Below the pieces are notes generated by a model. That model worked only from the letters and a program-made list of their open reading frames with translations. It did not search any database and had not been told where the DNA came from. Positions 1-64,000 of a stretch of DNA of 64,000 nt are shown piece after piece (position 1 is the stretch's first letter; every line of letters begins with the position of its first letter). Source of the stretch: Bacteroidales bacterium (GTDB lineage: Bacteria > Bacteroidota > Bacteroidia > Bacteroidales > GCA-2748055). The stretch spans positions 40,285 through 104,284 of the forward strand of contig JAXGMU010000002.1 of the NCBI GenBank assembly GCA_040768485.1. The letters run 5' to 3'. The position numbers and the translations under genes are program-made.

Positions 1-198
1 CTCATGGGTTGTGTTTTTATTCATGGTGTATTTCGGGAATACCGTGCCAAATTCCTGGTTTCGTCTTCAATCCCCTGCATTCCGTGTGTTCTTCAATGAT
101 TCTCACAGTCATTAACTTTTCCCGAAGCGCACACATATGTGGAAAAAGGTCACAAATGAGGACAACATTCTACAAAACAGTCACCAAAAAAATATTAC

Positions 199-206
199 TA
201 TCTTTG
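199..206 (+). promoter_or_regulatory. candidate Bacteroidota-type -7 promoter box (TATCTTTG, matches TAnnTTTG)
   Basis: Exact TAnnTTTG match 52 nt upstream of the ATG at 258. The identical octamer TATCTTTG recurs before three other genes (14719, 35883, 42354). Confidence 0.3.
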
Positions 207-257
207 ATCAGCGAACCCTGATGATCAGAAGGATCTGCTGTCGAAGAAGCGAACCAT

Positions 258-1619
258 ATGGAAAGACTACTGATCGTAGACGACGATACCTATATCTGCA
301 AATTGCTGGATAACTATCTGAACAAGAATGGGTATCATACGGAATCAGTTTTCTCAGGTGCTGCAGCCCTGGATAAAATCAGGCAGAAGGAGTATGACCT
401 GATCCTGTGCGATTTCCGGCTCCCTGACAAAGACGGGTTTGATATCCTGCGACAGGTGAAAAGCAAGGACCCGGACCTTCCGGTGGTGATCATGACCGCC
501 TACAAGGATCTGGGGACGGCGGTCAGGCTGATCAAGGCAGGGGCTTACGATTACATCACCAAGCCGCTGATCCCCGAGGAGGTCCTGGAACTGATCAGGG
601 AGGCCACCGGCAGAGAAAAGAACCCGGATTCAGTTGTTTCGTTTGAAAAGGATTTCATCCAGGGGAAAAGCAGGAAATTCCGGGAAATCATCGAGCACGT
701 GAGGATCGTTTCTCCGGTGGACATGACCGTGGTCATCGAAGGAGAAACGGGATCGGGCAAGGAATACGTGGCCAGGGCCATTCACTTTAACAGCGGGAGG
801 CGGAACGGGCCTTTCATTCCGGTGGACTGCGGCGCGCTGCCAAAAGGTGTTGTGAACAGTGAGCTTTTCGGACATGTAAAAGGATCCTTTACCGGGGCCA
901 CGTACGATAAGAAAGGTTTGTTCGAACAGGCCAGCGGGGGAACCCTGTTCCTGGATGAGATCTCTAACCTGGATGCCGAGAACCAGATGAAGCTGCTCAG
1001 GGTGCTCCAGGAAAAAACGATTACCCGGATCGGGGACACCAGGGCCATCAAGGTGGATGTCAGGCTCGTGGTGGCCTCCAACGAGGACCTGATGGAGGAA
1101 GTTGAAATGAACCATCTCAGGGAGGATCTGTATCACCGGCTGAATGAATTTAAGATCATGGTCCCCCCGCTGCGGGACAGGGAAGAAGATGTCCTGGTTT
1201 TTGCAGATGCATTCATTGAAAGAGCTTCGCGCCGTTTCTCCAAAGAAGTCAAGGGATATGACGCCGAAGTGAAGCAGATCCTACTGAATTACCACTGGCC
1301 CGGCAATATCCGTGAACTTAAAAACGTGATTACGCGCTCCGTGCTGCTTTCAGGCACAACCCGCCTCACCATGCAGGACATTCCTGTGGAGATCAAAACC
1401 AAGCAGGTGCTGCACCAGAACAGCCAGGAGGACATGCCCGGGGACAGGCCCGGGGTAAAGCTGAAGGATGCTGCCGGAAAAGCTGAGAAGGAGGCGATCA
1501 TCAGGGCACTCATTAAATCAAATTACAACAAATCAAAAGCGGCCCGGTTGCTGAAAATTGACCGGAAAACCCTCTATAACAAGATCAAACAGTTCAATAT
1601 CTCCCTCATTGAGAACTGA
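258..1619 (+). CDS. sigma-54-dependent response regulator (NtrC family: receiver + AAA+ + Fis-type HTH)
   Basis: N-terminal receiver (LIVDDD...DLILCDFRLPDKDG). Walker A GETGSGKE. GAFTGA-loop variant GSFTGA. Arg-finger region and C-terminal HTH (NKSKAARLLKIDRKTLYNKI). Confidence 0.9.
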   Translation: MERLLIVDDDTYICKLLDNYLNKNGYHTESVFSGAAALDKIRQKEYDLILCDFRLPDKDGFDILRQVKSKDPDLPVVIMTAYKDLGTAVRLIKAGAYDYITKPLIPEEVLELIREATGREKNPDSVVSFEKDFIQGKSRKFREIIEHVRIVSPVDMTVVIEGETGSGKEYVARAIHFNSGRRNGPFIPVDCGALPKGVVNSELFGHVKGSFTGATYDKKGLFEQASGGTLFLDEISNLDAENQMKLLRVLQEKTITRIGDTRAIKVDVRLVVASNEDLMEEVEMNHLREDLYHRLNEFKIMVPPLRDREEDVLVFADAFIERASRRFSKEVKGYDAEVKQILLNYHWPGNIRELKNVITRSVLLSGTTRLTMQDIPVEIKTKQVLHQNSQEDMPGDRPGVKLKDAAGKAEKEAIIRALIKSNYNKSKAARLLKIDRKTLYNKIKQFNISLIEN

Positions 1620-1674
1620 GGGCCCCCGCCTGTAACGGTCCACATGTCGGATCAGGTTCAACCTTTGACTGACA

Positions 1675-3591
1675 ATGAAACCACTGACGAATCAACAATA
1701 CCGCGAAATCCTGTCCAATGTACCTGACACCTGCATGATCGTGTTTGACAGGGACCTCAGGATCCTGGAGGTGATCGACAGGGACGACTGCTTTTCCGAA
1801 CTGATTCCCAACAGCAGGGATCTCGATAACATCCGGGACATCAGCGACCCTGTCTGGCAGAAAAGCCTGACATTCATGTGTGAGCATGCCCTCAGGGAAT
1901 CCCCGCATACCAGGACCATGAACATTGAATCCGGCCAGGTGAAAATCCGGACACTCTATTTCCGGAACCATGGAGGTGATCCGTTGGGGATCCTCCTTAT
2001 GCAGGGTAATACGGGGACGCAGCGGGAGTACGGGGATTCGATGAGAAGGGGGAAAGAAGAGGCGGAGGAAACCAGCGAGGTCAAGAGCAGATTCATGGCA
2101 CGGATCAGCCATGAGATCCGGACCCCCCTGAATGCGATCATCGGGTTCATCGAACAGCTGCAGAAAACACCCCTGAATGACAGGCAAATGAACTATCTGA
2201 AGATCATCGACAAATCTTCTGTTTACCTGTTGGACCTTGTGAACGAGATCCTCACCTTTTCCAAGATCGAATCCGGGGAACTGCACCTGGATGAAGTCGA
2301 TTTCAGGCTCCATTCGTTTTTCAGGGACATCTATCATACCTTTAAGAACAGGGCGGATGAGAAGGGGATCAACTTCAGGTATTCGCTGGATGAAACCCTG
2401 AAACAGATCGTCAGGGGGGATGCGATGAGGCTCAGGCAGATCGTCATCAACCTGGTGAGCAACGCCATAAAATTTACCGAATACGGGTATGTGGAGCTAA
2501 AGGTGACACATTTCAGGGATGCCGGGGATGAAATCCTTATAAAGATCACCATTACCGATACCGGCATCGGGATCTCCGAGTACAAGATCCAGGATATTTT
2601 CCAGGAATATAAGCAGGCGAGCACCGGTATCGCCAGGTTACACGGAGGCACCGGTCTCGGTCTGACCATCAGCAAACGGCTCACCGAACTGCTCCGCGGG
2701 GAGATTACGGTCAACAGCACACTGGGAAGAGGGACCATCTTCACGGTAACAATCCCCCTGAAAAAAAGCAAACTCAAATACCTGACCAAGGATACCCTTC
2801 AGGTCAGTTCGGAAGAGCTTTCAGGTAAATCCGTACTGATCGTGGACGATGATGCCATGAACCGGACGCTGGGAGCGATCATCCTGGAAGGATTCAACAT
2901 GCGCGTCAGTGTGGCATCCGAAGGAAAGGAGGCCATGGAAATCATCAGAAAGAATCGTTTCGACGTGGTGCTGCTGGACATTCATATGCCGGTGATCAGC
3001 GGCCTGGAAGTGGCCCGGTTCATCAGGGAAAGCGAAAAGAACCGGGATGTGAAGATCATCGCGGTGACCGCGGAAATGATCAGAGAGGAGCTTGAACTCT
3101 GCCTGAAGGAAGGAATGAATGATTTTCTGATCAAACCCTACCGTGAGATCCACCTGTTCAATAAACTGTGCAAGGTACTTGAAGTGGAATCGGAACAGCC
3201 GGATGGAAAAACACCGGAGATCAGGCTGATGGAATTTAATAAACAGTCTTTGTATGACCTTCGTGAATTAAAAGCCGTTACCCGGGACAACAGGGATTTC
3301 TTCAATGAAATGATCCACACCTTCATCGGCAATGCGGAGAGCGGGGTTGCGCAGATCAGGAACGCCACTGAAAATGAGGACTGGCGCACGGTCCGGGAAA
3401 CGGCACACAGGCTGATCCCATCCTACAAGCACCTGGGGATCAAGAAGGTGGTATCTAACCTGATCGAGTTAAAAAATATGGCCGCGAACGAACCCGAGCA
3501 CGAAAAAATGGCTGTGCTGATCGCAAAAATTGAGAGAAAAACAGGAGAGGTGATCAAAAACCTGAAAAATGAGATTCGGCAGACAAAATGA
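1675..3591 (+). CDS. hybrid sensor histidine kinase (PAS-like, HisKA, HATPase_c, receiver, HPt); no TM segment seen
   Basis: H-box SRFMARISHEIRTPLNAIIGF. N/G boxes (NAIKFT, DTGIGI, GGTGLGL). Receiver VLIVDDDAMNR...VLLDIHMP. HPt-like AHRLIPSYKHLG. The N-terminus is soluble and PAS-like. Confidence 0.9.
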   Translation: MKPLTNQQYREILSNVPDTCMIVFDRDLRILEVIDRDDCFSELIPNSRDLDNIRDISDPVWQKSLTFMCEHALRESPHTRTMNIESGQVKIRTLYFRNHGGDPLGILLMQGNTGTQREYGDSMRRGKEEAEETSEVKSRFMARISHEIRTPLNAIIGFIEQLQKTPLNDRQMNYLKIIDKSSVYLLDLVNEILTFSKIESGELHLDEVDFRLHSFFRDIYHTFKNRADEKGINFRYSLDETLKQIVRGDAMRLRQIVINLVSNAIKFTEYGYVELKVTHFRDAGDEILIKITITDTGIGISEYKIQDIFQEYKQASTGIARLHGGTGLGLTISKRLTELLRGEITVNSTLGRGTIFTVTIPLKKSKLKYLTKDTLQVSSEELSGKSVLIVDDDAMNRTLGAIILEGFNMRVSVASEGKEAMEIIRKNRFDVVLLDIHMPVISGLEVARFIRESEKNRDVKIIAVTAEMIREELELCLKEGMNDFLIKPYREIHLFNKLCKVLEVESEQPDGKTPEIRLMEFNKQSLYDLRELKAVTRDNRDFFNEMIHTFIGNAESGVAQIRNATENEDWRTVRETAHRLIPSYKHLGIKKVVSNLIELKNMAANEPEHEKMAVLIAKIERKTGEVIKNLKNEIRQTK

Positions 3592-3629
3592 ACCGGGCTG
3601 CAAAACAATAAAATCCTGAATTCTGAGCA

Positions 3630-6071
3630 ATGAAAGGTTCCGGCAGAAGATTCGGCACATTCGGGGGAGTTTTTGTGCCCAACATCCTGACCATCCTGGG
3701 TGTGATCATGTACCTGCGGATGGGCTGGGTGATTGGAAATGCCGGTTTGCGGCAGACACTGATCATCCTGGTCATCGCCAATCTGATCACGCTTTTTACC
3801 GCATTCTCCATCAGCGCTATCGCCACCAATATGAGGATGAAAGGAGGCGGCGCCTATTACCTGATATCCAGGTCGCTTGGTGCCGAAGTGGGGGGAAGCA
3901 TCGGGATCCCGCTCTACCTTGCACAGGCCCTGGTCATCAGTCTCTATATCGTGGGATTCGCCGAATCGCTGCAGTTGCTTTTCCCTGATCTGGAAGGCCT
4001 GCTTATCACCCTGACCACCCTTTCCGTACTGACGGTCATTGCCCTGATCAGTTCCCGGCTCGTGATCAGGATCCAGTACATCATCCTGAGCGTGATCATC
4101 CTCTCTCTTGTTTCGTTCTTTCTGGGAGAACCCGCTTCAGCGGCCAACATCCACCTGGACTCCGCCTACGTGGAAGGGTACGATTTCTGGTCTGTCTTTG
4201 CCGTTTTCTTCCCGGCGGTCACCGGGATCCTGTCCGGGGTGAGCCTGAGCGGTGATCTGAAGAACCCGGCCAGAAGCATCCCTGCCGGGACCATCCTTTC
4301 GGTGGTGGCAGGAGCCCTGGTTTACTTTCTCGTGGCCATCTGGTTCTCCCTGGTTGCCTCACCCGGGGAGCTCACCGGTGACAGCCTGATCATGGTTGCC
4401 ATTGCCAGGTGGGCACCACTGGTGTATGCGGGGATCTGGGGGGCCACCCTCTCTTCAGCGCTGGCCAATATCCTGGCTGCTCCGCGTACCCTCCAGGCGC
4501 TGGCGGCGGACAGGATCGTATTCCGGTTTTTGCGAAAAGGCAGGGGAAGGACCAATGAACCGGTCGTAGCCACCATTGTCACTTTCGTCCTGGTTGCAGG
4601 GGTGTTGCTGGTTGGTGAGCTGAATACGATCGCTCCGGTGCTGACCATCTTTTTCCTGATCACCTATGGTTCGGTCAACATCATCGCATTCCTGGAAGGG
4701 CTGATCAACAGACCGGGCTACAGACCCACTTTCCGGGTGCACTGGTTTGTATCACTCATCGGTGCAGCAGGATGCGTCTGGGTCATGTTCCTGATCAATC
4801 CGGTCGCCTGTGTCATCGGTTTTGTTTTCGTATTTGGAATATACCTGGTATTGAAACGGATTCAGATACAAAAGAACTGGGGTGATTTCAGGAAAGGCAT
4901 CTGGAGTTCCCTGACGCGGTATTCCCTGGTAAACCTGGAGCGGCTGACCGATCATGCCGTCACCTGGCGCCCGAGCCTGATGCTGATCGGCAGGGATCTG
5001 ATTGCCAAACAGAAGCTGGTTGAGGTGGCATTCGGACTGACCCAGAAATCCGGGTTCCTGACCTGCGTCAATCTCCAGAAATCGGGCGAATTCGATACGG
5101 AAAAGCTCAATGAGGATTCCGTCGAATTCAAAAAGATGCTGTATGAAAAAGGGATCAGTGCATTCTACAAAAATGCGATCGTGGAAAATTATCTGACCGG
5201 CCAGCTGATCGCCGCCCAGGTACATGGTGTGGGGGAATTCAGACCGAATACGATCCTGATGGACTGGTCCGAATCGATCAGGGGAACACACCAGAGGACA
5301 TCCACGGAGTCCACCAGCCAGTTCAAGCTGATACGTTTTTACAGTGAGCTGAACATCAGTATGATGCTGTATCATGTGAACGCTGATATCCAGCGGTCGG
5401 GTTACCGGAAGGTGGACGTCTGGTGGGACCCCGAGCAGAAGAACGGCAGTTTCATGCTGCTGCTGGCGCATCTGCTGGCTTCCGGCAGGTACTGGGGAGA
5501 GCTGAAACTCACCATCAAAACCGTGGTCCTGAGAGACAAGCTGGAGGAGACCCGGGAGCTGCTTGAAAAACTGGTGAACAAGTCCCGGATCAGGGCGGAC
5601 ATTGAGGTGCTCTGTCCGGATACCTCCGAGGAGCAGAGCCTGGGTCTCCAGTTCGAAAGGCACCGCAGGATGCACGAGCGTCAGGAAAAATGGCTTTCTT
5701 CACTCAGAAATGCACTCGGAATACGGGAAAATAAGAAGTATACCTACAGGGAGGAGCGGTCGCAGGAGGAGGAAAAACTTCATATCGATCCGCGGATCCT
5801 GGAAAGAGATGAACTGGAAGGGTCCGGTGATGATGACATTAAAGAAAAACTCTCCGGGCAGATCAGCGAAAGAGATACCTTCATCATCAGGAGGAACATC
5901 CGGGAGATCATTGCCGCCAATTCAAAGCAGGCGGACCTGGTGATGCTCGGATTTGTCATCCCTGCCAGGGGTAAAGAAAAGAAGTATATCGAAAAGACCC
6001 AGGCTTTGCTGGCCAGGCTCCCCGACACACTTCTTGTCAACTGTCCCTTCGACTTTGACCTGTCCGACTGA
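3630..6071 (+). CDS. APC-superfamily transporter of the SLC12 / cation-chloride cotransporter type with a large cytoplasmic C-terminal domain
   Basis: 813 aa. N-terminus FGTFGGVFVPNILTILGVIMYLRMGWVIGNAG is typical of CCC/SLC12 TM1. About 12 TM segments are followed by a soluble tail of about 350 aa. Confidence 0.75.
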   Translation: MKGSGRRFGTFGGVFVPNILTILGVIMYLRMGWVIGNAGLRQTLIILVIANLITLFTAFSISAIATNMRMKGGGAYYLISRSLGAEVGGSIGIPLYLAQALVISLYIVGFAESLQLLFPDLEGLLITLTTLSVLTVIALISSRLVIRIQYIILSVIILSLVSFFLGEPASAANIHLDSAYVEGYDFWSVFAVFFPAVTGILSGVSLSGDLKNPARSIPAGTILSVVAGALVYFLVAIWFSLVASPGELTGDSLIMVAIARWAPLVYAGIWGATLSSALANILAAPRTLQALAADRIVFRFLRKGRGRTNEPVVATIVTFVLVAGVLLVGELNTIAPVLTIFFLITYGSVNIIAFLEGLINRPGYRPTFRVHWFVSLIGAAGCVWVMFLINPVACVIGFVFVFGIYLVLKRIQIQKNWGDFRKGIWSSLTRYSLVNLERLTDHAVTWRPSLMLIGRDLIAKQKLVEVAFGLTQKSGFLTCVNLQKSGEFDTEKLNEDSVEFKKMLYEKGISAFYKNAIVENYLTGQLIAAQVHGVGEFRPNTILMDWSESIRGTHQRTSTESTSQFKLIRFYSELNISMMLYHVNADIQRSGYRKVDVWWDPEQKNGSFMLLLAHLLASGRYWGELKLTIKTVVLRDKLEETRELLEKLVNKSRIRADIEVLCPDTSEEQSLGLQFERHRRMHERQEKWLSSLRNALGIRENKKYTYREERSQEEEKLHIDPRILERDELEGSGDDDIKEKLSGQISERDTFIIRRNIREIIAANSKQADLVMLGFVIPARGKEKKYIEKTQALLARLPDTLLVNCPFDFDLSD

Positions 6072-6494
6072 TCACTGATTCTGTCCCTGCGACTTCTTCA
6101 GGTCGGACAGGGCTTTTGCAATATCTTCCTGGTTCTTCTTGATCTCCCGGATCCCCATCCTGGTCATCAGCAGTTCCAGGTTCTTGTCATCCAGCAGCAT
6201 TTCCCGGACCCTGCTCCCGGCGATCTTATCCTTCATCTTCCCGAGCTCCACTCCGTGTTCCAGCTCATAGATCATCTTCCGGAGACTGGTGGAATAATTC
6301 ATCCAGGCCTGGATCGCAATGATCACCAGACCAACCAGGAACAAAACGATGAATGGAGGGAAGGTGACAACTCCGAATCCCAGGCTGACGTTCAGATCCA
6401 CCGTGAAGATCTTCCAGTTAAAGATGGCAAAATAGGCACTGACCAGGATGTAAATGATCAAAAGGATGCTTTTTTTCAATAACAGGTTTTTCAC
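6072..6494 (-). CDS. small membrane protein (two TM helices, LapA/DUF1049-like) with a charged helical tail
   Basis: 140-aa ORF with two clear hydrophobic helices, then a Lys/Glu-rich helical segment. It abuts the stop of the convergent transporter gene with no gap. Confidence 0.5.
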   Translation of the reverse strand: MKNLLLKKSILLIIYILVSAYFAIFNWKIFTVDLNVSLGFGVVTFPPFIVLFLVGLVIIAIQAWMNYSTSLRKMIYELEHGVELGKMKDKIAGSRVREMLLDDKNLELLMTRMGIREIKKNQEDIAKALSDLKKSQGQNQ

Positions 6495-6508
6495 TTCTGA
6501 CTCCTTTC

Positions 6509-6940
6509 CTATTCTTCTGCTTCCAGCCGTTCCCCGATCTCTATGATCTGTTTTTCCAGTTCCTTCATCTGGGACATCAGTTCCTTGAATTCCGCATTCT
6601 TCAGGAACTCGGCCCTGAACTTATACCTTCCCGAGTACTCCATGAAGCACATATAGCCCAGTTGTTTGGCTACCTCATCCCTGTCCTCCTTCAGGTTTCG
6701 CATTTCAGAACGGTCCTTGAATTTGTCCGCATATTTCTGGGCATTGACGGACAGGCTTTCATAGATATCCGTTCCCTTCTCATATGCCGATTCAGCAGCA
6801 TCTTTCACCCTGTCGAAAAATCTGGAAAAGACCTCCGATGCTTTTTCCGAAAATGCCTTTGCGCCGGCAGCGATGTTCTCTTTTGATTCCGAAGCGAAAT
6901 CTTTTACCTGCTGCCGGTCAGCTTTGTTCTCTTTTTCCAT
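6509..6940 (-). CDS. hypothetical charged helical protein (YtxH-like appearance)
   Basis: 143-aa ORF, 14 nt upstream of the previous gene on the same strand. Composition is Lys/Glu/Ala-rich and helical. No family-specific motif recognised. Confidence 0.45.
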   Translation of the reverse strand: MEKENKADRQQVKDFASESKENIAAGAKAFSEKASEVFSRFFDRVKDAAESAYEKGTDIYESLSVNAQKYADKFKDRSEMRNLKEDRDEVAKQLGYMCFMEYSGRYKFRAEFLKNAEFKELMSQMKELEKQIIEIGERLEAEE

Positions 6941-6985
6941 GTGTATTGTTATTTGTTATTGTTGAAATGGATTGCTTTAAGCAAG

Positions 6986-8365
6986 TTACATATTTTTTGA
7001 TTTTCTAATCCTTCTGCCCAGGAAATAAAACAGGATCAACAGGGCGACTCCCCCGACGACAATGACAAGGGTAGTGATGCCGACCGTCCTTCCGAATTTC
7101 GCGCGTTGCCTGACAGCCTCGGCCCGCTGCTCCGCCAGTTCCTTCCTGGTTCTGGCGATTTCCGCCTTCTCCTCCTGGATCAGGTCATTCAGCGAATCCA
7201 GCTGTCCGCTCATGCTTGACAGCATTCCCAGATCATCGTCTCCGGTTTCCGTAGCACCGCTCCCTTCTGTCTCACCGCCGGTTTTCTCCTCCAGGAGCCT
7301 GATTTCTTCTTCGGCCAGATCGGCCTCCGTCTCTTCAATGGCCGCCTGTTGCTCCAGTATTTCACTCATTTCCCTGTTCCTGATCAGCTCCATCCGGCGG
7401 TCCAGGGATGCGATCTGCCCCTCCGTACCCGCAAGATCCTGTGAGATCTGCTTTTGCTTCTTTACCAGTTTGCTGCGCTCCGAGGTTAGCTGTTCCAGCT
7501 CTCTTTCCAGCCGCTCCTTCTCAGAAGCAATGAAATTCTCGATGATGGCCTGTTTATCATGTTCCAGTCTGATCTGTGCCCGCAGTTCATTCATCACCGA
7601 ATCTGTCGCTGCAATCCATTCTGCGATCTCACCCAGCTCGGACTCCAGCTCCTGCCGGTTGTCCTGTTCAACTGCGATGATGCTGTCCATTGAGGCGATT
7701 CTTTCTCTGTAGGGCATGATTTCCTTATCAGAGGCATTGATCCTTAGCAGATTATCCCTCTCATCCACATACATTTGCCTTTCCATTTCATAGGCTTCAA
7801 TTTTTTTATCTGCCACCAGCATCCGCTTTCTGAGGAGCTCAGCCCGTTTTTTTTCCTGCTGTTTGCGGTTTTCACGGCTGGTCATCCGCCTGTCAATTTC
7901 TGATATCCCCGATTCAAGAGCCTCTTCCGTCCTGCCTTCCTGCAATGCGTAGAATTCAATGCTCTTCTCAATGGAATCAAGGGCATTGTTCAGGCCGGAG
8001 AGCTCCCCTTTTACCAGCTGGATTGAGTCCTCGTATGCTGTAATTCTCTTTTCGAGTTCGGCCTTTTCCGAGGCCACCGCAGACTGTTCTTTTTCCCTCA
8101 GTGTATCCACCAGCGCTTTCTGGTTTTCTTCAAGGCGCTGTATTGTCAGGTCCTTTTGTTCACGCTCCCGGATCAGGGTCTGTTTTTCGCCGGAGAGCGA
8201 ATCCCTGATCACCTGGAGCTCATCCACGGCCTCTGACTGGGACTGCTGCAACTGGGCCTGCCTTTCAAGCAGTTTGCCGATTTCCTGTTCTTCTGTTTTT
8301 TTGGTCTTGCAACCGGCCATGATCATCACCAGGATCATGCCGGCTATTGTCAGTTTTTTCATCAT
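6986..8365 (-). CDS. long coiled-coil lipoprotein with an additional C-terminal TM helix
   Basis: Lipobox MILVMIMAGC at the N-terminus. About 400 aa of uninterrupted heptad-like E/K/Q/L sequence. C-terminal hydrophobic helix TTLVIVVGGVALLILFYFLG followed by RRIRKSK. Confidence 0.6.
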   Translation of the reverse strand: MMKKLTIAGMILVMIMAGCKTKKTEEQEIGKLLERQAQLQQSQSEAVDELQVIRDSLSGEKQTLIREREQKDLTIQRLEENQKALVDTLREKEQSAVASEKAELEKRITAYEDSIQLVKGELSGLNNALDSIEKSIEFYALQEGRTEEALESGISEIDRRMTSRENRKQQEKKRAELLRKRMLVADKKIEAYEMERQMYVDERDNLLRINASDKEIMPYRERIASMDSIIAVEQDNRQELESELGEIAEWIAATDSVMNELRAQIRLEHDKQAIIENFIASEKERLERELEQLTSERSKLVKKQKQISQDLAGTEGQIASLDRRMELIRNREMSEILEQQAAIEETEADLAEEEIRLLEEKTGGETEGSGATETGDDDLGMLSSMSGQLDSLNDLIQEEKAEIARTRKELAEQRAEAVRQRAKFGRTVGITTLVIVVGGVALLILFYFLGRRIRKSKNM

Positions 8366-8524
8366 CTGTTGGTTTTCTTATAATAAGTTATGGTTGTGCT
8401 GACAGGTTCAGTGAAAAAATCATTCCATGAATCAGTTACCGGGCTAAACTCCTGAAAATAAATCGATCCGGTTTATATGCGGTTCCTTTTTCCATCGTGG
8501 GGTGTGTATTTATTTACCCACTTT

Positions 8525-8548
8525 ATCCACAGGAATCCACAATCCGCA
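8525..8548 (+). repeat. three direct ATCCRCA heptamers (8525-8531, 8535-8541, 8542-8548) in the otsA upstream region
   Basis: Read directly: ATCCACA gga ATCCACA ATCCGCA. Confidence 0.6.
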
Positions 8549-8572
8549 AATGAGGCAGGAATAACGGGACCG

Positions 8573-8606
8573 CCCCTGAAGCAACGGACACCGCCAGCCT
8601 CAGGGG
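8573..8606 (+). repeat. inverted repeat CCCCTGA-N20-TCAGGGG in the otsA upstream region
   Basis: 7-bp perfect arms at 8573-8579 and 8600-8606. Could be a protein-binding site or an RNA hairpin. Confidence 0.5.
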
Positions 8607-8684
8607 AACCCGGCAGTCAGCATCCTTCCGGGAGCTCATATAAATTAAAAGTGGTACAGCGATTGTGCACTGGCCTACAAGGTC

Positions 8685-8692
8685 TATTTTTG
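8685..8692 (+). promoter_or_regulatory. candidate -7 promoter box (TATTTTTG) for the trehalose gene
   Basis: TAnnTTTG match 11 nt upstream of the ATG at 8703. Confidence 0.3.
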
Positions 8693-8702
8693 ATTAAAAA
8701 CA

Positions 8703-10934
8703 ATGAACCGCTTACTCATCGTTTCAAATCGTTTGCCTGTATCGGTTGCCCAATCGAAGGAAGGAATCAGGGTCACCCCGTCGGTGGGGGGACTCGCCAC
8801 CGGTATGAAATCCATCTACAAGAACATGGAAAGCACCTGGATCGGGTGGCCGGGAATTGACAGGAGTACCCTGAGCGGGAAAGATGAAGCGCGCGTGACC
8901 GAACAGCTTGAAAAGGAACACTGTGAGGCCCTTTACATCGATAAGAAAGACATGGATGCGTACTACTACGGATTCAGCAATAAGACCATCTGGCCCCTTT
9001 TCCACTACTTCCCGCAGTATACGATCTATGACCGGGATTACTGGGAGACCTACCGGAAGGTAAACAGGATGTTTGCCGATAAGATCGGGGAAATGATCAA
9101 AAAGGGCGATCATGTCTGGATCCACGATTACCATCTGCTCCTCTTGCCCAATATGATAAAGGAAGCCCATCCGGATACCACCATCGGTTTCTTCAATCAC
9201 ATCCCGTTCCCGTCATACGAGCTGTTCCGCCTGCTTCCCTGGAGGGAAGAGATCCTTGAAGGAATGCTCGGGGCTGATCTGATCGGGTTCCACTCCTACG
9301 ATTACCAGAGGCATTTCAGCAGCTGCGTCAGGCGCCTTTTCGGATACGATTACGAGCTGAACCAGTTCAATCTCGGTCACCGGATCATCAGGGTGGACAG
9401 TTTTCCCATGGGGATTGATTACGAGAAATACAGCAGTGCGGCCGGGAAGATCAAAAAGAACGGGGACCATAAGAAGCCAAAGTTGCAGGAGGACATCGAG
9501 AGGTTTCACCAGCTGATCTCCGGGCGGAAACTGATCCTTTCCATTGACCGGATGGATTATTCCAAGGGGATACCCAACCGCCTTCATGCTTTCAGGAGGT
9601 TTCTGGAGAAATACCCGGATTACCACGGCAAAGTTTCGCTGGTGATGCTGACTGTCCCCTCCCGCAGCAAAGTGGATCAGTACAGGCTGTTGAAGCGGGA
9701 GGTGGATGAGCTGGTGGGAAAGATCAACGGTACTTACGGGGATCTGAACTGGACACCGGTATGGTATTTTTACCGGTCGATGTCGTTTGAAAATCTGATC
9801 CTGCTGTACCATTATGCAGACATCGGTCTGATCACCCCGCTCAGGGACGGGATGAACCTGGTGGCGAAAGAATATATCGCCACCAAGACAGACGGAACGG
9901 GCGTACTCATTCTCAGTGAGATGGCCGGAAGCGCCAAGGAGATGTCCGAAGCGATCCTGATCAATCCCAACAACCGGGAGGAAATGGCCGAAGCCATCCG
10001 GGCAGCCATCGAAATGCCCGTCAAAGAACAGAAGGAACGCAATCAACAGATACAGAAACGACTGAAAAGATATACGGTACAGAAGTGGGCCAGGGAATTC
10101 ATGGATGGCATGCAGGAGGTCAATACCCTCCAGCAAAAATACAGCTCGAAGAAAATGAATGCCCAGGTAACCGGCTCCATTCTGGACCGTTTCAGCCGGT
10201 CGGAGAAAAGGATCCTTTTCCTCGATTACAACGGAACGCTGGTAACCAGCAAAAAAGCCAGGGAATATGCCGAACCGGATCGTGATCTGTACGAACTGCT
10301 GGACCGCCTGGTGGACAGGTCCATTGACATCGTGCTGATGAGCAGCAGGGATCAGAACACAATGGAGAAATGGTTCGGGGACCGGGAGGTGATGCTGTTC
10401 GCGGAACACGGCATGTGGAAGAAGACGGGGGACGCAGGCTGGCAGCAGACCAGCAAGCCGCTGAGCAGCTTCTGGAAGGAGTCCATCCGTCCCGCCATGG
10501 AGACATACGTGGACCGGACTCCCGGCAGCTACCTGGAAGAGATGAACAATGTGCTCTCCTGGCACTATGAAAAAGCGGATCCCGACCATGGGATCATCAG
10601 GGCGAGGGATCTGAAAGATGAGCTCACGGCAAGGATCATGAACATGGAACTTCAGATCGTGGAAGGGAGGGACGTGATCGAGATCAAACCTTCGGGAATG
10701 AACAAGGGGATTGCTGCACTGGGTGCGATCGCAGGCAGGAACTACGATTTCATCATGGCGGTGGGAGACGACTGGACAGATGAAACCATGTTCGAACTGC
10801 TGCCGTCAGAAGCCGTGACCCTGAGGGTGGGAATGAAGAAAACCCAGGCAAAATATAACTGCGAATCATACAGGGATGTCAGAAAACTGCTTTACCGGAT
10901 GAGCCAAGATCCGCTTACAAGGAATGACAAATAA
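8703..10934 (+). CDS. otsA: bifunctional trehalose-6-phosphate synthase (GT20) / trehalose-6-phosphate phosphatase fusion
   Basis: N-terminus MNRLLIVSNRLPV and HDYHLLLLP, DRMDYSKGI and LRDGMNLVAKEY motifs of OtsA/TPS. C-terminal HAD-type phosphatase (ILFLDYNGTL ... GDDWTDE). Confidence 0.9.
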   Translation: MNRLLIVSNRLPVSVAQSKEGIRVTPSVGGLATGMKSIYKNMESTWIGWPGIDRSTLSGKDEARVTEQLEKEHCEALYIDKKDMDAYYYGFSNKTIWPLFHYFPQYTIYDRDYWETYRKVNRMFADKIGEMIKKGDHVWIHDYHLLLLPNMIKEAHPDTTIGFFNHIPFPSYELFRLLPWREEILEGMLGADLIGFHSYDYQRHFSSCVRRLFGYDYELNQFNLGHRIIRVDSFPMGIDYEKYSSAAGKIKKNGDHKKPKLQEDIERFHQLISGRKLILSIDRMDYSKGIPNRLHAFRRFLEKYPDYHGKVSLVMLTVPSRSKVDQYRLLKREVDELVGKINGTYGDLNWTPVWYFYRSMSFENLILLYHYADIGLITPLRDGMNLVAKEYIATKTDGTGVLILSEMAGSAKEMSEAILINPNNREEMAEAIRAAIEMPVKEQKERNQQIQKRLKRYTVQKWAREFMDGMQEVNTLQQKYSSKKMNAQVTGSILDRFSRSEKRILFLDYNGTLVTSKKAREYAEPDRDLYELLDRLVDRSIDIVLMSSRDQNTMEKWFGDREVMLFAEHGMWKKTGDAGWQQTSKPLSSFWKESIRPAMETYVDRTPGSYLEEMNNVLSWHYEKADPDHGIIRARDLKDELTARIMNMELQIVEGRDVIEIKPSGMNKGIAALGAIAGRNYDFIMAVGDDWTDETMFELLPSEAVTLRVGMKKTQAKYNCESYRDVRKLLYRMSQDPLTRNDK

Positions 10935-10945
10935 ACTGAAGCGTT

Positions 10946-11317
10946 ATGGAAAAAAAGATGATTAACAAGAAAGTTGTTGTACAGGCAATTATTGACAAAA
11001 TCGAAAATGAACACGAGGATTTTGAAATCAAAACGGGCATCGTTGAAGGATACGGTAAGCCGGAAAAGATCATCAGGAAAGGCAATCAGGACAAAGGCTA
11101 TGTGCCCGATGTGGTCCTGGAAAGCGACCGGATCACAGAACTGTACGAAGTGGAACTGGATGATGACTTCGAGCTGGAAAAGTGGAAGTTGTTTTCACTG
11201 TACACATCAAAACTGAAGGGTAACTTCAATATCGTAACCCCTGAAGAATTCCTTCCGCAGGTGAGAAGTGTGCTGAACAGTGAAAACATCAATGCCCGGA
11301 TCATTTATTTCGCATGA
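10946..11317 (+). CDS. hypothetical protein (orphan; visibly more A/T-rich than neighbours)
   Basis: 123-aa ORF, 11 nt after otsA on the same strand, followed by a strong hairpin terminator. No recognised motif. Confidence 0.5.
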   Translation: MEKKMINKKVVVQAIIDKIENEHEDFEIKTGIVEGYGKPEKIIRKGNQDKGYVPDVVLESDRITELYEVELDDDFELEKWKLFSLYTSKLKGNFNIVTPEEFLPQVRSVLNSENINARIIYFA

Positions 11318-11330
11318 TCCGGTTCTGAAA

Positions 11331-11374
11331 GCCCGCCTGATCCGTTTTCCTGGTGATGATGGTTTCAGGCGGGC
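11331..11374. terminator. bidirectional hairpin between convergent genes
   Basis: Perfect 10-bp stem GCCCGCCTGA / TCAGGCGGGC (11331-11340, 11365-11374) with a 24-nt loop, lying between the stops at 11317 (+) and 11384 (-). Confidence 0.55.
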
Positions 11375-11383
11375 ATGTCATGA

Positions 11384-11737
11384 TTATCGGTCGTCGTAGT
11401 CGTCGTCGTCGTAATCCCCGTCGTCGTACTCCTCCTCTCCGAACTCCTCGTCCTCGAAGTCCCCATCGTCGAACTCTTCGTCGTCGAATTCTGCATCATC
11501 CCCCCAATCCCCGTCATCTTCCGGGTCATCATCCTCCCCGTCCCCTTCGGTATATTTGATGGCCTCCACGGGACAGGCTTCGACAGCTTCGATGATCTCA
11601 TCCTCAAATGCATTGAAGTCGGCACCTGCGATGACCTCTGCCTTGTCATCGGGAAGTTCAAAAACTTCGGGACATGTATCCACACAGAGATTACATGCGG
11701 TGCAGTCATCTGTAATCCATACTTTTACGATAGCCAT
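11384..11737 (-). CDS. single-cluster 4Fe-4S ferredoxin with a poly-acidic C-terminal tail of about 55 aa
   Basis: CTACNLCVDTCP (CxxCxxCxxxCP) plus distal ACPVEAI. The tail GDGEDDDPEDDGDWGDDAEFDDEEFDDGDFEDEEFGEEEYDDGDYDDDDYDD is almost entirely D/E/G/F/Y. Confidence 0.8.
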   Translation of the reverse strand: MAIVKVWITDDCTACNLCVDTCPEVFELPDDKAEVIAGADFNAFEDEIIEAVEACPVEAIKYTEGDGEDDDPEDDGDWGDDAEFDDEEFDDGDFEDEEFGEEEYDDGDYDDDDYDDR

Positions 11738-11814
11738 GATTTAATTTTTAGATCATGCAATATAGAAATGAAATTCAAATTTGGCGGAATTCATCGAATT
11801 TTTTTTTACCCGGT

Positions 11815-13251
11815 TCAGCGATATTTTTCCATTTTTTCATTCCGCAGTCTTTCCCGCAATTCAAGCAGCCTCCCGCTGATCCCGACTTTATAAATGTGTG
11901 GATTCATGAACCGTTTGTGTTCCACCGGCAGATCTCCCAGACCGGTCTTCACCCGGCGGGCAATGTGTGCCACCTCGCTTCTTCCAAGCAGGAGTTTCCC
12001 CTGGTCCATTACTTTATTACTCAATTTTTCCTTCCTGTATCCCGAGATATCAAGTTTTTTCCCCGCTTCGAAGGGGTGGCAGATGAAGTCGAACTCCGGT
12101 TCATCCTCCAGGGCAATACCGTCTGCCACGAAATTTCCACTTTCATCCCTGAACCGGTAAATTGATTTTCTCCCCGGCAGGTTGGATTTCTTCACATGGT
12201 CGGATACCTTCAACGTTGGCGTCCCGTCCACCATGCTGATCTTATAGACCCCATCCAGCGCTCCCGCCCCCTTCCCGGTGGCAAGTGCGGTTCCCACCCC
12301 GAAAACATCCACCGGGGCGCCCTGCTCATTCAGACTTTTGATCACGTATTCGTCAAGCTGATTGGAGACAATGATCTGCACATCATTCAGTCCCGCCTCA
12401 TCCAGCATCCGCCTGGATTCCTTGCTCAGGTAAGACAGATCGCCGCTGTCCAGACGGATCCCCGTCAGCCGGTTTCCCCGTTCTTTCATCTCCAGTCCCA
12501 CCCTGATCGCATTGGGGATCCCGCTTCTCAGCGTGTTGTAAGTGTCCACCAACAGGATGCAGCGGTCCGGAAACATATCGGCATAGCTCCTGAAAGCCGT
12601 CAGTTCATCGTCGAAGGACTGGATCCAGGAGTGGGCCATGGTTCCCGATGATTCAAGCCCGTAATAACAGGCGCTATACACGTTGGACGTCTGGTCGAAT
12701 CCCCCGATTACTGCTGCCCTGCTTGCCTGGATCCCACCGAGACCCTGAGCGCGCCTGAGTCCGAAATCCACCAAAAGCCTCTCCCCCGCAGCCAGTCTCA
12801 TCCGTGCCGCCTTGGTGGCAATGAGCGAATTAAAGTTGAGGACGTTCAACAGCAGGGTCTCCACCAGCTGGGTTTCGATGATATTTCCTTCCACCCTGAC
12901 ACATGGCTCCTCAGGGAAGACGACCTCCCCCTCCTCCACCGAATGCACATCCCCGCTGAACCGGAAAGATTCCAGGTATGAAACGAAATCCCGGTCGAAT
13001 CCCAGACCGGCCAGGTAGTTGCAGGCAGCTTCTCCAAAACGGAATTCCTGCAGGGTTGCCAACAGCTCTTCCAGTCCGGCGAAAATCACAAAGCCTCCCT
13101 CAAAGGGAATTTTCCTGAAGTAATAATCGAAGACCGCCGGGGTGTCCTTCCTCCCGCCCAGGAAGTAACCCTGGGCCATCGTGAGCTCATAATGATCGAT
13201 ATAGAGGCCCGCGTTCCGTCCCAGGATCCGGGGCAGCGGCAGTTCATTCAT
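11815..13251 (-). CDS. pncB: nicotinate phosphoribosyltransferase
   Basis: 478 aa. YELTMAQGYF, SGTMAHSWIQSF, IRLDSGDL and GVGT motifs typical of NAPRTase. Confidence 0.9.
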   Translation of the reverse strand: MNELPLPRILGRNAGLYIDHYELTMAQGYFLGGRKDTPAVFDYYFRKIPFEGGFVIFAGLEELLATLQEFRFGEAACNYLAGLGFDRDFVSYLESFRFSGDVHSVEEGEVVFPEEPCVRVEGNIIETQLVETLLLNVLNFNSLIATKAARMRLAAGERLLVDFGLRRAQGLGGIQASRAAVIGGFDQTSNVYSACYYGLESSGTMAHSWIQSFDDELTAFRSYADMFPDRCILLVDTYNTLRSGIPNAIRVGLEMKERGNRLTGIRLDSGDLSYLSKESRRMLDEAGLNDVQIIVSNQLDEYVIKSLNEQGAPVDVFGVGTALATGKGAGALDGVYKISMVDGTPTLKVSDHVKKSNLPGRKSIYRFRDESGNFVADGIALEDEPEFDFICHPFEAGKKLDISGYRKEKLSNKVMDQGKLLLGRSEVAHIARRVKTGLGDLPVEHKRFMNPHIYKVGISGRLLELRERLRNEKMEKYR

Positions 13252-14638
13252 TGTGGATCAGCTTTTTGATGCGTTCGATCTGTTTCTGCTTGTTCACTTC
13301 ACGGAGACTTCTTGCCGTCCTGGTGAAATAAGAGTGTCCGGAGATGAATTTCAGCTGCAGTTTGTTCCAGTCGTTCAATGATCCGATCTTATCCTGTTCC
13401 TTCAGTTCCCTGTAGAGGGTGTTGGACACCGGGATCATGTCGCTTCTTCCCAGGTAATCCAGGTCAGCGTCACAGATGATTTTCTGGTAGATATCCTCCG
13501 GTCGGGGCGGAAGTTTTGTGGCCATAATGATGGAGCAGATCTTTTCGATCTGTTCCCCGGTGTATCCGTATTCGGGAAGAAATTTCCTGGCCAGTACCGC
13601 TCCGTGATATTCATGTTCGTCATAATCCACGGTGTGCCCCGCATCGTGGAACAGCGCGGCAGTCTTCAGCAGAAGGATCCCCTCATCATCCAGCCCTTCG
13701 GCCCATCCGATCAGCTCCACTTCGGTCACCACGTCCACGGTATGCTTCACATTATGGTAGTACAGATACCCCGGAAGCTCTTTTTCCAGTTTATCCAGGA
13801 TCACCTCCTGGATATCGGTGAACTGGATCAGTTTGAACCGGGTGTCAAATAATTTGTTGGGAACGATCCCCTGACCTCCCCGGGAGAACTCGGGCCTGAT
13901 CCCGTTCACAACGAACATTTCCAGATCCCCCTTGTACTTCACGGGCATCTTCCCGTAATATTCACAGAGAAAGAACTCCTTGATCAATTCATAGGTCATG
14001 ACCGATATCAGGATCTTTCCCCTTTCCCCGATCCCCTGCATCCTGTGGGCTATGTTCACCGTATCACCCTTGATGTCATAGGTTATCTTCTTTTTGCCCG
14101 ACACATTCGCTGTCACCGGCCCCGTGTGGATGCCCGTGTTCATGTGCCAGTATCTTTTTCCCTTTTTGCCCTGCAGCCTGTCCAGGTAGCCGTTCATCTC
14201 AAGGGCTGCCATCACCACATCAATGGGGTTGGTGATATTCTTTACGGGAATCCCTCCCGCCGCCATGTAAGTATCACCGATCGTTTTGATCTTGTGGATC
14301 TTGTACTTCTTAAGGATCCTGTCAAACTCGATGAGCACCTCATCGAGCTGGTCCATGATGGCGTCGGATTCGTCCTCATCGGTCAGTTGCTTGAACCCCC
14401 CGATATAGGCAAACAGAACGGTGGCCATCCTGTACTTCTTCACCCGCTCCTCCGGCTCACCGGGGAGGGCTTCCTTCCTCTCCACCTTTGTCTCGCTGAG
14501 GTGCAGTTTCAGCTGTTCGTTCTGCTCCGTGAGGTGAATCACTGCCCTGTGCAACTCCTCATTCTTCTCAATCAGATCCTGGTTCTGCCTCACCAGTTTC
14601 TGGATCCTCTTCAGCAGCTCATCGTGGTTCTGTCCCAT
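13244..14638 (-). CDS. coiled-coil / class III nucleotidyl cyclase domain / HD-domain phosphohydrolase fusion
   Basis: KTIGDTYMAAGG, GIHTGPV and GDTVNIAHRM are cyclase motifs. HNVKHT...FHDAGH...DADLDYLG is an HD domain. 8-nt overlap with the pncB start. Confidence 0.85.
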   Translation of the reverse strand: MGQNHDELLKRIQKLVRQNQDLIEKNEELHRAVIHLTEQNEQLKLHLSETKVERKEALPGEPEERVKKYRMATVLFAYIGGFKQLTDEDESDAIMDQLDEVLIEFDRILKKYKIHKIKTIGDTYMAAGGIPVKNITNPIDVVMAALEMNGYLDRLQGKKGKRYWHMNTGIHTGPVTANVSGKKKITYDIKGDTVNIAHRMQGIGERGKILISVMTYELIKEFFLCEYYGKMPVKYKGDLEMFVVNGIRPEFSRGGQGIVPNKLFDTRFKLIQFTDIQEVILDKLEKELPGYLYYHNVKHTVDVVTEVELIGWAEGLDDEGILLLKTAALFHDAGHTVDYDEHEYHGAVLARKFLPEYGYTGEQIEKICSIIMATKLPPRPEDIYQKIICDADLDYLGRSDMIPVSNTLYRELKEQDKIGSLNDWNKLQLKFISGHSYFTRTARSLREVNKQKQIERIKKLIHNE

Positions 14639-14718
14639 TCTTCAAATATCATCCTTTATTTGCCGATGCAAACTAAAAATATATTCTTTTTCGGAGAACT
14701 TCAATTTTTTTAGTTGGT

Positions 14719-14726
14719 TATCTTTG
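14719..14726 (+). promoter_or_regulatory. candidate -7 promoter box (TATCTTTG)
   Basis: TAnnTTTG match just upstream of the EEP gene. It favours the downstream ATG at 14749 as the real start. Confidence 0.3.
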
Positions 14727-14733
14727 TCCCAGA

Positions 14734-15777
14734 ATGAACCCACCCGCGATGAAATATTTATTTTTACCTGCGCTCTTTCTCGCCTTTTCCGCATCAAACA
14801 TCTTTGCTCAGGAGAACGGCAACCGGTTCACGGTTGTATTTCACAATGTTGAAAACCTGTTTGATACCGAGGATGCACAGCTGTTTGATGACGAAGCATT
14901 TACCCCGGACGGGGCCCTGCGATGGACCCAGGAACGGTACGAAAAAAAAATTACCGACCTGGCCAGGGTGATCCTCTCCGTTCCGGAAAAAGAACTGCCC
15001 GCCATCATCGGTCTTGCCGAGGTGGAAAACAGGAAAGTCCTTCAGGATCTTGTCGCAGCCAGGGGGATCAGAAGGGCGGGATATGAGATCGTCCACGAGG
15101 AGGGGGAAGACCCCCGGGGGATCGAATGTGCCCTGCTTTACCGGGCGGACCTTTTCAGGTACATTTCCCATGAGCTCATCCCCATTGAAGATCCGGTGGA
15201 CCCGCAATACAGGTACCGGGGCATCCTCCATGTGCACGGGAAGGCACCCGACGGCTCCAGTCTCCATCTTTTCGTCAATCACTGGAAATCGAGAAGCGAG
15301 GGCGTGGCCGAGACCGAACGGCAGCGAATGTTCTCGGCCATTACGCTCAGGCGGGCGCTGGATTTGCTCCTTGCCGGGGAATCGGACTTCAAAGTGATCA
15401 TCATGGGGGATTTCAATGATGAACCAACCAACCGGAGCATCACCAACGGACTTGCCGCCTCGAATAAAAGAAAGAACATCTACATGGGGGACCATTACAA
15501 CCTTTACCACGACCTTCATAACATTCAAAATGAGGGGTCCTATGTTTACCAGGGCAGGTGGAACATGCTGGACCAGGTCATCGTATCCTACAACCTGCTG
15601 AACGCGGAACGGGGACTGACCACCGGATTCGACGGGGGGAAGATCCTGAAGGAGGAATGGATGATGACCGGTGATGGCAAAAACGGTACGACGATCCCTG
15701 CGGCTACTTACCGGGGAAAGGAATACCTGGGAGGCCCAAGTGACCACCTGCCTCTTTATGTGGTATTTACATGGTAA
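14734..15777 (+). CDS. secreted endonuclease/exonuclease/phosphatase (EEP) family protein
   Basis: Signal peptide (MKYLFLPALFLAFSASNIFAQ; alternative start 14749). NVENLFD, HWKSR, GDFND and SDHLP motifs of the EEP fold. Confidence 0.8.
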   Translation: MNPPAMKYLFLPALFLAFSASNIFAQENGNRFTVVFHNVENLFDTEDAQLFDDEAFTPDGALRWTQERYEKKITDLARVILSVPEKELPAIIGLAEVENRKVLQDLVAARGIRRAGYEIVHEEGEDPRGIECALLYRADLFRYISHELIPIEDPVDPQYRYRGILHVHGKAPDGSSLHLFVNHWKSRSEGVAETERQRMFSAITLRRALDLLLAGESDFKVIIMGDFNDEPTNRSITNGLAASNKRKNIYMGDHYNLYHDLHNIQNEGSYVYQGRWNMLDQVIVSYNLLNAERGLTTGFDGGKILKEEWMMTGDGKNGTTIPAATYRGKEYLGGPSDHLPLYVVFTW

Positions 15778-15778
15778 C

Positions 15779-17791
15779 ATGGAATTCAGGCTCATATCGG
15801 ATTACCACCCCACGGGTGACCAGCCCGAGGCCATCCAGCAGCTCGTTGAGGGATTCAGGGCGGGGGACCGGTTCCAGACGCTCCTGGGGGTCACCGGATC
15901 GGGAAAAACCTTTACGGTTGCCAATGTGATCCGGGAGATCAACCGACCGGTGCTCGTGCTCAGCCACAACAAAACCCTGGCAGCACAGCTGTACAGCGAG
16001 TTCAAGCAATTCTTTCCGGAAAATGCGGTGGAGTACTTTGTGAGCTATTACGATTATTACCAGCCCGAGGCCTACATCCCCGTCACGGACACCTATATCG
16101 AAAAGGACCTTTCCATCAATGATGAGATCGAGAAGCTGAGGCTGAGTACCACCTCCTCCCTCCTCTCGGGAAGGAGGGATGTGATCGTGGTATCGTCCGT
16201 TTCCTGTCTTTACGGGATCGGGAATCCGGATGATTTCCACAATTCCACGGTCCGGATCAAAAAGGGGGATACCCTCAGCAGAAATGTGTTCCTGCGGAAG
16301 CTGGTGGACAGCCTGTATTCCAGGAACGAGATAGATTTCAAACCGGGTACCTTCCGGGTGCGGGGAGATACAATCGATATCCACCTGGCATACGCCGACC
16401 TGGGTTACCGGGTGGAGTTCTGGGGGGACGAGATCGAAATCCTGCGGACGATCCATCCCGTATCGGGACACACCATCGAGGAGATGGATGAGATGGTGAT
16501 CTTCCCGGCGAACATATTCATCACCTCCAAAAAAAGGATCAAACAGGCCATCGAAGAGATCCAGGATGACCTGGTCAGACAGATCGATTTCTTCCGGTCG
16601 CAGCAGAAGCTGATCGAGGCGCAGCGGATCGAGGAACGAGTCAACTACGATCTGGAGATGATCCGGGAACTGGGATATTGCCCGGGTATCGAAAATTATT
16701 CCAGGTACTTCGACGGCCGGGCGGCGGGGACCAGGCCTTTCTGCCTGCTGGATTATTTTCCAGATGACTTCGTCACGGTGATCGATGAGAGCCATGTGAC
16801 CCTTCCCCAGGTGCATGCCATGTACGGAGGGGATTACTCCCGGAAGAAAAACCTGGTGGAATACGGATTCCGGCTGCCCGCCGCGGTGGACAACCGTCCG
16901 CTCAGGTTCAGCGAGTTCGAGGAGATGATCGGACAGACGTTGTTCGTGAGTGCCACCCCGTCCGATTACGAGCTTGAAAAGTGCGGCGGAGTGATCGTGG
17001 AACAGGTGATCCGGCCTACCGGCCTGGTGGACCCTGAGATAGAGATCAGGCCGAGCCTGAACCAGATCGATCACCTGATCGGGGAGATCAACGAGCGGGT
17101 TAAAAGGGGCGAAAGGATCCTGGTGACCACCCTGACCAAACGAATGGCCGAGGAGCTTTCCGCCTACCTGCTCAGGCTGAACATCCGGACCCGCTACATC
17201 CATTCGGACATTGATACGCTGGAACGGGTGGAGATCCTGGACGGATTGAGAAAAGGGGCATTCGATGTGCTGGTGGGTATCAATCTGCTCCGGGAGGGAC
17301 TGGACCTGCCGGAGGTATCGCTGGTGGCGATCCTGGATGCGGACAAGGAGGGATTCCTCCGATCGGAAAGATCGCTGACGCAGACCGCCGGCCGTGCGGC
17401 CAGGAACCTGAACGGAAAGGTGATCATGTATGCGGACCAGGTGACAGGATCCATGAAAAGGACCATCGAGGAAACGAACCGCAGACGGGAAAAACAGCTG
17501 CAGTACAATGTGGAAAATGAAATCACCCCCAGGCAGATCATCAGGTCAACGGTCTCCCTTTTCGACCAGAACAGGGAGGAGCTGAGCAGGCGGGGGATCT
17601 ATGCGGACCAGGCAAAGGCGGATATTGCCGCGGATCCGGTGGTAAAATACATGGGGAAGGATGAACTGGAAAAAGCCATCGAACGGGCTAAGAAACAGAT
17701 GGAAAAAGCAGCCGGCGAGCTGGATTTCATCGAAGCAGCCCGGTTCAGGGATGAAATGTATGCCTACCAAAAATTAGTCGAAAGTCGTTAG
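15779..17791 (+). CDS. uvrB: excinuclease ABC subunit B
   Basis: MEFRLISDYHPTGDQPEAIQQL, GVTGSGKT, DESH and a C-terminal UVR domain (DFIEAARFRDEM). The start was moved to the ATG at 15779, 1 nt after the preceding stop. The tracked ORF start at 15671 overlaps the EEP gene. Confidence 0.95.
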   Translation: MEFRLISDYHPTGDQPEAIQQLVEGFRAGDRFQTLLGVTGSGKTFTVANVIREINRPVLVLSHNKTLAAQLYSEFKQFFPENAVEYFVSYYDYYQPEAYIPVTDTYIEKDLSINDEIEKLRLSTTSSLLSGRRDVIVVSSVSCLYGIGNPDDFHNSTVRIKKGDTLSRNVFLRKLVDSLYSRNEIDFKPGTFRVRGDTIDIHLAYADLGYRVEFWGDEIEILRTIHPVSGHTIEEMDEMVIFPANIFITSKKRIKQAIEEIQDDLVRQIDFFRSQQKLIEAQRIEERVNYDLEMIRELGYCPGIENYSRYFDGRAAGTRPFCLLDYFPDDFVTVIDESHVTLPQVHAMYGGDYSRKKNLVEYGFRLPAAVDNRPLRFSEFEEMIGQTLFVSATPSDYELEKCGGVIVEQVIRPTGLVDPEIEIRPSLNQIDHLIGEINERVKRGERILVTTLTKRMAEELSAYLLRLNIRTRYIHSDIDTLERVEILDGLRKGAFDVLVGINLLREGLDLPEVSLVAILDADKEGFLRSERSLTQTAGRAARNLNGKVIMYADQVTGSMKRTIEETNRRREKQLQYNVENEITPRQIIRSTVSLFDQNREELSRRGIYADQAKADIAADPVVKYMGKDELEKAIERAKKQMEKAAGELDFIEAARFRDEMYAYQKLVESR

Positions 17792-17803
17792 TCGAAAGTC
17801 GTT
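17776..17803. repeat. perfect tandem duplication of a 14-mer (AGTCGAAAGTCGTT x2)
   Basis: Read directly. The uvrB stop (17789-17791) straddles the junction between the two copies, and the rpoD stop (17802-17804) overlaps the end of the second copy. Confidence 0.8.
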
Positions 17804-18662
17804 AGCCCAGGTATGTTTTCAGGAGTTTGCTCCTTGATGTGTGCCTCAACCTGCGGATTGCCTTTTCCTTGATCTGGCGCACCCGCTCCCGGGTGAGTCC
17901 GAATTTCTCGCCGATCTCTTCCAGGGTCATTTCCTGGCAGCTGATTCCGAAGAAAAGCTTAATGATGTCCCGCTCCCTTTCGGTCAGTGTGGCCAGTGCA
18001 CGGTCCACCTCCCTGGAAAGGGATTCACTGATCAGGGTGTTGTCCGCATTGGGTGAATCATTGTTCACCAGTACATCGAGCAGGCTGTTGTCCTCACCAT
18101 CGACAAAGGGTGCGTCAACGGATACATGGCGCCCGGACACACGAAGTGTATCGGAGACCTTTTCCTTGGGTAACTCGAGGGCTTCCGCCAGTTCTTCAGG
18201 GGTCGGTGTGCGCTCATACTCCTGCTCAAATTTTGAAAACGCCTTGTTGATCTTGTTCAGAGAACCGACCTGGTTCAGCGGGAGGCGCACAATCCTTGAC
18301 TGTTCTGCCAGCGCCTGAAGGATCGATTGCCTGATCCACCAGACAGCGTAAGAGATGAATTTGAAGCCCCTTGTTTCGTCAAATTTTTCGGCCGCTTTGA
18401 TCAATCCCAGGTTGCCTTCGTTGATCAGGTCTGGAAGACTGAGCCCCTGGTTTTGATACTGTTTGGCCACGGAAACCACGAACCTGAGGTTCGCTCTTGT
18501 AAGTTTTTCAAGGGCGGCCCTGTCGCCCTTTTTGATCCGTTGAGCCAGTTCTACCTCTTCCTCAACAGTGATCAGCTCTTCCTTACCAATTTCCTGCAAA
18601 TATTTGTCCAGTGAAGCACTTTCCCTGTTGGTAATAGATTTTGTGATCTTTAACTGTCTCAT
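17802..18662 (-). CDS. rpoD: RNA polymerase primary sigma factor (Bacteroidota-type short sigma-A)
   Basis: 286 aa. Regions 2-4 conserved ([55 protein letters not shown]). No long region 1.1. Confidence 0.95.
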
Positions 18663-18702
18663 TTATCTCTCCTCAAAATCAAATTATTAAATAAAACCTC
18701 TG

Positions 18703-18710
18703 CAAAGTTA
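18703..18710 (-). promoter_or_regulatory. candidate -7 promoter box (TAACTTTG on the minus strand) for rpoD
   Basis: The reverse complement of CAAAGTTA gives a TAnnTTTG match, about 41 nt upstream of the rpoD ATG. Confidence 0.35.
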
Positions 18711-18818
18711 GATGCTTATTTATTTATAATCAATTTAAATTAATGGCTGCTGATGCATGCATACCCGGGGACCGGACAGGTCCTTTCCATTTTAAACGTA
18801 TGGCCGCCGACGGATATT

Positions 18819-20252
18819 TTACATTCCGAAGGCGTAGTAGGAACGGCTCCCGTCCCCGTTCAACCCCTCGATGATCACTCCTCCTTCCGTTCCTTCCAGG
18901 ATCTCTGCAATGTCATTAACGCTGTTTACGGGTCTTTTGTTTATTGCGGTCAGGATAAATCCTTCCCTGATCCCGACCTTCATGAATTTTCCAGGCTTTA
19001 CTGATATGACTTTTAATCCGTTGCGTATTCCTAGAGCATGTTTTTCCCGGTCCGAAACCGGTTCAAAACTTGCTCCCAGCACCTCGATGATGCTTCCCCC
19101 CCTGACGATCTCGGTACCGCCCTCCATATTACGGAGGACCACATCAAATTGTTTCAGTTTCCCGTCGCGTTTCACGTCCACACGTACCCGGTCGTTGGGA
19201 CTGTACCTGGATATCTGCTCCTGCAACTCCGCTCCGCTGTTTACGCGCATGTCGTTGATGGAGATGATTATATCGCCCACCTTGATTCCGGCACTCCGGG
19301 CGGCACCCTCTGCATGGAGCCCGTTCACATAAACCCCTTCGATGCGGTCAAACTGCTTCTCCCTGGCCAGCTCTGCCGTCACGTCCTGGATGGTCACACC
19401 CAGAATGGCCCGCTGGACCGTTCCGTATTCCATCAGGTCGGATACGATCTTTTTCACGATGCTGACCGGGACCGCGAAGGAATATCCCGTGTAAGCACCG
19501 GTCCTTGAAGCGATGGCGGTGTTGATCCCCACCAGTTCCCCCCTGGTATTGATCAGCGCCCCTCCGCTGTTCCCGGGATTGACCGCCGCGTCCGTCTGGA
19601 TGAAGGACTCGATGCTGAAGTCCCCCCTCAGGATATTGAGGTTTCTGGCCTTGGCACTGACGATCCCCGCGGTCACCGTGCTTGTGAGGTTGTAAGGATT
19701 TCCGATGGCAATGACCCATTCTCCAAGCATGAGATGGTCGGAATCCCCGAACTCCAGTTTGTCCAGATCACCCCCCTCGATCTTCAGCAATGCGATATCG
19801 GTGGTCGGATCGGTCCCGATCAGCTTCGCATCGAATTCCCTCCTGTCGTTGAGGACCACCTGGATCTCATCGGACCGTTCGATCACATGGTTGTTGGTCA
19901 CGATGTATCCTGTTTCCGTGATGATCACCCCGCTCCCGAAGCCGAGGATCGGGGTCCGCTCAGTCCTTGGCTGTTCCCCGAAAAAGAACTCATAGAACGG
20001 ATTGACTGCATATTCCCTGAATTCCTTGGTCTTCACATGCACCACGGCATTGATGGACCGGTTCACCGCACCGGTGAAATCAAGTACCTGCCCCTCGCCG
20101 GAAACGGGAAGGTTCACGTACCGCATCCTGGGCTCGGCGGGAACCTCTACAACCCTGGATTCAGGCTGGAAGTACCTCGCATAGATGAACACCGCGGCGA
20201 CTGCACCGGTCACCACCAGGACAAACAGTCCGATGTATCTTTTGATATTCAT
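18819..20252 (-). CDS. DegP/HtrA (Do family) periplasmic serine protease with two PDZ domains
   Basis: Trypsin-like triad context (TNNHVI, DIALLKI, GNSGGAL) followed by two PDZ-like segments. N-terminal membrane anchor. Confidence 0.9.
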   Translation of the reverse strand: MNIKRYIGLFVLVVTGAVAAVFIYARYFQPESRVVEVPAEPRMRYVNLPVSGEGQVLDFTGAVNRSINAVVHVKTKEFREYAVNPFYEFFFGEQPRTERTPILGFGSGVIITETGYIVTNNHVIERSDEIQVVLNDRREFDAKLIGTDPTTDIALLKIEGGDLDKLEFGDSDHLMLGEWVIAIGNPYNLTSTVTAGIVSAKARNLNILRGDFSIESFIQTDAAVNPGNSGGALINTRGELVGINTAIASRTGAYTGYSFAVPVSIVKKIVSDLMEYGTVQRAILGVTIQDVTAELAREKQFDRIEGVYVNGLHAEGAARSAGIKVGDIIISINDMRVNSGAELQEQISRYSPNDRVRVDVKRDGKLKQFDVVLRNMEGGTEIVRGGSIIEVLGASFEPVSDREKHALGIRNGLKVISVKPGKFMKVGIREGFILTAINKRPVNSVNDIAEILEGTEGGVIIEGLNGDGSRSYYAFGM

Positions 20253-20403
20253 TATTTGACAGTATTAATTGTTACCTTTGTGTAGCCTTATTTGTTAATC
20301 AAAATCCGTGCCCGTTTACCTGCAATATACGATCATAACAAAGTTCAGGGCAAATTATTTATCATTCCCGGAAAGGTTTAACCTTTTTTAACGCTTCATC
20401 AGG

Positions 20404-21198
20404 ATGAAGGTTCAATTCTCGAAATATCACGGAACCGGAAATGACTTCGTGCTCATCGACGGAAGGGAGCAGGACACATCGGGATTCGATTACGGCCTGG
20501 TCAGACAGCTCTGTGACCGGAGGTTCGGCATCGGGGGAGACGGCCTGATCATCCTCATGGAATCGAAACGCGCTGATTTTAAGATGCTTTACTTCAATTC
20601 GGACGGATACGAAGGGACCATGTGCGGAAACGGGGGAAGATGCATCGCTGCCTTTGCCAGCCGGCTGGGGATCATCAGTATGGAGACTACCTTTGAAGGG
20701 ATTGACGGGTTGCACACGGCCACGATCCTGCCCAGCGGGGAAATCAGGCTGAAGCTGCGGGATGTGGACGGGATCAGGTGGATGGAGGACGGTTACCTGC
20801 TGGACACAGGTTCCCCGCATTTCATCAGGTTTGTTAAGGACCTTGCACAGATGGATGTACCTGCCGAAGGACGGGAGGTCAGAAAGCAGAAGCGCTTCGG
20901 GAAACGCGGCGTCAACGTGAATTTCGTGGAGGAGGGCGGGGGACCGAACAGGATCTCGGTGCGCACCTATGAACGCGGGGTGGAAGATGAAACTTTTTCG
21001 TGCGGAACCGGTGTGGTGGCCGCTGCCATTTGTGCATACTATCATTTCAGGACTGACATTCTTTCATACCACGTCACCACCCGGGGCGGGAACCTGCATG
21101 TATCTTTCAAATCCCAGTATCACAGCAAGTTTTCTGATATTTACCTGACAGGACCGGCGGCACATGTATTCGACGGAATGATCGAGATCCTCCCCTGA
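20404..21198 (+). CDS. dapF: diaminopimelate epimerase
   Basis: FSKYHGTGNDFVLID, MCGNGGRC and SCGTG catalytic-Cys motifs. Confidence 0.9.
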   Translation: MKVQFSKYHGTGNDFVLIDGREQDTSGFDYGLVRQLCDRRFGIGGDGLIILMESKRADFKMLYFNSDGYEGTMCGNGGRCIAAFASRLGIISMETTFEGIDGLHTATILPSGEIRLKLRDVDGIRWMEDGYLLDTGSPHFIRFVKDLAQMDVPAEGREVRKQKRFGKRGVNVNFVEEGGGPNRISVRTYERGVEDETFSCGTGVVAAAICAYYHFRTDILSYHVTTRGGNLHVSFKSQYHSKFSDIYLTGPAAHVFDGMIEILP

Positions 21199-21675
21199 TC
21201 AGGCTTCCTGGAGGGTTCGCGCAAATTCGAGGATCTTCTGAAAATCGATCTCCGGCTCTGTCTGCAGCCTTGCGGCTTTCCTGGTCATGATCTTCTGCAG
21301 GAGGTTCATCTTCTTCATATTGAGTTCCCCTCCGAAGAAGCCGCTGGCAAGTGCATGTCCCACGAGTTCTTCCGGGAACGCAATGTCGATCAGGCGGTTC
21401 TCATCGGCTTCCGGATCTGTGCAACAGACGAACAGACCCACAGGTTTCTTCAACAGTACCTCCAGGTGATTTTCACAGAAATATCTAACGGAGCGCTGGA
21501 TGGTGCCTTCATGGATGGACCCTCCGATGATGATCGTGTCGTAGTCCTTCAGGTTGATCCTTCTCCGGCGTGAAATCCTGAACATTTCCACGCCATTTCC
21601 CAGGTCCGCCTTCAATCTCGAAGCACACTGTTCGGTGCATCCCAGCGTGCTTGAATATGCGATCAGCGTTCTCAT
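21199..21675 (-). CDS. flavodoxin-domain protein (HemG-like, long-chain flavodoxin_5 type)
   Basis: MRTLIAYSSTLGCTEQ ... DTIIIGGSIH pattern. The start is set at the ATG at 21675. The longer tracked ORF upstream has no protein-like features. Confidence 0.7.
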   Translation of the reverse strand: MRTLIAYSSTLGCTEQCASRLKADLGNGVEMFRISRRRRINLKDYDTIIIGGSIHEGTIQRSVRYFCENHLEVLLKKPVGLFVCCTDPEADENRLIDIAFPEELVGHALASGFFGGELNMKKMNLLQKIMTRKAARLQTEPEIDFQKILEFARTLQEA

Positions 21676-21826
21676 GTGATCATCGGCACCTTCTCTACCG
21701 GACCAAAAATACACTATTTCGGTGATCAACCAAACGGATCGCTGTGGTTTATTAATTTTTTGATAAATTTTCGCCAAGTCATAACATTTTGATATACATT
21801 TACGTATTATAACCAAAACGGGAAAA

Positions 21827-22165
21827 ATGCCAGACAAATCAGCAACGCTGCCTGCAAAACCGGCAGAAAACCGAAGACTTCCGATCATCAACGAAGGTGC
21901 CAGAAAAAAGAGAATGCAGAAAAAATACCAGTTGCCCGTAATCGGACATTTCGCGGACCGCAGCGTTGAGTTCAAGAGCATTCTGGAAGCAGAAGCTGTT
22001 ACCGGGATCAATTACACCCTGATCTTTGAAGCGTGTATCGGCAAGATCTTCAAGGCCAAGAACGTTCACTGGGAGTATAAGAAAGGGAACCACTACATCA
22101 AATACAAAGCATACTACATTAACGCCCAGGAGAACTACCACCGGCTGGGCGGGTTTAATGGGTAA
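21827..22165 (+). CDS. small stand-alone DNA-binding protein resembling the NUMOD/IENR-type HTH module of phage homing endonucleases
   Basis: The motif FKSILEAEAVTGINYTLIFEACIGKIFKAKNVHWEYK follows the F-x-S-x-x-EA-x-x-x-GI...I...C..G...A.G..W.Y pattern seen C-terminal to HNH/GIY-YIG nucleases. No nuclease domain is present. The gene sits in an A/T-rich patch. Confidence 0.5.
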   Translation: MPDKSATLPAKPAENRRLPIINEGARKKRMQKKYQLPVIGHFADRSVEFKSILEAEAVTGINYTLIFEACIGKIFKAKNVHWEYKKGNHYIKYKAYYINAQENYHRLGGFNG

Positions 22166-22230
22166 TGTTGCTTCGCAACGTTAGATGAGTTAGGGAGTTA
22201 GGGGAGTTAGGAAAATCTTACATGAGGGGG

Positions 22231-22258
22231 CCTGTGCATGAGTGTGCGCAGGTTTTTT
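22231..22258 (+). terminator. rho-independent terminator after the small DNA-binding gene
   Basis: CCTGTGC-ATGAGTGT-GCGCAGG hairpin (one mismatch in the stem) followed by TTTTTT. Confidence 0.55.
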
Positions 22259-22286
22259 GTTTCCCGGAGATGCCGTTCTTCATAAT

Positions 22287-22363
22287 CTGAGGGATGCTTT
22301 TAAAGCAACCTGGCATCTTTTTGCGCCAGCAAAATTAGCACGTTGCTAGAAAGCATCCCTCAG
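22287..22363. repeat. 77-nt nested inverted repeat (three-tier hairpin) between gnd and the small gene
   Basis: Outer perfect 14-bp stem CTGAGGGATGCTTT / AAAGCATCCCTCAG. Middle 6-bp stem AGCAAC / GTTGCT. Inner 5-bp stem CTGGC / GCCAG with a 10-nt loop. No flanking U-run on either strand. Confidence 0.7.
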
Positions 22364-22435
22364 AAACAAAGAGAAGGATGACTATTTTAAGACAGACTCG
22401 CCTGACTCTCCGGAAGAATCTGCAGATAGGTTCCT

Positions 22436-23890
22436 TTAAGCATTGTACGTGGAAGAGCTGGTCGCTCCCCCGCGGCCGGTCCAGTTGGTATGGAAGAACT
22501 CTCCCCGCGGCCGGTCCAACCGCTCATAGGTATGGGCACCGAAGTAATCCCGCTGTGCCTGGAGCATGTTTGCCGGCAGGCGCTCAGAACGGTATCCGTC
22601 GAAATAGTTGAGCGCGGTGGTGAATGCCGGCACCGGGATCCCGTTGGACAGGGCGGTGGCGACCACCCTCCTCCAGCCGTCCTGGGCCGCTTCCACCTTC
22701 TTTTTGAAAAAGGGATCCAGTAACAGGTTGGGCAGGTCATTGTTGCGGTCGAATGCTTCCTTGATCCGTGCCAGGAATGCGGAACGAATGATGCAGCCAC
22801 CCCGCCAGAGCAGGGCAATCCCCCCGTAATTCAGTTCCCAGTCGTATTCATTTGCCGCCTCCCGCATCAGGGTGTATCCCTGTGCATATGAGACGATCTT
22901 GGAGGCATAAAGCGCCTGTTCGATGTCCCTGATAAATGCCTTTTTGTCCCCTTTAAATGCAGGATCCGGGCCTTTAAGGATCCTGGAGGCCTGCACACGT
23001 TCCTCCTTCAGTGCCGAGAGGCACCGTGCAAAGACAGCCTCACCGATCAGCGTGAGGGGGATGCCCAGATTCAGCGCCTCGATCCCCGTCCATTTCCCGG
23101 TACCCTTCTGTCCGGCCGTGTCCAGGATCTTCTCCAGCAGCGGTTCCCCGTCTTCATCCCTGAATGCAAGTATGTCCCGGGTGATTTCGATCAGGTAGCT
23201 GTCCAAATCGCCTGTATTCCATTCTCTGAATACTTCGTGCATCTCTTCATGGGTCATCCCCAGCAGGTTTTTCATCAGGTTGTAAGCTTCGCTGATCAGC
23301 TGCATATCCCCGTATTCGATCCCGTTGTGGACCATCTTGACAAAGTGCCCGGCACCATTGGCCCCGACCCAGTCGCAGCATGGTGTTCCATCCTCCACCT
23401 TCGCGGCGATACTCTGGAAGATCTCTTTCACGTGGGGCCAGGCACCGGCCGAACCTCCCGGCATGATGGAGGGACCCAGCAACGCGCCTTCTTCCCCTCC
23501 GGAAACCCCGGTCCCGATGTACAGCAATCCTTTTTCCTCCACATACCCCGTCCGCCTGATGGTGTCGGGAAAATGGGAATTACCCCCGTCAATAATGATA
23601 TCCCCTTCTTCCAGGTGCGGGATCAGCATTTGGATGAAATCATCCACCGGTTTTCCTGCCTTCACGAGCAGCATTACCTTCCTGGGCCGTTCCAGGGAGG
23701 CGATGAATTCCTCCACGGAATGCGCGCCGATAAATTTTTTCCCTTTCCCCCTCCCCTCCATGAAACGGTCCACTTTTTCAACCGTCCTGTTGTATACCGC
23801 CACCGTGTAGCCTTTGCTTTCCATGTTCAATACTAGGTTCTCACCCATCACGGCGAGTCCGATCAGTCCAATGTCAGCTTTTGTTTTCAT
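22436..23890 (-). CDS. gnd: 6-phosphogluconate dehydrogenase (decarboxylating)
   Basis: IGLIGLAVMGENLVLN, GGNSHF and HFVKMVHNGIEYGDMQLI motifs. 484 aa. Confidence 0.95.
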   Translation of the reverse strand: MKTKADIGLIGLAVMGENLVLNMESKGYTVAVYNRTVEKVDRFMEGRGKGKKFIGAHSVEEFIASLERPRKVMLLVKAGKPVDDFIQMLIPHLEEGDIIIDGGNSHFPDTIRRTGYVEEKGLLYIGTGVSGGEEGALLGPSIMPGGSAGAWPHVKEIFQSIAAKVEDGTPCCDWVGANGAGHFVKMVHNGIEYGDMQLISEAYNLMKNLLGMTHEEMHEVFREWNTGDLDSYLIEITRDILAFRDEDGEPLLEKILDTAGQKGTGKWTGIEALNLGIPLTLIGEAVFARCLSALKEERVQASRILKGPDPAFKGDKKAFIRDIEQALYASKIVSYAQGYTLMREAANEYDWELNYGGIALLWRGGCIIRSAFLARIKEAFDRNNDLPNLLLDPFFKKKVEAAQDGWRRVVATALSNGIPVPAFTTALNYFDGYRSERLPANMLQAQRDYFGAHTYERLDRPRGEFFHTNWTGRGGATSSSTYNA

Positions 23891-23937
23891 TTACATAATT
23901 GGTTTTTTGTTTGGTATTTATATGATTTTTTTTGCAA

Positions 23938-25071
23938 TCATTCCTGTATTACATTGAATCCCAGCTTCCTGAACACTTGAACGGTCCCGGCGGTTCCTCC
24001 CCGGAGCCGGAGCGTCCAGGCCGGGGGTTCCCTGCGCGGCGGATAACTCCCCCGGAGCATTTCAAAAGCGCCCGGATCTTCCCTCAGTCTCCTGTCATCC
24101 CTGGTTACATCGTACGTCTGACTGTATACCTCCCACAGGAGGGTTCCAGGGTCCTTTCCGGATGCATCTGCCCGGATCCCGGGCGAATCCGGCGGCGGGA
24201 TGTGCGGGGGTGTCCACCGGTCCAGTCCCAGTTGAAAAAAGCGGCTCACCGCCCTGACCGCCATGGTCGTTCCCCCGGCCTTTCCATCCATGGAGTATCC
24301 AGCGATATGAGGCGTCCCGATGGTGATCACATCCAGCAAATCCCTGTTGATGGCCGGTTCGCCGGAAAACACATCCAGAACTGTTCCTGCAAGCCTTCCC
24401 TTCCGGATCCCCTCCAGGAGTGAGGACTCGTCGACCACCCCACCCCGGGAGGTATTGATCAGGATGGCTCCCTTTCTGATCCGTTCCATAAAACGCCTGT
24501 CAACCATCCCCGCGGTATTGTCCCTGCCTCCCCGGTTCAGGGGCACATGCAGGGTGATGATATCGGCCTCCTCCAGGAGCCGGTCCAGTCCGGTGAACTG
24601 CTCTCCCCCTTCGGCACGCTGCCTGGGGGGATCGTTCAACAGCACGTTCATCCCCAGGGCATCTGCAGCCTCTGCAACCAGGCTTCCCACATGTCCCACT
24701 CCCACCACACCCAGGGTCAGGTCACTCAGATCAAACCCCATTCTGAGCGCCAGGTGAAGCAGCACCGACACCATGTACTGCTGCACGGAGGACGCATTGC
24801 AGCCCGGTGCATTGGTCCACCTGATCCCTGCCCTTCGGCAATATTCCGTGTCGATGTGATCAAAACCGATGGTGGCCGAGGCGATCATCCGTATACCGGT
24901 ATGCTCCAGAAGGGCCCGGTCGCACCGGGTCCGCGTCCTCGTGATCAGGCATTCCGTATCTTTCAGATCCGGCTGTCTGATTTCGCTTCCCGGCAGGTAC
25001 GACACCTCTGCCGCTTCTTCAAAAGCGCCCCTCAGGAACGGGATCCGCTCATCTGCCACGATCCGGATCAT
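23938..25071 (-). CDS. pdxB: 4-phosphoerythronate dehydrogenase
   Basis: Collinear with E. coli PdxB as recalled: MxIxxDExxP start, TATxGxDHxD, NAPGCNA, GVVGVGxVG, TPHIAGYSxxGKxxGT, and the PdxB-specific C-terminal dimerisation domain (YDVxRDD). Confidence 0.85.
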   Translation of the reverse strand: MIRIVADERIPFLRGAFEEAAEVSYLPGSEIRQPDLKDTECLITRTRTRCDRALLEHTGIRMIASATIGFDHIDTEYCRRAGIRWTNAPGCNASSVQQYMVSVLLHLALRMGFDLSDLTLGVVGVGHVGSLVAEAADALGMNVLLNDPPRQRAEGGEQFTGLDRLLEEADIITLHVPLNRGGRDNTAGMVDRRFMERIRKGAILINTSRGGVVDESSLLEGIRKGRLAGTVLDVFSGEPAINRDLLDVITIGTPHIAGYSMDGKAGGTTMAVRAVSRFFQLGLDRWTPPHIPPPDSPGIRADASGKDPGTLLWEVYSQTYDVTRDDRRLREDPGAFEMLRGSYPPRREPPAWTLRLRGGTAGTVQVFRKLGFNVIQE

Positions 25072-26345
25072 CCGCGGGCAAATTTATCCTTCCAGGACCA
25101 GAGTCCCAGTGCAGGATTGGAAACGAAATAAATCTCCTCCCCGTCTGCCAGCCGGTTATATCCCTCCTTCAATTTAGCGGGATTGTACCGGGAGATCATA
25201 TCGCCAAGATCCGCATACTGGTAATTCACCGATTCAATCTCTTCCTTTGAGAGGTGACCCGGACAGTAGGTGACCCTGAACCTCCCCTCCGAAGAACCAT
25301 GGATCAGGTGTGCCGCGGCACTCAGGTTCTGCCTCAGTTCTTCATGGTGTTCCACCGCATCCAGGATCTCCGGTGTGGTTTTGTAACCGTACTTCCTGAT
25401 CAGCCGGTCGATCTCCCTGTCCTCCCCGAATTCCTTGAGCCCGGGTGCCAGCACCAGCAGTTCTCCCCCTCCGGCCAGTGCCATCCGGGTCCTGTAGATG
25501 CTTTTATTCCCGAGCCAGGTGCTCCTGAATTCTTCGGGCTCAAGGTACACCACGATCTTTTCCAGGGGTTTGTCCAGCAACACAAAATTTACCTCCAGGG
25601 AGAGTTCAGACGCCCTGAGGAAACACTGTGCATCGTCCCCGATAAACAGACCGCGGACCACCAGGCGGCCCGACCGGTCCCTGCCCACGACGGTCAGGAC
25701 ATAAAGCAGCGGCAGATCGGAGGTGAAATGTCCGGAGGCATAATTGAGCACTTTTCTCACAGGCGTGTCGGCCCGTCCCATGATCCGTTCCAGTCCGTAT
25801 GCAGCCCCCAGGAAATGACTCTTGTTGATACCCTCAGGCCCCCCGGTCCCCACGAAAATATTCTTGTTGTAGTTTGCCATTCCGGCCACTTCATGGGGGA
25901 CCACCTGGCCGATGGATACGATCAGGTCATGTCCCCCTTTTACGATCATGGTATTCAACTGTGCGGGCCAGCTGTAGGAGACCATTCCCCCGGATACCTC
26001 TTTCAGAAAGCTTCCCGGCACCTCACCCACGGTGACCACATCATTCCTCCAGTCATGCACCCGGAACAGGGAAACCGGCACATCCGGGAACATTCTGCGG
26101 ATCTCCGGTCCGGTCATGGGTTCATGGGTGCCGATGGCGGGCAGGATATCGGTGAGCCGCTCTCCGTAGTATTCATGGACAAACTGGGTGATCAGCCCGG
26201 CCCTGCTGTAAAATCTGGTGATATCCGGCGGGATGGCTAGCACCCTGTTCCGGTGGCCCGCTTTGTCAAGAGCCCGGAATAATCCCTCCCTGATCTCCTC
26301 ATCGGTCAGGGCCACATCGGGCCCGCCCTTTTCAAAATAGATCAT
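25068..26345 (-). CDS. LarA-family (lactate racemase domain, DUF2088) protein; candidate nickel-pincer 2-hydroxyacid racemase or epimerase
   Basis: 425 aa with the general N-terminal LarA layout (IPPDITR..., GTHEPMT, VVPHEVAGM, NKNIFVGTGG). 4-nt ATGA overlap with pdxB. Substrate not assignable from sequence. Confidence 0.7.
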   Translation of the reverse strand: MIYFEKGGPDVALTDEEIREGLFRALDKAGHRNRVLAIPPDITRFYSRAGLITQFVHEYYGERLTDILPAIGTHEPMTGPEIRRMFPDVPVSLFRVHDWRNDVVTVGEVPGSFLKEVSGGMVSYSWPAQLNTMIVKGGHDLIVSIGQVVPHEVAGMANYNKNIFVGTGGPEGINKSHFLGAAYGLERIMGRADTPVRKVLNYASGHFTSDLPLLYVLTVVGRDRSGRLVVRGLFIGDDAQCFLRASELSLEVNFVLLDKPLEKIVVYLEPEEFRSTWLGNKSIYRTRMALAGGGELLVLAPGLKEFGEDREIDRLIRKYGYKTTPEILDAVEHHEELRQNLSAAAHLIHGSSEGRFRVTYCPGHLSKEEIESVNYQYADLGDMISRYNPAKLKEGYNRLADGEEIYFVSNPALGLWSWKDKFARG

Positions 26346-26398
26346 TTGCAGATTGTTTTGGTAAGCTTACATGGTTACAATCCTTGGCCTTTAATCCC

Positions 26399-27250
26399 TT
26401 ATACTCCTCCGTATGCGCTGTATCCTCCATCCACCGGGATGCATATTCCGGTGATGAACCGGCTCAGGTCCGAAAGCAGGTAGAGGACGGTCCCGTTGAG
26501 ATCGTCAGGATCCCCGAACACCCCCATGGGCGTACTGGCGATGATCTTTTCTCCCCGGGGAGTCAGTTTGCCGGTTTTCTCGTCCAGCAGGAGGAACCTG
26601 TTCTGACTGGTCAGGAAAAAACCGGGTGCAATCGCGTTCACCCGCACGCCAACCTTTGCGAAATGCACCGCCAGCCACTGGGTAAAATTGTTGATGGATG
26701 CTTTCGCGGCCGAATATGCCGGGATCTTCGTCAGCGGTCTGAAGGCGTTCATGGAAGAGATGTTCAGCACCACACCTCTCTGCCTGGCGGCCATCTCCCG
26801 GGTAAATACGAGGGTGGGCAACAGCGTTCCCGTAAAATTCAGGTCAAACACTTTACGGAAACCATCCAGTTCAATTCCGAAAAATCCTTCGTCCATCCTG
26901 TTCAGGTCCTCTTCGGTGATCTGTTCCAGCCGGGTGGTGGCCCTGGGCGAATTTCCGCCCGCTCCGTTGATCAGCATGTCCACCCTGCCCGCCTCCCGGA
27001 GAATCTTTTCCCGCACCGCCTCGAGAGATTCCTTGTCCAGCACATCGGCTTTGTATCCGAAAGCGCGCACACCGGTCTCAGAGCGGATCTCTTCCGCAAG
27101 GCGGGAAGCTGCCTCCTCGTTGATATCCAGGATGACGGTGACCACCCCCGCCGAGGCCAGTCCCCGCGCAATCGATGATCCAAGCACACCCCCACCTCCG
27201 GTGATCACGCAGATCTTGTCTTTCAGGTCTTCGAATGATAATTGTTCCAT
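26399..27250 (-). CDS. SDR-family oxidoreductase (UxuB-like, short-chain D-mannonate/fructuronate oxidoreductase type)
   Basis: VITGGGGVLG Rossmann motif, NGAG, and catalytic YSAAK. The start is set at MEQLSFEDL (ATG at 27250), 1 nt after the LacI stop. Confidence 0.8.
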   Translation of the reverse strand: MEQLSFEDLKDKICVITGGGGVLGSSIARGLASAGVVTVILDINEEAASRLAEEIRSETGVRAFGYKADVLDKESLEAVREKILREAGRVDMLINGAGGNSPRATTRLEQITEEDLNRMDEGFFGIELDGFRKVFDLNFTGTLLPTLVFTREMAARQRGVVLNISSMNAFRPLTKIPAYSAAKASINNFTQWLAVHFAKVGVRVNAIAPGFFLTSQNRFLLLDEKTGKLTPRGEKIIASTPMGVFGDPDDLNGTVLYLLSDLSRFITGICIPVDGGYSAYGGV

Positions 27251-27251
27251 G

Positions 27252-28313
27252 TCAGTGTTGTGATTTGGGTTCGTAAAATGCCAGGTTTTCCCTGGTAATG
27301 ATATCGATGGGAAGAAACTGCTTCCGCTCGGGTTCCCGGTCAAAGGCAACCAGGTTAAACAGCGATGTAAGTCCTCTGAATGCCTGTTCTTCAGGCCTTT
27401 GGGAAATCAGAAAATCGATATAATCCCTTTTCAGATATTCGATGCTCTCCGGGAGCAGGTCGTATCCCACCAGCCGGATGTTCATGGTGCCGCGGGAGGC
27501 CAGGTACCCGGCAACCAGGTGGACCCGGGAATTGGTCACAAAGATCCCCGCAATGTCATACCTTGCAAATGCCTCCTCCAGCCGCTCCTCCATCTCGTGA
27601 TCACCGGCCCCGTTCAGATCAATGGTGAGCAGATGGTCCGGCCGGCCGCCATGTTCCTCAAAAAAACTCCTGAATCCTTTTTCACGCTGGATGATATGGG
27701 CATAATGATCCTTCCGTGCGGAAAGGTTCATGATGAGCACATCCTTCCCGGGAAGCATCCCGTAATCGATGAGCCTGGCCGCCACCATTCCGCTGTGAAA
27801 GGCATCCTGACCCACAAAACTCCTGACGGCCGGAGACTCCAGCATGGAATTGAAAAGGACCACCGGCAGGTTCCATCGGCCGCACTGTTCAAGGAATTCC
27901 ACCGATTCCTTCTGAAAAACGGGTGCGAACAGGACCCCGTGGAGCTGTTCATAGGGAAATCCATTCGCCAGCTTGAGGAAATCTTTCCGGTCGATCTGGT
28001 CGAAATTGAAATGTTCCACATGGAGGTGGTAATGGGACAGTTCCTCAAGGACCCTGTCGATCCCTTTCCGGGGCAGTTTCCAGAATACGTGTTCGTTCAC
28101 GATCTTCGGCATCACCACCGCCAGGCGGATCTCCCGCTTCAAAGCCAGCGAACTGGCCATAAAATCAGGCTTGTAGTTGTATTCGCGCAGCAATTTCTGG
28201 ATCTTCTCGCGGGTTGCATCGGACACTTCGCCCCGGTTATGGATCACCCGGTCCACCGTTCCGATGGATACCCGGGCGATTTCAGCGATATCCTTGATCC
28301 TGATTCTCCGCAT
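27252..28313 (-). CDS. LacI-family transcriptional regulator
   Basis: N-terminal HTH IKDIAEIARVSIGTVDRVIHNRGEVS plus a periplasmic-binding-protein-like effector domain. Confidence 0.9.
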   Translation of the reverse strand: MRRIRIKDIAEIARVSIGTVDRVIHNRGEVSDATREKIQKLLREYNYKPDFMASSLALKREIRLAVVMPKIVNEHVFWKLPRKGIDRVLEELSHYHLHVEHFNFDQIDRKDFLKLANGFPYEQLHGVLFAPVFQKESVEFLEQCGRWNLPVVLFNSMLESPAVRSFVGQDAFHSGMVAARLIDYGMLPGKDVLIMNLSARKDHYAHIIQREKGFRSFFEEHGGRPDHLLTIDLNGAGDHEMEERLEEAFARYDIAGIFVTNSRVHLVAGYLASRGTMNIRLVGYDLLPESIEYLKRDYIDFLISQRPEEQAFRGLTSLFNLVAFDREPERKQFLPIDIITRENLAFYEPKSQH

Positions 28314-28463
28314 AATTATTTATTATGAGACGCTTACGCAATTTTTACGAAGCACACAAAGTGGTTCGTCACCACCAAAATTAATGAAAATATTTTGTAA
28401 ATGAGAAGAGAATTGCCTATTTTCGTGTTCGTACACGGAAACAATCAGATAATCCTCAGATTC

Positions 28464-29711
28464 ATGAAACTTGAGAAATATTCTTTCGGGATTGGCGACA
28501 GGTTCGCACAACAGGGTGAGGCACAGCTCAGTGCCATCATGAAAGCGGCTGAAAGGGGCGTGGAGATCGTTCCGGTCTGGAACAAATCCAACCGCGAACA
28601 CCAGAACATCCACTCTTCCCCATCGGACACCAGGAAGGAAGCCGATGATGCGGTGCGGAAACTGGGCTGGGAGCATTCCTATTACGTGGATGCGGACCAC
28701 ATCAACCTGGACACGGTGGACCGCTTTCTTCCCCACTCCGATTTTTTTACCCTGGACGTGGCCGGATATCTGGGAAAGGAAGTACCCGCAGAAGAGCTGA
28801 AAGAATTCCTGGGCGCCGCGGAAGGGTTGACGGGCAGGTTGCAGATCCCGGGGATCGGCGAGCCATTTCATATATCAGAGGGTATCCTGAAAAAGATTGC
28901 CGGGACATTCCTCGGGGCAGTGAAGGAGGCATCGGCCATCTACAGGCACATCGCATCCAGAAAGGGGGCGGACCATTTTGTGGCGGAGATCTCCATGGAC
29001 GAAGTGGAGGAGCCGCAGACACCCGTGGAACTTTTTTTTATCCTGATGATGATCAGTTACTTTGATATTCCCGTCCAGACGATCGCACCCAAATTCACGG
29101 GAAGGTTCAACAAAGGAGTGGACTACGTGGGGGATGTGGTGCAGTTCCGGAAAGAGTTTGAACAGGACCTGCTCGTCATCGATCATGCCGTCAAATCCTT
29201 CGGACTCCAGGAGAACCTGAAGCTGAGCGTACACTCGGGCAGCGACAAATTCACTATTTATCCGATCATGGGGGAACTGATCCGTAAACATGACAAAGGC
29301 ATCCACCTGAAAACAGCGGGCACGACCTGGCTGGAAGAGGTGATCGGACTGGCGCTGTCGGGAGATGATGCACTTCAGATGGCAAGGGCCATCTACGCCC
29401 GTGCGTTCGAAAGGCGGGAGGAGTTGTGCGCACCCTATGCCACTGTGATCGATATTGATCCGGACACCCTTCCGGGTCCGGACGAGGTCAACAGATGGAG
29501 CGGTGAGAAATTTGCCGGAACCCTGCGGCACGTGCCGGACCATCCCCATTACAATCCGGGATTCCGGCAACTGATCCACGTGGGATACAAAGTGGCCGCC
29601 GATATGGGCGAGCAGTACCTTTCCATGGTGAGGAAATACAGCCGGGTGGTCGGGGATCAGGTAGAGACCAACCTTTTCGACAGGCATATCAGGCGGTTGT
29701 TCGGCATATGA
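28464..29711 (+). CDS. uxaE: tagaturonate/fructuronate epimerase family protein
   Basis: MKLEKYSFGIGDRFAQQG start and DADHINLD motif match the UxaE family as recalled. Lies directly upstream of uxaC. The start is moved to the ATG at 28464. Confidence 0.6.
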   Translation: MKLEKYSFGIGDRFAQQGEAQLSAIMKAAERGVEIVPVWNKSNREHQNIHSSPSDTRKEADDAVRKLGWEHSYYVDADHINLDTVDRFLPHSDFFTLDVAGYLGKEVPAEELKEFLGAAEGLTGRLQIPGIGEPFHISEGILKKIAGTFLGAVKEASAIYRHIASRKGADHFVAEISMDEVEEPQTPVELFFILMMISYFDIPVQTIAPKFTGRFNKGVDYVGDVVQFRKEFEQDLLVIDHAVKSFGLQENLKLSVHSGSDKFTIYPIMGELIRKHDKGIHLKTAGTTWLEEVIGLALSGDDALQMARAIYARAFERREELCAPYATVIDIDPDTLPGPDEVNRWSGEKFAGTLRHVPDHPHYNPGFRQLIHVGYKVAADMGEQYLSMVRKYSRVVGDQVETNLFDRHIRRLFGI

Positions 29712-29768
29712 TCCCCGGACCGGGACACTCCCTGTGAATGAAACTGAGAACATCTAATAATCAATCGA

Positions 29769-31169
29769 ATGAAAAAATTTTTGGACCAGGACTTCCTGCT
29801 GGAAAATGAAACGGCCCGCAGGCTCTACCATGAATATGCCAGCAAGATGCCGATAATCGATTACCATTGCCACCTGAATCCCGAACAGATTGCCGGGGAT
29901 GTGAATTTTGAGAACCTGACCAGGATCTGGCTGGCGGGGGATCATTACAAGTGGCGGGCGATGCGGGCAAACGGAGTGGACGAAAAGTACTGCACGGGCG
30001 ATGCGCCGGACAGGGAAAAATTCATGAAATGGGCAGAAACCGTGCCGGACACCATCCGCAATCCACTCTACCACTGGACACACCTGGAACTGCAGCGGTA
30101 TTTCGGGATCTCTGAGCTGCTCCATGCCGGTTCGGCGGAAGGGATCTACCGGCAGGCAAACGAACTGCTGGCCACTAAGGAGTTCAGCGTCAGGCAACTC
30201 ATCCGGAAAATGAATGTGGAGGTGATCTGCACCACGGATGACCCGGTGGATACCCTGGAACACCACCGGAAAATCCGGGGAGACGGATTCGAGACCCTGG
30301 TCCTGCCCGCCTGGCGTGCCGACAAGGCACTGGCGGTGGAGGATCCGGACCGGTACAACCAGTACCTTGGAATGCTTGAAGCCGCCTCGGGCATTTCCAT
30401 ATCCACCTACATGGATTTGCTAACGGCCCTGAGCAACAGGCATGACTTTTTCAATGAAATGGGCTGCAGGGTATCGGACCACGGGATGGAGACCTTCCAT
30501 GCAGATGATTTTGATCATCAGGACATCGAAAGGATCTTTTTGAAGATCAGGAAAGGAAGGAAACCGAACAAGCAGGAAATAAGTCAGTTCAAATCAGCCA
30601 TGCTGATCGAGCTGGCAGTCATGGACCACGAGAAGGACTGGGTCCAGCAGTTCCATGTGGGAGCGATCCGGAACAACAACACCCGGAGGTTCCACGAACT
30701 GGGTCCGGATACCGGCTATGACTCCATCGGGGATTTCAAGATGGCACGGACCCTGTCCAGGTTCCTGGACGCGCTGGATCAGCGCGAACAGCTGGCAAAG
30801 ACCATCCTTTACAACCTCAATCCCGGCGACAATGCGCTGATGGTGACCATGGCCTGCAATTTCAACGACGGGATCACGCCGGGCAAGATGCAGCACGGTT
30901 CCGGCTGGTGGTTCCTCGACCAGAAGTACGGCATGACCGACCAGATCAACACCCTCTCTGCCCTCGGACTGCTCAGCCGTTTCGTGGGTATGCTGACCGA
31001 CTCCCGGAGTTTTCTCTCCTATCCCAGGCATGAATATTTCAGGAGGATCCTCTGCAACCTGGTGGGAACGGATGTGGAAAAGGGAGAGATCCCAGATGAT
31101 CCCGCGATGCTGGAGAACCTGATCAGCAATGTGTGTTACCACAATGCGAAAAATTACTTCGGGTTTTGA
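29769..31169 (+). CDS. uxaC: glucuronate isomerase
   Basis: FLLENETARRLYHEYA..MPIIDYHCHL, GDHYKWRAMR, HLELQRYFGI. Confidence 0.95.
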   Translation: MKKFLDQDFLLENETARRLYHEYASKMPIIDYHCHLNPEQIAGDVNFENLTRIWLAGDHYKWRAMRANGVDEKYCTGDAPDREKFMKWAETVPDTIRNPLYHWTHLELQRYFGISELLHAGSAEGIYRQANELLATKEFSVRQLIRKMNVEVICTTDDPVDTLEHHRKIRGDGFETLVLPAWRADKALAVEDPDRYNQYLGMLEAASGISISTYMDLLTALSNRHDFFNEMGCRVSDHGMETFHADDFDHQDIERIFLKIRKGRKPNKQEISQFKSAMLIELAVMDHEKDWVQQFHVGAIRNNNTRRFHELGPDTGYDSIGDFKMARTLSRFLDALDQREQLAKTILYNLNPGDNALMVTMACNFNDGITPGKMQHGSGWWFLDQKYGMTDQINTLSALGLLSRFVGMLTDSRSFLSYPRHEYFRRILCNLVGTDVEKGEIPDDPAMLENLISNVCYHNAKNYFGF

Positions 31170-31234
31170 CCGGGTCCGGTAGATGGTTCATGAGGATATA
31201 TTCGTATTTTAGCCGCGGAACAGAGATTTGATCC

Positions 31235-33838
31235 GTGCGAACAACCATTCTCATTGCAATCCTTGCCTGCTTTCTGCAGCCCGTGTTTTCCCAGGGTATC
31301 CGCGGGGAAATCAGGGACCAGCAGGGTGAACCTGTTCCCTACGCGGCCATCTACATCAGGGAACTGACCCGGGGCACCACCTGTAACGCCCTGGGATCAT
31401 TCAGCCTGCCGCTTCCCCCCGGCCGTTACACGATCTATTTCCGAAGCCTGGGGTATACCGAGGTGTCACGTACGGTCACCCTGGAAGAAGAATACCTGGA
31501 TCTTCAGATTCAGCTGCCCCCCAGAACATATATGATCCCGGAGGTGAGGATCAGTGCCAGCGGGGAGGATCCGGCTTACTGGATCATGAGAAAGGCCATC
31601 GGGCTGGCCAGTTACCACCTGAATGAAGTAGCGGGCTACCAGGCGGAGATCTATATCAAGGGAACCGCATATTTCGAAAGCTTCCCCAGGGCCATCGCGC
31701 GAAGGATCGAGGTGGGTGATATCAGGGTGAAGGAAGACCAGGTCTATCTCCTGGAATCAATGAACCAGGTGACCTATACCGCCCCGGACAAATATGAAAT
31801 GAAGGTGCTCGCCTCCCAGAATACCATTCCCGGATACAGCCAGAATGTGAATCCAATGGATTACATCAATGCGAGCCTTTACCAGGAAAAGATCCAGACC
31901 TTCGTCTCCCCGCTTGCCCGGAATGCATTCTTTTACTATCAATTTCATTTCGAAGGAACCTTCGTGGAGGGGTCCCATGTGATCAACAAGATCAGGGTTA
32001 CCCCGAAGCGAAGCAGCCAGCAGTTGTGCGAGGGATACCTTTACATCGTGGAGGATCTCTGGTGCCTCCACTCCTCCGACCTGCAGATAAAAACCATCGC
32101 GGGCACCCTTTTCCTGCAGCAGCTCTATGCCAATGTGATCATGGATGCCTGGCTGCCCGTGAACCATAAGATCAGGGCCGATGTGGAGATTGCAGGTGTG
32201 AAAGGGGAAATCACCTATGTCTCTTCGCTGGAGTATTCCGATGTATCCCTCAATCCAAACCTGCCCGAGGTCTACTTTACCCCAACGGAACAACCGGGGG
32301 AGGAGGCCGGGAAGGAACAGCAGCCTTCAGAGGAGCAGAAAAAGATCATGGAGCTTCTGGAGAAAGAGGATCTGACCGACCGGGACGTGGCCCGTCTGTC
32401 CAGGCTCATGGAGAAGGAAGCGGAACAATCAGACACCGGGGAGGGACAGGGCCTGAATCAGACGGGAACCACATTCACCGTGGCGGAAAATGCCGTCAAA
32501 AACGATTCCCTCTTCTGGAACCGGGTGCGTCCCATCCCCCTCACCCCGATGGAACAGATGCAGATGCGAGAGCGGGACTCAATCATCGGGATCACCCGGA
32601 AAGCAGCTGCATCAGACAGCCTGAGGAATGTCCCCCGGAGGGCCCGTCCGCTCAGGGGACTGGTCCTGGGCAGGACGTACAGGGCTGATTTCGGGCGGTT
32701 CCGGTTTACCCACGGGGGACTGGCCGATCTGGAGATGCTGGGGTACAATACGGTGGACGGGATCCACTACGGGCAGGATTTCAGGCTTTACTGGAAACCC
32801 GACAGCCTCCATACGGTCAGGTCGCGCCTGGCGGCGGGATACGCATTTCACCGCCGCGCCCCGATGGTCACCTGGAACTCCGATCTGCTCTACGCTCCCA
32901 TGAGGAGAGGGAAGATTGCCATTTACCTGAACTACACCTCATCCGACTTTCATGCGGCGTCGGGGATCCCGGTGCGTACGAATCTTTTCTATACGTTGTT
33001 CCTGAGGGAGAATCATCTGAAGAAATACGAGCAGATCGACGCCACCCTGTATAACCGCATTGATCTTGTGAACGGACTGGTACTTACCACCGAGGTTGCC
33101 GGCGGTATCCAGGAACCGCTGACAAACCACAGCGACTTCTCCATCCTGTTTACCCGCAAAAAGGACTTCTCGGAGAATTTACCGGCCGGAATTCAGTCCG
33201 GCGATCAGGCACTGGAGCGAAGGAAGAAAATGACCGCGGCGATCCGGCTCGACTTCACACCCCGGCATTATTTCGTGGTGAGAAATGCCAGGAAGTCAAT
33301 GGAGGATTCCCGGTGGCCCACCTTCTCTCTCTCCTGTAAAACGGGGATCCCGGTGCAGGAAAACGGATGGTCCCATTTCAGCATGCTGGAATTAGGGGTG
33401 GAGCATTCTGCCGGTGTGGGACTGCTATCCGAGCTGGACTGGCAAGTGAACACGGGCTATTTCCCTTCCAGCGGGTCCCTGCATTTTTCGGATTTCAGGC
33501 ACTTTAAATCATACCCGCTGGCAGTCGACATGGCCGGTTTTGACGGGGGACTGATGCTGATGGATTACTATGAAGCGAGTACGGATGACTGGTGGGTAAA
33601 TGCAGATGTGACCCTCACCTCCTCTTACCTGCTTCTGAAATTCCTTCCCTGGTTCAGTGAAAGATTGTGGAAGGAATCCATCGGGATCGGCTACCTCCTT
33701 ACCCCGGCCATCCCTCATTACCTGCAGGTCGGGTACAGCCTCGAGGAGATCTTTTTCCTGGCCGACCTGGGGGTCTATGCCGCATTCCAGGATTTCTCAT
33801 GGAAGGGATTCGGCGTCCGGGTCAACTTCCGTTTCTGA
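31235..33838 (+). CDS. CarboxypepD_reg-like + DUF5686-type outer-membrane-associated protein
   Basis: GTG start and a signal peptide. GEIRDQQGEPVPYAAIYI...GSFSL...G.Y...F.SLGY is the carboxypeptidase-regulatory-like fold, followed by a long beta-rich region ending in an aromatic C-terminus (VRVNFRF). Confidence 0.65.
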   Translation: MRTTILIAILACFLQPVFSQGIRGEIRDQQGEPVPYAAIYIRELTRGTTCNALGSFSLPLPPGRYTIYFRSLGYTEVSRTVTLEEEYLDLQIQLPPRTYMIPEVRISASGEDPAYWIMRKAIGLASYHLNEVAGYQAEIYIKGTAYFESFPRAIARRIEVGDIRVKEDQVYLLESMNQVTYTAPDKYEMKVLASQNTIPGYSQNVNPMDYINASLYQEKIQTFVSPLARNAFFYYQFHFEGTFVEGSHVINKIRVTPKRSSQQLCEGYLYIVEDLWCLHSSDLQIKTIAGTLFLQQLYANVIMDAWLPVNHKIRADVEIAGVKGEITYVSSLEYSDVSLNPNLPEVYFTPTEQPGEEAGKEQQPSEEQKKIMELLEKEDLTDRDVARLSRLMEKEAEQSDTGEGQGLNQTGTTFTVAENAVKNDSLFWNRVRPIPLTPMEQMQMRERDSIIGITRKAAASDSLRNVPRRARPLRGLVLGRTYRADFGRFRFTHGGLADLEMLGYNTVDGIHYGQDFRLYWKPDSLHTVRSRLAAGYAFHRRAPMVTWNSDLLYAPMRRGKIAIYLNYTSSDFHAASGIPVRTNLFYTLFLRENHLKKYEQIDATLYNRIDLVNGLVLTTEVAGGIQEPLTNHSDFSILFTRKKDFSENLPAGIQSGDQALERRKKMTAAIRLDFTPRHYFVVRNARKSMEDSRWPTFSLSCKTGIPVQENGWSHFSMLELGVEHSAGVGLLSELDWQVNTGYFPSSGSLHFSDFRHFKSYPLAVDMAGFDGGLMLMDYYEASTDDWWVNADVTLTSSYLLLKFLPWFSERLWKESIGIGYLLTPAIPHYLQVGYSLEEIFFLADLGVYAAFQDFSWKGFGVRVNFRF

Positions 33839-33840
33839 AT

Positions 33841-35175
33841 ATGACCGGCTCTACCCGCATACGCATCCTGATCTGCCTGGTCTGCCTGGTTTTTTCACCA
33901 GTCTCCCAGGGAGATAATCTCGCTGCGCAGGAAAAAGCGACAGACGGCTGGATCGAGGATATCGACCTGCTCGGCAGGGCGCTCGAGGAAAAACATCCGG
34001 ACCTGTATCACCGGATGGATCAGTCTTCATTCCGCCGGGAACTTGCCGCCGTGGCGGCACACGCCGGGGAGCAGTCCCTCTTCAATCTGGCCGTGCGATT
34101 GCAGCAGGCGGTGGCAGGGCTGGGAGATGCGCACACAGCTGTTAACTACCATTTTCTCATTGATAAGGAAAACATTCTTCCGCTGGAGTGTTTCTGGTTC
34201 GAGGAGGGGATCACCGTGATGGAAACCAGCCGGGCCTGTTCCCGGATTCTCGGAAAAAAACTGGTCACCGTCAACGGTTTTCCCGTTGAACAGGTGATCG
34301 ATTCCCTCTCCACCCTCCTGGTCTCCCGGAACCCATCACTCATCAAGGCTGAAACAGTCAGGATGCTCCCCTGGGCACAGCTCCTGCAGCACTTTGGCTT
34401 TGCCGGGGAAGAGGGGGTGACCATTGGATTCGGGGATCCGGGCGGACAGGTGGAGCGGGTCCGCTTCCGGCTGCCTGTAGCAGAAGACTATTCCGTTGGG
34501 GTGGAACCGGATTCCGTTCCCGAGGGCTGGAAAGAGAGGAAAGCATACTTCAGGGACCGCTATTTCCCGGGTGAAAAACTTTACTACATTCAGTACAACC
34601 ATTGCTGGAGCAGGGAGGCCGAAGAGAAACACGGTTCCGGAGCCGGTGCACTTTTCATGCCGTCGTTCCGGGAATTTGAAAAGCGTGTGTTCCTCCATCT
34701 CCGCAGGGAGGAGATCGACAGGCTGGTGATTGACCTGCGGTTCAACGGGGGCGGCGAGGGATCCCAGGGCAGCGCGTTCATCGAAAAACTGAGCCGGTCG
34801 AAAATCAACGGGAAAGGAAAGATCTGCATCATCCAGGGCAGGAATACCTCATCGACGGCATTGATCCACCTGGACGAACTTCGCCGGAAGACCGATGCGG
34901 TGACCGTGGGAGAACCCACCGGCGGACGTCCGAATCATTTCGGGGAGGTCCGCAGGTTCGTGCTGCCTGAAACAGGATTGGTGGTCAATTATCCCACCCG
35001 GTATCACCAGCTGGTTGAGGGGGATCCTCCCGCCATCCGGCCCGACGTGGAGGTGCCCCTTTATTTCAGGGACTACATGAGCGGGATCGATGCCTTTCTG
35101 CAGGCAGCCGGAAAGCCCGGGACCTATTCTTCCAGGGCCAGGCCGCGCATGATCAGGTACTGGGCAGGCATGTAA
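33841..35175 (+). CDS. S41-type peptidase-like protein (secreted)
   Basis: LVIDLRFNGGG and GRNTSSTA...VGEPTGG motifs resemble the S41 fold. Catalytic residues not verified (the position expected for Lys reads Arg). The start is set at the ATG at 33841, 2 nt after the preceding stop. Confidence 0.6.
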   Translation: MTGSTRIRILICLVCLVFSPVSQGDNLAAQEKATDGWIEDIDLLGRALEEKHPDLYHRMDQSSFRRELAAVAAHAGEQSLFNLAVRLQQAVAGLGDAHTAVNYHFLIDKENILPLECFWFEEGITVMETSRACSRILGKKLVTVNGFPVEQVIDSLSTLLVSRNPSLIKAETVRMLPWAQLLQHFGFAGEEGVTIGFGDPGGQVERVRFRLPVAEDYSVGVEPDSVPEGWKERKAYFRDRYFPGEKLYYIQYNHCWSREAEEKHGSGAGALFMPSFREFEKRVFLHLRREEIDRLVIDLRFNGGGEGSQGSAFIEKLSRSKINGKGKICIIQGRNTSSTALIHLDELRRKTDAVTVGEPTGGRPNHFGEVRRFVLPETGLVVNYPTRYHQLVEGDPPAIRPDVEVPLYFRDYMSGIDAFLQAAGKPGTYSSRARPRMIRYWAGM

Positions 35176-35801
35176 GTGAGCATCACCCAGAAACCGCCCA
35201 GGGGGATCTCGCCACGGAAGCGGTCCACCGCGATCAGGCTGTCAGATAAGACAAACAGGAGGGAGCCGATGAACACAAGCAGGTAGCTTGCGCGGTTCAC
35301 CCGCCCCTTCCGGTTCAGCGCCATCATGGACATTCCGATCAGGGATAAAGCGTAGAGCAGAATGATCGGCTGCATGATCCCCTCCAGTCCGGGCAACAGC
35401 AGCAGGTAAATACCTGCCAGATAAACGATAAACAGCAATCCCACCAGGGGATTCCGCTGAAGATATCCCCTCCCCCCCGTTTCACTGAACCGGACGAAAA
35501 TATAGATGTAGCACAACTGGGCGAGGAAAAAGCCACCCACTCCGGCATAGAAGAAGAGCTCGCTCCTTCCCGAGAACATCAGGAAAATGTCGCCCACCCA
35601 GGAGAAAAAGAAAGCCAGCAGAACGGGGACTGTCAGGGACCTCTTTTTTCTGAACAGAAGAAAGAAGGCAGCCATCCATGGCATGATCAGGGGTTTCACC
35701 GGATATTCCAGGTATATCACATCGGTGATCCTGCCCGCCAGCTCTACGATCACGATGACCAGCAGCAGCAGGTGGAGCAGCAAGGAGTTTCTGTTTTTCA
35801 T
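35124..35801 (-). CDS. YhhN-family (lysoplasmalogenase-like) membrane protein
   Basis: 225 aa and about 7-8 TM segments. FFFSWVGDIFLMF and SDSLIA motifs typical of YhhN/TMEM86. The 3' end overlaps the convergent peptidase gene by 52 nt. Confidence 0.7.
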   Translation of the reverse strand: MKNRNSLLLHLLLLVIVIVELAGRITDVIYLEYPVKPLIMPWMAAFFLLFRKKRSLTVPVLLAFFFSWVGDIFLMFSGRSELFFYAGVGGFFLAQLCYIYIFVRFSETGGRGYLQRNPLVGLLFIVYLAGIYLLLLPGLEGIMQPIILLYALSLIGMSMMALNRKGRVNRASYLLVFIGSLLFVLSDSLIAVDRFRGEIPLGGFWVMLTYMPAQYLIMRGLALEE

Positions 35802-35855
35802 GACAGGAAGGATATGGACAGGTAAATATATGAAATCGTTTCTTTTTTCCCGTTT

Positions 35856-35875
35856 TTGTGCAATCGATTGTACAA
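35856..35875. promoter_or_regulatory. 20-bp palindromic operator TTGTGCAATCGATTGTACAA (LacI-family type)
   Basis: 18 of 20 positions are self-complementary around a central CG. Lies 8 nt upstream of a TATCTTTG -7 box and 25 nt upstream of the LacI-family gene. A near-identical copy lies at 42383-42402. Confidence 0.65.
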
Positions 35876-35882
35876 GATTTCT

Positions 35883-35890
35883 TATCTTTG
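35883..35890 (+). promoter_or_regulatory. candidate -7 promoter box (TATCTTTG) of the lacI-kduI-kdgF-kduD operon
   Basis: TAnnTTTG match 10 nt upstream of the ATG at 35900. Confidence 0.4.
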
Positions 35891-35899
35891 CTTGCAGAG

Positions 35900-36925
35900 A
35901 TGAAGAAGCAGCATGTAACCATCCATGACATCGCCCGGGAACTGAACATCTCAGCTTCCACCGTCTCCCGCGCGCTTCAAAATCATCCGAGGATCAGCAA
36001 GGCCACGCGTGAGGCCGTGCAGCAACTGGCGCTGAAATACAATTACCAGCCCAATGTGATGGCCTCCTCACTCAGGAAAGGCAGGAGCAAAACGGTCGGG
36101 GTGATCGTTCCCAGGATCAACCGGAATTTTTTTGCCAACGTAATCGGGGGGATGGAAGAGGTACTCACTTCTGCCGGGTACCACATGATCATCTGCCAGA
36201 CCCTGGAGAAGGTCAACCATGAAATGTTCGCACTGAGGACCCTGGTCAATGCCCGCGTGGATGCGATCATCATGTCCATCTCCATGGAGACGAAGGACCA
36301 CGAGCATATCAGGATCCTGGTGGATAAAGGGATCCGGGTGTTCTTTTTCGACCGGATCTGCGAGGAGATCCGGGCGGGATCGGTGGCCATCGACGACCGG
36401 CTGGGGGCCTACCTGAGCGTCAGGCACCTGCTTGAACAGGGCTACCGGAACATTGTCCACGTGGCGGGAGCGGACCACATCAACATCTACAGGGCCAGGA
36501 AGGAAGGGTACCTGGAAGCCATCAGGGAGGCGGGGATCCCTGTCAGGGATTCCTGGATCATTGAGGAATCCCTCGTCCCCGAAGGGGGGAAAGCCGCCTT
36601 CCAAAAGGGCATGAAACTCGCTCCAAGGCCGGATGCCTATTTCTGTGCGGGAGATTATGCCGCGCTGGGGATCCTCCAGGAGGCCAGGAACCGGGGATTG
36701 AAAGTGCCTGATGACCTGGGAATCACAGGGTTTGCCAACGAGCCCTTCACCGAATTCACGGAACCGTCCATGACCACCGTGGATCAGCGTGCAGGCGAGA
36801 TGGGTGTGAGGGTGGCCGACATGTTCCTGAAGGATGTGGACCGGTCTGATGAAGTGCACTCCATGGAGAGGATCATGCTGAAGCCGGAGCTGATCATCCG
36901 TAAGAGTTCAATGTTAAACAAATAA
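35900..36925 (+). CDS. LacI-family transcriptional regulator (uronate locus)
   Basis: HTH VTIHDIARELNISASTVSRALQNHPRIS plus a sugar-binding-fold domain. The start is moved to the ATG at 35900, downstream of the promoter box. Confidence 0.9.
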   Translation: MKKQHVTIHDIARELNISASTVSRALQNHPRISKATREAVQQLALKYNYQPNVMASSLRKGRSKTVGVIVPRINRNFFANVIGGMEEVLTSAGYHMIICQTLEKVNHEMFALRTLVNARVDAIIMSISMETKDHEHIRILVDKGIRVFFFDRICEEIRAGSVAIDDRLGAYLSVRHLLEQGYRNIVHVAGADHINIYRARKEGYLEAIREAGIPVRDSWIIEESLVPEGGKAAFQKGMKLAPRPDAYFCAGDYAALGILQEARNRGLKVPDDLGITGFANEPFTEFTEPSMTTVDQRAGEMGVRVADMFLKDVDRSDEVHSMERIMLKPELIIRKSSMLNK

Positions 36926-36937
36926 AAACTGTTAATT

Positions 36938-37780
36938 ATGGCAATTCATTATGAAGTAAGACTTTCGCATCATCCCGGGGATACAAAGCAGTACGGGACG
37001 GAAAAGATCCGGAAGGAGTTCCTCGTGGAGAAACTGATGGTCGGCGGTGAGATCAACCTGGTCTATTCGCTGTACGACCGGTTTATCGTCGGCGGAGCTG
37101 TTCCCGGAAAGGAGAAGCTTGAGCTGACCACCATCGATCCGCTGAAATCTGAGCATTTCTGTGACCGCCGGGAATTGGGGATCATCAACGTGGGAGGGGA
37201 TGCCGAAATACGCGTGGACGGGGAAAGCTATCCCCTCGGATACAAAGATGCCCTCTATGTGGGGGCCGGCTCAAAAAAGATTGTGTTCTCGAGCAGGGAC
37301 CAAACCAGGCCCGCACACCTGTACCTCAACTCGGCACCCGCCCATCATGCCTATCCCACCAGGCGGATCACCCTGGCTGACGCCGAGGTGGTTGAACTGG
37401 GCGCCCCGGAACAGTCCAATGCACGCAGGCTGAACAAATTGCTTGTGAACAGTGTGGTGGATACCTGCCAGCTGCAGATGGGAATGACCGAACTGAAAAC
37501 GGGCAGTGTCTGGAACACGATGCCTCCCCATACGCACACCCGGCGGATGGAAACCTATTTCTATTTTGAGGTGCCGGAGGACCAGGCCATCTGCCACCTG
37601 ATGGGAGAACCCGATGAAACCAGGCTCATCTGGCTCAAAAATGAACAGGCGGTCATCTCCCCGCCATGGTCCATTCATGCAGCCGCGGGAACCAGCAACT
37701 ATATCTTCATCTGGGGAATGGCCGGTGAGAACCTGGATTACGGCGATATGGACGTGGTAAAGCCCTATGAACTCAGGTAA
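36938..37780 (+). CDS. kduI: 5-dehydro-4-deoxy-D-glucuronate isomerase
   Basis: 280 aa. RFIVGGAVP, RELGIINVGG, HTHxRRME.YFYF and IWGMAGEN motifs of KduI. Confidence 0.95.
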   Translation: MAIHYEVRLSHHPGDTKQYGTEKIRKEFLVEKLMVGGEINLVYSLYDRFIVGGAVPGKEKLELTTIDPLKSEHFCDRRELGIINVGGDAEIRVDGESYPLGYKDALYVGAGSKKIVFSSRDQTRPAHLYLNSAPAHHAYPTRRITLADAEVVELGAPEQSNARRLNKLLVNSVVDTCQLQMGMTELKTGSVWNTMPPHTHTRRMETYFYFEVPEDQAICHLMGEPDETRLIWLKNEQAVISPPWSIHAAAGTSNYIFIWGMAGENLDYGDMDVVKPYELR

Positions 37781-37793
37781 ATCAAGCATACCC

Positions 37794-38150
37794 ATGGACA
37801 GTCATGTTTTAACCGGCTCTGAATCGGGCTGGCAGGAGATTGCGCCAGGCGCCAGGAGGAAGCTGATCCACACCGACCACCTGATGATGGTCATCGTGGA
37901 GTTCACCGGAGGACCGGCAGAGGTGCCGGACCCGTTCCACGACCACCCCCATGAACAGGTTTCCTTCGTGGCCGAGGGCAGGCTCAGGCTCTTCATGAAA
38001 GGATACCAGGAGCGGGAACTGCAGGAGGGGGACATGTTCGCTGTCCCCTCCGGGATCCCCCATACCATCCAGACCCTGTCGCCCGTGGTGAGGCTCGTGG
38101 ATTGCTTTACACCGTTGCGGCAGGATTTTTTAGAAACCAGAAGAAAATAA
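37794..38150 (+). CDS. kdgF: small cupin, KdgF-like (unsaturated uronate linearisation)
   Basis: Cupin motifs HDHPHEQVSFV and GDMFAVPSGIPH. About 118 aa, positioned between kduI and kduD as KdgF is in pectin/alginate loci. Confidence 0.6.
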   Translation: MDSHVLTGSESGWQEIAPGARRKLIHTDHLMMVIVEFTGGPAEVPDPFHDHPHEQVSFVAEGRLRLFMKGYQERELQEGDMFAVPSGIPHTIQTLSPVVRLVDCFTPLRQDFLETRRK

Positions 38151-38157
38151 TGCAGAC

Positions 38158-38946
38158 ATGTCAGTAAAACTATTCGATCTAACAGGAAAACGGGCGCTGG
38201 TAACCGGCGGAACCCATGGCCTTGGAATGGCTATCGCAACCGGACTGGCCGAAGCAGGCGCCACCATCATTGTCAACGACAGGTTTCCCGAAAAGCTTGA
38301 AACCGCCAGAGAGGAATACGGTGAAAAGGGCATCACGGTCCATACCTATATCCTGGATGTCACCGATGAGGACGCCGTGACCCAGGCAATCCCCCGCATC
38401 GAAAAGGAAGCGGGTCCCATTGACATCCTGGTGAACAATGCCGGGATCATCAAGCGGGTCCCCATCTTGGATATGAAAGCCGACGAGTTCCGGGAAGTCC
38501 TCGACGTGGACCTCACGGGACCATTCATCATGTCAAAGGCGGTGGCCGCCGGGATGATCAGACGCGGCCGGGGGAAGATCATCAACATGTGCTCCATGAT
38601 GAGCGAACTGGGAAGGGACACCGTTTCCGCCTATGCCTCCGCAAAAGGAGGACTGAAGATGCTCACCCGGAGCATGGCCACCGAATGGGCCAAATACAAC
38701 ATCCAGATCAACGGCATCGGTCCCGGTTACTTTGCCACGGCCCAGACGGCACCCATCCGTGTGGACGGGCATCCTTTCAATGACTTTATCATCAACCGGA
38801 CCCCGGCAGGCCGTTGGGGCAACCCGGAAGATCTGGCCGGCACGGCCATCTTCCTCGCTTCCTCCGCCTCCGATTTCGTGAACGGGGTCGTGGTCTACGT
38901 GGATGGCGGCATCCTTGCCACCATCGGAAAACCCATGAATGAATAA
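38158..38946 (+). CDS. kduD: 2-dehydro-3-deoxy-D-gluconate 5-dehydrogenase / gluconate 5-dehydrogenase (SDR)
   Basis: ALVTGGTHGLG, NNAG, YASAKGG and GRWG.PEDL motifs. Context next to kduI. Confidence 0.85.
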   Translation: MSVKLFDLTGKRALVTGGTHGLGMAIATGLAEAGATIIVNDRFPEKLETAREEYGEKGITVHTYILDVTDEDAVTQAIPRIEKEAGPIDILVNNAGIIKRVPILDMKADEFREVLDVDLTGPFIMSKAVAAGMIRRGRGKIINMCSMMSELGRDTVSAYASAKGGLKMLTRSMATEWAKYNIQINGIGPGYFATAQTAPIRVDGHPFNDFIINRTPAGRWGNPEDLAGTAIFLASSASDFVNGVVVYVDGGILATIGKPMNE

Positions 38947-38950
38947 AACG

Positions 38951-40210
38951 ATGCATATGAAAACGACAACACTGATCATCACAGGAGCAGCCCTGGCGCT
39001 GACAGCCTGCATGCAGGAAACCGAACTGAAGCTCGCGGTGGAAAATCCGCTGGATGCGGCACGGGATGACGCCCGGATCCTTATTACCAGGAGTGAATTA
39101 TCCGGACACCTCTCTGCCATTCCTGCAAATTCCCTACCCCTGCTCACCGACCAGCAGGGGACCCCTGTCCCCTGCCAGGCGGATGATGTGGACGGGGACG
39201 GGATCTGGGACGAACTCTTCGCACTGACGGACCTGGGGCCGGGTGAAACAAAAACCCTGACCCTGACCTTCAGAGATCCCGATGAGTACCCTGCATTTGC
39301 AATCCGGACGAACATCAGAATGGGGGCCAACCAGTCAGGGTATCCCGAGCTGGAAAGCGCGAAACGGCTTGATGGAGTCAGCTATGACAACCACGCCCTC
39401 ACCGGCGAGGCATACCAGATGGAAGGCCCCGCCTGGGAAAACGACCTCGTGGGATTCAGGAATTACCTGGACCAGCGGAACGGGATGGACATCTTCGGCA
39501 AGCGCACTCCTGAAATGGTCCTCGACAGTGTGGGGATTGCAGGCAGGCAGAGTTATCACGAACCGGACTGGTGGGGAATGGACATCCTCAAGGTAAACAC
39601 CAGCCTGGGAGCAGGATCCATTGCCTGTATGTATCAGGATTCCCTGTACCGGGTGGGCGACAACGGTTCGGGCGAATACCGGCTGGTGTTCGAGGGCCCA
39701 GTGCGAAGCAGGATGAGCCTGGACTACACCGGCTGGAACGTGGACGGGCGCTCACTTGCAGTGAAGCACCAGATTGATATTGTGGGCGGCACACGCTGTT
39801 ACGAAAGCATGGTCACCTTCCCGGGCACCCGGGAGCGCCCGGATCTGGTCCCCGGCATCGTGAACATGTACAGTGATCAACTCTTCGTGGAACCGTTGAA
39901 TGACAGGTACACCATGTTGATGACCCATGCTGTCCAGGCGGAGGACACTTCCCTGCTGGCCATGGCACTGGTCGTTCCTTCCGAACTGCTGGTGGAGCAC
40001 GGCGCCACCAGGGACGAGGGGGAAGGGATCACCCAGACCTACTATGCGAGGCTGGATGCTTCCGGGGACCATCCTGTCCCCTACCGCTTCTATGCACTGT
40101 GGGAGATGGAGGACCCCCGGTGGGCTTCATCCGATGAGGTCATCGCCTACCTGAAAAAAGAAGCCGAATGCTGGTCGCATCCGGCCTCTGTTCAATTCCA
40201 GGAAGACTGA
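38951..40210 (+). CDS. DUF4861-like lipoprotein (commonly linked to kduI/kduD loci)
   Basis: Lipoprotein signal LIITGAALALTAC. Resembles DUF4861 proteins as recalled (GPAWENDLVGFRNY...). Alternative starts at 38939 and 38957. Confidence 0.55.
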   Translation: MHMKTTTLIITGAALALTACMQETELKLAVENPLDAARDDARILITRSELSGHLSAIPANSLPLLTDQQGTPVPCQADDVDGDGIWDELFALTDLGPGETKTLTLTFRDPDEYPAFAIRTNIRMGANQSGYPELESAKRLDGVSYDNHALTGEAYQMEGPAWENDLVGFRNYLDQRNGMDIFGKRTPEMVLDSVGIAGRQSYHEPDWWGMDILKVNTSLGAGSIACMYQDSLYRVGDNGSGEYRLVFEGPVRSRMSLDYTGWNVDGRSLAVKHQIDIVGGTRCYESMVTFPGTRERPDLVPGIVNMYSDQLFVEPLNDRYTMLMTHAVQAEDTSLLAMALVVPSELLVEHGATRDEGEGITQTYYARLDASGDHPVPYRFYALWEMEDPRWASSDEVIAYLKKEAECWSHPASVQFQED

Positions 40211-40213
40211 GGA

Positions 40214-42199
40214 CTATTTGTTGGTATCCCCCAGCGCATTGTTCTGGTAGGTGATCCCGGTCAGTTCCGGATTTGCGTTGTTTGCCAGGTAGATGCCGTA
40301 AGCTCCTGAATGGGAGATCTCGCAGTTGGAAATGAGCGGCACACTGGCAGTGGAGTTCCTGACGGTCACGTTACCGCTGTTGCTGCTGTACCCCCCGGCA
40401 TAGGAGATCACGCAGTGGTCGAGGATTGAGCCGTTTCCCGTGCCGCTGTCAAACCAGATCCCGTCCCAGTCCCCGGGTGCTTCAAAACCTGCCAGGGCAC
40501 CCGATGTGAAAGTGATCTGGTTTCCCGGTTCCCCGTCCGCCACCAGGACACCGAATGTGCCGGACCGGTATCCCACGTAGAGCTGGGATCCTTCCGAGAA
40601 CTTCACCGTGGTCCCGGGGTCGATGGTGAGCCTGGACCCCGTTGCGCTTCCGATATAGAGGGTCCCGTCAATGAGGTACGGGATATTCTGCCTGTGCCAT
40701 GTGACGTCGGACTGCTCAAGGTCATCTCCCTTGACCAGTATCGATGTCCCTGTTTCGAACATATTGCCTGGTCCGATCGTATGGACAAAATTTCCGTAAA
40801 TCTCGACCGGCACCGTCGCATTGTTCCCGAACGAGTTGTCCGAGAAACTTGCGAATGAAGCATCATTCCTGAGGGAGACCCCCTGGCTCTCGGATAAAGT
40901 GACCGAGCAATGGGTCATGGAAATGCGGGAACCGTCCACATGGATCATCCCGTAATTGCCGGAGTACCCTCCCCCGTATGAAAAATCGCAGTAGGAAAGG
41001 GATGAATTGTTCCCCGCTCCTTCATAAAAAGCCAGGTAATCCCAATCGCCCGGAGATCTGGCAGCTTCCGGGGCCGACGAGGTGAACACGATGTGATCCG
41101 ACTCGGTACCTTCGGCCACAAGCCGGCCGAATTCGCTGCTGCCGTAACCCACGTGCAAACCTGTTCCGCTGCCCATCCGGAGTTCTGTACCGGGCAGCAG
41201 GGTAAGGGTGGTCCCGGTGGCCGATCCCACGTACAGGTCGCCACCCACCACATAAGGCACATCCAGTTTCTGCCAGGTGGCATCCTCCATTTCAACATCA
41301 TCTCCTTCCACAAATACCCCCCGTACGGTGCTGATCTGGTTCCCTTCCCCGATGGTATGGACATAATTTCCGTGTATGTTGATGGGGTGGGTTGCAATGT
41401 CAGACAGGGAGTTTCCGGTGAAAGACCGGAACCATCCGTCATTGGTCAGGCCGATCCCCACCGTGGAAGAATTCCTGATGGTACATTGGTCGATGGACAC
41501 GGATGTGCCGTCAATATAGATTTCCCCGTATTTCTGACTGTATCCCCCGCCGTATTCCACAATGCAGTACTGCATGGATGAGTTGGAAGAAGCTCCTGCA
41601 TAGAAACCGATGAAATCCCAGTCACCGGGCGACTGATTGGCTGCCGCCGAAGTGAAGGTGATCGGTTTCTCCGCGGTTCCGTTGGCGATAAGGACCGCTC
41701 CCGCGGTATTGCTGCTGTTTCCGATGTAAAGCCCCCTGCCGGCGGCGAAGCGGACCACCGCACCGGGTTCGATGGTCAGGATGGCACCGCTTACCGAGAC
41801 GTCGGAGGTGATCAGGTGTGTCCCTTCCGGCCAGGTTTCATCCTCCGTGATGTTTCCCGAATGCTCATATACTTCCGGGGCTGTCACGGTGATGGAAACA
41901 CTGAACTGATCGGAGTCTCCCTCCGGACCGGTGACCGTGAGGGTCACCGTGTAGGATCCCGCTGCATCGAATGTGTACTGCGGATTGGGATCCCCGGAGG
42001 TCCCCTCCTGGCCAAATTCCCAGAAATAGGACATGGCATTGGAAGAGCAAAAGCTGTTAAAAGTTACAGGTGTACCGGCAACGATCTCATCCGGAGCCGT
42101 GAAGCACGCGTCCGGCGAATCCGGATTATCCTTTTTGCAGGATGTGACCAGCAAGACGGCTGCGAACGTGGCTGTAATGATCTTGGGAAAATTTTTCAT
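40214..42199 (-). CDS. lipoprotein with an N-terminal PKD domain and three tandem right-handed beta-helix-like modules
   Basis: Lipobox LLVTSC. PKD signature (F.F.F..GTSGDPNPQYTF..AG.YTVTLTV). Then three modules of about 185 aa, each with I.FTS....PGDWD...F and Y....YGGGYS motifs. Confidence 0.75.
   Translation of the reverse strand: MKNFPKIITATFAAVLLVTSCKKDNPDSPDACFTAPDEIVAGTPVTFNSFCSSNAMSYFWEFGQEGTSGDPNPQYTFDAAGSYTVTLTVTGPEGDSDQFSVSITVTAPEVYEHSGNITEDETWPEGTHLITSDVSVSGAILTIEPGAVVRFAAGRGLYIGNSSNTAGAVLIANGTAEKPITFTSAAANQSPGDWDFIGFYAGASSNSSMQYCIVEYGGGYSQKYGEIYIDGTSVSIDQCTIRNSSTVGIGLTNDGWFRSFTGNSLSDIATHPINIHGNYVHTIGEGNQISTVRGVFVEGDDVEMEDATWQKLDVPYVVGGDLYVGSATGTTLTLLPGTELRMGSGTGLHVGYGSSEFGRLVAEGTESDHIVFTSSAPEAARSPGDWDYLAFYEGAGNNSSLSYCDFSYGGGYSGNYGMIHVDGSRISMTHCSVTLSESQGVSLRNDASFASFSDNSFGNNATVPVEIYGNFVHTIGPGNMFETGTSILVKGDDLEQSDVTWHRQNIPYLIDGTLYIGSATGSRLTIDPGTTVKFSEGSQLYVGYRSGTFGVLVADGEPGNQITFTSGALAGFEAPGDWDGIWFDSGTGNGSILDHCVISYAGGYSSNSGNVTVRNSTASVPLISNCEISHSGAYGIYLANNANPELTGITYQNNALGDTNK
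40217..41878 (-). repeat. three tandem intragenic repeats (about 185 codons each) within the beta-helix lipoprotein gene
   Basis: Protein-level triplication: ITFTSAAANQSPGDWDFIGFY / IVFTSSAPEAARSPGDWDYLAFY / ITFTSGALAGFEAPGDWDGIWF, plus matching flanks. Confidence 0.8.
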
Positions 42200-42353
42200 A
42201 CTAAATGTAATTAATTAATAATCTGCAAATAAAACATATTTTAATATATTAGGATCTTTTTATCTGATTTATTTTATCAAGCAGCCTTTTTTCTTGATGA
42301 GGAGGGGCTTCCGTTTGATGGAATCAATCGTTCCCGGATTATAATTTAAATTC

Positions 42354-42361
42354 TATCTTTG
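42354..42361 (+). promoter_or_regulatory. candidate -7 promoter box (TATCTTTG) of the eda-TRAP-xyl gene string
   Basis: TAnnTTTG match 47 nt upstream of the eda ATG at 42409. Confidence 0.4.
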
Positions 42362-42382
42362 TTGGATTATCGTTAGTTTTGA

Positions 42383-42402
42383 AGGTGCAATCGATTGTGC
42401 AA
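42383..42402. promoter_or_regulatory. second copy of the LacI-type operator (AGGTGCAATCGATTGTGCAA)
   Basis: 17 of 20 positions identical to the 35856-35875 site, including a 14-nt identical core GTGCAATCGATTGT. Lies between the -7 box and the eda start codon. Confidence 0.6.
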
Positions 42403-42408
42403 ACAACC

Positions 42409-43071
42409 ATGAAAAGAATTGATGTGGCCTTGAAAATGAGGGAAACCGGTGTGGTTCCCCTCTTCTACCATCCCGACATCGAGATCTGTAAAAAAGTGAT
42501 TGCCGCCTGTTACAGGGGAGGCATGACCCTCTTCGAATTCACCAACCGGGGCGATCATGCCCACGAGACCTTTTCGGAACTTGTCAAATGGGCAAAGAAG
42601 GAAATGCCCGACCTGGTCATGGGCGTTGGTTCGGTGGTCGACCCCGGCACATGCGCGCTGTACATCCAGCTTGGGGCAAAATTCATCGTCTCCCCACTGC
42701 TCAACGAAGAGATGGGCAGGATTTGCAACCGCAGGAAGGTATTATGGATCCCCGGCTGCGCCACGGCATCTGAGATCAGCCGGGCGGAGGAAGCCGGGGC
42801 GGAGATCATCAAGATATTCCCCGGTCCCACCGTGGGAGGTCCCGCCTTTATAAAAGCCTACCTGGGGCCCTGTCCGTGGTCAAATCTCATGCCGTCAGGC
42901 GGTGTGTCACCCACAATGGAAAACCTCACGGAATGGTTCAGTGCAGGGGCTTTTGCAGTGGGGATGGGTTCCCGGCTGATCACCAGGGAGATCCTCACAG
43001 AACAGAATTACAGGAAACTGGAAGAAGCCGCAAGATATACGGTGGAATCCATTCAGAAAATCAGAAGTTAA
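42409..43071 (+). CDS. eda: 2-dehydro-3-deoxyphosphogluconate / 4-hydroxy-2-oxoglutarate aldolase
   Basis: KDPG aldolase layout (VVPLFYH, FEFTNRG, GVGSV, IVSP, PG..T.SE, IKIFP). The start is set at the ATG at 42409. Confidence 0.85.
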   Translation: MKRIDVALKMRETGVVPLFYHPDIEICKKVIAACYRGGMTLFEFTNRGDHAHETFSELVKWAKKEMPDLVMGVGSVVDPGTCALYIQLGAKFIVSPLLNEEMGRICNRRKVLWIPGCATASEISRAEEAGAEIIKIFPGPTVGGPAFIKAYLGPCPWSNLMPSGGVSPTMENLTEWFSAGAFAVGMGSRLITREILTEQNYRKLEEAARYTVESIQKIRS

Positions 43072-43085
43072 AATTCCACTTTTGC

Positions 43086-44117
43086 ATGAAGATCAGAACC
43101 TGCCTTTACCTGACCATGCTGATCCTGCCGCTGATGGGCTGCCGGAACCAGCAGGAGGGCCGGGTGCTCAAACTGGCCCACGGGCTGGATCCTTCCCATC
43201 CCGTTCACCATGCCATGGAGTTCATGGCAGAACGCTGCAAGGAGATCTCCGGCGGGCAACTGACCATTGAGATCTACCCGAGCGGACAGCTGGGCTCCGA
43301 GCAACAGTGCGTGGAGCTTCTGCAGATCGGCAGCCTTGCCATTACAAAAGTGTCCTCGGCGGTCATGGAGAGCTTCACGGAAGACTTTCAGGTGTTCGGG
43401 CTCCCATATATTTTCAGGTCCAGGGAACACTATTTCAAGGTGCTTGACAGCGAGATCGGTGATGATATTCTCCGGAGCGCGGAGCCATACTGGATCAGGG
43501 GACTCTGCTTCTATGATGCAGGCAGCCGGAGCTTCTACACGATCGACCGGCCAATCAATCACCCGGACGATCTGAAAGGATTGAAGCTCAGGGTTATGAA
43601 GAGCATCACCGCGATGAACATGGTCAAATCCCTGGGAGGCTCCCCCACTCCCATCTCATGGGGTGAGCTGTATACCGCACTGCAGAGCGGCGTAGTGGAC
43701 GGTGCCGAAAACAATCCACCGAGCTTCTACACAAGCCACCACTATGAGGTTTGCAAATTTTTCAGCCTGAACGAACACACATCCATCCCCGATGTGCTGA
43801 TCGTCTCTCTGAAGGTTTGGGAAAAGCTTTCCGACCAGGAAAAAATGTGGCTGCAGCAGGCAGCGGACGAATCGGTTCCGGTGGAACGGGAGCTGTGGGC
43901 TGAATCGGAAAAGAAGTCCCTTGAAATCGTGCAGGAGGAGGGCGTGACCGTGGTATATCCCGACAAGGAACCGTTTGCCCGCAAAGTGGAACCCCTTCTG
44001 GAGTCTTACAGGGACAACAAGAAGATCTATGACCTGATCACCCGCATCCGGGAAGTGCAGTCGGATGAAGAACCAAAAACCACGACTGATGGAAAAGATA
44101 GCTTACTGGTTGAATAA
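43086..44117 (+). CDS. dctP: TRAP transporter substrate-binding protein (DctP family, lipoprotein)
   Basis: Lipobox LPLMGC. LKLAHGLDPSHP..., YPSGQLG, FYDAGSRSFY and NPPS motifs of DctP. Confidence 0.9.
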   Translation: MKIRTCLYLTMLILPLMGCRNQQEGRVLKLAHGLDPSHPVHHAMEFMAERCKEISGGQLTIEIYPSGQLGSEQQCVELLQIGSLAITKVSSAVMESFTEDFQVFGLPYIFRSREHYFKVLDSEIGDDILRSAEPYWIRGLCFYDAGSRSFYTIDRPINHPDDLKGLKLRVMKSITAMNMVKSLGGSPTPISWGELYTALQSGVVDGAENNPPSFYTSHHYEVCKFFSLNEHTSIPDVLIVSLKVWEKLSDQEKMWLQQAADESVPVERELWAESEKKSLEIVQEEGVTVVYPDKEPFARKVEPLLESYRDNKKIYDLITRIREVQSDEEPKTTTDGKDSLLVE

Positions 44118-44562
44118 AATCCTGGAGGCAACCCTCGTCATACTGATGTCCGTACTGGTCATTGATGTGCTGTGGCAGGTGATCAGCCGTTACCTGCTGA
44201 GTTCTCCCAGCTCCTTCACGGACGAACTGGCAGGATTCCTGCTCATCTGGGTCGGCGTCCTGGGCGCCGCTTATGTGGCAGGGAGGCAGGAACACCTGGC
44301 CATTGATATCCTGGTCCAGCGGTCACCTCCCGGGCGGCAGCGAAAACTGCTTTTTTTCATACGGTCACTGATTTTCCTCTTCGCCCTCTTCGTCATGGTC
44401 ATCGGCGGGATCGTGCTCATGTACACACGCTTTTTGCTGGATGTGAAATCAGCCGCCCTCCAGCTTCCCCTGGGGTATGTCTATATCGTGCTGCCGCTGA
44501 GCGGACTGATCATCATGTTCTATGAAGTGGTGCATCTTATCGAACTAAAAAAATCCAGATAA
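44089..44562 (+). CDS. dctQ: TRAP transporter small permease (DctQ)
   Basis: Four-TM protein of about 157 aa between dctP and dctM. The alternative upstream ATG at 44065 would overlap dctP by 53 nt. Confidence 0.8.
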   Translation: MEKIAYWLNKILEATLVILMSVLVIDVLWQVISRYLLSSPSSFTDELAGFLLIWVGVLGAAYVAGRQEHLAIDILVQRSPPGRQRKLLFFIRSLIFLFALFVMVIGGIVLMYTRFLLDVKSAALQLPLGYVYIVLPLSGLIIMFYEVVHLIELKKSR

Positions 44563-44563
44563 C

Positions 44564-46021
44564 ATGGAAGTACTCGTCCTGGTGGTCTCTTTCGTGATCC
44601 TGCTAGCCATCGGCGTTCCCATTGCCTTCAGCATCGGCATCTCCGGCATTCTGACCATGCTCATGTCCATTGATTTCATTCCCGCCTTTACCACATATGC
44701 ACACCGGATGGCTACGGGCCTGGACAGTTTTGCCCTTCTGGCGATCCCATTCTTCGTACTCGCCGGGTCCATCATGAACAGCGGCGGGATCGCCATGAGG
44801 CTGATTGACTTTGCCCGGGTGCTGGTGGGCAGGTTCCCAGCCGGACTGGCATTTGTGAATGTGATCGCCAACATGCTGTTCGGCGCCATCTCAGGTTCTG
44901 CAGCGGCCTCCTCCTCGGCCATCGGGACCATCATGACCCCCGAGATGAAAAAAGAGGGTTATGATCCGGGATTCAGTGCAGCCGTGAACATCACCTCGGC
45001 CACGACCGGACTGACCATCCCGCCCAGCAATGTGCTGATCGTTTATTCGCTTGCCAGCGGAGGTGCATCCATCACGGCGCTTTTCCTGGCAGGCTATGTG
45101 CCGGGAATCATGACCGGTGTGGGGATCATGCTCGTGGCTCTGGCCATGGTCGTGTTCAAGAACAGGGGGATCAGGGGCGTCGTGCGCGTGCTGGGCAAAA
45201 TCGTCCTTCTGTCCGCCGTGCTCCTGGGGATCGGCATCGGTCTCAAGGCCCTGCACGATCATGTTTCAGGGCTGATCTTCAAACTCGTTATCTACACTCT
45301 GCTCGGGGTCCTGCTTGCCTGGGTGGTATATAAATCCGTGAAACACTGGAAAGGATTCAAATTCGCCTTCCGCAAATTCATTGATGCGGTGCCCTCCCTC
45401 CTGATGCTGGTCATTGTGATCGGCGGGATCGTGGCAGGGTATTTCACAGCCACCGAAGCCTCCGCAGTTGCCGTGCTGTACGCCCTGATCCTGGCCCTGA
45501 TCTACAGGGAGATCAGCCTGAAGGATTTGCCTGGGATCATCCTGACCTCCATCAGGACCACCTGCATCGTCCTCCTGCTGGTCGCCACCAGCATCGGGAT
45601 GTCCTGGATCATGTCCTATGAGAACATACCCCAGAGCGTGAGTGCCGGACTGCTCAACCTGAGCGACAATCCGTACATTATCCTGCTGATCATCAACCTG
45701 ATCCTGCTGTTTGTCGGGATTTTCATGGACATGACGCCCGCCATCCTGATCTTCACCCCTATTTTCCTGCCGATCGTCACATCCCAGCTGGGAATCGATC
45801 CCATCCATTTCGGGATCATCATGGTTCTGAACCTCTGTGTGGGGCTGTGCACGCCCCCGGTGGGATCTGTGCTGTTTATCGGTTGCAGTGTGGCCAACCT
45901 GAAGATCGAACGGGTCATCAAGCCGCTTCTGCCCATGTTCCTGATCATGATCGTGGTGCTGATGCTGGTCACCTACATCCCTGCACTGAGTATGTGGATC
46001 CCTAATTTACTTATGAAATAG
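44564..46021 (+). CDS. dctM: TRAP transporter large permease (DctM) with an extra hydrophobic insertion of about 60 aa
   Basis: DctM motifs (GVPIAFSIG, AIPFFVLAG, FGAISGS.AA, TPPVG). 485 aa against roughly 425 typical. The insertion is near RGVVRVLGKIV...WKGFKFAFRKF. Confidence 0.9.
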   Translation: MEVLVLVVSFVILLAIGVPIAFSIGISGILTMLMSIDFIPAFTTYAHRMATGLDSFALLAIPFFVLAGSIMNSGGIAMRLIDFARVLVGRFPAGLAFVNVIANMLFGAISGSAAASSSAIGTIMTPEMKKEGYDPGFSAAVNITSATTGLTIPPSNVLIVYSLASGGASITALFLAGYVPGIMTGVGIMLVALAMVVFKNRGIRGVVRVLGKIVLLSAVLLGIGIGLKALHDHVSGLIFKLVIYTLLGVLLAWVVYKSVKHWKGFKFAFRKFIDAVPSLLMLVIVIGGIVAGYFTATEASAVAVLYALILALIYREISLKDLPGIILTSIRTTCIVLLLVATSIGMSWIMSYENIPQSVSAGLLNLSDNPYIILLIINLILLFVGIFMDMTPAILIFTPIFLPIVTSQLGIDPIHFGIIMVLNLCVGLCTPPVGSVLFIGCSVANLKIERVIKPLLPMFLIMIVVLMLVTYIPALSMWIPNLLMK

Positions 46022-46048
46022 AGACAAACCGTTTAATTGAAATGCCTT

Positions 46049-47551
46049 ATGTACTTACTGGGTTATGATGTGGGAAGTTCCTCGGTAAAGGCGAGTCTGG
46101 TGGATGCGGATACGGGACGTTGTGCTGCCACCGCCTTTCATCCCAAGAAGGAGATGAAAATCGATGCCCCGAGGGCCGGTTGGGCGGAACAGGACCCGGA
46201 ACAGTGGTGGTCCAACCTGATCCTGGCCACGACCGACGTGCTGCAGTCAGCCGAAATCGATCCTTCGGCCATCGGAGCCATCGGTATCTCATACCAGATG
46301 CACGGACTGGTCATGGTTGACCGGAAGCACCAGCTGCTGCGGCCGGCCATCATCTGGTGCGACAGCAGGGCGGTCCCCTTCGGGGAACATGCCATGCAGG
46401 CCATCGGCGAGGAAAAATGCCTTGCCCACCTGCTCAACTCACCGGGAAATTTTACCGCTTCGAAGCTGAGCTGGGTGATCATGAATGAACCAGGGACCTA
46501 CGAAAAAGCATACAAAATCATGCTTCCCGGCGATTACATCGCCATGAAGATGACAGGCGAGATCAACACCACCATCTCGGGGCTCTCGGAAGGCATCATG
46601 TGGGATTTCAAAAATAATTCCATCGCGGATTTCCTGCTGGAATATTACGGGATCCACCGGCACCTGATCCCGGAGATCGTCCCAACCTTCTCGGAACAGG
46701 GACGGTTGTCGGCCCGGGCCGCGGATGAGCTGGGACTGGTTCCCGGTATACAGATCTCTTACAGGGCGGGAGACCAGCCGAACAATGCATTTTCGCTGAA
46801 CGTGCTGAATCCGGGTGAGATCGCGGCCACAGCCGGCACTTCGGGAGTGGTATACGGGGTGAGCGACGAGGTGAAATATGATCCCCGGAGCCGGGTAAAC
46901 ACCTTCGCCCATGTGAACCACAGCCAGGAGGTGAACCGCCTGGGTGTCCTGCTGTGCATCAACGGGTCCGGGATCCAGTATTCCTGGCTCAAGCAGAACC
47001 TTTCCGCTCCGGAAATGAATTATCCCGCGCTGAACGACCTCGCCATGGAAGCGCCCGTCGGCTCAGAGGGCCTGATCATGCTTCCTTTCGGCAACGGGGC
47101 GGAACGCATGCTGGGAAATCTGAATGTTGGCGGTACGGTCCGGAACATCAACTTCAATATACATGGATCACCGCACCTGGTCAGGGCTGCCCAGGAAGGG
47201 GTCGTGTTTGCCATGCATTACGGAATACAGATCATGAAGGAGATCGGGATCCATCCAAGGGTGATCAGGGCGGGACTCTCCAACATGTTCCTGAGCCCTG
47301 TTTTCAGGGATACCCTGGCCGGAATCTCAGGCGCCACCATCGAACTTTACGATACGGACGGTTCCGTCGGAGCCGCCAACGGAGCCGGGATCGGTTCGGG
47401 TACATTCAGCTCTTTTGAAGAAGCTTTTGAGAACCTCAACAAGATGATCGTGGTGGAACCCGATGAAAAACACAAGGGCAGTTACCAGGAAGCCTACCAG
47501 CGCTGGTCGGAAGTCCTCCGGGAATGCCTGGAACATCAACTGGAACCATAA
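46049..47551 (+). CDS. xylB: xylulokinase (FGGY family)
   Basis: [24 protein letters not shown] and GDQPNNA motifs. Directly upstream of xylA. Confidence 0.85.
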
Positions 47552-47562
47552 ACTTTAAGAAA

Positions 47563-48894
47563 ATGGAATATTTGAAAGGAAACAAAGAGTACTTCCCGGG
47601 AATCGGGAGGATCAGATTTGAAGGCAGGGAATCGGACAATCCGCTGGCCTTCAAGTTCTATGATGAAAACAAGGTAATTGCCGGCAAGAGCATGAAAGAG
47701 CATCTGCGCTTCGCTGTTGCCTACTGGCACACCTTCTGCGGAACGGGACTGGATCCCTTCGGTCCGGGTACAAAGGATTTTCCCTGGGACAGGGGTAAAA
47801 CCGACCTGGACAGGGCAAGGGACAAGATGGATGCAGCTTTTGAGTTCATCACCAAACTGGGAATGCCCTATTTCTGCTTCCACGATGTGGACCTGGTAGC
47901 CGAAGGGAATTCGGTGCGGGAATACGAATCCAACCTCTCCAGCATGGTGGATTATGCCAGGCAGAAAATGGCCGATTCGGGTGTCAAATTGCTGTGGGGG
48001 ACCGCCAATGTCTTTGGCAACCCGAGGTACATGAACGGGGCGGCCACCAATCCGGATTTCAAAGTACTGCCCTGGGTGGCCACCCAGGTGAAGAACGCCC
48101 TGGACGCCACCATCGCCCTGGGCGGGGAGAACTATGTTTTCTGGGGAGGCCGTGAAGGGTATATGACATTGCTGAACACGCAGATGAAGCGCGAGCAGGA
48201 ACACCTGGCCCAGTTCCTCCACATGGCCAGGGATTATGCCCGCAGCAACGGTTTCAACGGTCCGTTCCTCGTCGAACCCAAACCCATGGAACCCACCAAG
48301 CACCAGTATGACTACGATGCGGCCACGGTAGTGGGGTTCCTGAACAAGTATGGTCTGGAAGGGGATTTCAAACTGAATATCGAGGTGAACCATGCCACCC
48401 TGGCCGGACACACATTTCAACACGAATTGCAGGTGGCGGTGGACAATGATCTCTTCTGCAGCATTGATGCAAACAGGGGGGATTATCAGAACGGATGGGA
48501 CACCGACCAGTTCCCCATTGACCTGTACGAGCTGGTGGAGGCCATGCTGGTGATCCTGGAAGCCGGGGGATTCAAATCCGGAGGCATCAATTTCGATGCA
48601 AAAACCCGCAGGAACAGCACCGACCTGGAAGATATCTTCATCGCGCATATTGCGGGTATGGATGCATTTGCCAGGGCTTTCGAGATCACCCTGGATATCC
48701 TGGAAAATTCACCCTACCGGAAGATGAGGGCTGAGCGGTATGCCTCCTTTGACGCGGGACCGGGTGCCAGGTTCGAGAAAGGGGAGATGTCCCTCGAAGA
48801 GCTGAAGGAACTGGTTACCACGCTGGGCCATCCGGAACAGCTTTCCGGGAAACAGGAGCTATATGAAGCCATCATCAACCAGTACATCCGCTGA
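47563..48894 (+). CDS. xylA: xylose isomerase
   Basis: [41 protein letters not shown] and [10 protein letters not shown] motifs. Confidence 0.95.
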
Positions 48895-50065
48895 TTTTCG
48901 CCGGGAGGAAAGTAGCGGGAGCAGATACAGGATCGGCATCGCGGGACCCGGAAAGGTGGCCCACCTTCATGCAAAGGCGATCGGTGAGATAGGGAATGCT
49001 GTCCTCGCCGGGGTCTGTTCCAGGTCAATGTCGCGGGCCACTACTTTCGCTTCCCTTTACGGCGCCCGGTCCTATAACGATGTGGGAGGGATGGTCCGGA
49101 CAGAGAAGCTGGATCTGGTGATCATCTGTACACCCCATCCCAACCACCTTGAACCGGCCCTGCAGGCCCTGGAGGCCGGAGCACACCTCCTGGTGGAAAA
49201 ACCCCTGGCTTCCACGCTCCAGGATTGCGATGCCATGATCGGAGCAGCCGCGAAGGCGGGCCTGAAACTGGGAGTGGTGAGCCAGCGCCGCTGGTACCCT
49301 CCCACCCTGCGCGTCAAAAAAGCCATTGATGAAGGTAAGATCGGGAAGCCCGTCCTGGGAACGGTCCAGATGCTCGGATGGAGGGATGAAGCATATTACC
49401 GCTCTGATCCGTGGAGGGGTTCCTGGAACATGGAAGGAGGCGGTGTGATGGTCAACCAGGCCCCGCACCAGCTGGACCTGCTGAGCTGGTTGATGGGACC
49501 GGCGGAAGAGTTGTTCGGAACATGGGATAACCTGAACCATCCGTATATCGAAGTGGAGGATACGGCCCTGGCCATTGTCAGGTTCAGGAGCGGCGCCCTG
49601 GGGAACATCATACTTTCCAACTGCCAGAAACCGGGCATCTACGGGAAGATCCACGTTCACGGAGAAAACGGGTCCACGGTGGGTGTGCAGACCGAGGGAG
49701 GTTCCATGTTCATTGCAGGCATGACCCCCATCTCCGAGCCCCCGGTAAACGACCTGTGGACCGTCCCCGGAGAAGAGAAGATGCTGGATGGATTTATCAG
49801 AGAGGACCGGGAGCTGTTCGAACGGATCGACCCGATGGTCCATTTCATCCGGCTGCAGATCCAAGAGTACCTGGATGCGCTGGAAACCGGGCGGGATCCG
49901 CTGGTCACCGGGCAGGAAGGACGCAAAACCGTTGAGCTTTTTACGGCCGTTTACCGGTCGGCAAGGGACCGGGTGCCGGTGAAATTCCCGCTGGAGCCGG
50001 AAACCGGCCGCAGTGACTTTAACGGCCGCCTTTCTGCCGGGGGACAAACATTCAGAACAGCCTGA
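48863..50065 (+). CDS. Gfo/Idh/MocA-family oxidoreductase
   Basis: [12 protein letters not shown] Rossmann start and EKP motif (LLVEKPLA). The only canonical in-frame start (ATG at 48863) overlaps the last 32 nt of xylA. The true start is uncertain. Confidence 0.75.
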
Positions 50066-51419
50066 CCACCCCGTAGACCCCCACCAGAATGATGGCAATG
50101 CAGCTGACCACAAGGGCCACATTGTAAAACCGCCCCGGCCGGAGCATCTGCTCCCTTGTCCCGAACCTGAAGTAAAAACCGGCAATCACCACGATCACCA
50201 GCATGATGAAGGTGGCAATGCCTCCGATGGTGACCATCAGCACCGGGAGCTTCACCACAAGAAAAGCAACGGTCCACAGCAGGGGAAAGACAACGGCCAG
50301 GATCCGGATGGTCCGCAACCGGATCCGCAGGTTGCTGAAGTCAATCCATTTCACCACACCGAAAAGGTCCGAAAAGACCCTGGTGCGGATGGCCAGTGCC
50401 GCAAAGAGTGTGGAAAAAAGGACCACGAAGGAACCTGCCAGGAAAATATTTTTTGCTGCGGGTCCTACCGAGTCTGTGTAGATCCTGGAAAGGGTCTCGA
50501 TCATTTCATACCCTTCCGGGATTTCTCCCCGCCGGTGAAGAATGGCTGCCCCGAGGACAAAAAAAGCCGCGGTGACGACGGTGTAAACGATCATGGAAAG
50601 GAACGCATCCAGGTACATCACGCGGATCCATCCGCTGGCCCGTGCGCTCCACCCCGGATCATTCCGGAGAGACCCGGAAAACCTGGCATACCCTTTCTCA
50701 ATGCACCAGTAGTTGTAGGACAGGATCTCATCCCCGCCCACGCCCGTCAAACCGAATGCGGCCAGTGCAAAGCCCACCGTTCCCGCCGGAAGCCTGAAGG
50801 AGAGCCCACCGCCCAGATCGGCCAGCGTGATGGAAAAGGCGGTTCGCTGGACCATCACAAGCGCCAGGATCGTGAAGAGCACGAAAAAACCCATGAAAAA
50901 CAGGGAGATCTTTTCAACCAGCCCGTAATAGCCGAAGAGCATAATGGTGATAACCACAATGGCTGTCAGGATGGTCCAGCCGCCCACGGATACGGGGGGA
51001 AAGGCCATGTGGAGGATCATGGCAACCCCGCCGATGATCCCGCCCAGCTGCAGCGGCTTGAAAATCCACAACACCAGCCAAGCCCAGACTCCCCAGCTGG
51101 CCCTGCTTTTACCGAAGCGCGGACCCGGAAGCCGGTTCATCATCTGCATGGCCGATGTGCCCCTGATGATGGATTGGCGCCCGAACTCCAGCTGAAGGGT
51201 GATTTTAACCAGACAGCTTACCAGGATGACCCAGAGGGTCACAAAACCCGCCTTGGCGCCCAGGGTGGTTGTGGCGATCAGCTCTCCGGATCCGACCACC
51301 GATGCAGAAAGGATGAATCCGGGCCCCAGAAATCTCACTCTGCCGAAAAAACTGCGTGGGGGATCCAGAATGGCCGATTCATCAACCAGGTAGGGGTCCG
51401 TGGTGATCGCTTTTTTCAT
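50052..51419 (-). CDS. Nramp-fold (LeuT-like) membrane transporter with a non-canonical TM1 motif
   Basis: 455 aa and about 11 TM segments. The N-terminal LGPGFILSASVVGSGELIATT aligns to the Nramp GPGFL...DPGN region, but DPGN is replaced by GSGE. Confidence 0.65.
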   Translation of the reverse strand: MKKAITTDPYLVDESAILDPPRSFFGRVRFLGPGFILSASVVGSGELIATTTLGAKAGFVTLWVILVSCLVKITLQLEFGRQSIIRGTSAMQMMNRLPGPRFGKSRASWGVWAWLVLWIFKPLQLGGIIGGVAMILHMAFPPVSVGGWTILTAIVVITIMLFGYYGLVEKISLFFMGFFVLFTILALVMVQRTAFSITLADLGGGLSFRLPAGTVGFALAAFGLTGVGGDEILSYNYWCIEKGYARFSGSLRNDPGWSARASGWIRVMYLDAFLSMIVYTVVTAAFFVLGAAILHRRGEIPEGYEMIETLSRIYTDSVGPAAKNIFLAGSFVVLFSTLFAALAIRTRVFSDLFGVVKWIDFSNLRIRLRTIRILAVVFPLLWTVAFLVVKLPVLMVTIGGIATFIMLVIVVIAGFYFRFGTREQMLRPGRFYNVALVVSCIAIILVGVYGVVRLF

Positions 51420-51451
51420 CTGTACCGAAGGATGGCCGGCAGAATTCCTGA

Positions 51452-52525
51452 CTACCTCCTGACCCGGGCGTTCCCTTCCCAGATGCTCCAGATCTGTTCT
51501 TCATCGGCCGGCTGTGCATAATCGGTCTCCAGGGTGGTGACCAGCGCACCGCTGGCCCAGCCGAACCGGATCCATTTCCCGGAATCCCATCCCCTCAGAA
51601 TGGCATACAGCATCCCTGCCACAAAACCGTCCCCCCCGCCGATGCGGTCGAACACATAGATGTCCCTTGGCTCCACCACGTGCCAGTTCCCGTTTTCCCA
51701 CAAAATGGCGCCCCACAGGTGCTGGTTTGTACTGACCACTTCACGGAGGGTGGTGGCAAACACGGTAGTGCCGGGAAAGGTTTTGCGTGCCCTGTCGATC
51801 ATCCCTTTGAACCCGTCTATTTTCGTTGAAAGGTCCTTTCCTCCGGCCTCAGGGCCCTCGATGCCCAGGCAGAGCTGAAAATCCTCTTCGTTTCCGATGA
51901 GCACATCTGAAACGGATGCGATCCCGGCAAATATCCCGTGCAGTTCCTCTTCCCTTCCTTTCCAGAAGGAGGCCCTGTAATTCAGATCAAACGAGATCCG
52001 GGTGCCGTATTTCTTCGCCAACCGGGCCAGCTCCAGGCAGAACTGTCCGGTTTCCGGTGAAAGCGCTGCGATGAGTCCCGACATGTGCACGATCTGTGCC
52101 CCTTCACTACCGAAAATACGGTCAAGGTCAAAATCCTTCACGTTCAGGGTCCTCCCCACCTCCCCCGCCCGGTCGTTCTGCACCCGCGGGCCCCGCGAGC
52201 CGTAACCCCGGTCGGCGATGTTGATCTGGTGCCTGTATCCCCAGGGGCCGCCCTGGTCAACTTCCGCTCCCTCGAAATCCATGTGCCGTGCGGCCAGGTT
52301 GTCCCTGATCATCCTGGCGATGGGACTCCCCTTTACAAATGTGGTAAGCACCTTCACCGGCAGTCCCAGGTAGGAGGAAACACTGCCCACGTTGGACTCG
52401 GCACTGGTGACCTGCATTTTGAACATGTCGCTTGTGTGGACCGGCTGCCCGTTCACGGGCGTGATCCGGATCCCCATGCTGGTGGGGATTACCATTGCAT
52501 ATTTTGCATCCTTTCGTAATTCCAT
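51452..52525 (-). CDS. PfkB-family sugar kinase, divergent KdgK paralogue
   Basis: DLNYR, GNEEDF and the ATP-site DRIGGGDGFVAG motifs. The N-terminal substrate lid differs from the upstream paralogue. Confidence 0.75.
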   Translation of the reverse strand: MELRKDAKYAMVIPTSMGIRITPVNGQPVHTSDMFKMQVTSAESNVGSVSSYLGLPVKVLTTFVKGSPIARMIRDNLAARHMDFEGAEVDQGGPWGYRHQINIADRGYGSRGPRVQNDRAGEVGRTLNVKDFDLDRIFGSEGAQIVHMSGLIAALSPETGQFCLELARLAKKYGTRISFDLNYRASFWKGREEELHGIFAGIASVSDVLIGNEEDFQLCLGIEGPEAGGKDLSTKIDGFKGMIDRARKTFPGTTVFATTLREVVSTNQHLWGAILWENGNWHVVEPRDIYVFDRIGGGDGFVAGMLYAILRGWDSGKWIRFGWASGALVTTLETDYAQPADEEQIWSIWEGNARVRR

Positions 52526-52581
52526 TTTGCCTGAATTTATTGATGTTTAACTTCAATTCCTCTGTGATCCGGGAAACGGGG

Positions 52582-53682
52582 TCAGCGGACAACCCTGGCG
52601 GATCCGCCGCCTTTTACCTTTTCCACTTCTGCCAGTGTGGCCATGCTGGTATCGCCCGGTGTGGTCATGGCCAGCGCCCCGTGGGCAGCACCATATTCAA
52701 CCGCCTCCCGGGGATCTCCGGTGGCCATCATCCCGTAGATAAGTCCCGAGGCGAAGCTGTCCCCTCCTCCCACCCGGTCGAGGATCTCCAGATCCGGGCG
52801 GTGGGTGGCCTCGTAAAACTCCCCGTCATAGTAACAGATACCTCCCCAGGAATTGACGGTTGCCGTCTTCACGGTGCGGAGGGTGGTGGCGATCATCCTG
52901 AAATTGGGGAATGTTTTGATCACATTCAGGATCATTTTTTTGTAACTGTCGGTTTCAAGATTGGAGAGGTTCTGATCCACTCCTTCCACCTCGAATCCCA
53001 GGCCTGCCGTAAAATCTTCTTCATTGCCGATCATCACGTCCACATAGGGTGCCAGTCTCCGGTTCACCTCCCTGGCTTTTTCGATCCCCCCGATGGCTTT
53101 CCAGAGGGAGGGCCTGTAGTTCAGATCATAGGAGATCACCGTGCCGTGCTTCCTGGCGGAGACCATGGCCTCTTCGATCACTTCGGGGGTACTCTCCGAG
53201 AGGGCAGCAAAAATGCCCCCCGTATGGAACCACTGCGATCCGAGCGTACCGAATATTTCATCCCAGGGGATATCTCCTTTCTTCAGCTGACTGGCTGCAG
53301 TGTTGCCCCTGTCCGACACACCCAGGGCGCCCCTGATCCCGTACCCCCTTTCGGTAAAGTTCAATCCGTTCCTGACGGTCCGCCCGATCCCGTCGTATGG
53401 GACCCATTTAATATGATCCACCCCCACACCCCCCTGCATGATGAAATCCTCCACCAGCCGGCCCACCGCGTTATCTGCAAATGCGGTGACCACCGCTGTG
53501 GGCAGGCCGAAACATTTCCGGAGCCCCCGGGATACATTGTATTCCCCGCCGCCTTCCCAGACCCGGAACTGTCGGGCCGAACTGATCCGGTTCTCCCCGG
53601 GATCCAGGCGGAGCATGACTTCGCCGAGTGATACGCAGGCATACCTGCAGTCTTCGAGATGTTTGATTTCGAGCTTTGGCAT
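52582..53682 (-). CDS. kdgK: 2-dehydro-3-deoxygluconokinase (PfkB family)
   Basis: SLGEVMLRL, GGGEYNV, DLNYRPSLW and DRVGGGDSFASG motifs. The start is set at the ATG at 53682. Confidence 0.8.
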   Translation of the reverse strand: MPKLEIKHLEDCRYACVSLGEVMLRLDPGENRISSARQFRVWEGGGEYNVSRGLRKCFGLPTAVVTAFADNAVGRLVEDFIMQGGVGVDHIKWVPYDGIGRTVRNGLNFTERGYGIRGALGVSDRGNTAASQLKKGDIPWDEIFGTLGSQWFHTGGIFAALSESTPEVIEEAMVSARKHGTVISYDLNYRPSLWKAIGGIEKAREVNRRLAPYVDVMIGNEEDFTAGLGFEVEGVDQNLSNLETDSYKKMILNVIKTFPNFRMIATTLRTVKTATVNSWGGICYYDGEFYEATHRPDLEILDRVGGGDSFASGLIYGMMATGDPREAVEYGAAHGALAMTTPGDTSMATLAEVEKVKGGGSARVVR

Positions 53683-53711
53683 TGAACAGGATTTTTTACG
53701 TTTCAGAAACC

Positions 53712-53719
53712 CAAATTTA
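53712..53719 (-). promoter_or_regulatory. candidate -7 promoter box (TAAATTTG on the minus strand) for the kdgK pair
   Basis: The reverse complement of CAAATTTA gives a TAnnTTTG match, about 30 nt upstream of the ATG at 53682. Confidence 0.35.
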
Positions 53720-53775
53720 CAATTCCCATCCCACAGTTCCATAGATATCCTTCGATATCGTCCTTATTAAATCTC

Positions 53776-53783
53776 TATATTTG
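53776..53783 (+). promoter_or_regulatory. candidate -7 promoter box (TATATTTG) for the acyltransferase gene
   Basis: TAnnTTTG match 21 nt upstream of the ATG at 53804. Confidence 0.35.
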
Positions 53784-53803
53784 GCCAATATTTGCTGCTG
53801 TAC

Positions 53804-55063
53804 ATGAGTGTATACAGGAGGGTCAAGAAGATCAGGTATCACCGCGGGCGGGTCCGGAGACAAGTATTCTCCAGGTTCAGGAAACAATTCCTGGATTCGG
53901 AGTACCCGGGGGACCCGAAAGCAGCCCGGCTGTTTGGGAAGGATCTGAAAAAGCTCTCGGCCAATTTCTCAAAACTGTTCTTCTTCCAGTATTCGCTTTG
54001 GAGCAGGTACAAATTCCACCGGCACATCTACCGTTCTGTGATCCTGAAGGGGGCCCGGGAAAATACCCTGCGTGATGTGGGAAAGGCTTCAAAGGAAGGG
54101 GTGCTGTTCTATTTCCCCAATCACCAGGCCCATATTGATTCCATGGTGATTTCCTGGGTGGCAAAACTGCTCCGCGTACCCCAGCCCATGTTCATCGCCT
54201 GGAACACCCTGGCCCGAAGAAGGTCCTCCTACCTGATGCCCCTGGTGAACAGTTGCCTGCTGGACAGGCAAATCATGGACACCCGTTTCAGTCCACCGGA
54301 TCCCTTCAGGAACACGAGAAACTATCGGGCAGGGTATACCAGGCTTTTCAATGAATACCTGAAACACATGCTCTCCGAAGGAGTGGATTCCCTGATCTAT
54401 CCGGAAGGAGGCCGCACATACTCCGGGAAGACGGGAGAAGCCAGGATCAGGAGGGTCTTTAAAAGCGCCCTGCAGGCACAGGATTCAATGAAAGACCGCA
54501 GGGAGATCTTTATTGTGCCTGTTTCGCTCACATACACCCTGGTCCCCGAGGCATCGCAGCTCATCCGGGCGTGCCACGAAGGCACATATCTTCCGCCCTC
54601 CAGTCTTTTTCACGACATGCAACACGGCGATGACCGGTATGCCGCTTTCAGGCCCGGGTATGAAACAAGGAGCGGTTTCCCTCTGATCCGGGAGTTCCTG
54701 GAGAAAAAAACGCCCATATACTGCGTGCTGGGAGATCCCATTTCACTCAGGGAGAATGCCCCCACGCTGGAACAATGTTTTGAACCCGTGAAACAGAACC
54801 TGAAGGTGCTGCCCCACCACTTCGTGGCCAGGCTGATCCTTTCCGGTAAAACCGCAGGCATGATCGATGCTGCCCGGCAGCTGCGGAACACGATCCCGGA
54901 ACACCTCCTGGATGAAGCTTTTTTTGATGAGCTGGGCCTCCGGGACATTCTCTCCGTCGGGCTGGATTTCTTTCGCTGCGAGGGAGCCGTCTCGGAAACC
55001 GGGGAGATCCGCGATCCGTTGCTCCTGGAATATTACGGCAACAAGTGCATTCCTAACTCCTAA
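53804..55063 (+). CDS. PlsB/GPAT-like glycerolipid acyltransferase
   Basis: HX4D motif NHQAHIDS and YPEGGRTYSGK (motif III), as in glycerol-3-phosphate/DHAP acyltransferases. The start is chosen downstream of the promoter box. Confidence 0.7.
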   Translation: MSVYRRVKKIRYHRGRVRRQVFSRFRKQFLDSEYPGDPKAARLFGKDLKKLSANFSKLFFFQYSLWSRYKFHRHIYRSVILKGARENTLRDVGKASKEGVLFYFPNHQAHIDSMVISWVAKLLRVPQPMFIAWNTLARRRSSYLMPLVNSCLLDRQIMDTRFSPPDPFRNTRNYRAGYTRLFNEYLKHMLSEGVDSLIYPEGGRTYSGKTGEARIRRVFKSALQAQDSMKDRREIFIVPVSLTYTLVPEASQLIRACHEGTYLPPSSLFHDMQHGDDRYAAFRPGYETRSGFPLIREFLEKKTPIYCVLGDPISLRENAPTLEQCFEPVKQNLKVLPHHFVARLILSGKTAGMIDAARQLRNTIPEHLLDEAFFDELGLRDILSVGLDFFRCEGAVSETGEIRDPLLLEYYGNKCIPNS

Positions 55064-55065
55064 CC

Positions 55066-56535
55066 CTAATCCAACATCGGATTGTCATAGAAGATCTTCT
55101 GCTTCATTTCAAAGTCATACAGGGTCACCTCCCGCAGGAGGTAATAGGATTCCCAGTAATTCTCGAGGGAGCTGATATAATCCCGTTTGGCTGCTTCCCG
55201 TTCGGCCAGTGAAATGTTCAGGTCGGTGATGCTGATCTCCCCGTTCTGGAACTTCTTCAAAGCGATCAGATACCCCTCCTCGGCCACCTTGTCGGCAGCC
55301 TCGGCCGTCTCGATCTGGTCCTTGATCAGGTTGAACTGCTCGACCATCACCACCACCCTTCTTTCGAAATCCTGCCGGTCCTGCTCCACATCGTAGATGA
55401 CCAGTTCCCGCTGCGACTCCGCCAATCGCACCTGCGATTCGCTCCTTCCCCAGTCCAGGATCGGGATGCTCAGGGAAAGGCTGACGTTCTGCTGCTGGTC
55501 AGGGTTTTCATACACCCCTCCCAGCATGTCGGCACTGTTGGACACTCCGTAACTCATGTTCAGGGTGGCACTCAGGCCGCTGTTCCTTTTTGCCTGGGTG
55601 AGGTCCCGCTCGGCCTGGATCAGCCTCCGTTCGAATTCGGGTGTTTCTTTCCGGTTCTCCAGGGCCTCTTCCAGTGCCTTCACCGGATCCACTTTGAACA
55701 GGAACATATCCAGCGGGATGATGAGCTCGATCTGCTGGTTCTGGTCCAGCCCGATGTACCGCTTCAGTTCGTAATCGGCGTTTTTCAAATCGATCCGCGC
55801 ATTGTTAAGTGCCTTCTGGGCATTGAAAACCGACAGCTGGATCCTGGCAAAATCATTCTCCGATATGGTTCCCAGCTCCTGTCGCACACTGGCGATCCGC
55901 AGGTTATCCCTGCTGTTCCTCAGATTGCTTTCGGCCAGGGCGTAATTGGTCTGGATCCTCAGGTACCTGAAGAACCTGGATGTGGCCTCGTATGAAATCT
56001 CCTCGATGGACTCAATGAAATTTTTCTGGGCCTCTTCATACACCAGGGGTTCGGTCATCCTGGCCCATTTCATCCAGTTATAGGCAAAAAGCGGCTGGGT
56101 GATCCCGACACTCACCGGGTAACCCGAAAAACCCGTGGTGCTGTTGTTGAAGTCCTGCAACCTCACAAGCCCTGAAGCGGCGTACACATATGCACCCATA
56201 ACAGGAATGGGCTGACTCAGGGCAACCTGTGCACTGGTTTCCAACTGGGTTACCTTGTTGAACACGATGCTCCCGTCGGGTTGTACAATGGGTTTGGTCT
56301 GGTTCTCAAAATCCGGGAGATCGCCCGACAGGGTGAGCTGGGGCCTGAACCGGGTCTGGTGGTTCTTCCACCGCCAGTAGTAATTCACATCACGGTTCTG
56401 CACATACTTTACCGCAGACGACTGATTGATGGCCAGATCCACCACGTTTCTCAGGCTCAGGGACACAAGGGAGTCCTGTGCGAACAGTCCCGCAGGCAGC
56501 GACAGCAGGACTGCATACAGGGCCCGTTTCCCCAT
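55066..56535 (-). CDS. TolC-family outer membrane efflux protein
   Basis: Signal peptide ending FAQDS. Two-repeat OEP layout (LSLRNVVDLAINQS..., coiled alpha-helical repeats). The start is set at the ATG at 56535. Confidence 0.85.
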   Translation of the reverse strand: MGKRALYAVLLSLPAGLFAQDSLVSLSLRNVVDLAINQSSAVKYVQNRDVNYYWRWKNHQTRFRPQLTLSGDLPDFENQTKPIVQPDGSIVFNKVTQLETSAQVALSQPIPVMGAYVYAASGLVRLQDFNNSTTGFSGYPVSVGITQPLFAYNWMKWARMTEPLVYEEAQKNFIESIEEISYEATSRFFRYLRIQTNYALAESNLRNSRDNLRIASVRQELGTISENDFARIQLSVFNAQKALNNARIDLKNADYELKRYIGLDQNQQIELIIPLDMFLFKVDPVKALEEALENRKETPEFERRLIQAERDLTQAKRNSGLSATLNMSYGVSNSADMLGGVYENPDQQQNVSLSLSIPILDWGRSESQVRLAESQRELVIYDVEQDRQDFERRVVVMVEQFNLIKDQIETAEAADKVAEEGYLIALKKFQNGEISITDLNISLAEREAAKRDYISSLENYWESYYLLREVTLYDFEMKQKIFYDNPMLD

Positions 56536-56545
56536 CAGCCTCCAT

Positions 56546-57757
56546 TTAAAAGTCCAGTTCCATGATTTCCTCCGGGGAAGAGATCGCTGACAGGACCACC
56601 TGTTCCCCTTCCCGGAGTCCTTCCACAATTTCCACATATTCTTCAGTTTTCAGTCCGGTTTTTATCTGCCGCAATTCCGCCTTCCCGTTTCTCAGCACAT
56701 AGACCGAATGGTCATTCCCCCGTCCGATGACCGGACCGTTGGGGATCCTCAGAACACTGTCCCTTTCAGCTTTCACGATTTCCAGGTCCACGTTCAGGTT
56801 CGGCCTCAGTTTGTAGTGGTTGCTCTCCCGGAGGTGGACGTCAAACTCGATCATCCGGTCCCGGATCACCGGGCTCACGGTACCCACTACCCCGGGAAGC
56901 TTGTCGGTATCGATGTTCACATATACCCGGGTCCCCGTTTTCACATCCTCGGAAAAATCATCCTCCACGGTTCCATGCACCTTAAAATTCGTCAGATCGG
57001 ACATCTCCACGAGAAGCCGGTCCGAGTTCACTTTCTCGCCCACTTTTCCCCTGATGGATAATATGATCCCGGCAGAGGGAGCCCGAATGATCATTTTGCT
57101 TAAAGCTTCTTCCCTGGCTGCCAGTTCCTTCTCCTGCATTTCGATCTGAAGGCGGAGTCCCTGCTCGTCTGCTTCCAGCTGCTGCAGTCTGATGGAATTC
57201 TTCTCTTTCAGCATGATCAGGTCCTTTTCGGCCAGTTCCAGTTCCTGTTTGGTCTTCTCGAAGCGGGCAGGAGAGATCCCCCCTACTTCGAGCAGCTGTT
57301 CCTGGTCGGCCAGCTCGGATTTAAGCGAAGCGATCGCCAGGTTCTTCACCTGCACGTTGTAATCCAGGTCAACCTTGACGCTCCTGGCGTTCAGCTGGTT
57401 TTTGTGCAGCGCGTTCTGCTTGACCTCCAACTGGTCCCGGATATTGTCTATCTCGTTCTGGATGGGGGTCGGGTCCAGGATGATGATCGGCTCGCCGGCA
57501 TCCACGTGACTTCCCACCTCCTTCAGGATCTCCTTGATGATGCTCGATGCAGGGCTGAGGATAATCACCTCGCTCTGGGGTTCCACCACTCCCTGACCGG
57601 GGAAGGACCTGATGACCCGCCCGATCTCCGCTTCCCCGATCCGCACCTCCTCGTTCTGTGATGATTTGGAGGCAAAGGGGACAAAAACGATCACCACAAC
57701 GGCAGCCAGCAGCAACAGCGGTATGCCGATGTACATCCCTTTACGAAAACCTGTCAT
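56546..57757 (-). CDS. membrane fusion protein / periplasmic adaptor (HlyD-MacA type), copy 2
   Basis: N-terminal TM anchor, lipoyl-like hairpin halves (VEPQSEVIILSP...AGEPIIILD ... IIRAPSAGII), a long coiled coil, and beta-barrel and membrane-proximal domains. The tracked TTG start at 57778 is possible. Confidence 0.85.
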   Translation of the reverse strand: MTGFRKGMYIGIPLLLLAAVVVIVFVPFASKSSQNEEVRIGEAEIGRVIRSFPGQGVVEPQSEVIILSPASSIIKEILKEVGSHVDAGEPIIILDPTPIQNEIDNIRDQLEVKQNALHKNQLNARSVKVDLDYNVQVKNLAIASLKSELADQEQLLEVGGISPARFEKTKQELELAEKDLIMLKEKNSIRLQQLEADEQGLRLQIEMQEKELAAREEALSKMIIRAPSAGIILSIRGKVGEKVNSDRLLVEMSDLTNFKVHGTVEDDFSEDVKTGTRVYVNIDTDKLPGVVGTVSPVIRDRMIEFDVHLRESNHYKLRPNLNVDLEIVKAERDSVLRIPNGPVIGRGNDHSVYVLRNGKAELRQIKTGLKTEEYVEIVEGLREGEQVVLSAISSPEEIMELDF

Positions 57758-57833
57758 GTCTGTTCTGGTATTTTTCAATCTGCTTCATTGCAAAACTTCT
57801 GTGAAACTGATCACGCTAAAATAGTAAACAAAT

Positions 57834-60524
57834 TTAAGACATTCTTCTGCGGTTCGGAACGAAAAGCAGAAAACCCGGGATGATCAGTCCCCCGCCCACA
57901 AATACGATCCACCAGGGCAGAAGCGGCGGGATTCCCAGGTGGGTGGTGATCCCCAGGATCTTGGACAAACCGCCGGGAAGGACAAGCAACTCGTTGTTCA
58001 AGGCCGTCAGGCTTTCCTCCAGTCCGAATATGAACAGGAGCGATCCCGCAATCAGCAACTGGAGCCCCAGTGCCATCAGGACCATTCCCGCAGAAGCCGA
58101 CCCGTTCCTCCGCATCCATCTCCGCCCTGCGATCACATATATCTGGAATTTCCTGAACAGCAGCATCACAAAAAGGGAGAGGAAAAGCATCCTGAAGAGA
58201 TCCGAAACCCAGAAGAGGTACCAGAACACCTGCGGTCCCCTGACAGCCACCACCCCCGTGACCAGCATCATGACCAGGATCTTCGGGGCCATCACTGAAA
58301 CCAGTATCTTCGGAAAGTTCCTCCCCGAGCCGAACACAAGCGACAGCACAACGGCAACCAGCAATCCCAGGCCGCCGATACACAGGGGAAAAAGCAGTGA
58401 AGCAAACGAGGAGAAAGACACCACCGCCAGCAGGTAAAGCAGGAGCAATATCAATGCCACCTGGCCGGTACCGTGGTAGGCGGTCAGGTCGCTGATGGAA
58501 CGCGGGCGGAACAGGGCATCGAAAAAGAGGGTGGCGGCAAACTTCCGGTGCCCCCTGTCCCTGATGAAACGCGGGATCCCCATGATCAGGAGGAACAGCG
58601 CAACGGCCAGGAATATCCTGGCACCGGCAACTGAGAGAGGGGTTCTCCCGGCAATCTTCATTCCGGTATCAACCTCTTCGAAGTCCATCCCCAGGGTATT
58701 CAGATCCCCGGCATATTTCTCCCGGTGAAAGGACCTGACTGCGCTGAACTGTCCCATGGCCAGTTTGTAAGCAGTCTCCGCTTGCGGATCTCCCTTTTCG
58801 ATCCACCGGTAATAATTCATGAAAAACTGCCTGTAATAGGCCAGCAGGCGGAGCAGTTCGATCTCATATTCGGCAGCCCCGATCAGTTGCTCGTATTCAT
58901 TGCGGTGGCCGGACACCCGATCCTTCGCCTCCAGCAGGAGATCTTTCATGACCACCGCCTCCCTCACCGCCCGGAAACCCTCGTCGATCACCTCCCCCAT
59001 TTGGTCACGGGTGATGAAGTAGATGTTGCTGAAGACGGCGCTGGAAGCACCCAGGATATCCCACTCGAAGATCCAGAGCATGGGAGGGGGCTCAAGCCCC
59101 AGCGCCCGCACATCGTACCTTGCAAAATCACTGATATAAAGACCCCTGCTTATAATTCCGGGGGACATGCGGAATGCTTCCGTCAGATTGGCCACCAGGA
59201 GGGGATCATCTCCGAAATAATCCCTGATCCACCTGATCGCAATGGTGTCCGCATGCTCGTAAGGATCCAGGAGCAGCTGTCCCGTGGCATAGGCATTGAT
59301 TTCATTGATCACATTGAAACCGTAAAACGGATAGATGATCATGGGGCCGGCCCTCAGCGGACCTCCGTATTGTGTCCATACCCAGGCACCTTCCATGCGG
59401 GGATTCTTTTCCACGAACGTCTGAATGGCTTTCTGATGCACGGGCGCCATGTAGTTGGGCAGCGAACCGAATCCCTCGAATTCCCGTTTTACCTGGAATT
59501 CTGCGATCCGGCGGTGTTCCCCCTGCAGCAGTGTGGGATTCAGCTCAAGCCAGCTGTAGAAATCCCCGGCGCAGTACTTGGTGGAAACCACCAGACGGTC
59601 GGATTGTACCTCCCCCAGGACGCGTTTGTATGTTTCGGGATTCGTATGCATATCCCCGATCTCACCCACTCCCACCGACCAGGTGCGGAAGATGATGTTC
59701 CTGTCATATTTTTCGGCAGCAGCCAGGAAGGCCTCCAGCATCAACCGGACCGCTTCGCCGGTCCTCACGCTGAGCTCACTTGTGTAATCCCAGCCCTGCG
59801 TGTTATAGATGGAGCCGGCCTCTCCGATGCGGAGGATGATCCCTTCGAGGTGGGGGAATTTTTCAAAAACCTCCTCCGCGGCCTTCCCGTAGACCTGCCA
59901 GAACGCCGGGTTTTCCGTATCCACCGGGCCGAATGTGCGGTTGAAATACTCCGACAGGGGCGGGGTCAGTGCCACCATATCGGTCCACAGGTAGCTTTTC
60001 ATTCCGTGGTCCGCCGCCGCCTGCATCAATTCGGCAAAGCGCCTGCTCAGCGTATCATGCCGGTCCCTGTAAACACTTTTCGTTCCGTATACCTGCCTTC
60101 CGTTGTCCACCAGGTCAAAATTGACACATTCGAGGAACCATGGCATGGCGACGGCATTGTATCCGTACGCGCCCATCTGCGCGGTGAAGCGATCGAACTT
60201 TTCATACTCCTGCCTGAATTGGGAAGTATCCGTGAAGGGGGGTGCCACCTGCCATACCTTTTCGAAGAAACGCTGGTGATGCGAGTAATCGGCTCCCCAC
60301 CCTGCCGTATCGGGAACAATTCCCACCCCTCCCATGTCCACGATCCGCAGCGGCAGCAGGAGGGAGTCTGCGCCGGGCATGGAGGTCACCTGCCCGGGAT
60401 CGGGCAGGTTCTTTTCCCGGTAGCTGATCCCCAGGACACCGGCGACCTGCTTTGCCGCAAAATACCCTGCGGCGAGACCCGCCCCCAGGATGAACAATGT
60501 CCCCAGAAAATTTCTCGCGGTCAC
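57834..60524 (-). CDS. 896-aa fusion: N-terminal signal anchor, GH67-like (beta/alpha)8 glycosidase-like domain, C-terminal 7-TM domain
   Basis: GTG start overlapping the upstream stop (GTGA). Successive motifs EGIILRIGEAG, IIFRTWSVG, VVSTKYCAGDF, AEFQVKREFEGFG, GAWVWTQYGG and IRWIRDYFGDD parallel the GH67 alpha-glucuronidase catalytic-domain motifs as recalled. Residues about 630-890 form roughly 7 hydrophobic helices. No Walker A. Confidence 0.7.
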   Translation of the reverse strand: MTARNFLGTLFILGAGLAAGYFAAKQVAGVLGISYREKNLPDPGQVTSMPGADSLLLPLRIVDMGGVGIVPDTAGWGADYSHHQRFFEKVWQVAPPFTDTSQFRQEYEKFDRFTAQMGAYGYNAVAMPWFLECVNFDLVDNGRQVYGTKSVYRDRHDTLSRRFAELMQAAADHGMKSYLWTDMVALTPPLSEYFNRTFGPVDTENPAFWQVYGKAAEEVFEKFPHLEGIILRIGEAGSIYNTQGWDYTSELSVRTGEAVRLMLEAFLAAAEKYDRNIIFRTWSVGVGEIGDMHTNPETYKRVLGEVQSDRLVVSTKYCAGDFYSWLELNPTLLQGEHRRIAEFQVKREFEGFGSLPNYMAPVHQKAIQTFVEKNPRMEGAWVWTQYGGPLRAGPMIIYPFYGFNVINEINAYATGQLLLDPYEHADTIAIRWIRDYFGDDPLLVANLTEAFRMSPGIISRGLYISDFARYDVRALGLEPPPMLWIFEWDILGASSAVFSNIYFITRDQMGEVIDEGFRAVREAVVMKDLLLEAKDRVSGHRNEYEQLIGAAEYEIELLRLLAYYRQFFMNYYRWIEKGDPQAETAYKLAMGQFSAVRSFHREKYAGDLNTLGMDFEEVDTGMKIAGRTPLSVAGARIFLAVALFLLIMGIPRFIRDRGHRKFAATLFFDALFRPRSISDLTAYHGTGQVALILLLLYLLAVVSFSSFASLLFPLCIGGLGLLVAVVLSLVFGSGRNFPKILVSVMAPKILVMMLVTGVVAVRGPQVFWYLFWVSDLFRMLFLSLFVMLLFRKFQIYVIAGRRWMRRNGSASAGMVLMALGLQLLIAGSLLFIFGLEESLTALNNELLVLPGGLSKILGITTHLGIPPLLPWWIVFVGGGLIIPGFLLFVPNRRRMS

Positions 60525-61831
60525 ATTTCCACCTGTTTCGTAATGGCTGATTTAATTGGATTCAGCACACGCTGAAGCATGCGCAGCTTATCGGTCAGGA
60601 TCTCGGCCTGACCCTGCATGTTCTGACTGAAAGGGATATCGATTTCGTAGAAGGTTCGCAGTCCCCTGGGAAGCTCCACTTCCACGGTGTAAAAATCGTC
60701 ATCGGGCACTTTTGAGATATTGCTTACATATCCCTTCACCATGCCGTATTCCAGGTGCGGGAAATTATCGAACTGGATATTCACCTGGTGCCCCACACGG
60801 ACCTTGCCCGCCCCTTCCACGGGCAGGCGGATCTTTCCCACCATGGAACCCGCTTCAGCGGGGATGATGGTGAGCACCTTATCCCCGGCCTTCACATTCT
60901 GGTTCTCGCTCCAGAAACGGGTAAAGGTCACCACCCCGCTGACCGGCGCTTTCAGCAAATAGTTCTGCTCCCAGGATGCGATGGAAGCTTTCAGGTTATT
61001 GAATGATTCCTCGAGTGTGTTCACGGTCTGTGACATCTGGTCGCGCTGTTGCAGTTCCAGATCCACGATCTGCTGCTCTGTCTGCGCGATGCTGATGTTG
61101 TTCTCCGCCATCAGGCTCACGATCTCCTGCCACTGGTTGCGCTCCTGCAGCATGGCGGAACGGGATTTTTCCAGGTCGGACTGGGACAGCACACCCTGTT
61201 CGTAGAGGGTGGCATCACGGTTGAACTGTCTCAGCGCCAGATTATAGGCTTCTTCCTGGATCCGGGCCCTCTCGGTAAGGCTCCTGGTGTAGGCCTGTTT
61301 CTTGTCCAGCTCGGATCGAAGCAACTCGATCCTACGCTGGTGGTAATCGATGCGTTTGAACTCCAGGTAATCCCGGTACGCCTTGAGAAAGATGGAGTAG
61401 TCCGACTGGATGGTCCCCAGCCTGGCATTTTTCAGCTCCGGCACTTCCCCGGTCACCTGCTCCACGGGAACACTGTCCAGGAACGCCAGTCCCTTTTTCA
61501 GCTGCATCACATCTTCGAATGCGGCCGGGTTTTCGATCATGGCCAGCACCGTCCCGGCGGATACCAGGTCGTTGTCGCTTATGAACAATTTTGTGATCTT
61601 CCCGTTGCTGCGGGCTTCAAGATCTGCAGGAGGATTGACGGAGGTGACCACGATGCTGGCCCGTTTGATGTCCGGATACCGGAAGATCCAGCTTCCGAAA
61701 ATGAGCAGGGCGAGCAGGAACAGGAAAAGAATGATCCCGTTGCGTGTCAGCCAGCCGGGAACCCTGCCGAGCATGTCCTCGATTTCCTGTGGCTGAAGCT
61801 CCACTTTTCCGGATGACCTTTCTGATGGCAT
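60521..61831 (-). CDS. HlyD-family secretion adaptor (type usually paired with peptide-exporting ABC transporters), copy 1
   Basis: Cytoplasmic N-terminus, one TM helix (GIILFLFLLALLIFGSWIF), lipoyl halves (ARSNGKITKLFISDNDLVSAGTVLAMIE ... LKAPVSGVV), and a coiled coil of about 150 aa. Confidence 0.85.
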   Translation of the reverse strand: MPSERSSGKVELQPQEIEDMLGRVPGWLTRNGIILFLFLLALLIFGSWIFRYPDIKRASIVVTSVNPPADLEARSNGKITKLFISDNDLVSAGTVLAMIENPAAFEDVMQLKKGLAFLDSVPVEQVTGEVPELKNARLGTIQSDYSIFLKAYRDYLEFKRIDYHQRRIELLRSELDKKQAYTRSLTERARIQEEAYNLALRQFNRDATLYEQGVLSQSDLEKSRSAMLQERNQWQEIVSLMAENNISIAQTEQQIVDLELQQRDQMSQTVNTLEESFNNLKASIASWEQNYLLKAPVSGVVTFTRFWSENQNVKAGDKVLTIIPAEAGSMVGKIRLPVEGAGKVRVGHQVNIQFDNFPHLEYGMVKGYVSNISKVPDDDFYTVEVELPRGLRTFYEIDIPFSQNMQGQAEILTDKLRMLQRVLNPIKSAITKQVEM

Positions 61832-61970
61832 GGCTTTGTGTATTAATTAAGGCTAAGATAACCCATCCATCTCAAAAAGTAAATGATCCCCGCGGGAGAT
61901 TGTTCACAATCGGGCCGGAAGACCCTCGTTTCCTGCATGAAGGAATGCGATTCAATAGATGTGAGACCGT

Positions 61971-63458
61971 TCAGGGGCACGGCCGGAACCTCATGTTATC
62001 CACGAACAGGTCCTGGAAGGAAGGATCCGATTCCAGGTTCACATGGGAGGTCCGCTCCAGGATGGCATCCGTCAGGGAAAGCTCCGAGAAAAGGAACATT
62101 TTCGCACCCATCAAGGCCGTGTTCCCCAGTTTGCGAAACGCAACCGGGGTAAAACCCAGCATGCCCGTGGCCGTCACGGAATCCATGCTGAGATAGCTCC
62201 CGAAAGCGCCTGCGATATAAACGGTGGCAATGTCGCCGGGTCCGATGGAGAGTTTCTTCATCAGGATCTCCACACCGGTGGCAATGGCTGCCTTTGCCAG
62301 CTGGAATTCCTGGATGTCTTTTTGTGTCAGGACCACCGGCCCGGCCAGGGTCACCTGTTCCCCAGCTCCCGCCAGCTGGCCGTATTCATCCAGCCACCCC
62401 CGCCCGAGCAGGACCGCCACCGCATCGATCAGTCCGCTTCCGCAGATGCCCCGCGGGGATCCGTTCCCGATCACTTTGACGCTCCAGCCTGCCGGACCGG
62501 GCTCCACGGAGGAAATGGCACCCGTGGTGGCCAGCATGCCCATGGAGATCCTGGCTCCTTCGAAAGCGGGACCGGCGGCAGTGGATGCGCACAAAAGCTC
62601 CCTGCGGTTCCCCAGCACAATCTCTCCGTTGGTCCCCAGGTCAATGAGCAGGCTGTATTCCTCCCCCTCGCAGATCCCTGTGGCCTGAATGCCGGCCAGG
62701 ATGTCGCTACCCACGAAACTGCCGATGGAAGGATAAAAGACCACTTCCCGGGTCGATAGGTCCCATCCCAGTTCAACGGGCAGAAACCGTGCTGCTCCCA
62801 GAAGGGGCGATTCAAAGGGATAAAATGAAAGCGGCTTCAGATCAAATCCGCAGAAGAAGTGTTGCATGACCGTGTTCCCCACGAGAATGATCCTTTCAGG
62901 GTCCTCTTTTCTTCCCGCCGTCATCCGGCCGATCATTCCGCCGATCTTTTTCCGGATCATCCCCGTCATTTCTGGCGCGTTGCCGGAAAGGGCTGCTTCC
63001 AGCCTGGAAATCAAATCACTGCCGTACTTCTGCTGGGGATTGAGGCCCTTTTCCATGGCCAGGATCCGCCCCTGCTGCAGATCCAGCAGCTGGGCCACCA
63101 GGGTGGTCGTGCCCAGGTCCACCGCCACACCCACTCCCTTCCGCGGTACGAATTCAAACGGCGTCTCATCCGCCTGGATAAGGGTTTCGTACTGATCCAC
63201 CCCGATGACCATGTCAGTGTGACACAGGCTCAGGCAGGCCAGGCGCCATTCCCTGCCCAGTCCCAGTTCAGCCAGCCGCTTCCTGTGAAAGTCATCCGTG
63301 TCGATCGCTCCCCTGATCAGCCTGACCCTGCATTTGCCGCAGATCCCCTTCCCGCCGCAGGGGAACTCAACCCCGTATTCGTGGAGCGCATCTTTCAGCG
63401 GGGAACCCTTTCTGACCCGGATGGTCTTTCCCAGCGGTTCCAGCCCGATGGTCACCAT
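61971..63458 (-). CDS. RACo-type corrinoid activation protein (2Fe-2S ferredoxin domain + ASKHA/DUF4445 ATPase)
   Basis: N-terminal plant-type ferredoxin motif CGGKGICGKCRV...C. The C-terminal body has DLGTTT, DLGTNGE and AGAFG actin-fold phosphate motifs. The ATG at 63458 is preferred over the tracked TTG at 63464. Confidence 0.8.
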   Translation of the reverse strand: MVTIGLEPLGKTIRVRKGSPLKDALHEYGVEFPCGGKGICGKCRVRLIRGAIDTDDFHRKRLAELGLGREWRLACLSLCHTDMVIGVDQYETLIQADETPFEFVPRKGVGVAVDLGTTTLVAQLLDLQQGRILAMEKGLNPQQKYGSDLISRLEAALSGNAPEMTGMIRKKIGGMIGRMTAGRKEDPERIILVGNTVMQHFFCGFDLKPLSFYPFESPLLGAARFLPVELGWDLSTREVVFYPSIGSFVGSDILAGIQATGICEGEEYSLLIDLGTNGEIVLGNRRELLCASTAAGPAFEGARISMGMLATTGAISSVEPGPAGWSVKVIGNGSPRGICGSGLIDAVAVLLGRGWLDEYGQLAGAGEQVTLAGPVVLTQKDIQEFQLAKAAIATGVEILMKKLSIGPGDIATVYIAGAFGSYLSMDSVTATGMLGFTPVAFRKLGNTALMGAKMFLFSELSLTDAILERTSHVNLESDPSFQDLFVDNMRFRPCP

Positions 63459-63467
63459 TTCCAATCC

Positions 63468-64000
63468 CTAAGCAGCAAATTGTTTCAGGTATTCCACGGC
63501 CCCGCGCGGATTCGGGGAATAGAAATCCGCTCCTATTTTTTTGCAGAAATCCTCGTTAAGCGGGGCTCCTCCCACCAGCACGGTGGTGTCGGAATGGGCA
63601 GCCTTGATCTCCCTGACGATCTCCTCCATGTTGGTCATGGTGGTGGTCAGCAAAGCCGAAAGTCCTACCACCGCACCGGGATTTTCCGCGATGGTCCTGT
63701 TAAAGGTGTCTTCGTTGACGTCCACGCCCAGATCGATGATGGACCATCCGCCGCCTTCGACCATCATGGCCACCAGGTTCTTTCCGATGTCATGCAGGTC
63801 TCCCTTCACCGTGCCGATGATGAACGTGCCTTTGGTCTTCACATCACCGGACTGGAAATATGGTTTCAGATGAACCATCGCGGCTTTCATCGCTTTCGCA
63901 GCCATCAGCATCTGGGGAACGAAGATCTTGTTCTCGGAGAATTTCTGCCCCACCCGGTCCATGGCGGGCACGAGGGCTTCCGTGAGCAGGTCGGTGGGCT
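63468..64000 (-). CDS. corrinoid (cobalamin-binding) methyltransferase-system protein, 5'-truncated by the window edge
   Basis: B12-binding DxHxxG motif (GDLHDIGKN), SxL (GLSALLTTT) and GG (VLVGGAPL). The reading frame stays open upstream of the tracked GTG to position 64000 (…PTDLLTEALVPAMDRVG, a helical cap domain). Confidence 0.85.
   Translation of the reverse strand, partial: PTDLLTEALVPAMDRVGQKFSENKIFVPQMLMAAKAMKAAMVHLKPYFQSGDVKTKGTFIIGTVKGDLHDIGKNLVAMMVEGGGWSIIDLGVDVNEDTFNRTIAENPGAVVGLSALLTTTMTNMEEIVREIKAAHSDTTVLVGGAPLNEDFCKKIGADFYSPNPRGAVEYLKQFAA

Follow-up and report, generated by a model that had tools for sequence, protein, structure and literature searches.

We found that a five-gene operon in the analysed window, a stretch of 64,000 nucleotides from an uncultured Bacteroidales bacterium, together with the divergent uxaE-uxaC genes and a kinase gene of the PfkB family (pfkB1), probably encodes a route by which hexuronates enter the pentose phosphate pathway without a dehydratase step, a reading to which we assign a probability of about 0.7. 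In this route UxaC, plus UxaE in the case of galacturonate, would yield fructuronate, which would be reduced to D-mannonate by an SDR-type reductase. The LarA-like protein of the operon would then invert C2 by a hidden redox cycle of the LarA type, in which hydride is passed to the pyridinium cofactor, a 2-keto intermediate arises and two histidines act as acid and base. After phosphorylation at C6 by PfkB1, Gnd would decarboxylate 6-phosphogluconate to ribulose-5-phosphate and thereby regain the reducing equivalent of the SDR. The bypass idea as such has already been published (Rodionova 2012 for Thermotoga, PMC3750489; Desguin 2020, PMC7583248). The window contains the following features:

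27252-28313, minus strand: regulator of the LacI family, heading the operon and divergent from uxaE-uxaC (Pfam LacI HTH and Peripla_BP_4, a sugar-binding domain of the periplasmic-binding-protein type)
26399-27250, minus strand: SDR, predicted fructuronate reductase / D-mannonate oxidoreductase with UxuB function (NF006132, 382 bits, cut-off 281)
25068-26345, minus strand: LarA-like protein of group 18 (LarAH18), predicted sugar-acid epimerase (NF052594, 651.3 bits, cut-off 500)
23938-25071, minus strand: probable PdxB, 4-phosphoerythronate dehydrogenase (NF001309, 422.7 bits, cut-off 434; DUF3410 dimerisation domain)
22436-23890, minus strand: Gnd, decarboxylating NADP-dependent 6-phosphogluconate dehydrogenase (TIGR00873, 779 bits)
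22310-22329, minus strand: terminator-like hairpin 3' of gnd (pattern scan, consensus match only)
28401-29711, plus strand: UxaE-family tagaturonate/fructuronate epimerase (PF16257, E 2.6e-51)
29769-31169, plus strand: UxaC uronate isomerase, full length (PF02614, E 5e-208)
36938-37780: kduI
38158-38946: kduD
42379-43071, plus strand: Eda, KDPG aldolase, final enzyme of the KduI/KduD/KdgK branch that handles unsaturated uronates (PF01081)
51452-52525, minus strand: PfkB1, diverged KdgK-like kinase of the PfkB family, with only weak KDG-kinase-like matches
52582-53742, minus strand: PfkB2, probable KdgK (2-keto-3-deoxygluconate kinase), with stronger KDG-kinase-like matches than PfkB1

An ORF check reproduced every coordinate, the order and the spacing of the five minus-strand genes that a previous sequence-only reading of this DNA had reported. 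The SDR gene starts with an ATG at 27250, 1 nt past the LacI stop codon, and is separated by 53 nt from the LarA-like gene; the latter overlaps pdxB by 4 nt and a gap of 47 nt precedes gnd. A pattern scan of positions 22000-28500 detected no terminator-like site in the intergenic gaps of the operon, the hairpin behind gnd being the sole one outside coding sequence. In many related loci a LacI orthologue is found at the corresponding place. Profile matches were also obtained for each of the other uronate genes named earlier (uxaC, uxaE, the UxuB-like SDR, kdgK and eda), with PfkB2 as the probable kdgK product.

The LarA-like protein is a full member of group 18 as judged from its sequence, carrying all catalytic and cofactor-binding residues. 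It covers positions 4-410 of the 411 positions of profile NF052594 and scores above the curated cut-off; the profile corresponds to group 18 of Desguin et al. 2020, annotated as "putative hexonate epimerase" ("G2E3") (PMC7583248). A sequence match to the Thermotoga maritima GntE2 structure (PDB 4NAR) was found with an E value of 1.3e-33. The AF2 model (pLDDT 88.9, pTM 0.87) has the two-domain LarA fold: the best 15 of the Foldseek matches listed, similar further chains left aside, are all LarA-family structures, with 4NAR on top (TM 0.77), followed by LarA racemases, and with 2YJG, 9EID, 6C1W and 5HUQ at TM 0.66-0.69. The catalytic histidine pair is kept in the form of H74 and H151 (H108 and H174 in the alignment with LarA, 2YJG), which are invariant in 32 homologues and 13 further ones. 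Likewise invariant are D41, R44, K161, H177 and K281, the counterparts of LarA D72, R75, K184 (the tether), H200 (the Ni ligand) and K298, while LarA Ser71 is replaced by Pro40, as throughout group 18. The catalytic histidines, the NPN-binding lysine and the Ni-ligand histidine that the sequence-only reading had singled out for an alignment with LarA are thus all present. The signature of groups 18-20, an E-V/S loop after the second catalytic histidine and a tryptophan in helix 11 (PMC7583248), is found as H151-E152-V153 and W277, both invariant in the homologues compared. LarAH18 showed no singleton departures at 78 columns that are invariant among 110 homologues, and a second LarA homologue of the same genome is likewise intact and without unusual substitutions. 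As a member of the LarA superfamily, LarAH18 would bind the nickel-pincer nucleotide and need it for activity. We predict a C2-epimerase acting on D-mannonate/D-gluconate or on their 6-phosphates; interconversion of D-mannonate and D-gluconate is suggested by the neighboring SDR and Gnd and by homology to GntE2, which epimerises D-mannonate (PMC7583248). In the literature searched we found no biochemical assay of any group-18 enzyme; for this group the function of a hexonate epimerase had been predicted, with SDR and Gnd as neighbors (PMC7583248).

We surveyed the gene context of LarAH18 in 51 loci, each spanning 12 kb or more, from Bacteroidota, Ignavibacteria, Planctomycetota, Verrucomicrobiota, Acidobacteriota and Spirochaetota. 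The gene adjoins gnd in 42 loci and a mannonate-reductase SDR in 41; uxaC is present in 30 and uxaE in 26. PfkB kinases, often encoded directly beside the epimerase, were of the pfkB1 type in 16/51 and pfkB2-like in 23/51. Among 17 genera of the window's own order, LarAH18 and Gnd show an identical distribution (the same 7 genera), and PfkB1 orthologues are confined to these genera, being present in six of them and absent from the 10 others. Given this context, the earlier proposal that mannonate is led to 6-phosphogluconate past UxuA is well supported at the level of the family; for the source organism it is less secure, as described below. In three genomes (G025, G034 and G270) uxuA itself lies within the operon, between the SDR gene and pfkB1-LarAH18, which marks mannonate as the branch point. 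In the source genome gnd is present in a single copy and Zwf is encoded as well, so that Gnd is not reserved for the shunt but takes part in the normal oxidative pentose phosphate pathway as well.

The lack of uxuA noted in the window extends to the whole assembly, in which profile searches detected neither UxuA nor UxaA, and no ManD above the cut-off. Two uncharacterised ORFs elsewhere in the genome resemble acid-sugar dehydratases of the enolase superfamily; their scores, 83 and 156 bits, are far below the ManD cut-off of 550, but they may still be dehydratases. The statement that gluconokinase is missing holds in so far as GntK of either type (TIGR01313, TIGR01314) gave no match above the cut-off in the assembly, and the FGGY kinase of the window is XylB-like. 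A kinase is nevertheless present in the window: orthologues of PfkB1 (71-79% identity) are encoded directly beside LarAH18 in G025, in G034 and in 16 of the 51 loci. In the source genome the pfkB1 gene is located 25 kb from the operon. The PfkB2 orthologue is paired with eda in G025 and G031. PfkB1 is probably the kinase "missing" from the operon, and its neighborhood in other genomes makes it a candidate mannonate or gluconate 6-kinase.

Such a kinase could also act before the epimerase. PfkB1 would then be a mannonate kinase and LarAH18 the 6-phosphomannonate 2-epimerase that awaits assignment to a gene in Lactobacillus suebicus, an order we regard as possible but clearly short of an even chance. 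Both activities were found in L. suebicus extracts with the genes unassigned (PMC6978723), and in the literature searched we found no later paper naming them. In addition, the kinase beside LarAH18 is KdgK-like and not GntK, and LarAH18 has the invariant basic residues R100/K, K175, R287, K318 and R355 at positions occupied by F, T, Q, E and T in GntE2; as judged from the alignment these could be phosphate binders. However, free D-mannonate is the substrate of all characterised enzymes of the GntE branch (PMC7583248, PMC11770544), and by analogy with them epimerization before phosphorylation is slightly favored.

PdxB had been counted as part of the sugar-acid setting of the LarA-like gene. 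We found instead that it is probably a housekeeping gene of DXP-dependent PLP (vitamin B6) synthesis, which travels with gnd, and would be co-transcribed with it, rather than with the epimerase: it is the sole copy in the source genome, pdxJ is encoded elsewhere in that genome (269 bits, above cut-off), and pdxB and gnd are adjacent even where LarAH18 is located on another contig. Catalysis by this PdxB-like dehydrogenase in the sugar-acid route, for example oxidation of a phosphorylated hexonate at C2, appears highly improbable. It could be read from the 4-nt overlap with the epimerase gene, from the position of pdxB between LarAH18 and gnd in 18/51 loci and from the score slightly below the model cut-off, a cut-off passed by the orthologues in 20 of 41 genomes searched. 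Against it, relatives also have one copy per genome, including genera without LarAH18 or Gnd, pdxJ is present, the pairing with gnd persists away from the epimerase gene, and most other phyla have no pdxB at this locus. As 6-phosphogluconate dehydrogenase is inhibited by 4-phosphoerythronate (PMC6449344), we infer that the pairing may serve the consumption of this inhibitor by PdxB.

The absence of larB, larC and larE from the window was confirmed for the whole assembly (estimated 95% complete, 189 contigs): LarC was not detected, and the LarB and LarE models match only PurE and PP-loop paralogues. The three models do detect the genes of T. maritima. In congeners larE-larC-larB lies between nikR and a gene for a DsbD_2/UreH-like (nickel-permease-like) membrane protein, and LarC is present in 24/24 of them. 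The corresponding site of the source genome is contiguous and lar-free with 32 bp between the flanking genes, and neither partial lar genes at contig ends nor remnants were found anywhere in the assembly. The source assembly has thus lost larE-larC-larB cleanly. It follows that LarAH18 may be an apo-protein in the source organism, and without larBCE in the assembly its function there is not secure. That the lar genes are real but unassembled, either relocated to a missing region or deleted in the assembled variant of a mixed population, is quite unlikely. The incomplete, fragmented assembly and the presence of two intact client enzymes in need of the cofactor speak for it; the contiguous syntenic site, contig ends free of partial lar genes and the same absence in closed genomes of other lineages speak against it.

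The sequence-only reading had named a genome without larBCE as a refutation of the bypass. The assembly is such a genome, but the argument is weakened since the same absence is seen in many complete genomes in which the operon is retained. Among 16 Bacteroidota genomes with LarAH18 and a completeness of at least 99%, nine lack LarB, LarC and LarE altogether, two of the nine being single-contig genomes. In a diverse set of 50 LarAH18 genomes LarC is lacking in 21, among them the closed chromosomes OY782677 and OY775912. These lar-less genomes retain the full operon and every catalytic and cofactor-binding residue. On the LarAH18 tree the distribution of LarC requires at least 5 changes.

An intact LarAH18 without lar genes could obtain its cofactor by salvage, mature by a different route or use a cofactor of another kind. 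We consider it slightly less than an even bet that LarAH18 is active without LarB, LarE and LarC of its own, through uptake of the cofactor or a late precursor, through unrelated biosynthetic enzymes or with a different cofactor. The lar-less genomes, the repeated changes on the tree and the lack of decay in LarAH18 and in the second homologue are consistent with this. However, the literature searched contains no report that the nickel-pincer cofactor is taken up or salvaged, and very divergent biosynthetic genes could evade the HMMs. Moreover, LarAH18 and LarC co-occur almost perfectly within the window's order (6/7 genera), and nikR-larB-larC-larE adjoin the operon in the isolate Saccharicrinis sp. 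FJH62 (L076), which both speak for a dependence on lar. Under the opposite reading the shunt is dead in the source organism: larE-larC-larB would have been deleted recently, leaving the epimerase as an apo-protein, monomeric glucuronate and galacturonate would be unusable, and unsaturated uronates alone would go through KduI, KduD, KdgK and Eda. We regard this as unlikely. It agrees with the clean gap set against 24/24 congeners, the lack of remnants and the missing UxuA or UxaA as alternative dehydratase, but both LarA-family genes are intact without unusual substitutions, and long-lived lar-less lineages retain the operon, so lar loss does not generally kill the pathway.

In summary, the gene set and the shunt idea were known, while the kinase candidate, the role of PdxB, the clean lar loss and the lar-less pattern are new. 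Tentatively, and at somewhat less than even chances, we propose that group-18 epimerases are kept active in lar-less bacteria, with PfkB1 and LarAH18 as genes for orphan activities and pdxB-gnd as a drain. The main point of interest are the lar-less genomes with intact operon and binding residues. If the proposal is true, members of a community would share the nickel-pincer cofactor or a precursor, which would amount to a new form of cofactor cross-feeding, or alternatively there would be a further way to make or replace this cofactor. Two orphan activities, mannonate kinase and 6-phosphomannonate (or mannonate) 2-epimerase, would find their genes in those of the KdgK-like PfkB and LarAH18, and the pdxB-gnd pair would have its own means of removing 4-phosphoerythronate, the inhibitor of Gnd. 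The route, if active, would channel uronic acids from pectin into the pentose phosphate pathway.

Compared with group 18 as described by Desguin, LarAH18 has the same signature (PHEV loop, W277, NK281) and the same published neighbors (SDR, 6-phosphogluconate dehydrogenase, ribokinase-family kinase and uxaC), without any difference at the protein level. T. maritima GntE2 (LarAH20, TM0442, PDB 4NAR) shares fold and catalytic residues but belongs to a different LarA group, with an identity of only about 24%. The T. maritima operon, gnd-uxaR-uxaE-uxaD-gntE-gntK, has the pathway logic and the gene set of uxaE, SDR reductase, epimerase, kinase and gnd in common with the genes described here (PMC3750489). 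Its kinase is an FGGY GntK and its regulator the GntR-type UxaR, in contrast to a KdgK-like PfkB and a LacI-type regulator here, and T. maritima has larB/larC/larE, none of which is found in the source assembly. The galacturonate pathway of L. suebicus (Valk et al. 2020) likewise runs via UxaC, UxaE and fructuronate reductase to 6-phosphogluconate and Gnd; it is redox-neutral and dehydratase-free, as the route proposed here would be. There mannonate kinase precedes 6-phosphomannonate 2-epimerase, both with unassigned genes, and the matching order is a candidate here. Corynebacterium glutamicum GntE1 (LarAH19) shares the GntE branch, the uronate context and LacI-type regulators nearby; larB and larE are often encoded beside group 19 epimerases, while lar genes are rarely near group 18 epimerases (1/51 loci). 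Lactiplantibacillus plantarum LarA, a lactate racemase (PDB 5HUQ), shares the fold, the catalytic histidine pair, the cofactor-holding lysine and histidine and the carboxylate-binding arginine and lysine. It is 14-17% identical to LarAH18, which differs by a predicted substrate of hexonate size and by the lack of a lar operon.

The sequence-only reading had described five co-directional genes on the minus strand, and their coordinates and spacings were all reproduced.

Genes of the minus-strand operon
27252–28313, minus strand: LacI gene (ORF call)
26399–27250, minus strand: SDR gene, 1 nt past the LacI stop; start at 27250 verified by translation
25068–26345, minus strand: LarA-like gene (LarAH18), after a gap of 53 nt behind the SDR gene
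23938–25071, minus strand: PdxB-like gene, overlapping the LarAH18 gene by 4 nt
22436–23890, minus strand: Gnd gene, after a gap of 47 nt behind pdxB

A pattern scan detected no terminator-like site in the intergenic gaps of the operon; the sole intergenic one is located about 110 nt downstream of gnd. uxaE and uxaC are divergent from the LacI gene, and kduI, kduD, eda, a TRAP transporter and two PfkB kinases (PfkB1, 51452–52525, and PfkB2, 52582–53742, both on the minus strand) are found elsewhere in the window. Searched for a LacI operator, the lacI/uxaE intergenic region yielded no inverted repeat and shared no element with the region upstream of pfkB2, so that a regulon link was not obtained. 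A sigma-70 promoter scan stayed at chance level (6 found versus 4.3 expected). Following the TRAP transporter, the stretch 46037–51521 codes for an FGGY kinase resembling XylB, a protein of 456 aa that weakly matches a xylose-isomerase-like TIM barrel, a GFO/IDH/MocA oxidoreductase and an ORF of 502 aa without family; it is a separate sugar module within the uronate island.

Gnd and UxaC are textbook family matches, and at 382 bits the SDR exceeds the cut-off of the NCBIfam model for D-mannonate oxidoreductase. The LarA-like protein passes NCBIfam NF052594 with 651 bits (cut-off 500), a model named 'nickel-dependent putative hexonate epimerase'. In the classification of Desguin et al. 2020 it is equivalent to group 18, which was labelled putative hexonate epimerase by these authors, its commonest neighbours being an SDR, 6-phosphogluconate dehydrogenase, a ribokinase-family kinase and uxaC (PMC7583248). 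Among solved structures T. maritima TM0442 (GntE2, PDB 4NAR) is the closest, with an E value of 1.3e-33 for the sequence and a TM score of 0.77 for the fold. The alignment with LarA proposed by the sequence-only reading was carried out with the lactate racemase apoprotein 2YJG, and all catalytic and cofactor residues are present in LarAH18.

Residues of LarAH18 and their LarA counterparts
D41: LarA D72
R44: LarA R75
H74: LarA H108
H151: LarA H174
K161: LarA K184
H177: LarA H200
K281: LarA K298

All seven residues are invariant across 32 homologues, which come from at least six phyla. Among 110 full-length homologues 78 columns are invariant, and LarAH18 deviates at none of them (0/78).

It had been suggested for this locus that mannonate, formed from uronates via fructuronate, is converted to 6-phosphogluconate by LarAH18 and a kinase and passed on to Gnd, bypassing UxuA. 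With one genome scanned per species, more than 585 relatives of 60–73% identity were obtained. Neighbours were counted at those 51 loci for which 12 kb of DNA or more was available.

Genes near LarAH18
gnd: 42/51 loci
SDR: 41/51 loci
uxaC: 30/51 loci
uxaE: 26/51 loci
pfkB2-like PfkB kinase: 23/51 loci
pfkB1-type PfkB kinase: 16/51 loci

At many of these loci a PfkB kinase directly adjoins the epimerase gene. In the window's own order the genera with LarAH18 are exactly those with Gnd, 7 of 17; PfkB1 orthologues (72–88% identity) are present in 6 of the 7 and in none of the 10 other genera, and LarC is present in 6 of the 7. In three genomes the operon itself includes uxuA, with the SDR on one side and PfkB1-LarAH18 on the other, which makes mannonate a branch point between the classical dehydratase and the shunt. 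The lack of uxuA seen in the window extends to the whole source assembly (G000), where profile searches for UxuA, UxaA and ManD gave no match above cut-off; on paper the shunt is therefore its only exit from mannonate. Supported by synteny and co-occurrence, the shunt has in our estimate a probability of about 0.8 at family level, and it is also likely, if a little less firmly, in this organism, where cofactor loading is unexplained. It would allow redox-neutral, dehydratase-free use of pectin and glucuronide sugars and, as the number of relatives shows, is widespread in anaerobic polysaccharide degraders.

Some further genes were observed in the course of these searches. Contigs 89 (L138:1781–3163, minus strand) and 32 (L139:1010–2434, plus strand) of G000 each encode an acid-sugar dehydratase-like member of the enolase superfamily, 460 and 474 aa long, respectively. 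Both proteins have a long N-terminal extension and score under the cut-off of every named dehydratase family, ManD among them. Two Mannitol_dh_C matches are located elsewhere in the assembly, and a Zwf match on contig 23 (22500–23936) lies within a 714-aa open frame, suggesting a fusion with another domain. In two unrelated genomes small ORFs of the PD-(D/E)XK_3 nuclease family are inserted between operon genes (L034:11185–11616 and L130:12500–12874).

The sequence-only reading had reported no gluconokinase. This stands for canonical GntK, neither type of which was found in G000 by profile searches, but the window does contain a candidate C6 kinase. PfkB1 is a diverged paralogue (34% identity) of PfkB2, the more KdgK-like of the two, which has an orthologue paired with eda elsewhere. 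PfkB1 orthologues adjoin LarAH18 in other genera and show the same phyletic pattern, which makes PfkB1 the best candidate for a C6 kinase, predicted to act on mannonate or gluconate. The FGGY kinase at 46037–47551 was considered as the missing gluconokinase and rejected. It is xylulokinase-like, scores best with XylB (299 bits) and reaches 133 bits with gntK_FGGY against a cut-off of 649; the gene it adjoins resembles xylose-isomerase-like TIM barrels only weakly. Phosphorylation might also precede epimerization. Basic residues specific to and invariant in LarAH18 (R100, K175, R287, K318 and R355) correspond to F, T, Q, E and T in GntE2 and hint at a phosphate site, which would suit this order; we consider it possible but the less probable one. 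Concrete kinase and epimerase candidates become available for two enzyme activities without assigned genes, the kinase and epimerase steps demonstrated in Lactobacillus suebicus extracts.

The PdxB-like gene is the only copy in G000, pdxJ is present elsewhere in the assembly, and nearly every relative has one pdxB, including three genera without LarAH18 and Gnd. Where LarAH18 is located on another contig, as in two genera, pdxB is still immediately upstream of gnd. Single copy number, pdxJ and this adjacency indicate that pdxB-gnd is the conserved unit and PdxB probably the housekeeping PLP enzyme. A second, pathway-specific paralogue was rejected, since each genome has a single copy, which genera without the epimerase possess too; that PdxB is catalytic in the sugar-acid chemistry is very improbable. 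The PdxB substrate 4-phosphoerythronate inhibits 6-phosphogluconate dehydrogenase (PMC6449344). Co-expressed PdxB would remove it and shield Gnd at high pentose-phosphate flux, which we infer to be a plausible basis of the pairing. In two closed genomes without lar genes (L126:10983–11873 and L127:11074–13257) the immediate neighbour of LarAH18 is a 296-aa HAD-family hydrolase, and one of these genomes has a PFK-family (PF00365) kinase in place of the PfkB kinase; the hydrolase is compatible with a 4-phosphoerythronate drain and proves nothing. In congener G018 (100% complete, 10 contigs) the single pdxB is split into two frames near codon 180 (L030:11398–12527), either by a frameshift or by a sequencing error.

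The nickel-pincer cofactor genes larB, larC and larE, which had not been seen in the window, are missing from all of G000: LarC gave no match in a profile search, and PurE and PP-loop paralogues are all that the models for LarB and LarE detect. LarC is present in 24/24 congeners searched, in which the gene order is ADOP permease, nikR, larE, larC, larB and a DsbD_2/UreH-like membrane protein. On contig 41 of G000 the permease gene, nikR and the membrane-protein gene of this set follow one another without interruption, nikR and the membrane-protein gene being only 32 bp apart (junction at about 5200–5270), and lar remnants were not found in the assembly. The contiguous junction without remnant indicates a clean three-gene absence in the assembly and not a contig break, and makes it quite unlikely that lar genes are present but unassembled. 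The nikR and DsbD_2/UreH-like genes lie side by side at L033:4528–5666 (minus strand), the latter possibly encoding a nickel permease. A second LarA-superfamily gene, intact and adjacent to an APS kinase, is located on contig 31 (12671–13900; L040:4671–5900, plus strand; 409 aa). Its product matches Lar_N (E 4e-42) and, best in the PDB, malate racemase Mar2 (6D6Z, E 5e-48), keeps the motifs SDKTR, GTH, HH...GGGRK and NH, and stays below every NCBIfam LarA-group cut-off; it would represent a second nickel-pincer-type enzyme, of malate-racemase type, in a genome without lar genes.

LarB, LarC and LarE are likewise all absent from 9 of 16 LarAH18-carrying Bacteroidota genomes that are at least 99% complete, two of the nine being single-contig. 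LarC is absent from 21 of 50 diverse LarAH18 genomes, including two closed chromosomes. Most sampled Ignavibacteria, Phycisphaerae-class and Paludibacter genomes are LarC-negative, each group also having LarC-positive members, and LarC presence or absence changes at least 5 times on the LarAH18 tree. Genomes without lar genes retain the whole operon and every cofactor-binding residue. Recent inactivation of the pathway in the source genome is doubtful; that LarAH18 functions without endogenous lar genes, by salvage, another route or another cofactor, is a tentative explanation falling just short of even odds. Partial lar sets were observed in the genomes behind L058, L092 and L060 (G301, G324 and G302), two of which encode no more than the N-terminal part of LarC (ORFs of about 280 aa), while one, a closed Anaerohalosphaeraceae chromosome, has LarE and no LarC; these are possibly stages of loss.

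To our knowledge, current thinking always ties LarA homologues to LarB/LarE/LarC. The papers covered stress the opposite case, lar genes without LarA, and we found neither cofactor salvage nor LarA homologues of lar-less genomes discussed in them; they did not include the 2014 Nature Communications lar survey, which may mention the pattern. A large set of complete genomes with the client enzyme and without the makers would bear on the prediction of nickel-pincer enzymes from genomes, on cofactor exchange within communities and on how far apo-protein annotations deserve trust. This pattern is the part worth following.

The locus is a further example of an already named locus type, to which we add a kinase candidate, the pdxB-gnd unit, the absence of larE-larC-larB in G000 and the wide occurrence of LarAH18 without lar genes. 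The bypass put forward by the sequence-only reading is essentially a published pathway: it was proposed for Thermotoga by Rodionova et al. 2012, with the operon gnd-uxaRED-gntEK (PMC3750489), and backed by the 2020 GntE2 assay (PMC7583248). In Lactobacillus suebicus extracts Valk et al. showed the same pathway in the other order, kinase then epimerase (PMC6978723).

Follow-up and report, generated by a model that had tools for sequence, protein, structure and literature searches.

Adaptor and TolC genes are normally taken as markers of a nearby pump, and adaptor genes normally adjoin the gene of their own pump. The RND pump TriC works with two RND-type adaptors, TriA and TriB, which are paralogues, and the cyanobacterial cellulose system includes a HlyD-like protein. 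The characterized tripartite systems all include an energised ABC, RND or MFS transporter (PMC8277102). In the mixed-linkage beta-glucan system BgsB-BgsA-TolC, the adaptor and TolC have a polysaccharide synthase as the inner-membrane partner (PMC13438883). Nothing specific was found in the literature on pump-less adaptor/TolC operons in Bacteroidota, nor on the family of the membrane protein that is here called GHTM.

An operon of this pump-less kind is found in a 64-kb stretch of DNA from an uncultured Bacteroidales bacterium; this whole stretch is referred to as the window. Four co-directional genes lie on the minus strand in the order MFP1, GHTM, MFP2 and OMF.

60521..61831, minus strand: MFP1, 436 aa, HlyD/T1SS-type periplasmic adaptor
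57834..60524, minus strand: GHTM, 896 aa with a GTG start, membrane protein
56546..57757, minus strand: MFP2, ~403 aa, MacA/RND/CzcB-type adaptor (ORF 56546-57778, homologous start ATG 57757)
55066..56535, minus strand: OMF, 489 aa as called in locus L087, TolC-family channel (ORF 55066-56637, likely start ATG 56535)
60521..60524, minus strand: GTGA, in which the stop codon of MFP1 overlaps the GTG start of GHTM (...GAAATGTGACCGCG)
57814..57836, minus strand: intergenic element TAAATTTGTTTACTATTTTAGCG upstream of MFP2, counterpart of a near-invariant ATATGTTTTATAACTTGCG in related loci
61886..61900, minus strand: terminator-like hairpin in the RACo-MFP1 interval, a pattern match only

An ORF and junction check confirmed the layout reported in the first-pass annotation, which had described four co-directional minus-strand genes, the GTGA overlap, a 76-nt gap between GHTM and MFP2 (counted from the MFP2 ATG at 57757) and a 10-nt gap between MFP2 and OMF. 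The GTGA overlap, implying translational coupling of MFP1 and GHTM, is conserved in the loci with a full or shortened GHTM, and a relic of the overlap is present in several loci without the gene. The hairpin suggests that MFP1 opens its own transcription unit. The element TAAATTTGTTTACTATTTTAGCG is a candidate internal promoter or operator. It contains TAAATTTG at 57829-57836 on the minus strand, which had been proposed as a possible internal promoter. The motif is present; its exact form is not conserved among the other loci. Strings of the TAnnTTTG type show no enrichment in the window (20 observed, 15.1 ± 4.0 expected), so that the motif alone proves nothing. A sigma-70 promoter scan gave a background level. 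The intergenic element has no Rfam match, and the sole Rfam match of the cluster, to a lncRNA at E 0.61, is meaningless.

The flanks are also as first described, with an acyltransferase on the plus strand (PF01553, weak PlsB match) on one side and RACo and a corrinoid protein on the other. The claim that there are no Walker motifs in or next to the cluster needs to be amended, since GxxxxGK[ST]-type strings are present in both flanking genes; its substance stands, as neither string is in an NTPase context, and both were rejected as P-loops. The RACo string is located at residue 7, and the acyltransferase string, within PEGGRTYSGKTG, is presumably the acyltransferase block III motif.

MFP1 matches HlyD_3 and Biotin_lipoyl_2 as well as TIGR01843 (type_I_hlyD) at E 1.5e-28 in Pfam and NCBIfam searches. 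Its N-terminal part has one TM helix (residues 32-50) and carries, on the cytoplasmic side, the conserved motif E(V/I)EDMLGRVPGW(I/L)TRNG. MFP2 has an N-terminal TM anchor and matches TIGR01730 (RND_mfp) with 116.9 bits against a cut-off of 94.9; additionally, it matches HlyD_3, HlyD_D23 and the MacA, DevB, CzcB and YknX-type models. OMF consists of two OEP repeats (PF02321, E 1.3e-39) and matches TIGR01844 at E 2.7e-20. A TolC-family channel with two OEP repeats and adaptors with the expected lipoyl, beta-barrel and hairpin domains are present as in a tripartite pump, however, an energised ABC, RND or MFS transporter encoded with the adaptor was not found in the window or in the related loci of the same clade.

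MFP1 groups with adaptors linked to PCAT exporters, and the motif EVxDxLGxVPxWxxRxG...GSWxFKYPD is common to both. Among MFP1 relatives with 31-44% identity, an ABC exporter matching the PCAT query was found in all loci with upstream sequence (11/11), and the six loci of distant relatives that were checked with Pfam each have a peptidase-C39 ABC exporter directly before the adaptor. One of the PCAT-linked relatives adjoins a lantibiotic dehydratase. Such an exporter is absent beside MFP1 in the window and in all 75 clade loci. The ancestral pump of MFP2 was also sought through its homologues, and the matches listed are clade members only (at least 74% identity).

The search for a pump in cis was extended from the window to the related loci. 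The ABC signature [LFY]SGG[QEM] is found in no ORF of at least 150 aa in the window, whose other large ORFs include no efflux pumps and no transporter of RND size; the window also holds no paralogues of MFP1, GHTM, MFP2 or OMF. The ~715 kb of sequence from the 75 clade loci, read up to 10 kb around each, yielded no ABC domain. Within 6 kb of the operon, no recurrent polytopic membrane protein besides GHTM was found in 74 loci, and no locus examined has a MacB/FtsX, RND or MFS gene beside MFP2. The cluster itself encodes no ATPase domain, and no gene for a leader-peptide cargo was identified. In other loci a further gene follows OMF; it was considered as the missing pump and rejected, as it encodes a 3-keto-disaccharide-hydrolase-domain protein. 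The absence of an ABC, RND or MFS pump, which had been noted for the cluster and its flanks, therefore holds for the 64-kb window and for the ~715 kb of related loci.

The middle gene encodes a fusion of an enzyme-like domain and a membrane domain. Hydropathy and the structural model place an N-terminal TM helix at residues 6-24, a soluble part up to about residue 630, and then seven TM helices.

59085..60362, minus strand: GH67-like (beta/alpha)8 catalytic domain, periplasmic, residues ~55-480, with invariant E235, D321, E342 and E348
58695..59042, minus strand: three-helix bundle, periplasmic, residues ~495-610, kept in the shortened variants
57858..58643, minus strand: C-terminal 7-TM domain, residues ~628-889, with no detectable relative outside the GHTM family
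57927..58013, minus strand: family-invariant membrane motif LNxELLVLPGGLSKILGITTHLGIP, residues 838-866

GHTM has no Pfam hit (E up to 0.01), the curated GH67 models PF07488, PF07477 and PF03648 included, and no NCBIfam hit, and a phmmer search against PDB sequences found nothing. The AF2 model (pLDDT 84, pTM 0.81) gave Foldseek matches to GH67 (1gql, E 3e-12) and GH138 (6hzf, E 3e-10) and also to GH20, GH84 and GH89. The matches to 1gql, 1h41 and 1l8n range from E 3e-12 to 1e-10 over ~610 aligned columns, and the model has the GH67 architecture of a (beta/alpha)8 domain followed by a helical C-terminal domain. The 896-aa GH-like/7-TM fusion of the first reading agrees with the AF2 model and the GH67-like fold. 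Among the sequence searches the family profile alone reached GH67, matching AguA at E 3e-8. Some GHTM homologues carry PF07488 or PF07477 hits, of which PF07477 is weak wherever its strength is given. The GH67 N-terminal domain is found in no GHTM homologue, and a TM anchor stands in its place.

Alignment to GlcA67A equates D321 with Asp365, E342 with Glu387 and E348 with Glu393, and E235 falls one position off the Glu292 site, where the alignment scores weakly. The GH67 catalytic residues are the acid Glu292 and the Asp365/Glu393 pair (GlcA67A numbering). The GH67-like domain is probably an active hydrolase because the putative catalytic positions are conserved in sequence, and its substrate is perhaps a uronic-acid-containing glycan. 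Proteins of the GHTM family are predicted to have their anchor in the cytoplasmic membrane and a catalytic domain that probably faces outward. No glycosyltransferase domain was found in GHTM or in the cluster.

The invariant columns of the membrane motif are N843, P850, S854, G858, I859, T860, H862, L863 and I865. When the 7-TM domain was modelled separately (AF2 pLDDT 85.5), its best Foldseek match in the PDB had E 0.2 and a TM-score below 0.3. A resemblance to GPCRs was rejected as generic helical-bundle similarity (E of at least 0.2, TM-score below 0.3). Pfam searches with 17 C-terminal domains at E up to 10 gave scattered chance hits only. An HMMER search with the 7-TM domain retrieved 283 clusters among 1.84 billion representatives, which are GHTM-type proteins, shortened variants or short fragments; no other domain architecture is evident among them. 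In agreement with the first-pass view of the C-terminal domain, no known transporter family was matched in Pfam, among PDB folds or in the exhaustive HMMER search.

GHTM belongs to a widespread, uncharacterized and normally solitary family. It comprises at least 959 proteins and 524 genome loci and spans at least six phyla, monoderms included. Of 80 loci that encode a homologue of GHTM, 12 have MFP1, MFP2 or OMF adjacent, each with an identity of at least 55%, and the 68 loci outside this one clade have no adaptor or TolC neighbours. These unlinked loci come from other Bacteroidota, Actinomycetota, Chloroflexota, Myxococcota, KSB1 and Brocadiia, many of them from monoderm Actinomycetota and Chloroflexota. 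Annotated examples of the family are solitary or lie amid glycan-degradation genes. Clustering of flanking ORFs, with crude ORF calls in the high-GC actinobacterial loci, revealed no conserved neighbour outside the clade. Several loci have glycan-degrading neighbours, which include a 3-keto-disaccharide-hydrolase-domain protein, GH127, a sulfatase, GH3 and a GH35-like protein. A general lack of linkage between GHTM homologues and adaptor/TolC genes had been named in the first reading as refuting a new machine built around GHTM; in the family at large such a lack is observed (0/68 loci outside the clade are linked).

Inside the clade the operon exists in three states. Loci with an MFP1 of at least 67% identity comprise 18 in which GHTM is full-length, 21 in which it is shortened and 14 that lack the middle gene, so that the pump-less architecture, as first described from a single locus, is real and recurs in dozens of related loci. 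The shortened proteins (400-490 aa) are without residues ~45-480, which include the GH domain, and retain the anchor, the helical bundle and the 7-TM part; the deletion is in frame. Full, shortened and missing states are intermingled on the tree of MFP1 and on that of the GHTM C-terminus, both of them simple neighbour-joining trees with no support values, and this distribution requires at least three independent GH-domain deletions. Of 18 shortened variants, 15 have lost the membrane motif. Where the gene is missing, deletion scars remain: the DNA of L091 and L092 is 90% identical on both sides of a clean 1.28-kb gap, and L102 has kept a remnant of the coding sequence for the N-terminal TM helix.

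The MFP1/MFP2/OMF trio is a conserved unit under selection. Over dozens of loci with dS ~1-2, purifying selection on the three genes is equally strong in all three states, with dN/dS of 0.04-0.17 for MFP1, 0.04-0.18 for MFP2 (save one near-identical pair with too few substitutions to inform) and 0.04-0.15 for OMF. The MFP1 N-terminal motif and TM segment are also about equally conserved in the three states. The full GHTM has a dN/dS of 0.10-0.19, and the shortened GHTM remains an intact ORF with a dN/dS of 0.16-0.33 over dS >1. GHTM is dispensable within the clade, being repeatedly truncated or deleted while the trio stays constrained.

On balance, the locus is probably a composite operon, in which a conserved pump-less trio is served by transporters encoded elsewhere and GHTM is a captured accessory enzyme. 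The old core would consist of MFP1, MFP2 and OMF, which most likely provide one or two inner-membrane transporters, acting in trans, with their periplasmic and outer-membrane components, and MFP1 would probably still dock on an ABC exporter of the PCAT type; a pump encoded in trans is what we infer. A single capture event at the root of a Bacteroidales sub-clade would have placed GHTM between MFP1 and MFP2, where it would serve as an optional extra, translationally coupled to MFP1 and co-expressed with the envelope duct, and would not be the energy-providing partner of the adaptors. Losses may then have proceeded from the GH domain to the invariant membrane motif and to the whole gene, with the constraint on the trio unaffected. 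GHTM, as an optional later insertion, is probably not the missing pump because related genomes have shortened or deleted it. The constant translational coupling of the middle gene to MFP1, wherever the gene is present, counts against the composite operon. It would also be out of the ordinary for two adaptors to depend, throughout a clade, on a pump encoded apart from them, since adaptor genes normally adjoin that of their own pump. Additionally, the shortened GHTM is unlike a useless passenger: at least three in-frame deletions of the GH domain left an intact, constrained ORF, which hints that the membrane part has a function in the operon.

The 7-TM part of GHTM, with or without the GH domain, may be a new inner-membrane partner of the HlyD-type adaptor in a TolC-linked machine in which periplasmic glycan processing is coupled to export or import through the duct, which is judged unlikely. 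Such a partner would fit the retention of the four-gene block while the flanks change, the conserved GTGA coupling, the lack of any polytopic membrane protein other than GHTM in cis in 74 loci, and the purifying selection on an in-frame membrane part after at least three independent GH losses, and the BgsA synthase with BgsB and TolC is a precedent for a non-pump partner (PMC13438883). However, the trio persists in 14 loci without the middle gene at unchanged dN/dS, and the MFP1 N-terminus and TM helix are about as conserved there; the family, which occurs in monoderms, is never adaptor-linked outside the clade; most shortened forms have lost the invariant membrane motif; and Pfam, Foldseek and HMMER found no energy-coupling domain or transporter-like fold. 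The first-pass proposal of GHTM as the inner-membrane partner of a new machine is accordingly disfavoured by a linkage restricted to one clade and by repeated GHTM loss beside a trio at dN/dS 0.04-0.18. A narrower version, in which the membrane part was recruited in this clade as a non-ABC/RND/MFS platform for the HlyD-type adaptor of a glycan-tied, TolC-linked envelope machine, is quite unlikely; if it were true, the repeated in-frame retention of anchor, bundle and 7-TM part would reflect the platform role, and the lineages without GHTM would have switched to another partner.

GHTM may instead be functionally coupled to the duct as an accessory that trims a cargo glycan or clears periplasmic or surface polymer, limited to certain niches and often lost. 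The conserved catalytic positions, the purifying selection on the full GHTM inside the operon, the co-transcription and translational coupling predicted from the GTGA overlap, and the glycan-degrading neighbours in several loci are in favour of this rather unlikely possibility, however, no cargo gene was identified, the neighbouring genes vary between loci, and the shortened forms retain the membrane part and not the enzyme. It is very improbable that the trio works with no inner-membrane transporter, as an unpowered or otherwise powered conduit or as a periplasm-spanning tether. Strong purifying selection on the trio, a TM anchor in each adaptor and the absence of a cis pump in ~75 loci would suit such a structure, but every characterized tripartite system is energised by ABC, RND or MFS (PMC8277102) and the cytoplasmic motif that MFP1 has in common with its PCAT-linked relatives argues for a cytoplasmic or membrane partner. 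Decay of the cluster into non-functional efflux fragments around an unrelated gene is scarcely credible: the expected PCAT is missing beside MFP1 and the middle gene is repeatedly degraded, but all four ORFs are intact, and the selection analysis (trio dN/dS 0.04-0.18 at dS ~1-2) contradicts it. The alternative offered in the first reading, orphan efflux fragments around an unrelated membrane enzyme, is closer to the evidence than the new machine was, except that the trio is conserved and "fragments" is the wrong word.

The pump-less trio has consequences for annotation. In this Bacteroidales clade strong selection acts on a TolC channel and two adaptors of different types that have no neighbouring pump, which calls for caution in the automatic annotation of such genes as an efflux pump and raises the question of which unlinked transporters are served by MFP1, MFP2 and OMF. 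The GHTM family, in which a GH67-like domain is joined to a 7-TM domain that has no known relatives, is a candidate for a new CAZy-type family and also for a new membrane fold. Loci with a full, a truncated or no GHTM offer natural comparisons for the contributions of the enzyme and the membrane domain.

Several known systems share parts of this architecture. The PCAT/HlyD systems, which comprise bacteriocin and lantipeptide exporters and type 1 secretion systems, have adaptors like MFP1 in family and in the cytoplasmic N-terminal motif, however, they have an adjacent peptidase-C39 ABC exporter where the present locus features a second, unrelated adaptor and OMF. MFP2 is of the adaptor type found in MacAB-TolC, RND and heavy-metal efflux systems, and a TolC-family OMF gene lies 10 nt behind it, but MacB/FtsX, RND and MFS are absent. 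TriABC-OpmH likewise combines two adaptor genes and one outer-membrane channel in one operon (PMC8277102). The adaptors described here differ from it in coming from different subfamilies (HlyD/T1SS versus MacA/RND) and in being without an RND transporter. In BgsBA-TolC an adaptor gene likewise adjoins the gene of a membrane enzyme, and the inner-membrane protein is a non-pump, glycan-related one; GHTM, in contrast, has a periplasm-facing hydrolase-like domain in place of a cytoplasmic GT2 synthase and is dispensable for adaptor conservation. With GH67 (AguA, GlcA67A) GHTM shares the fold of a TIM barrel and a helical C-terminal domain, and GH138, GH20, GH84 and GH89 are more distant. In contrast to the GH67 enzymes, to which it is 11-15% identical, GHTM lacks the GH67 N-terminal domain, is anchored in the membrane at both ends and features a 7-TM domain.

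ORF calling recovered the four co-directional minus-strand genes of the cluster as the first-pass annotation had described them, and family searches confirmed the flanks it had named, with an opposite-strand acyltransferase on one side and RACo and a corrinoid protein on the other. The genes, in window coordinates, are:

60521-61831, minus strand: MFP1, a HlyD/T1SS-type adaptor that matches HlyD_3, Biotin_lipoyl_2 and TIGR01843 (E 1.5e-28)
57834-60524, minus strand: GHTM, the 896-aa membrane protein
start at the homologous ATG at 57757, minus strand: MFP2, a MacA/RND-type adaptor that matches TIGR01730 (RND_mfp, 116.9 bits)
start at ATG 56535, minus strand: OMF, a TolC-family channel of 489 aa with two OEP repeats (E 1.3e-39)

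The MFP2 score on TIGR01730 exceeds the curated cut-off, and the MacA, CzcB and DevB models match this protein too. The GTGA stop/start overlap of MFP1 and GHTM, the 76-nt gap between GHTM and MFP2, the 10-nt gap between MFP2 and OMF, and TAAATTTG at 57829-57836 were likewise found as reported. The earlier claim that no pump lies in or next to the cluster was borne out by searches of the 64-kb window, where no ORF of at least 150 aa carries an ABC signature and the four proteins have no paralogues. Other large ORFs of the window were inspected as possible efflux pumps, and none is one. The accompanying claim that Walker motifs are lacking holds in substance, as there is no P-loop context, but not literally, since GxxxxGK[ST] strings occur in both flanking genes, the acyltransferase (53792-55063, plus strand) and RACo (61971-63464, minus strand). 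The string in the acyltransferase is PEGGRTYSGKTG, which resembles acyltransferase block III, and that in RACo is at residue 7, again outside a P-loop context. Across 715 kb from 75 loci of the clade, a peptidase-C39 ABC exporter (PCAT) query picked up no ABC domain, and at 74 loci the stretches up to 6 kb from the operon share no recurrent polytopic membrane protein.

By hydropathy and in an AlphaFold2 model (pLDDT 84, pTM 0.81), GHTM starts with a TM helix, continues as a soluble region up to about residue 610, and ends in seven TM helices; the positive-inside rule would place the soluble part on the periplasmic side. Pfam and NCBIfam searches of the window protein gave no match, and curated models do not recognise it as a GH67 member. 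The best PDB fold matches of the soluble part are GH67 alpha-glucuronidases (1gql, E 3e-12), followed by GH138, GH20, GH84 and GH89, at 11-15% identity, and a profile built from 31 members of the family hits GH67 AguA with an E of 3e-8. In the alignment to GlcA67A, the family-invariant residues D321, E348 and E342 correspond to Asp365, Glu393 and Glu387, and the invariant E235 is one position off Glu292; these GlcA67A residues have catalytic roles in GH67. The fold match, the profile match and the aligned positions together indicate that the domain is a distant relative of GH67 and is probably active. The 7-TM domain, modeled separately (pLDDT 85.5), has no PDB fold relative (best E 0.2) and no Pfam relative at E up to 10. 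A search of 1.84 billion cluster representatives confined it to 283 clusters, whose members are proteins of ~860-1050 aa that carry it C-terminally, shortened variants or short fragments. Its invariant motif is LNxELLVLPGGLSxILGITTHLxIP.

At least 959 proteins belong to the GHTM family, for which 524 genome loci are confirmed. Among the best 80 genome loci, MFP1, MFP2 or OMF adjoin GHTM in 12, all at ≥55% identity and all in Bacteroidota MAGs. The remaining 68 have none of the three adjoining and include other Bacteroidota, Actinomycetota (among them Microbacterium and Micromonospora), Anaerolineae, Myxococcota, KSB1 and Brocadiia. Many of them are monoderms, which have no outer membrane. Annotated relatives are solitary or lie beside xylanase, rhamnosidase or GH88 genes. 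With 68 of 80 loci unlinked, GHTM homologues are not generally tied to adaptor/TolC genes across the family, a finding that the first-pass annotation had itself named as counting against its proposal.

Within the clade the four-gene block is kept together and its flanks vary. Loci were fetched via MFP1, and where MFP1 identity is ≥67% three operon states were counted, as loci that include near-duplicates. State A (MFP1, full GHTM, MFP2, OMF) is found in 18 loci and the window. State B (21 loci) has a 400-490-aa protein in place of GHTM, which keeps the N-terminal anchor, a helical bundle and the 7-TM part and lacks residues ~45-480, that is, the entire TIM barrel. State C (14 loci) consists of MFP1, MFP2 and OMF, with an adaptor-adaptor gap of 29-210 nt in the nine gaps measured. 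Neighbour-joining trees built from MFP1 and from the C-terminal part of GHTM both intersperse the states, and they concur that the GH domain was deleted independently at least three times. Judged from the sequences, state C within the crown clade is derived, because deletion scars remain at two related loci and a relic ATGTGA junction persists in several loci of this state:

L091:2240-2420 (state C) against L092:5740-7200 (state B): middle gene gone, first codons left; the DNA is 90% identical on either side of a clean 1.28-kb gap
L102:1916-2126: remnant of anchor-coding sequence left

The most basal clade members (54-57% identity) are in state C, so the trio of MFP1, MFP2 and OMF probably predates the capture of GHTM. 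A solitary MFP1 homologue (L134:7947-9296, 55% identity) is flanked by gyrB and an FGGY kinase and has neither an ABC exporter nor MFP2 or OMF in its vicinity, so orphan HlyD adaptors occur at the clade base too.

A near-invariant element of ~17 nt, ATATGTTTTATAACTTGCG, precedes the MFP2 ATG by ~50 nt in L005, L091, L099, L114, L118 and ~35 other related loci. It is kept in all three states although nearby coding regions have dS >1, has no Rfam match, and may be an internal promoter or operator. The window copy (57814-57836, minus strand) is diverged and overlaps TAAATTTG. Additionally, TAnnTTTG occurs 15-55 nt upstream of ORF starts at window positions 199-206, 8685-8692, 14719-14726, 42354-42361 and 53776-53783 (+), which is consistent with the use of Bacteroidota-type -7 promoter boxes in this genome; the motif is not over-represented in the window as a whole (20 found, 15 ± 4 expected).

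Several neighbouring genes recur at these loci or are found elsewhere in the window:

L005:15571-16953, L084:14144-15529 and L085:14145-15526: ~460-aa protein with two 3-keto-disaccharide-hydrolase (DUF1080) stretches
window 61971-63971 (minus strand), L084:1-9979 and L086:575-7865: corrinoid-type neighbour set
window 50052-53742 (minus strand), by the acyltransferase: a tandem pair of paralogous PfkB-type sugar kinases (357 and 386 aa) with an Nramp-like transporter (455 aa), a set conserved in L004
window 47524-48894 (plus strand): 456-aa ORF downstream of FGGY kinase and TRAP DctM genes, unmatched in Pfam at E up to 1e-5

The DUF1080 gene follows OMF on the same strand at many loci, with and without GHTM, and its product might be a cargo or an accessory; it is broken into three ORFs in L085, and the window has the opposite-strand acyltransferase instead. 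The frequent corrinoid protein, RACo, URO-D (MtaA-like) methyltransferase, pterin-binding protein, FTHFS and MTHFR genes suggest a corrinoid-dependent methyl-transfer (demethylation) pathway into tetrahydrofolate in these Bacteroidales.

In all 11 loci of more distant MFP1 relatives (31-44% identity) that include upstream sequence, the PCAT query matches an ABC exporter, and in all six checked with Pfam a peptidase-C39 ABC exporter is immediately upstream of the adaptor. A lantibiotic dehydratase lies beside one of these loci, and at the outgroup PCAT-HlyD loci L158:9251-12061 and L162:2638-4857 an M16 peptidase or a lantibiotic dehydratase adjoins the exporter. These neighbours fit an ancestral role of the MFP1 family in peptide natural-product export. 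The cytoplasmic N-terminal motif E(V/I)EDMLGRVPGW(I/L)TRNG and the TM segment of MFP1 are shared with the PCAT-linked relatives and conserved to the same degree in all three states, which suggests that MFP1 retains contact with a conserved partner in the inner membrane or cytoplasm, one that does not depend on GHTM.

Nei-Gojobori dN/dS values are 0.04-0.17 for MFP1, 0.04-0.18 for MFP2 (one near-identical pair aside), 0.04-0.15 for OMF, 0.10-0.19 for full GHTM and 0.16-0.33 for shortened GHTM. These values contradict the reading of the cluster as dead fragments, which has next to no probability. The values for the trio are the same in all three states, so the loss of GHTM leaves the constraint on the adaptors and channel unrelaxed, which is hard to reconcile with GHTM as their engine. 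The first-pass annotation favoured the 896-aa protein in that role; given this constraint and the absence of family linkage outside the clade, it is unlikely that the membrane part of GHTM is a new inner-membrane partner. The shortened GHTM is not a neutral pseudogene, which a pure passenger model fails to explain and which hints at a role of the membrane part in the operon, and the family-invariant membrane motif is gone from 15 of 18 shortened forms.

The explanation that we consider rather likely is a pump-less MFP1-MFP2-OMF core that would work with one or more transporters encoded elsewhere in the genome; GHTM, a membrane-anchored, probable GH67-like enzyme that normally stands alone, would on this view have entered the operon in a single capture as an optional, co-expressed accessory. 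There is a small but real chance that GHTM is functionally coupled to the duct of adaptors and channel, as an accessory enzyme that acts on cargo or surface glycans, a reading that overlaps with the explanation just given. It is very improbable that the trio functions without any transporter. Worth further study in their own right are the conserved trio that lacks a pump, the GH-7TM family, so far uncharacterised, and the natural series of deletions.

Characterised tripartite systems all have an ABC, RND or MFS transporter (PMC8277102). The window cluster has their adaptor and OMF features; no transporter is encoded alongside the adaptors. TriABC shows that two adaptors can occur in one operon (PMC8277102), whereas the window cluster lacks its combination of paralogous adaptors and an RND pump. 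In BgsB-BgsA-TolC the inner-membrane partner is a non-pump glycan synthase (PMC13438883), and the lack of a synthase separates the window cluster from that system. The cluster is best described as an atypical pump-less adaptor/TolC operon together with a new GH67-related membrane protein family.

Follow-up and report, generated by a model that had tools for sequence, protein, structure and literature searches.

What does a protein that joins a glycoside-hydrolase-like domain to a membrane domain do between two periplasmic adaptor genes, and is it a genuine single polypeptide? These questions are raised by gene X, which lies with its neighbours on one strand of the window (the whole 64,000-nucleotide stretch of Bacteroidales DNA that was analysed):

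60521..61831, minus strand: HlyD / type-I-secretion-like periplasmic adaptor, 436 aa, N-terminal TM helix
60521..60524, minus strand: GTGA overlap, stop of the HlyD-type adaptor gene / GTG start of X
57834..60524, minus strand: X (whole ORF), 896 aa, GTG start, TAA stop; predicted inner-membrane protein with eight TM helices and a GH67-like domain in the periplasm
56546..57778, minus strand: second periplasmic adaptor (RND_mfp / MacA-YknX-like), 410 aa
55066..56637, minus strand: TolC-like outer-membrane factor, position +2 (or +4) in the clade

An earlier interpretation, made from the DNA letters and referred to here as the sequence-only reading, had X begin at a GTG that overlaps the adaptor gene. 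This start was confirmed: the four nucleotides GTGA (60521–60524) are common to the start of X and the stop of the upstream 436-aa HlyD-type gene, and the ATGTGA junction between the two is kept in 12 of 13 related loci and also in locus L093. The overlap suggests that translation of X is coupled to that of the HlyD-type gene. The TolC-like gene probably has its true start at 56535, with a MGKRALYAVLLSLPAGLFAQ signal peptide. A scan for promoters and terminators around X gave nothing above background; the scan used a sigma-70 model, which is unsuitable for Bacteroidota.

An error of sequencing or assembly, or a spurious joining of two genes, was also considered as the origin of X; we found no point in its favour, and its probability is negligible. 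The halves of X are not separate genes in its relatives; the fusion is full-length across hundreds of homologues, including those in complete genomes of cultured Actinomycetota. Independent assemblies from NCBI and from Logan contain the exact X protein, and AlphaFold gives a confident single-chain model. In total 959 homologues were found, the great majority of them, among the matches listed, full-length at ∼880–1070 aa, and the fusion is conserved in at least 475 species-level genomes from at least five phyla (Bacteroidota, Actinomycetota, Chloroflexota, Myxococcota and KSB1). Cultured carriers belong to Microbacterium, Micromonospora, Dactylosporangium and Hyalangium (including Hyalangium rubrum). 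All members with a source name are annotated as hypothetical, and a full-text literature search found no paper on the family.

The soluble part of X is a remote, diverged relative of the GH67 enzymes. Two segments can be recognized:

59325..60227, minus strand: GH67-like (β/α)8 barrel, residues ∼100–400, from the alternating strand/helix pattern, Foldseek and hhalign
58713..59318, minus strand: helical domain equivalent to the GH67 C-terminal domain, residues 403–604, including WIRDYFGDD; long helices in the AlphaFold model

Six motifs had been proposed to follow the order of those in GH67, and all are present in that order in the translation: EGIILRIGEAG (227–237), IIFRTWSVG (277–285), VVSTKYCAGDF (312–322), AEFQVKREFEGFG (341–353), GAWVWTQYGG (379–388) and WIRDYFGDD (432–440). 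Their pairings with GH67 are essentially those that the alignments recover. Searches with the single sequence are nearly empty, so that profiles were required: X alone gave one marginal match against Pfam and NCBIfam (GH67C, E = 0.035) and no match with phmmer against the PDB. With the family profile, the only matches among PDB sequences are GH67 structures (E = 1e-8), residues 402–459 of X aligning with AguA 452–509 at that E-value. The family aligns with GH67 by hhalign at 97.7% probability (E = 1.5e-12, 264 columns); the GH67 side of this comparison consists of fragments reaching the acid motif, as the search with a 157-aa GH67 piece yielded fragments only. Among 36 relatives of X, the only Pfam families matched (E ≤ 0.01) are the three GH67 domains (PF03648, PF07488 and PF07477), with GH67C in 31, GH67M in ten and GH67N in one; the best E-values are 2.8e-8 for GH67C and 5.7e-10 for GH67M.

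Structure prediction agrees with the profiles. The AlphaFold model of X (pLDDT 84, pTM 0.82) has a glycosidase fold to which GH67 is closest: the top 11 Foldseek matches are all GH67 (E = 3.5e-12 to 2.3e-10, target TM-score 0.46–0.49), followed by GH138 and then by GH20 and GH84. The claim that the domain is of GH67 type thus stands as a relationship, on profile, hhalign and Foldseek evidence, but not as curated membership. X falls below the curated thresholds (14.1 bits for GH67C, where 27 are required), matches neither GH67M nor GH67N and shares only ∼13% identity with GH67. The GH67 N-domain is absent, the gap from the first membrane helix (TM0) to the barrel being only ∼75 residues. The 1030–1070-aa relatives keep an N-domain-like insert of ∼140 aa with a motif of the GH67/GH20b N-domain type.

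The aligned positions include a set of candidate active-site residues:

59820..59822, minus strand: E235 codon, invariant Glu in RIGEAG; candidate general acid
59562..59564, minus strand: D321 codon, invariant; aligns with GH67 D365 (general-base pair)
59481..59483, minus strand: E348 codon, invariant; aligns with GH67 E393 (general-base pair)
59577..59579, minus strand: K316 codon, invariant; aligns with GH67 K360; putative uronate-carboxylate ligand
59685..59687, minus strand: R280 codon, invariant; aligns with GH67 R325; putative uronate-carboxylate ligand
59829..59831, minus strand: R232 codon, invariant; aligns with GH67 K288; putative uronate-carboxylate ligand

In GlcA67A we take Asp365 and Glu393 to be the general-base pair, Glu292 (Glu285 in AguA) to be the general acid, and Lys288, Arg325 and Lys360 to be the basic residues around the uronate carboxylate; our full-text literature search found no paper supporting these roles of the GH67 active-site residues. 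None of D321, E348, E342 (which aligns with GH67 E387), K316, R280 and E235 varies among the 36 sequences, which come from several phyla. D321 and E348, the counterparts of the base pair, are aligned in register in both HMMER and hhalign. Two of the other positions are less exact. E235 lies one column before GH67 E292, which is opposite A236, in two ungapped alignment stretches of low confidence, and R280, in register by HMMER, is shifted by one column in hhalign.

This imprecision bears on the idea that X is a noncatalytic protein in which the barrel binds or senses a carbohydrate and the membrane module relays the signal or acts as a scaffold. The inexact alignment of the acid residue and the very low scores against the GH67 models would suit such a protein. 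Six residues invariant in 36 sequences, however, go beyond the usual needs of binding, a cytoplasmic output domain is absent and the cytoplasmic loops are short and weakly conserved, and we regard a purely binding or sensing role as very improbable. X is probably enzymatically active and would cut an acidic sugar at the membrane surface. Its predicted specificity for a uronate hangs on a few aligned basic residues, in a fold that GH138, GH20 and GH84 share.

The hydrophobic segments of X are arranged as follows:

60453..60509, minus strand: TM0, residues 6–24, from hydropathy; AlphaFold helix 2–31, pLDDT 88–95
57858..58643, minus strand: seven-helix membrane module, residues 628–889, without a Pfam match or a solved structural relative
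57927..58019, minus strand: periplasmic TM6–TM7 loop, residues 836–866, E..LT..N..L.LPGGLS.ILGITTHL.IP

The seven C-terminal helices span approximately residues 628–648, 686–704, 711–731, 737–762, 775–804, 808–833 and 869–888. The covalent joining of a GH67-type domain to a seven-helix membrane domain, as first proposed, is borne out by profile, hhalign, Pfam, Foldseek and conservation evidence. The N-terminal helix of that proposal is likewise present. Given its conservation and its confident modelling, X is more aptly called an 8-TM protein whose first periplasmic loop holds the glycosidase domain. TM0 is probably an uncleaved anchor; G20, L31 and I33 in its vicinity are nearly invariant and K38 is invariant. 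Positive charges are distributed such that the N-terminus, the loops 652–685 and 791–808 and the C-terminus are cytoplasmic by the positive-inside rule, which places the domain 25–627 in the periplasm.

The membrane module itself resembles no known structure. It has no Pfam or NCBIfam match, and the AlphaFold model of residues 612–896 (pLDDT 88.5) found no fold match in the PDB with Foldseek (best E = 0.48, TM-score ≤ 0.25). A 7-TM receptor, a rhodopsin and a transporter were considered and rejected, the Foldseek output containing GPCR and rhodopsin noise only. Stand-alone homologues of the C-terminal domain were also sought: a profile of the module run against 1.84 billion representatives gave 284 matches, all from the X family, so that none lies outside it besides a few barrel-less derivatives. 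Most of the short matches are contig-end fragments; a few are true barrel-less derivatives. The TM helices hold no charged residue conserved in the family, and conservation is low in the cytoplasmic loops, which are short.

The periplasmic TM6–TM7 loop is the best-conserved part of the module across phyla. In full-length proteins it is 68–90% identical, whereas the TM helices are only 24–64% identical. In the barrel-less forms the loop is 32–68% identical and keeps 5–14 of 18 key residues; this comparison comprises eight barrel-less sequences, some of which may be decaying pseudogenes. Because the loop loses conservation where the barrel has been deleted, loop and barrel appear to form one functional unit, which would place the binding or delivery of the substrate at the surface of the membrane. 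A barrel-less form keeps the same operon slot.

These patterns weigh on a more ordinary account, in which X is a plain scavenging α-glucuronidase that acts on soluble aldouronic acids or uronate-capped oligosaccharides in the periplasm, its membrane module is an anchor and its position among efflux adaptors is accidental. The GH67-like fold and residues fit this account, as do the loss of X from loci in which the neighbouring genes stay (see below) and the glycan-catabolic genes near some relatives (GH10; rhamnosidase/KduI/KduD/GH88; xylA/xylB/KDG-kinase). One helix or a lipid anchor would nevertheless suffice for such an enzyme, yet a 7-TM bundle has been kept in at least five phyla, and its periplasmic TM6–TM7 loop, which is better conserved than most of the enzyme, decays upon loss of the barrel. 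The four-nucleotide HlyD overlap kept in 12 of 13 loci and the position of X outside SusC/SusD-type loci in every locus examined also speak against it. We therefore consider simple scavenging unlikely.

The neighbouring catabolic genes give little further guidance. The glucuronate and xylose genes to which the sequence-only reading had appealed do exist in the window, at 42.4–53.7 kb (xylA, xylB, two KDG-kinase-like genes, eda and a TRAP transporter), but they belong to other transcription units and are not conserved beside relatives of X, and as support for a xylan-derived substrate they were given little weight. GH10 lies divergently upstream of X relatives in three loci, and rhamnosidase, KduI, KduD and GH88 genes lie near one relative (P0078). 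The neighbours of X vary by clade, being penicillin-amidase-like, GH10 or none; those of the actinobacterial relatives (MFS, MsrA, subtilisin and others) seem to reflect no more than ordinary synteny. A universal gene neighbour was sought as a clue to function and rejected, since clustering of the ORFs over 87 loci gave clade-specific partners only.

Within the clade of close relatives (≥53% identity) the operon is constant: HlyD is at −1 and the second adaptor (MFP) at +1 in 13 of 13 loci, and the outer-membrane factor is at +2 (or +4) in 12, the thirteenth contig ending before that position. The operon holds two adaptors and an outer-membrane factor and no ABC, RND, MFS or PET pump gene. X might accordingly be the inner-membrane part of a new tripartite system, a translocase whose glycosidase domain trims or releases a glycoconjugate that the adaptors and the TolC-like channel export. 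Besides the missing pump gene, the apparent translational coupling of X to HlyD, the operon slot retained by a barrel-less form and a large periplasmic TM1–TM2 domain that recalls, by analogy, the adaptor partners of MacB or RND type would all agree with a translocase, and monoderm relatives need no conduit. Adaptor–adaptor–TolC triads without X nevertheless occur at the syntenic site (L091 and L092), nested inside the X-bearing clade. X is thus dispensable for the triad, and its association with the adaptors and outer-membrane factor is not obligate: relatives at 40% identity, including diderm ones in other clades, lack adaptor or TolC genes next to them. The absence of conserved charges from the TM helices, of conservation from the cytoplasmic loops, of an energy-coupling module and of fold similarity to any transporter likewise disfavours a translocase. 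The reading of X as the pump was downgraded after the nested X-less triads had been found, and we now regard it as quite improbable. X occurs without such partners in other phyla, including the monoderm Actinomycetota.

The explanation that we favour, with about an even chance of being right as a whole, is that X is an active, membrane-integrated GH67-like α-uronidase in which loop and barrel work as a unit and which is an accessory of the operon. X would be a single inner-membrane polypeptide in which TM0 and the C-terminal seven-helix bundle form an 8-TM module, while the ∼600-residue TM0–TM1 loop would be a periplasmic, diverged GH67-type catalytic unit of barrel and helical domain. At the periplasmic side of the membrane it would act as an inverting exo-glycosidase on an α-linked uronic acid resembling glucuronic or galacturonic acid; its substrate would be a glycoconjugate that is anchored in the membrane or lies close to it, and not an oligosaccharide that diffuses freely. 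In the Bacteroidales-type clade X may serve as an accessory enzyme that processes the cargo of a trans-envelope conduit; an accessory role is preferred to that of a pump because the triad persists without X in sister genomes and X is partnerless in other phyla.

A more specific and rather improbable version of this proposal is that the 8-TM module is a hitherto unrecognized membrane domain which binds a lipid-anchored glycoconjugate or presents it to an active site of GH67 type that the TM6–TM7 loop completes, the product being passed to the pump-less conduit of two adaptors and TolC. Candidate glycoconjugates would be α-glucuronosyl or galacturonosyl diacylglycerol or ceramide, or a polyprenyl-linked uronate-containing glycan. 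If true, X would be the founding member of a new family of glycosidases that work on envelope glycolipids with intramembrane assistance.

Few enzymes are catalogued as well as the glycoside hydrolases; annotation has nevertheless missed the X family. It joins what is, by alignment, an α-uronidase-type catalytic centre to a membrane module without a Pfam or PDB relative, and its conservation pattern, with parts that appear to act as one unit, points to glycosidase chemistry that takes place on or at the membrane, a setting little studied so far. X probably represents a new CAZy family within the fold group of GH67 and GH138. The pump-less two-adaptor and TolC operon with X inside it is a second puzzle, and the family is open to direct testing in cultivable hosts.

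Among known systems, the GH67 enzymes (Geobacillus stearothermophilus AguA, PDB entries 1k9d and 1mqp; Cellvibrio japonicus GlcA67A, PDB entries 1gqi and 1h41) are the best profile and fold match. Like X they have a barrel followed by a helical domain, and the counterparts of D365, E393, E387, K360 and R325 are invariant in the X family. They differ from X in its ∼13% identity, sub-threshold Pfam score, lack of the N-domain, acid Glu one column off and integral nature with eight TM helices; to our knowledge, characterized GH67 enzymes are soluble or lipid-anchored. GH138 (PDB entry 6hzf) is the second-best structural match (E = 5.5e-10, TM-score 0.43–0.50), although no sequence relationship was detected and the PDB sequence searches brought up no GH138 chain. 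GH138 is soluble and has different accessory domains. We take 6hzf, in keeping with its PDB entry description, to be a BP0997/BT0997-type α-galacturonidase acting on rhamnogalacturonan II, and thus on an α-linked uronic acid. With MacB/FtsX-type ABC permeases and RND pumps X shares, by analogy, a large periplasmic domain after the first TM helix and adaptor or TolC-like gene neighbours; unlike them, it has no ATPase, no RND, MFS or ABC signature in Pfam or NCBIfam and no fold similarity. The LtaS/EptA/PbgA-type and GT-C enzymes likewise combine, again by analogy, a membrane module with a periplasmic catalytic domain, but their folds and chemistry are unrelated to those of X, for which a lipid substrate is a suggestion by analogy. 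As in the comparison with the LtaS/EptA/PbgA type, a conserved membrane loop facing the periplasm appears in X to cooperate with the catalytic domain.

X is a conserved single chain in which a domain of GH67-type fold and homology is fused to a unique membrane module. Its gene lies second in a cluster of four genes on the reverse strand.

60521-61831, reverse strand: HlyD/type-I-like adaptor, first in order
57834-60524, reverse strand: X, second
56546-57778, reverse strand: RND_mfp/MacA-YknX-like adaptor, third, 55 nt after X
55066-56637, reverse strand: TolC-like factor, fourth, with a true start probably at 56535

The 896-codon ORF of X starts with GTG, and its first four nucleotides (GTGA, 60521-60524) contain the stop codon of the upstream 436-residue gene. 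A 616-codon ORF runs antisense over most of X (58725-60575, forward strand); it shows no sign of being a gene and probably arises as a shadow ORF opposite the coding strand. All six motifs quoted in the sequence-only reading are found in the translation of X, in the order claimed. That reading had also raised the objection that the two halves might have been joined by an assembly error. An artefact or false fusion is excluded, as the identical protein occurs in independent public assemblies, 959 homologues were found and relatives are present in 475 genomes in a scan of one genome per species. The objection fails because, among the matches listed, the great majority are full length (about 880-1070 residues). 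The named database entries met for the family are annotated as hypothetical, except for the automatic UniProt annotation 'GH67 C-terminal domain-containing protein'.

The hydropathy profile of X has a helix at residues 6-24 (TM0), a hydrophilic stretch of about 600 residues and seven hydrophobic C-terminal helices (TM1-TM7). Lys/Arg clusters occur at residues 652-685 and 791-808 and at the C-terminus. By the positive-inside rule, this fits a predicted N-in, C-in arrangement that places residues 25-627 in the periplasm, and the anchor helix and seven-helix domain recognized earlier are both borne out. TM0 and the segment that follows are conserved (K38 is invariant; G20, L31 and I33 are nearly so) and were modelled at a pLDDT of 88-95. 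X is therefore described as an 8-TM protein with the enzyme in the first periplasmic loop.

Searched alone, X gave a marginal Pfam match to GH67C (E = 0.035, 14 bits; cut-off 27) and no match in the PDB with phmmer. Used as a profile, a 36-sequence alignment of the family (A1) matched only GH67 α-glucuronidases in the PDB (AguA with E = 1e-8; GlcA67A with E = 1e-5 for query residues 310-458). A Pfam scan of the 36 members found GH67C in 31, GH67M in ten, GH67N in one and no other family of substance. Comparison of A1 with an alignment of true GH67 fragments (A3) using hhalign gave 97.7% probability (E = 1.5e-12, 264 columns). The AlphaFold2 model calculated with A1 (mean pLDDT 84, pTM 0.82) shows an eightfold alternation of strands and helices at residues 124-383, followed by long helices at 403-604. 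In a Foldseek search of the PDB, eleven GH67 chains ranked highest (E = 3.5e-12 to 2.3e-10), followed by GH138 (5.5e-10) and then GH20 and GH84 (1e-5 to 1e-4). With profiles, the soluble domain is clearly a remote GH67 relative, in agreement with the earlier assignment. Strictly, X does not belong to GH67: its scores are below the curated cut-offs and the N-terminal domain is missing.

In X, TM0 and the barrel are only about 75 residues apart. Relatives of 1030-1070 residues from Actinomycetota, Chloroflexota and Myxococcota-type MAGs have about 140 extra residues here, with the signature '...EAF.l....L.I.G.s..G..YG.Y.LAD', which is typical of N-domains in GH67/GH20-type enzymes; one member has a GH67N match. 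The GH67/GH20b-type N-domain spans residues of about 60-200 in P0098, P0102, P0110, P0112, P0119 and P0120. Since the long relatives keep this domain, the ancestral layout was TM0, N-domain, barrel, helical domain and seven TM helices, and the clade of the window has lost the N-domain. Two stretches rank among the most conserved of the soluble domain and are its worst-modelled regions (AlphaFold pLDDT < 50); they may be mobile loops or loops that contact a partner or the membrane.

Residues 387-399, window about 59327-59365: GGPLRAGP..YPF
Residues 477-494, window about 59042-59095: LEPPPMLWIFEWD

In GH67 enzymes, which are inverting, a single Glu (E292 in GlcA67A) serves as the acid and water is activated by an Asp/Glu pair (D365 and E393). 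Mutant names in PDB titles (E292A in 1h41, E285N in 1k9e and E386Q in 1mqr) back these roles.

Residues of X and their counterparts in GlcA67A
D321: D365, register exact
E348: E393, register exact
E342: E387, register exact
K316: K360, register exact
R280: R325, register exact in HMMER and shifted by one column in hhalign
R232: K288, aligned
E235: one column before E292, the aligned residue being A236

All of the listed X residues are invariant in A1, as are the acidic residues E132, D182 and E350 at predicted strand ends. As judged from the alignments, the GH67 base and ligand positions of X are invariant residues. The placement of E235, a probable candidate for the general acid, derives from two ungapped, low-confidence alignment stretches. 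A non-catalytic binder, with the barrel kept for recognition, seems very improbable beside this set of invariant residues, even with the acid placed so loosely. The GlcA67A counterparts of R232, R280 and K316 presumably hold the uronate carboxylate, and the match of these three basic residues favours an α-uronic acid as the substrate of X.

The membrane module (residues 612-896) has no match in Pfam or NCBIfam. When 1.84 billion cluster representatives were searched with a profile of 19 module sequences (A2), only 284 proteins were retrieved, and every long one carries the module C-terminally behind a GH67-like domain; this was the stand-alone search proposed in the sequence-only reading, and its long matches are all such fusions. 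AlphaFold modelled the module alone confidently, with a pLDDT of 88.5 and a pTM of 0.85, and Foldseek found no structural relative of this model in the PDB (best E = 0.48, TM ≤ 0.25). The conserved positions cluster on the periplasmic side in two stretches.

TM4/TM5 turn: R762-G-P..FWY.FWTS..F(R)
TM6-TM7 loop, the strongest: E836..LT..N843..L.LPGGLS854.ILGITTH862L.IP

In the family alignment, no charged position within the helices is conserved and the cytoplasmic loops are variable, which speaks against reading X as an ion-coupled transporter or as a signalling protein.

The short A2 matches are mostly contig-end fragments, and several are real shortened proteins. In P0122, P0131, P0137 and P0154 (399-493 residues) an in-frame junction links TM0 to the last part of the helical domain, which the seven helices follow, and the deletion end-point differs in each; these sequences point to at least four independent deletions of the barrel in the clade of the window. 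Four further barrel-less forms, P0146, P0213, P0215 and P0223, are more distant. P0137 (L093, 309-1721) lies between an HlyD gene (73% identical to that of the window) and an MFP adaptor gene (78%), and has the same ATGTGA overlap with the HlyD gene. The short forms could still function as membrane proteins, or they could be remnants that are being lost; their ORFs are intact over 400-490 codons, which favours the former without proving it.

Identity to X in the TM helices and the TM6-TM7 loop (residues 836-866), and key loop residues present out of 18
Ten full-length proteins from several phyla: helices 24-64%, loop 68-90%, key residues 17-18
Four barrel-less clade-mates: helices 49-56%, loop 36-68%, key residues 5-14
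Four distant barrel-less forms: helices 19-24%, loop 32-55%, key residues 8-14

Conservation of the loop is contingent on the barrel. As the extreme constraint is seen only where the barrel is present, we infer that loop and barrel form one functional unit, in which the loop would serve as an active-site lid or substrate path, or as an obligatory docking surface.

The neighbours of X were surveyed by ORF clustering over 87 loci. Where X is at least 53% identical, HlyD is found at -1 and the MFP adaptor at +1 in 13 of 13 loci, and the TolC-like OMF gene at +2 (or +4) in 12, the contig of the thirteenth ending before that position. The 4-nt HlyD/X overlap occurs in 12 of the 13, and the outer flanks vary. 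This coupling is clade-specific. Outside the clade, a penicillin-amidase-family gene is present at +1 in seven Bacteroidota loci, three of which have a divergent GH10 gene upstream of X at -1; this may be another functional pairing peculiar to one clade.

X with a penicillin-amidase-family (Ntn-hydrolase) gene, 700 aa, same strand: L004, 10728-12830; L005, 10811-12919; also L020, L025, L026, L027 and L041

In Hyalangium and the long-form loci L088-L090, the neighbours of X were uninformative.

Two loci, L091 (8001-12046) and L092 (8001-12148), have at the syntenic position an HlyD-MFP-OMF triad that lacks X, with HlyD proteins 70-72% identical to that of the window. A neighbour-joining tree of HlyD proteins places theirs within the clade that bears X, which means that these loci have lost X and that the triad is independent of it. 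From these gene arrangements we conclude that X would be, in the lineage of the window, a co-expressed accessory of an envelope-spanning system and not its engine, and that its basic function would be autonomous. The X operon of the window has no ABC, RND or MFS pump gene, and X might itself be a translocase, the missing inner-membrane partner of the adaptors; beside the X-less triads and the lack of conserved charges in the helices, this seems rather improbable.

Between the RACo and HlyD genes there is a terminator-like hairpin (61886-61900, reverse strand; ATCTCCCGCGGGGAT, then a T-rich tail), which would fit a separate transcription unit for the four-gene cluster. Genes for a corrinoid (B12-binding) protein and a RACo-type reductive activator lie directly upstream of the cluster (61971-63971, reverse strand). 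In relatives (L007, 1-6621; L091, 1-7979) they are syntenic with genes for an AraC-type regulator, FTHFS, MTHFR, a pterin-binding methyltransferase and URO-D-family methyltransferases. By gene content, this resembles an O-demethylase-like module for corrinoid-dependent methyl transfer, here in a Bacteroidales-type genome; a link to 4-O-methyl-glucuronate is pure speculation. A sugar-catabolic stretch at 42379-53742 encodes a KDPG/KHG aldolase, a TRAP transporter (DctP/DctM), xylulokinase, xylose isomerase, a GFO/IDH/MocA oxidoreductase, an Nramp-like transporter and two KDG-kinase-like PfkB proteins. The nearby xylose-type genes noted earlier are thus present, but they are not conserved beside X in relatives. 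That X is a plain anchored nutrient glycosidase, as this stretch might suggest, is unlikely.

We favour X as a catalytically competent enzyme that would use an inverting mechanism, prefer an α-linked uronic acid and act at the surface of the membrane on a glycoconjugate that is membrane-associated or membrane-delivered. In the clade of the window it may have a processing role towards the two-adaptor/TolC conduit, acting on its substrate or product. The pump-less triad, with two different adaptors and a TolC-like gene, also occurs without X in sister genomes. The catalytic part of X is unsurprising; the surprise lies in the membrane module, its coupling to the enzyme, the wide distribution and the pump-less adaptor operon. 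No described counterpart of the architecture was found in the literature searched. The closest working likeness of X is to the GH67 (and GH138) α-uronidases, although X lies outside the curated GH67 criteria, and its family is probably a new GH family of the GH67/GH138 fold group joined to a new membrane domain.
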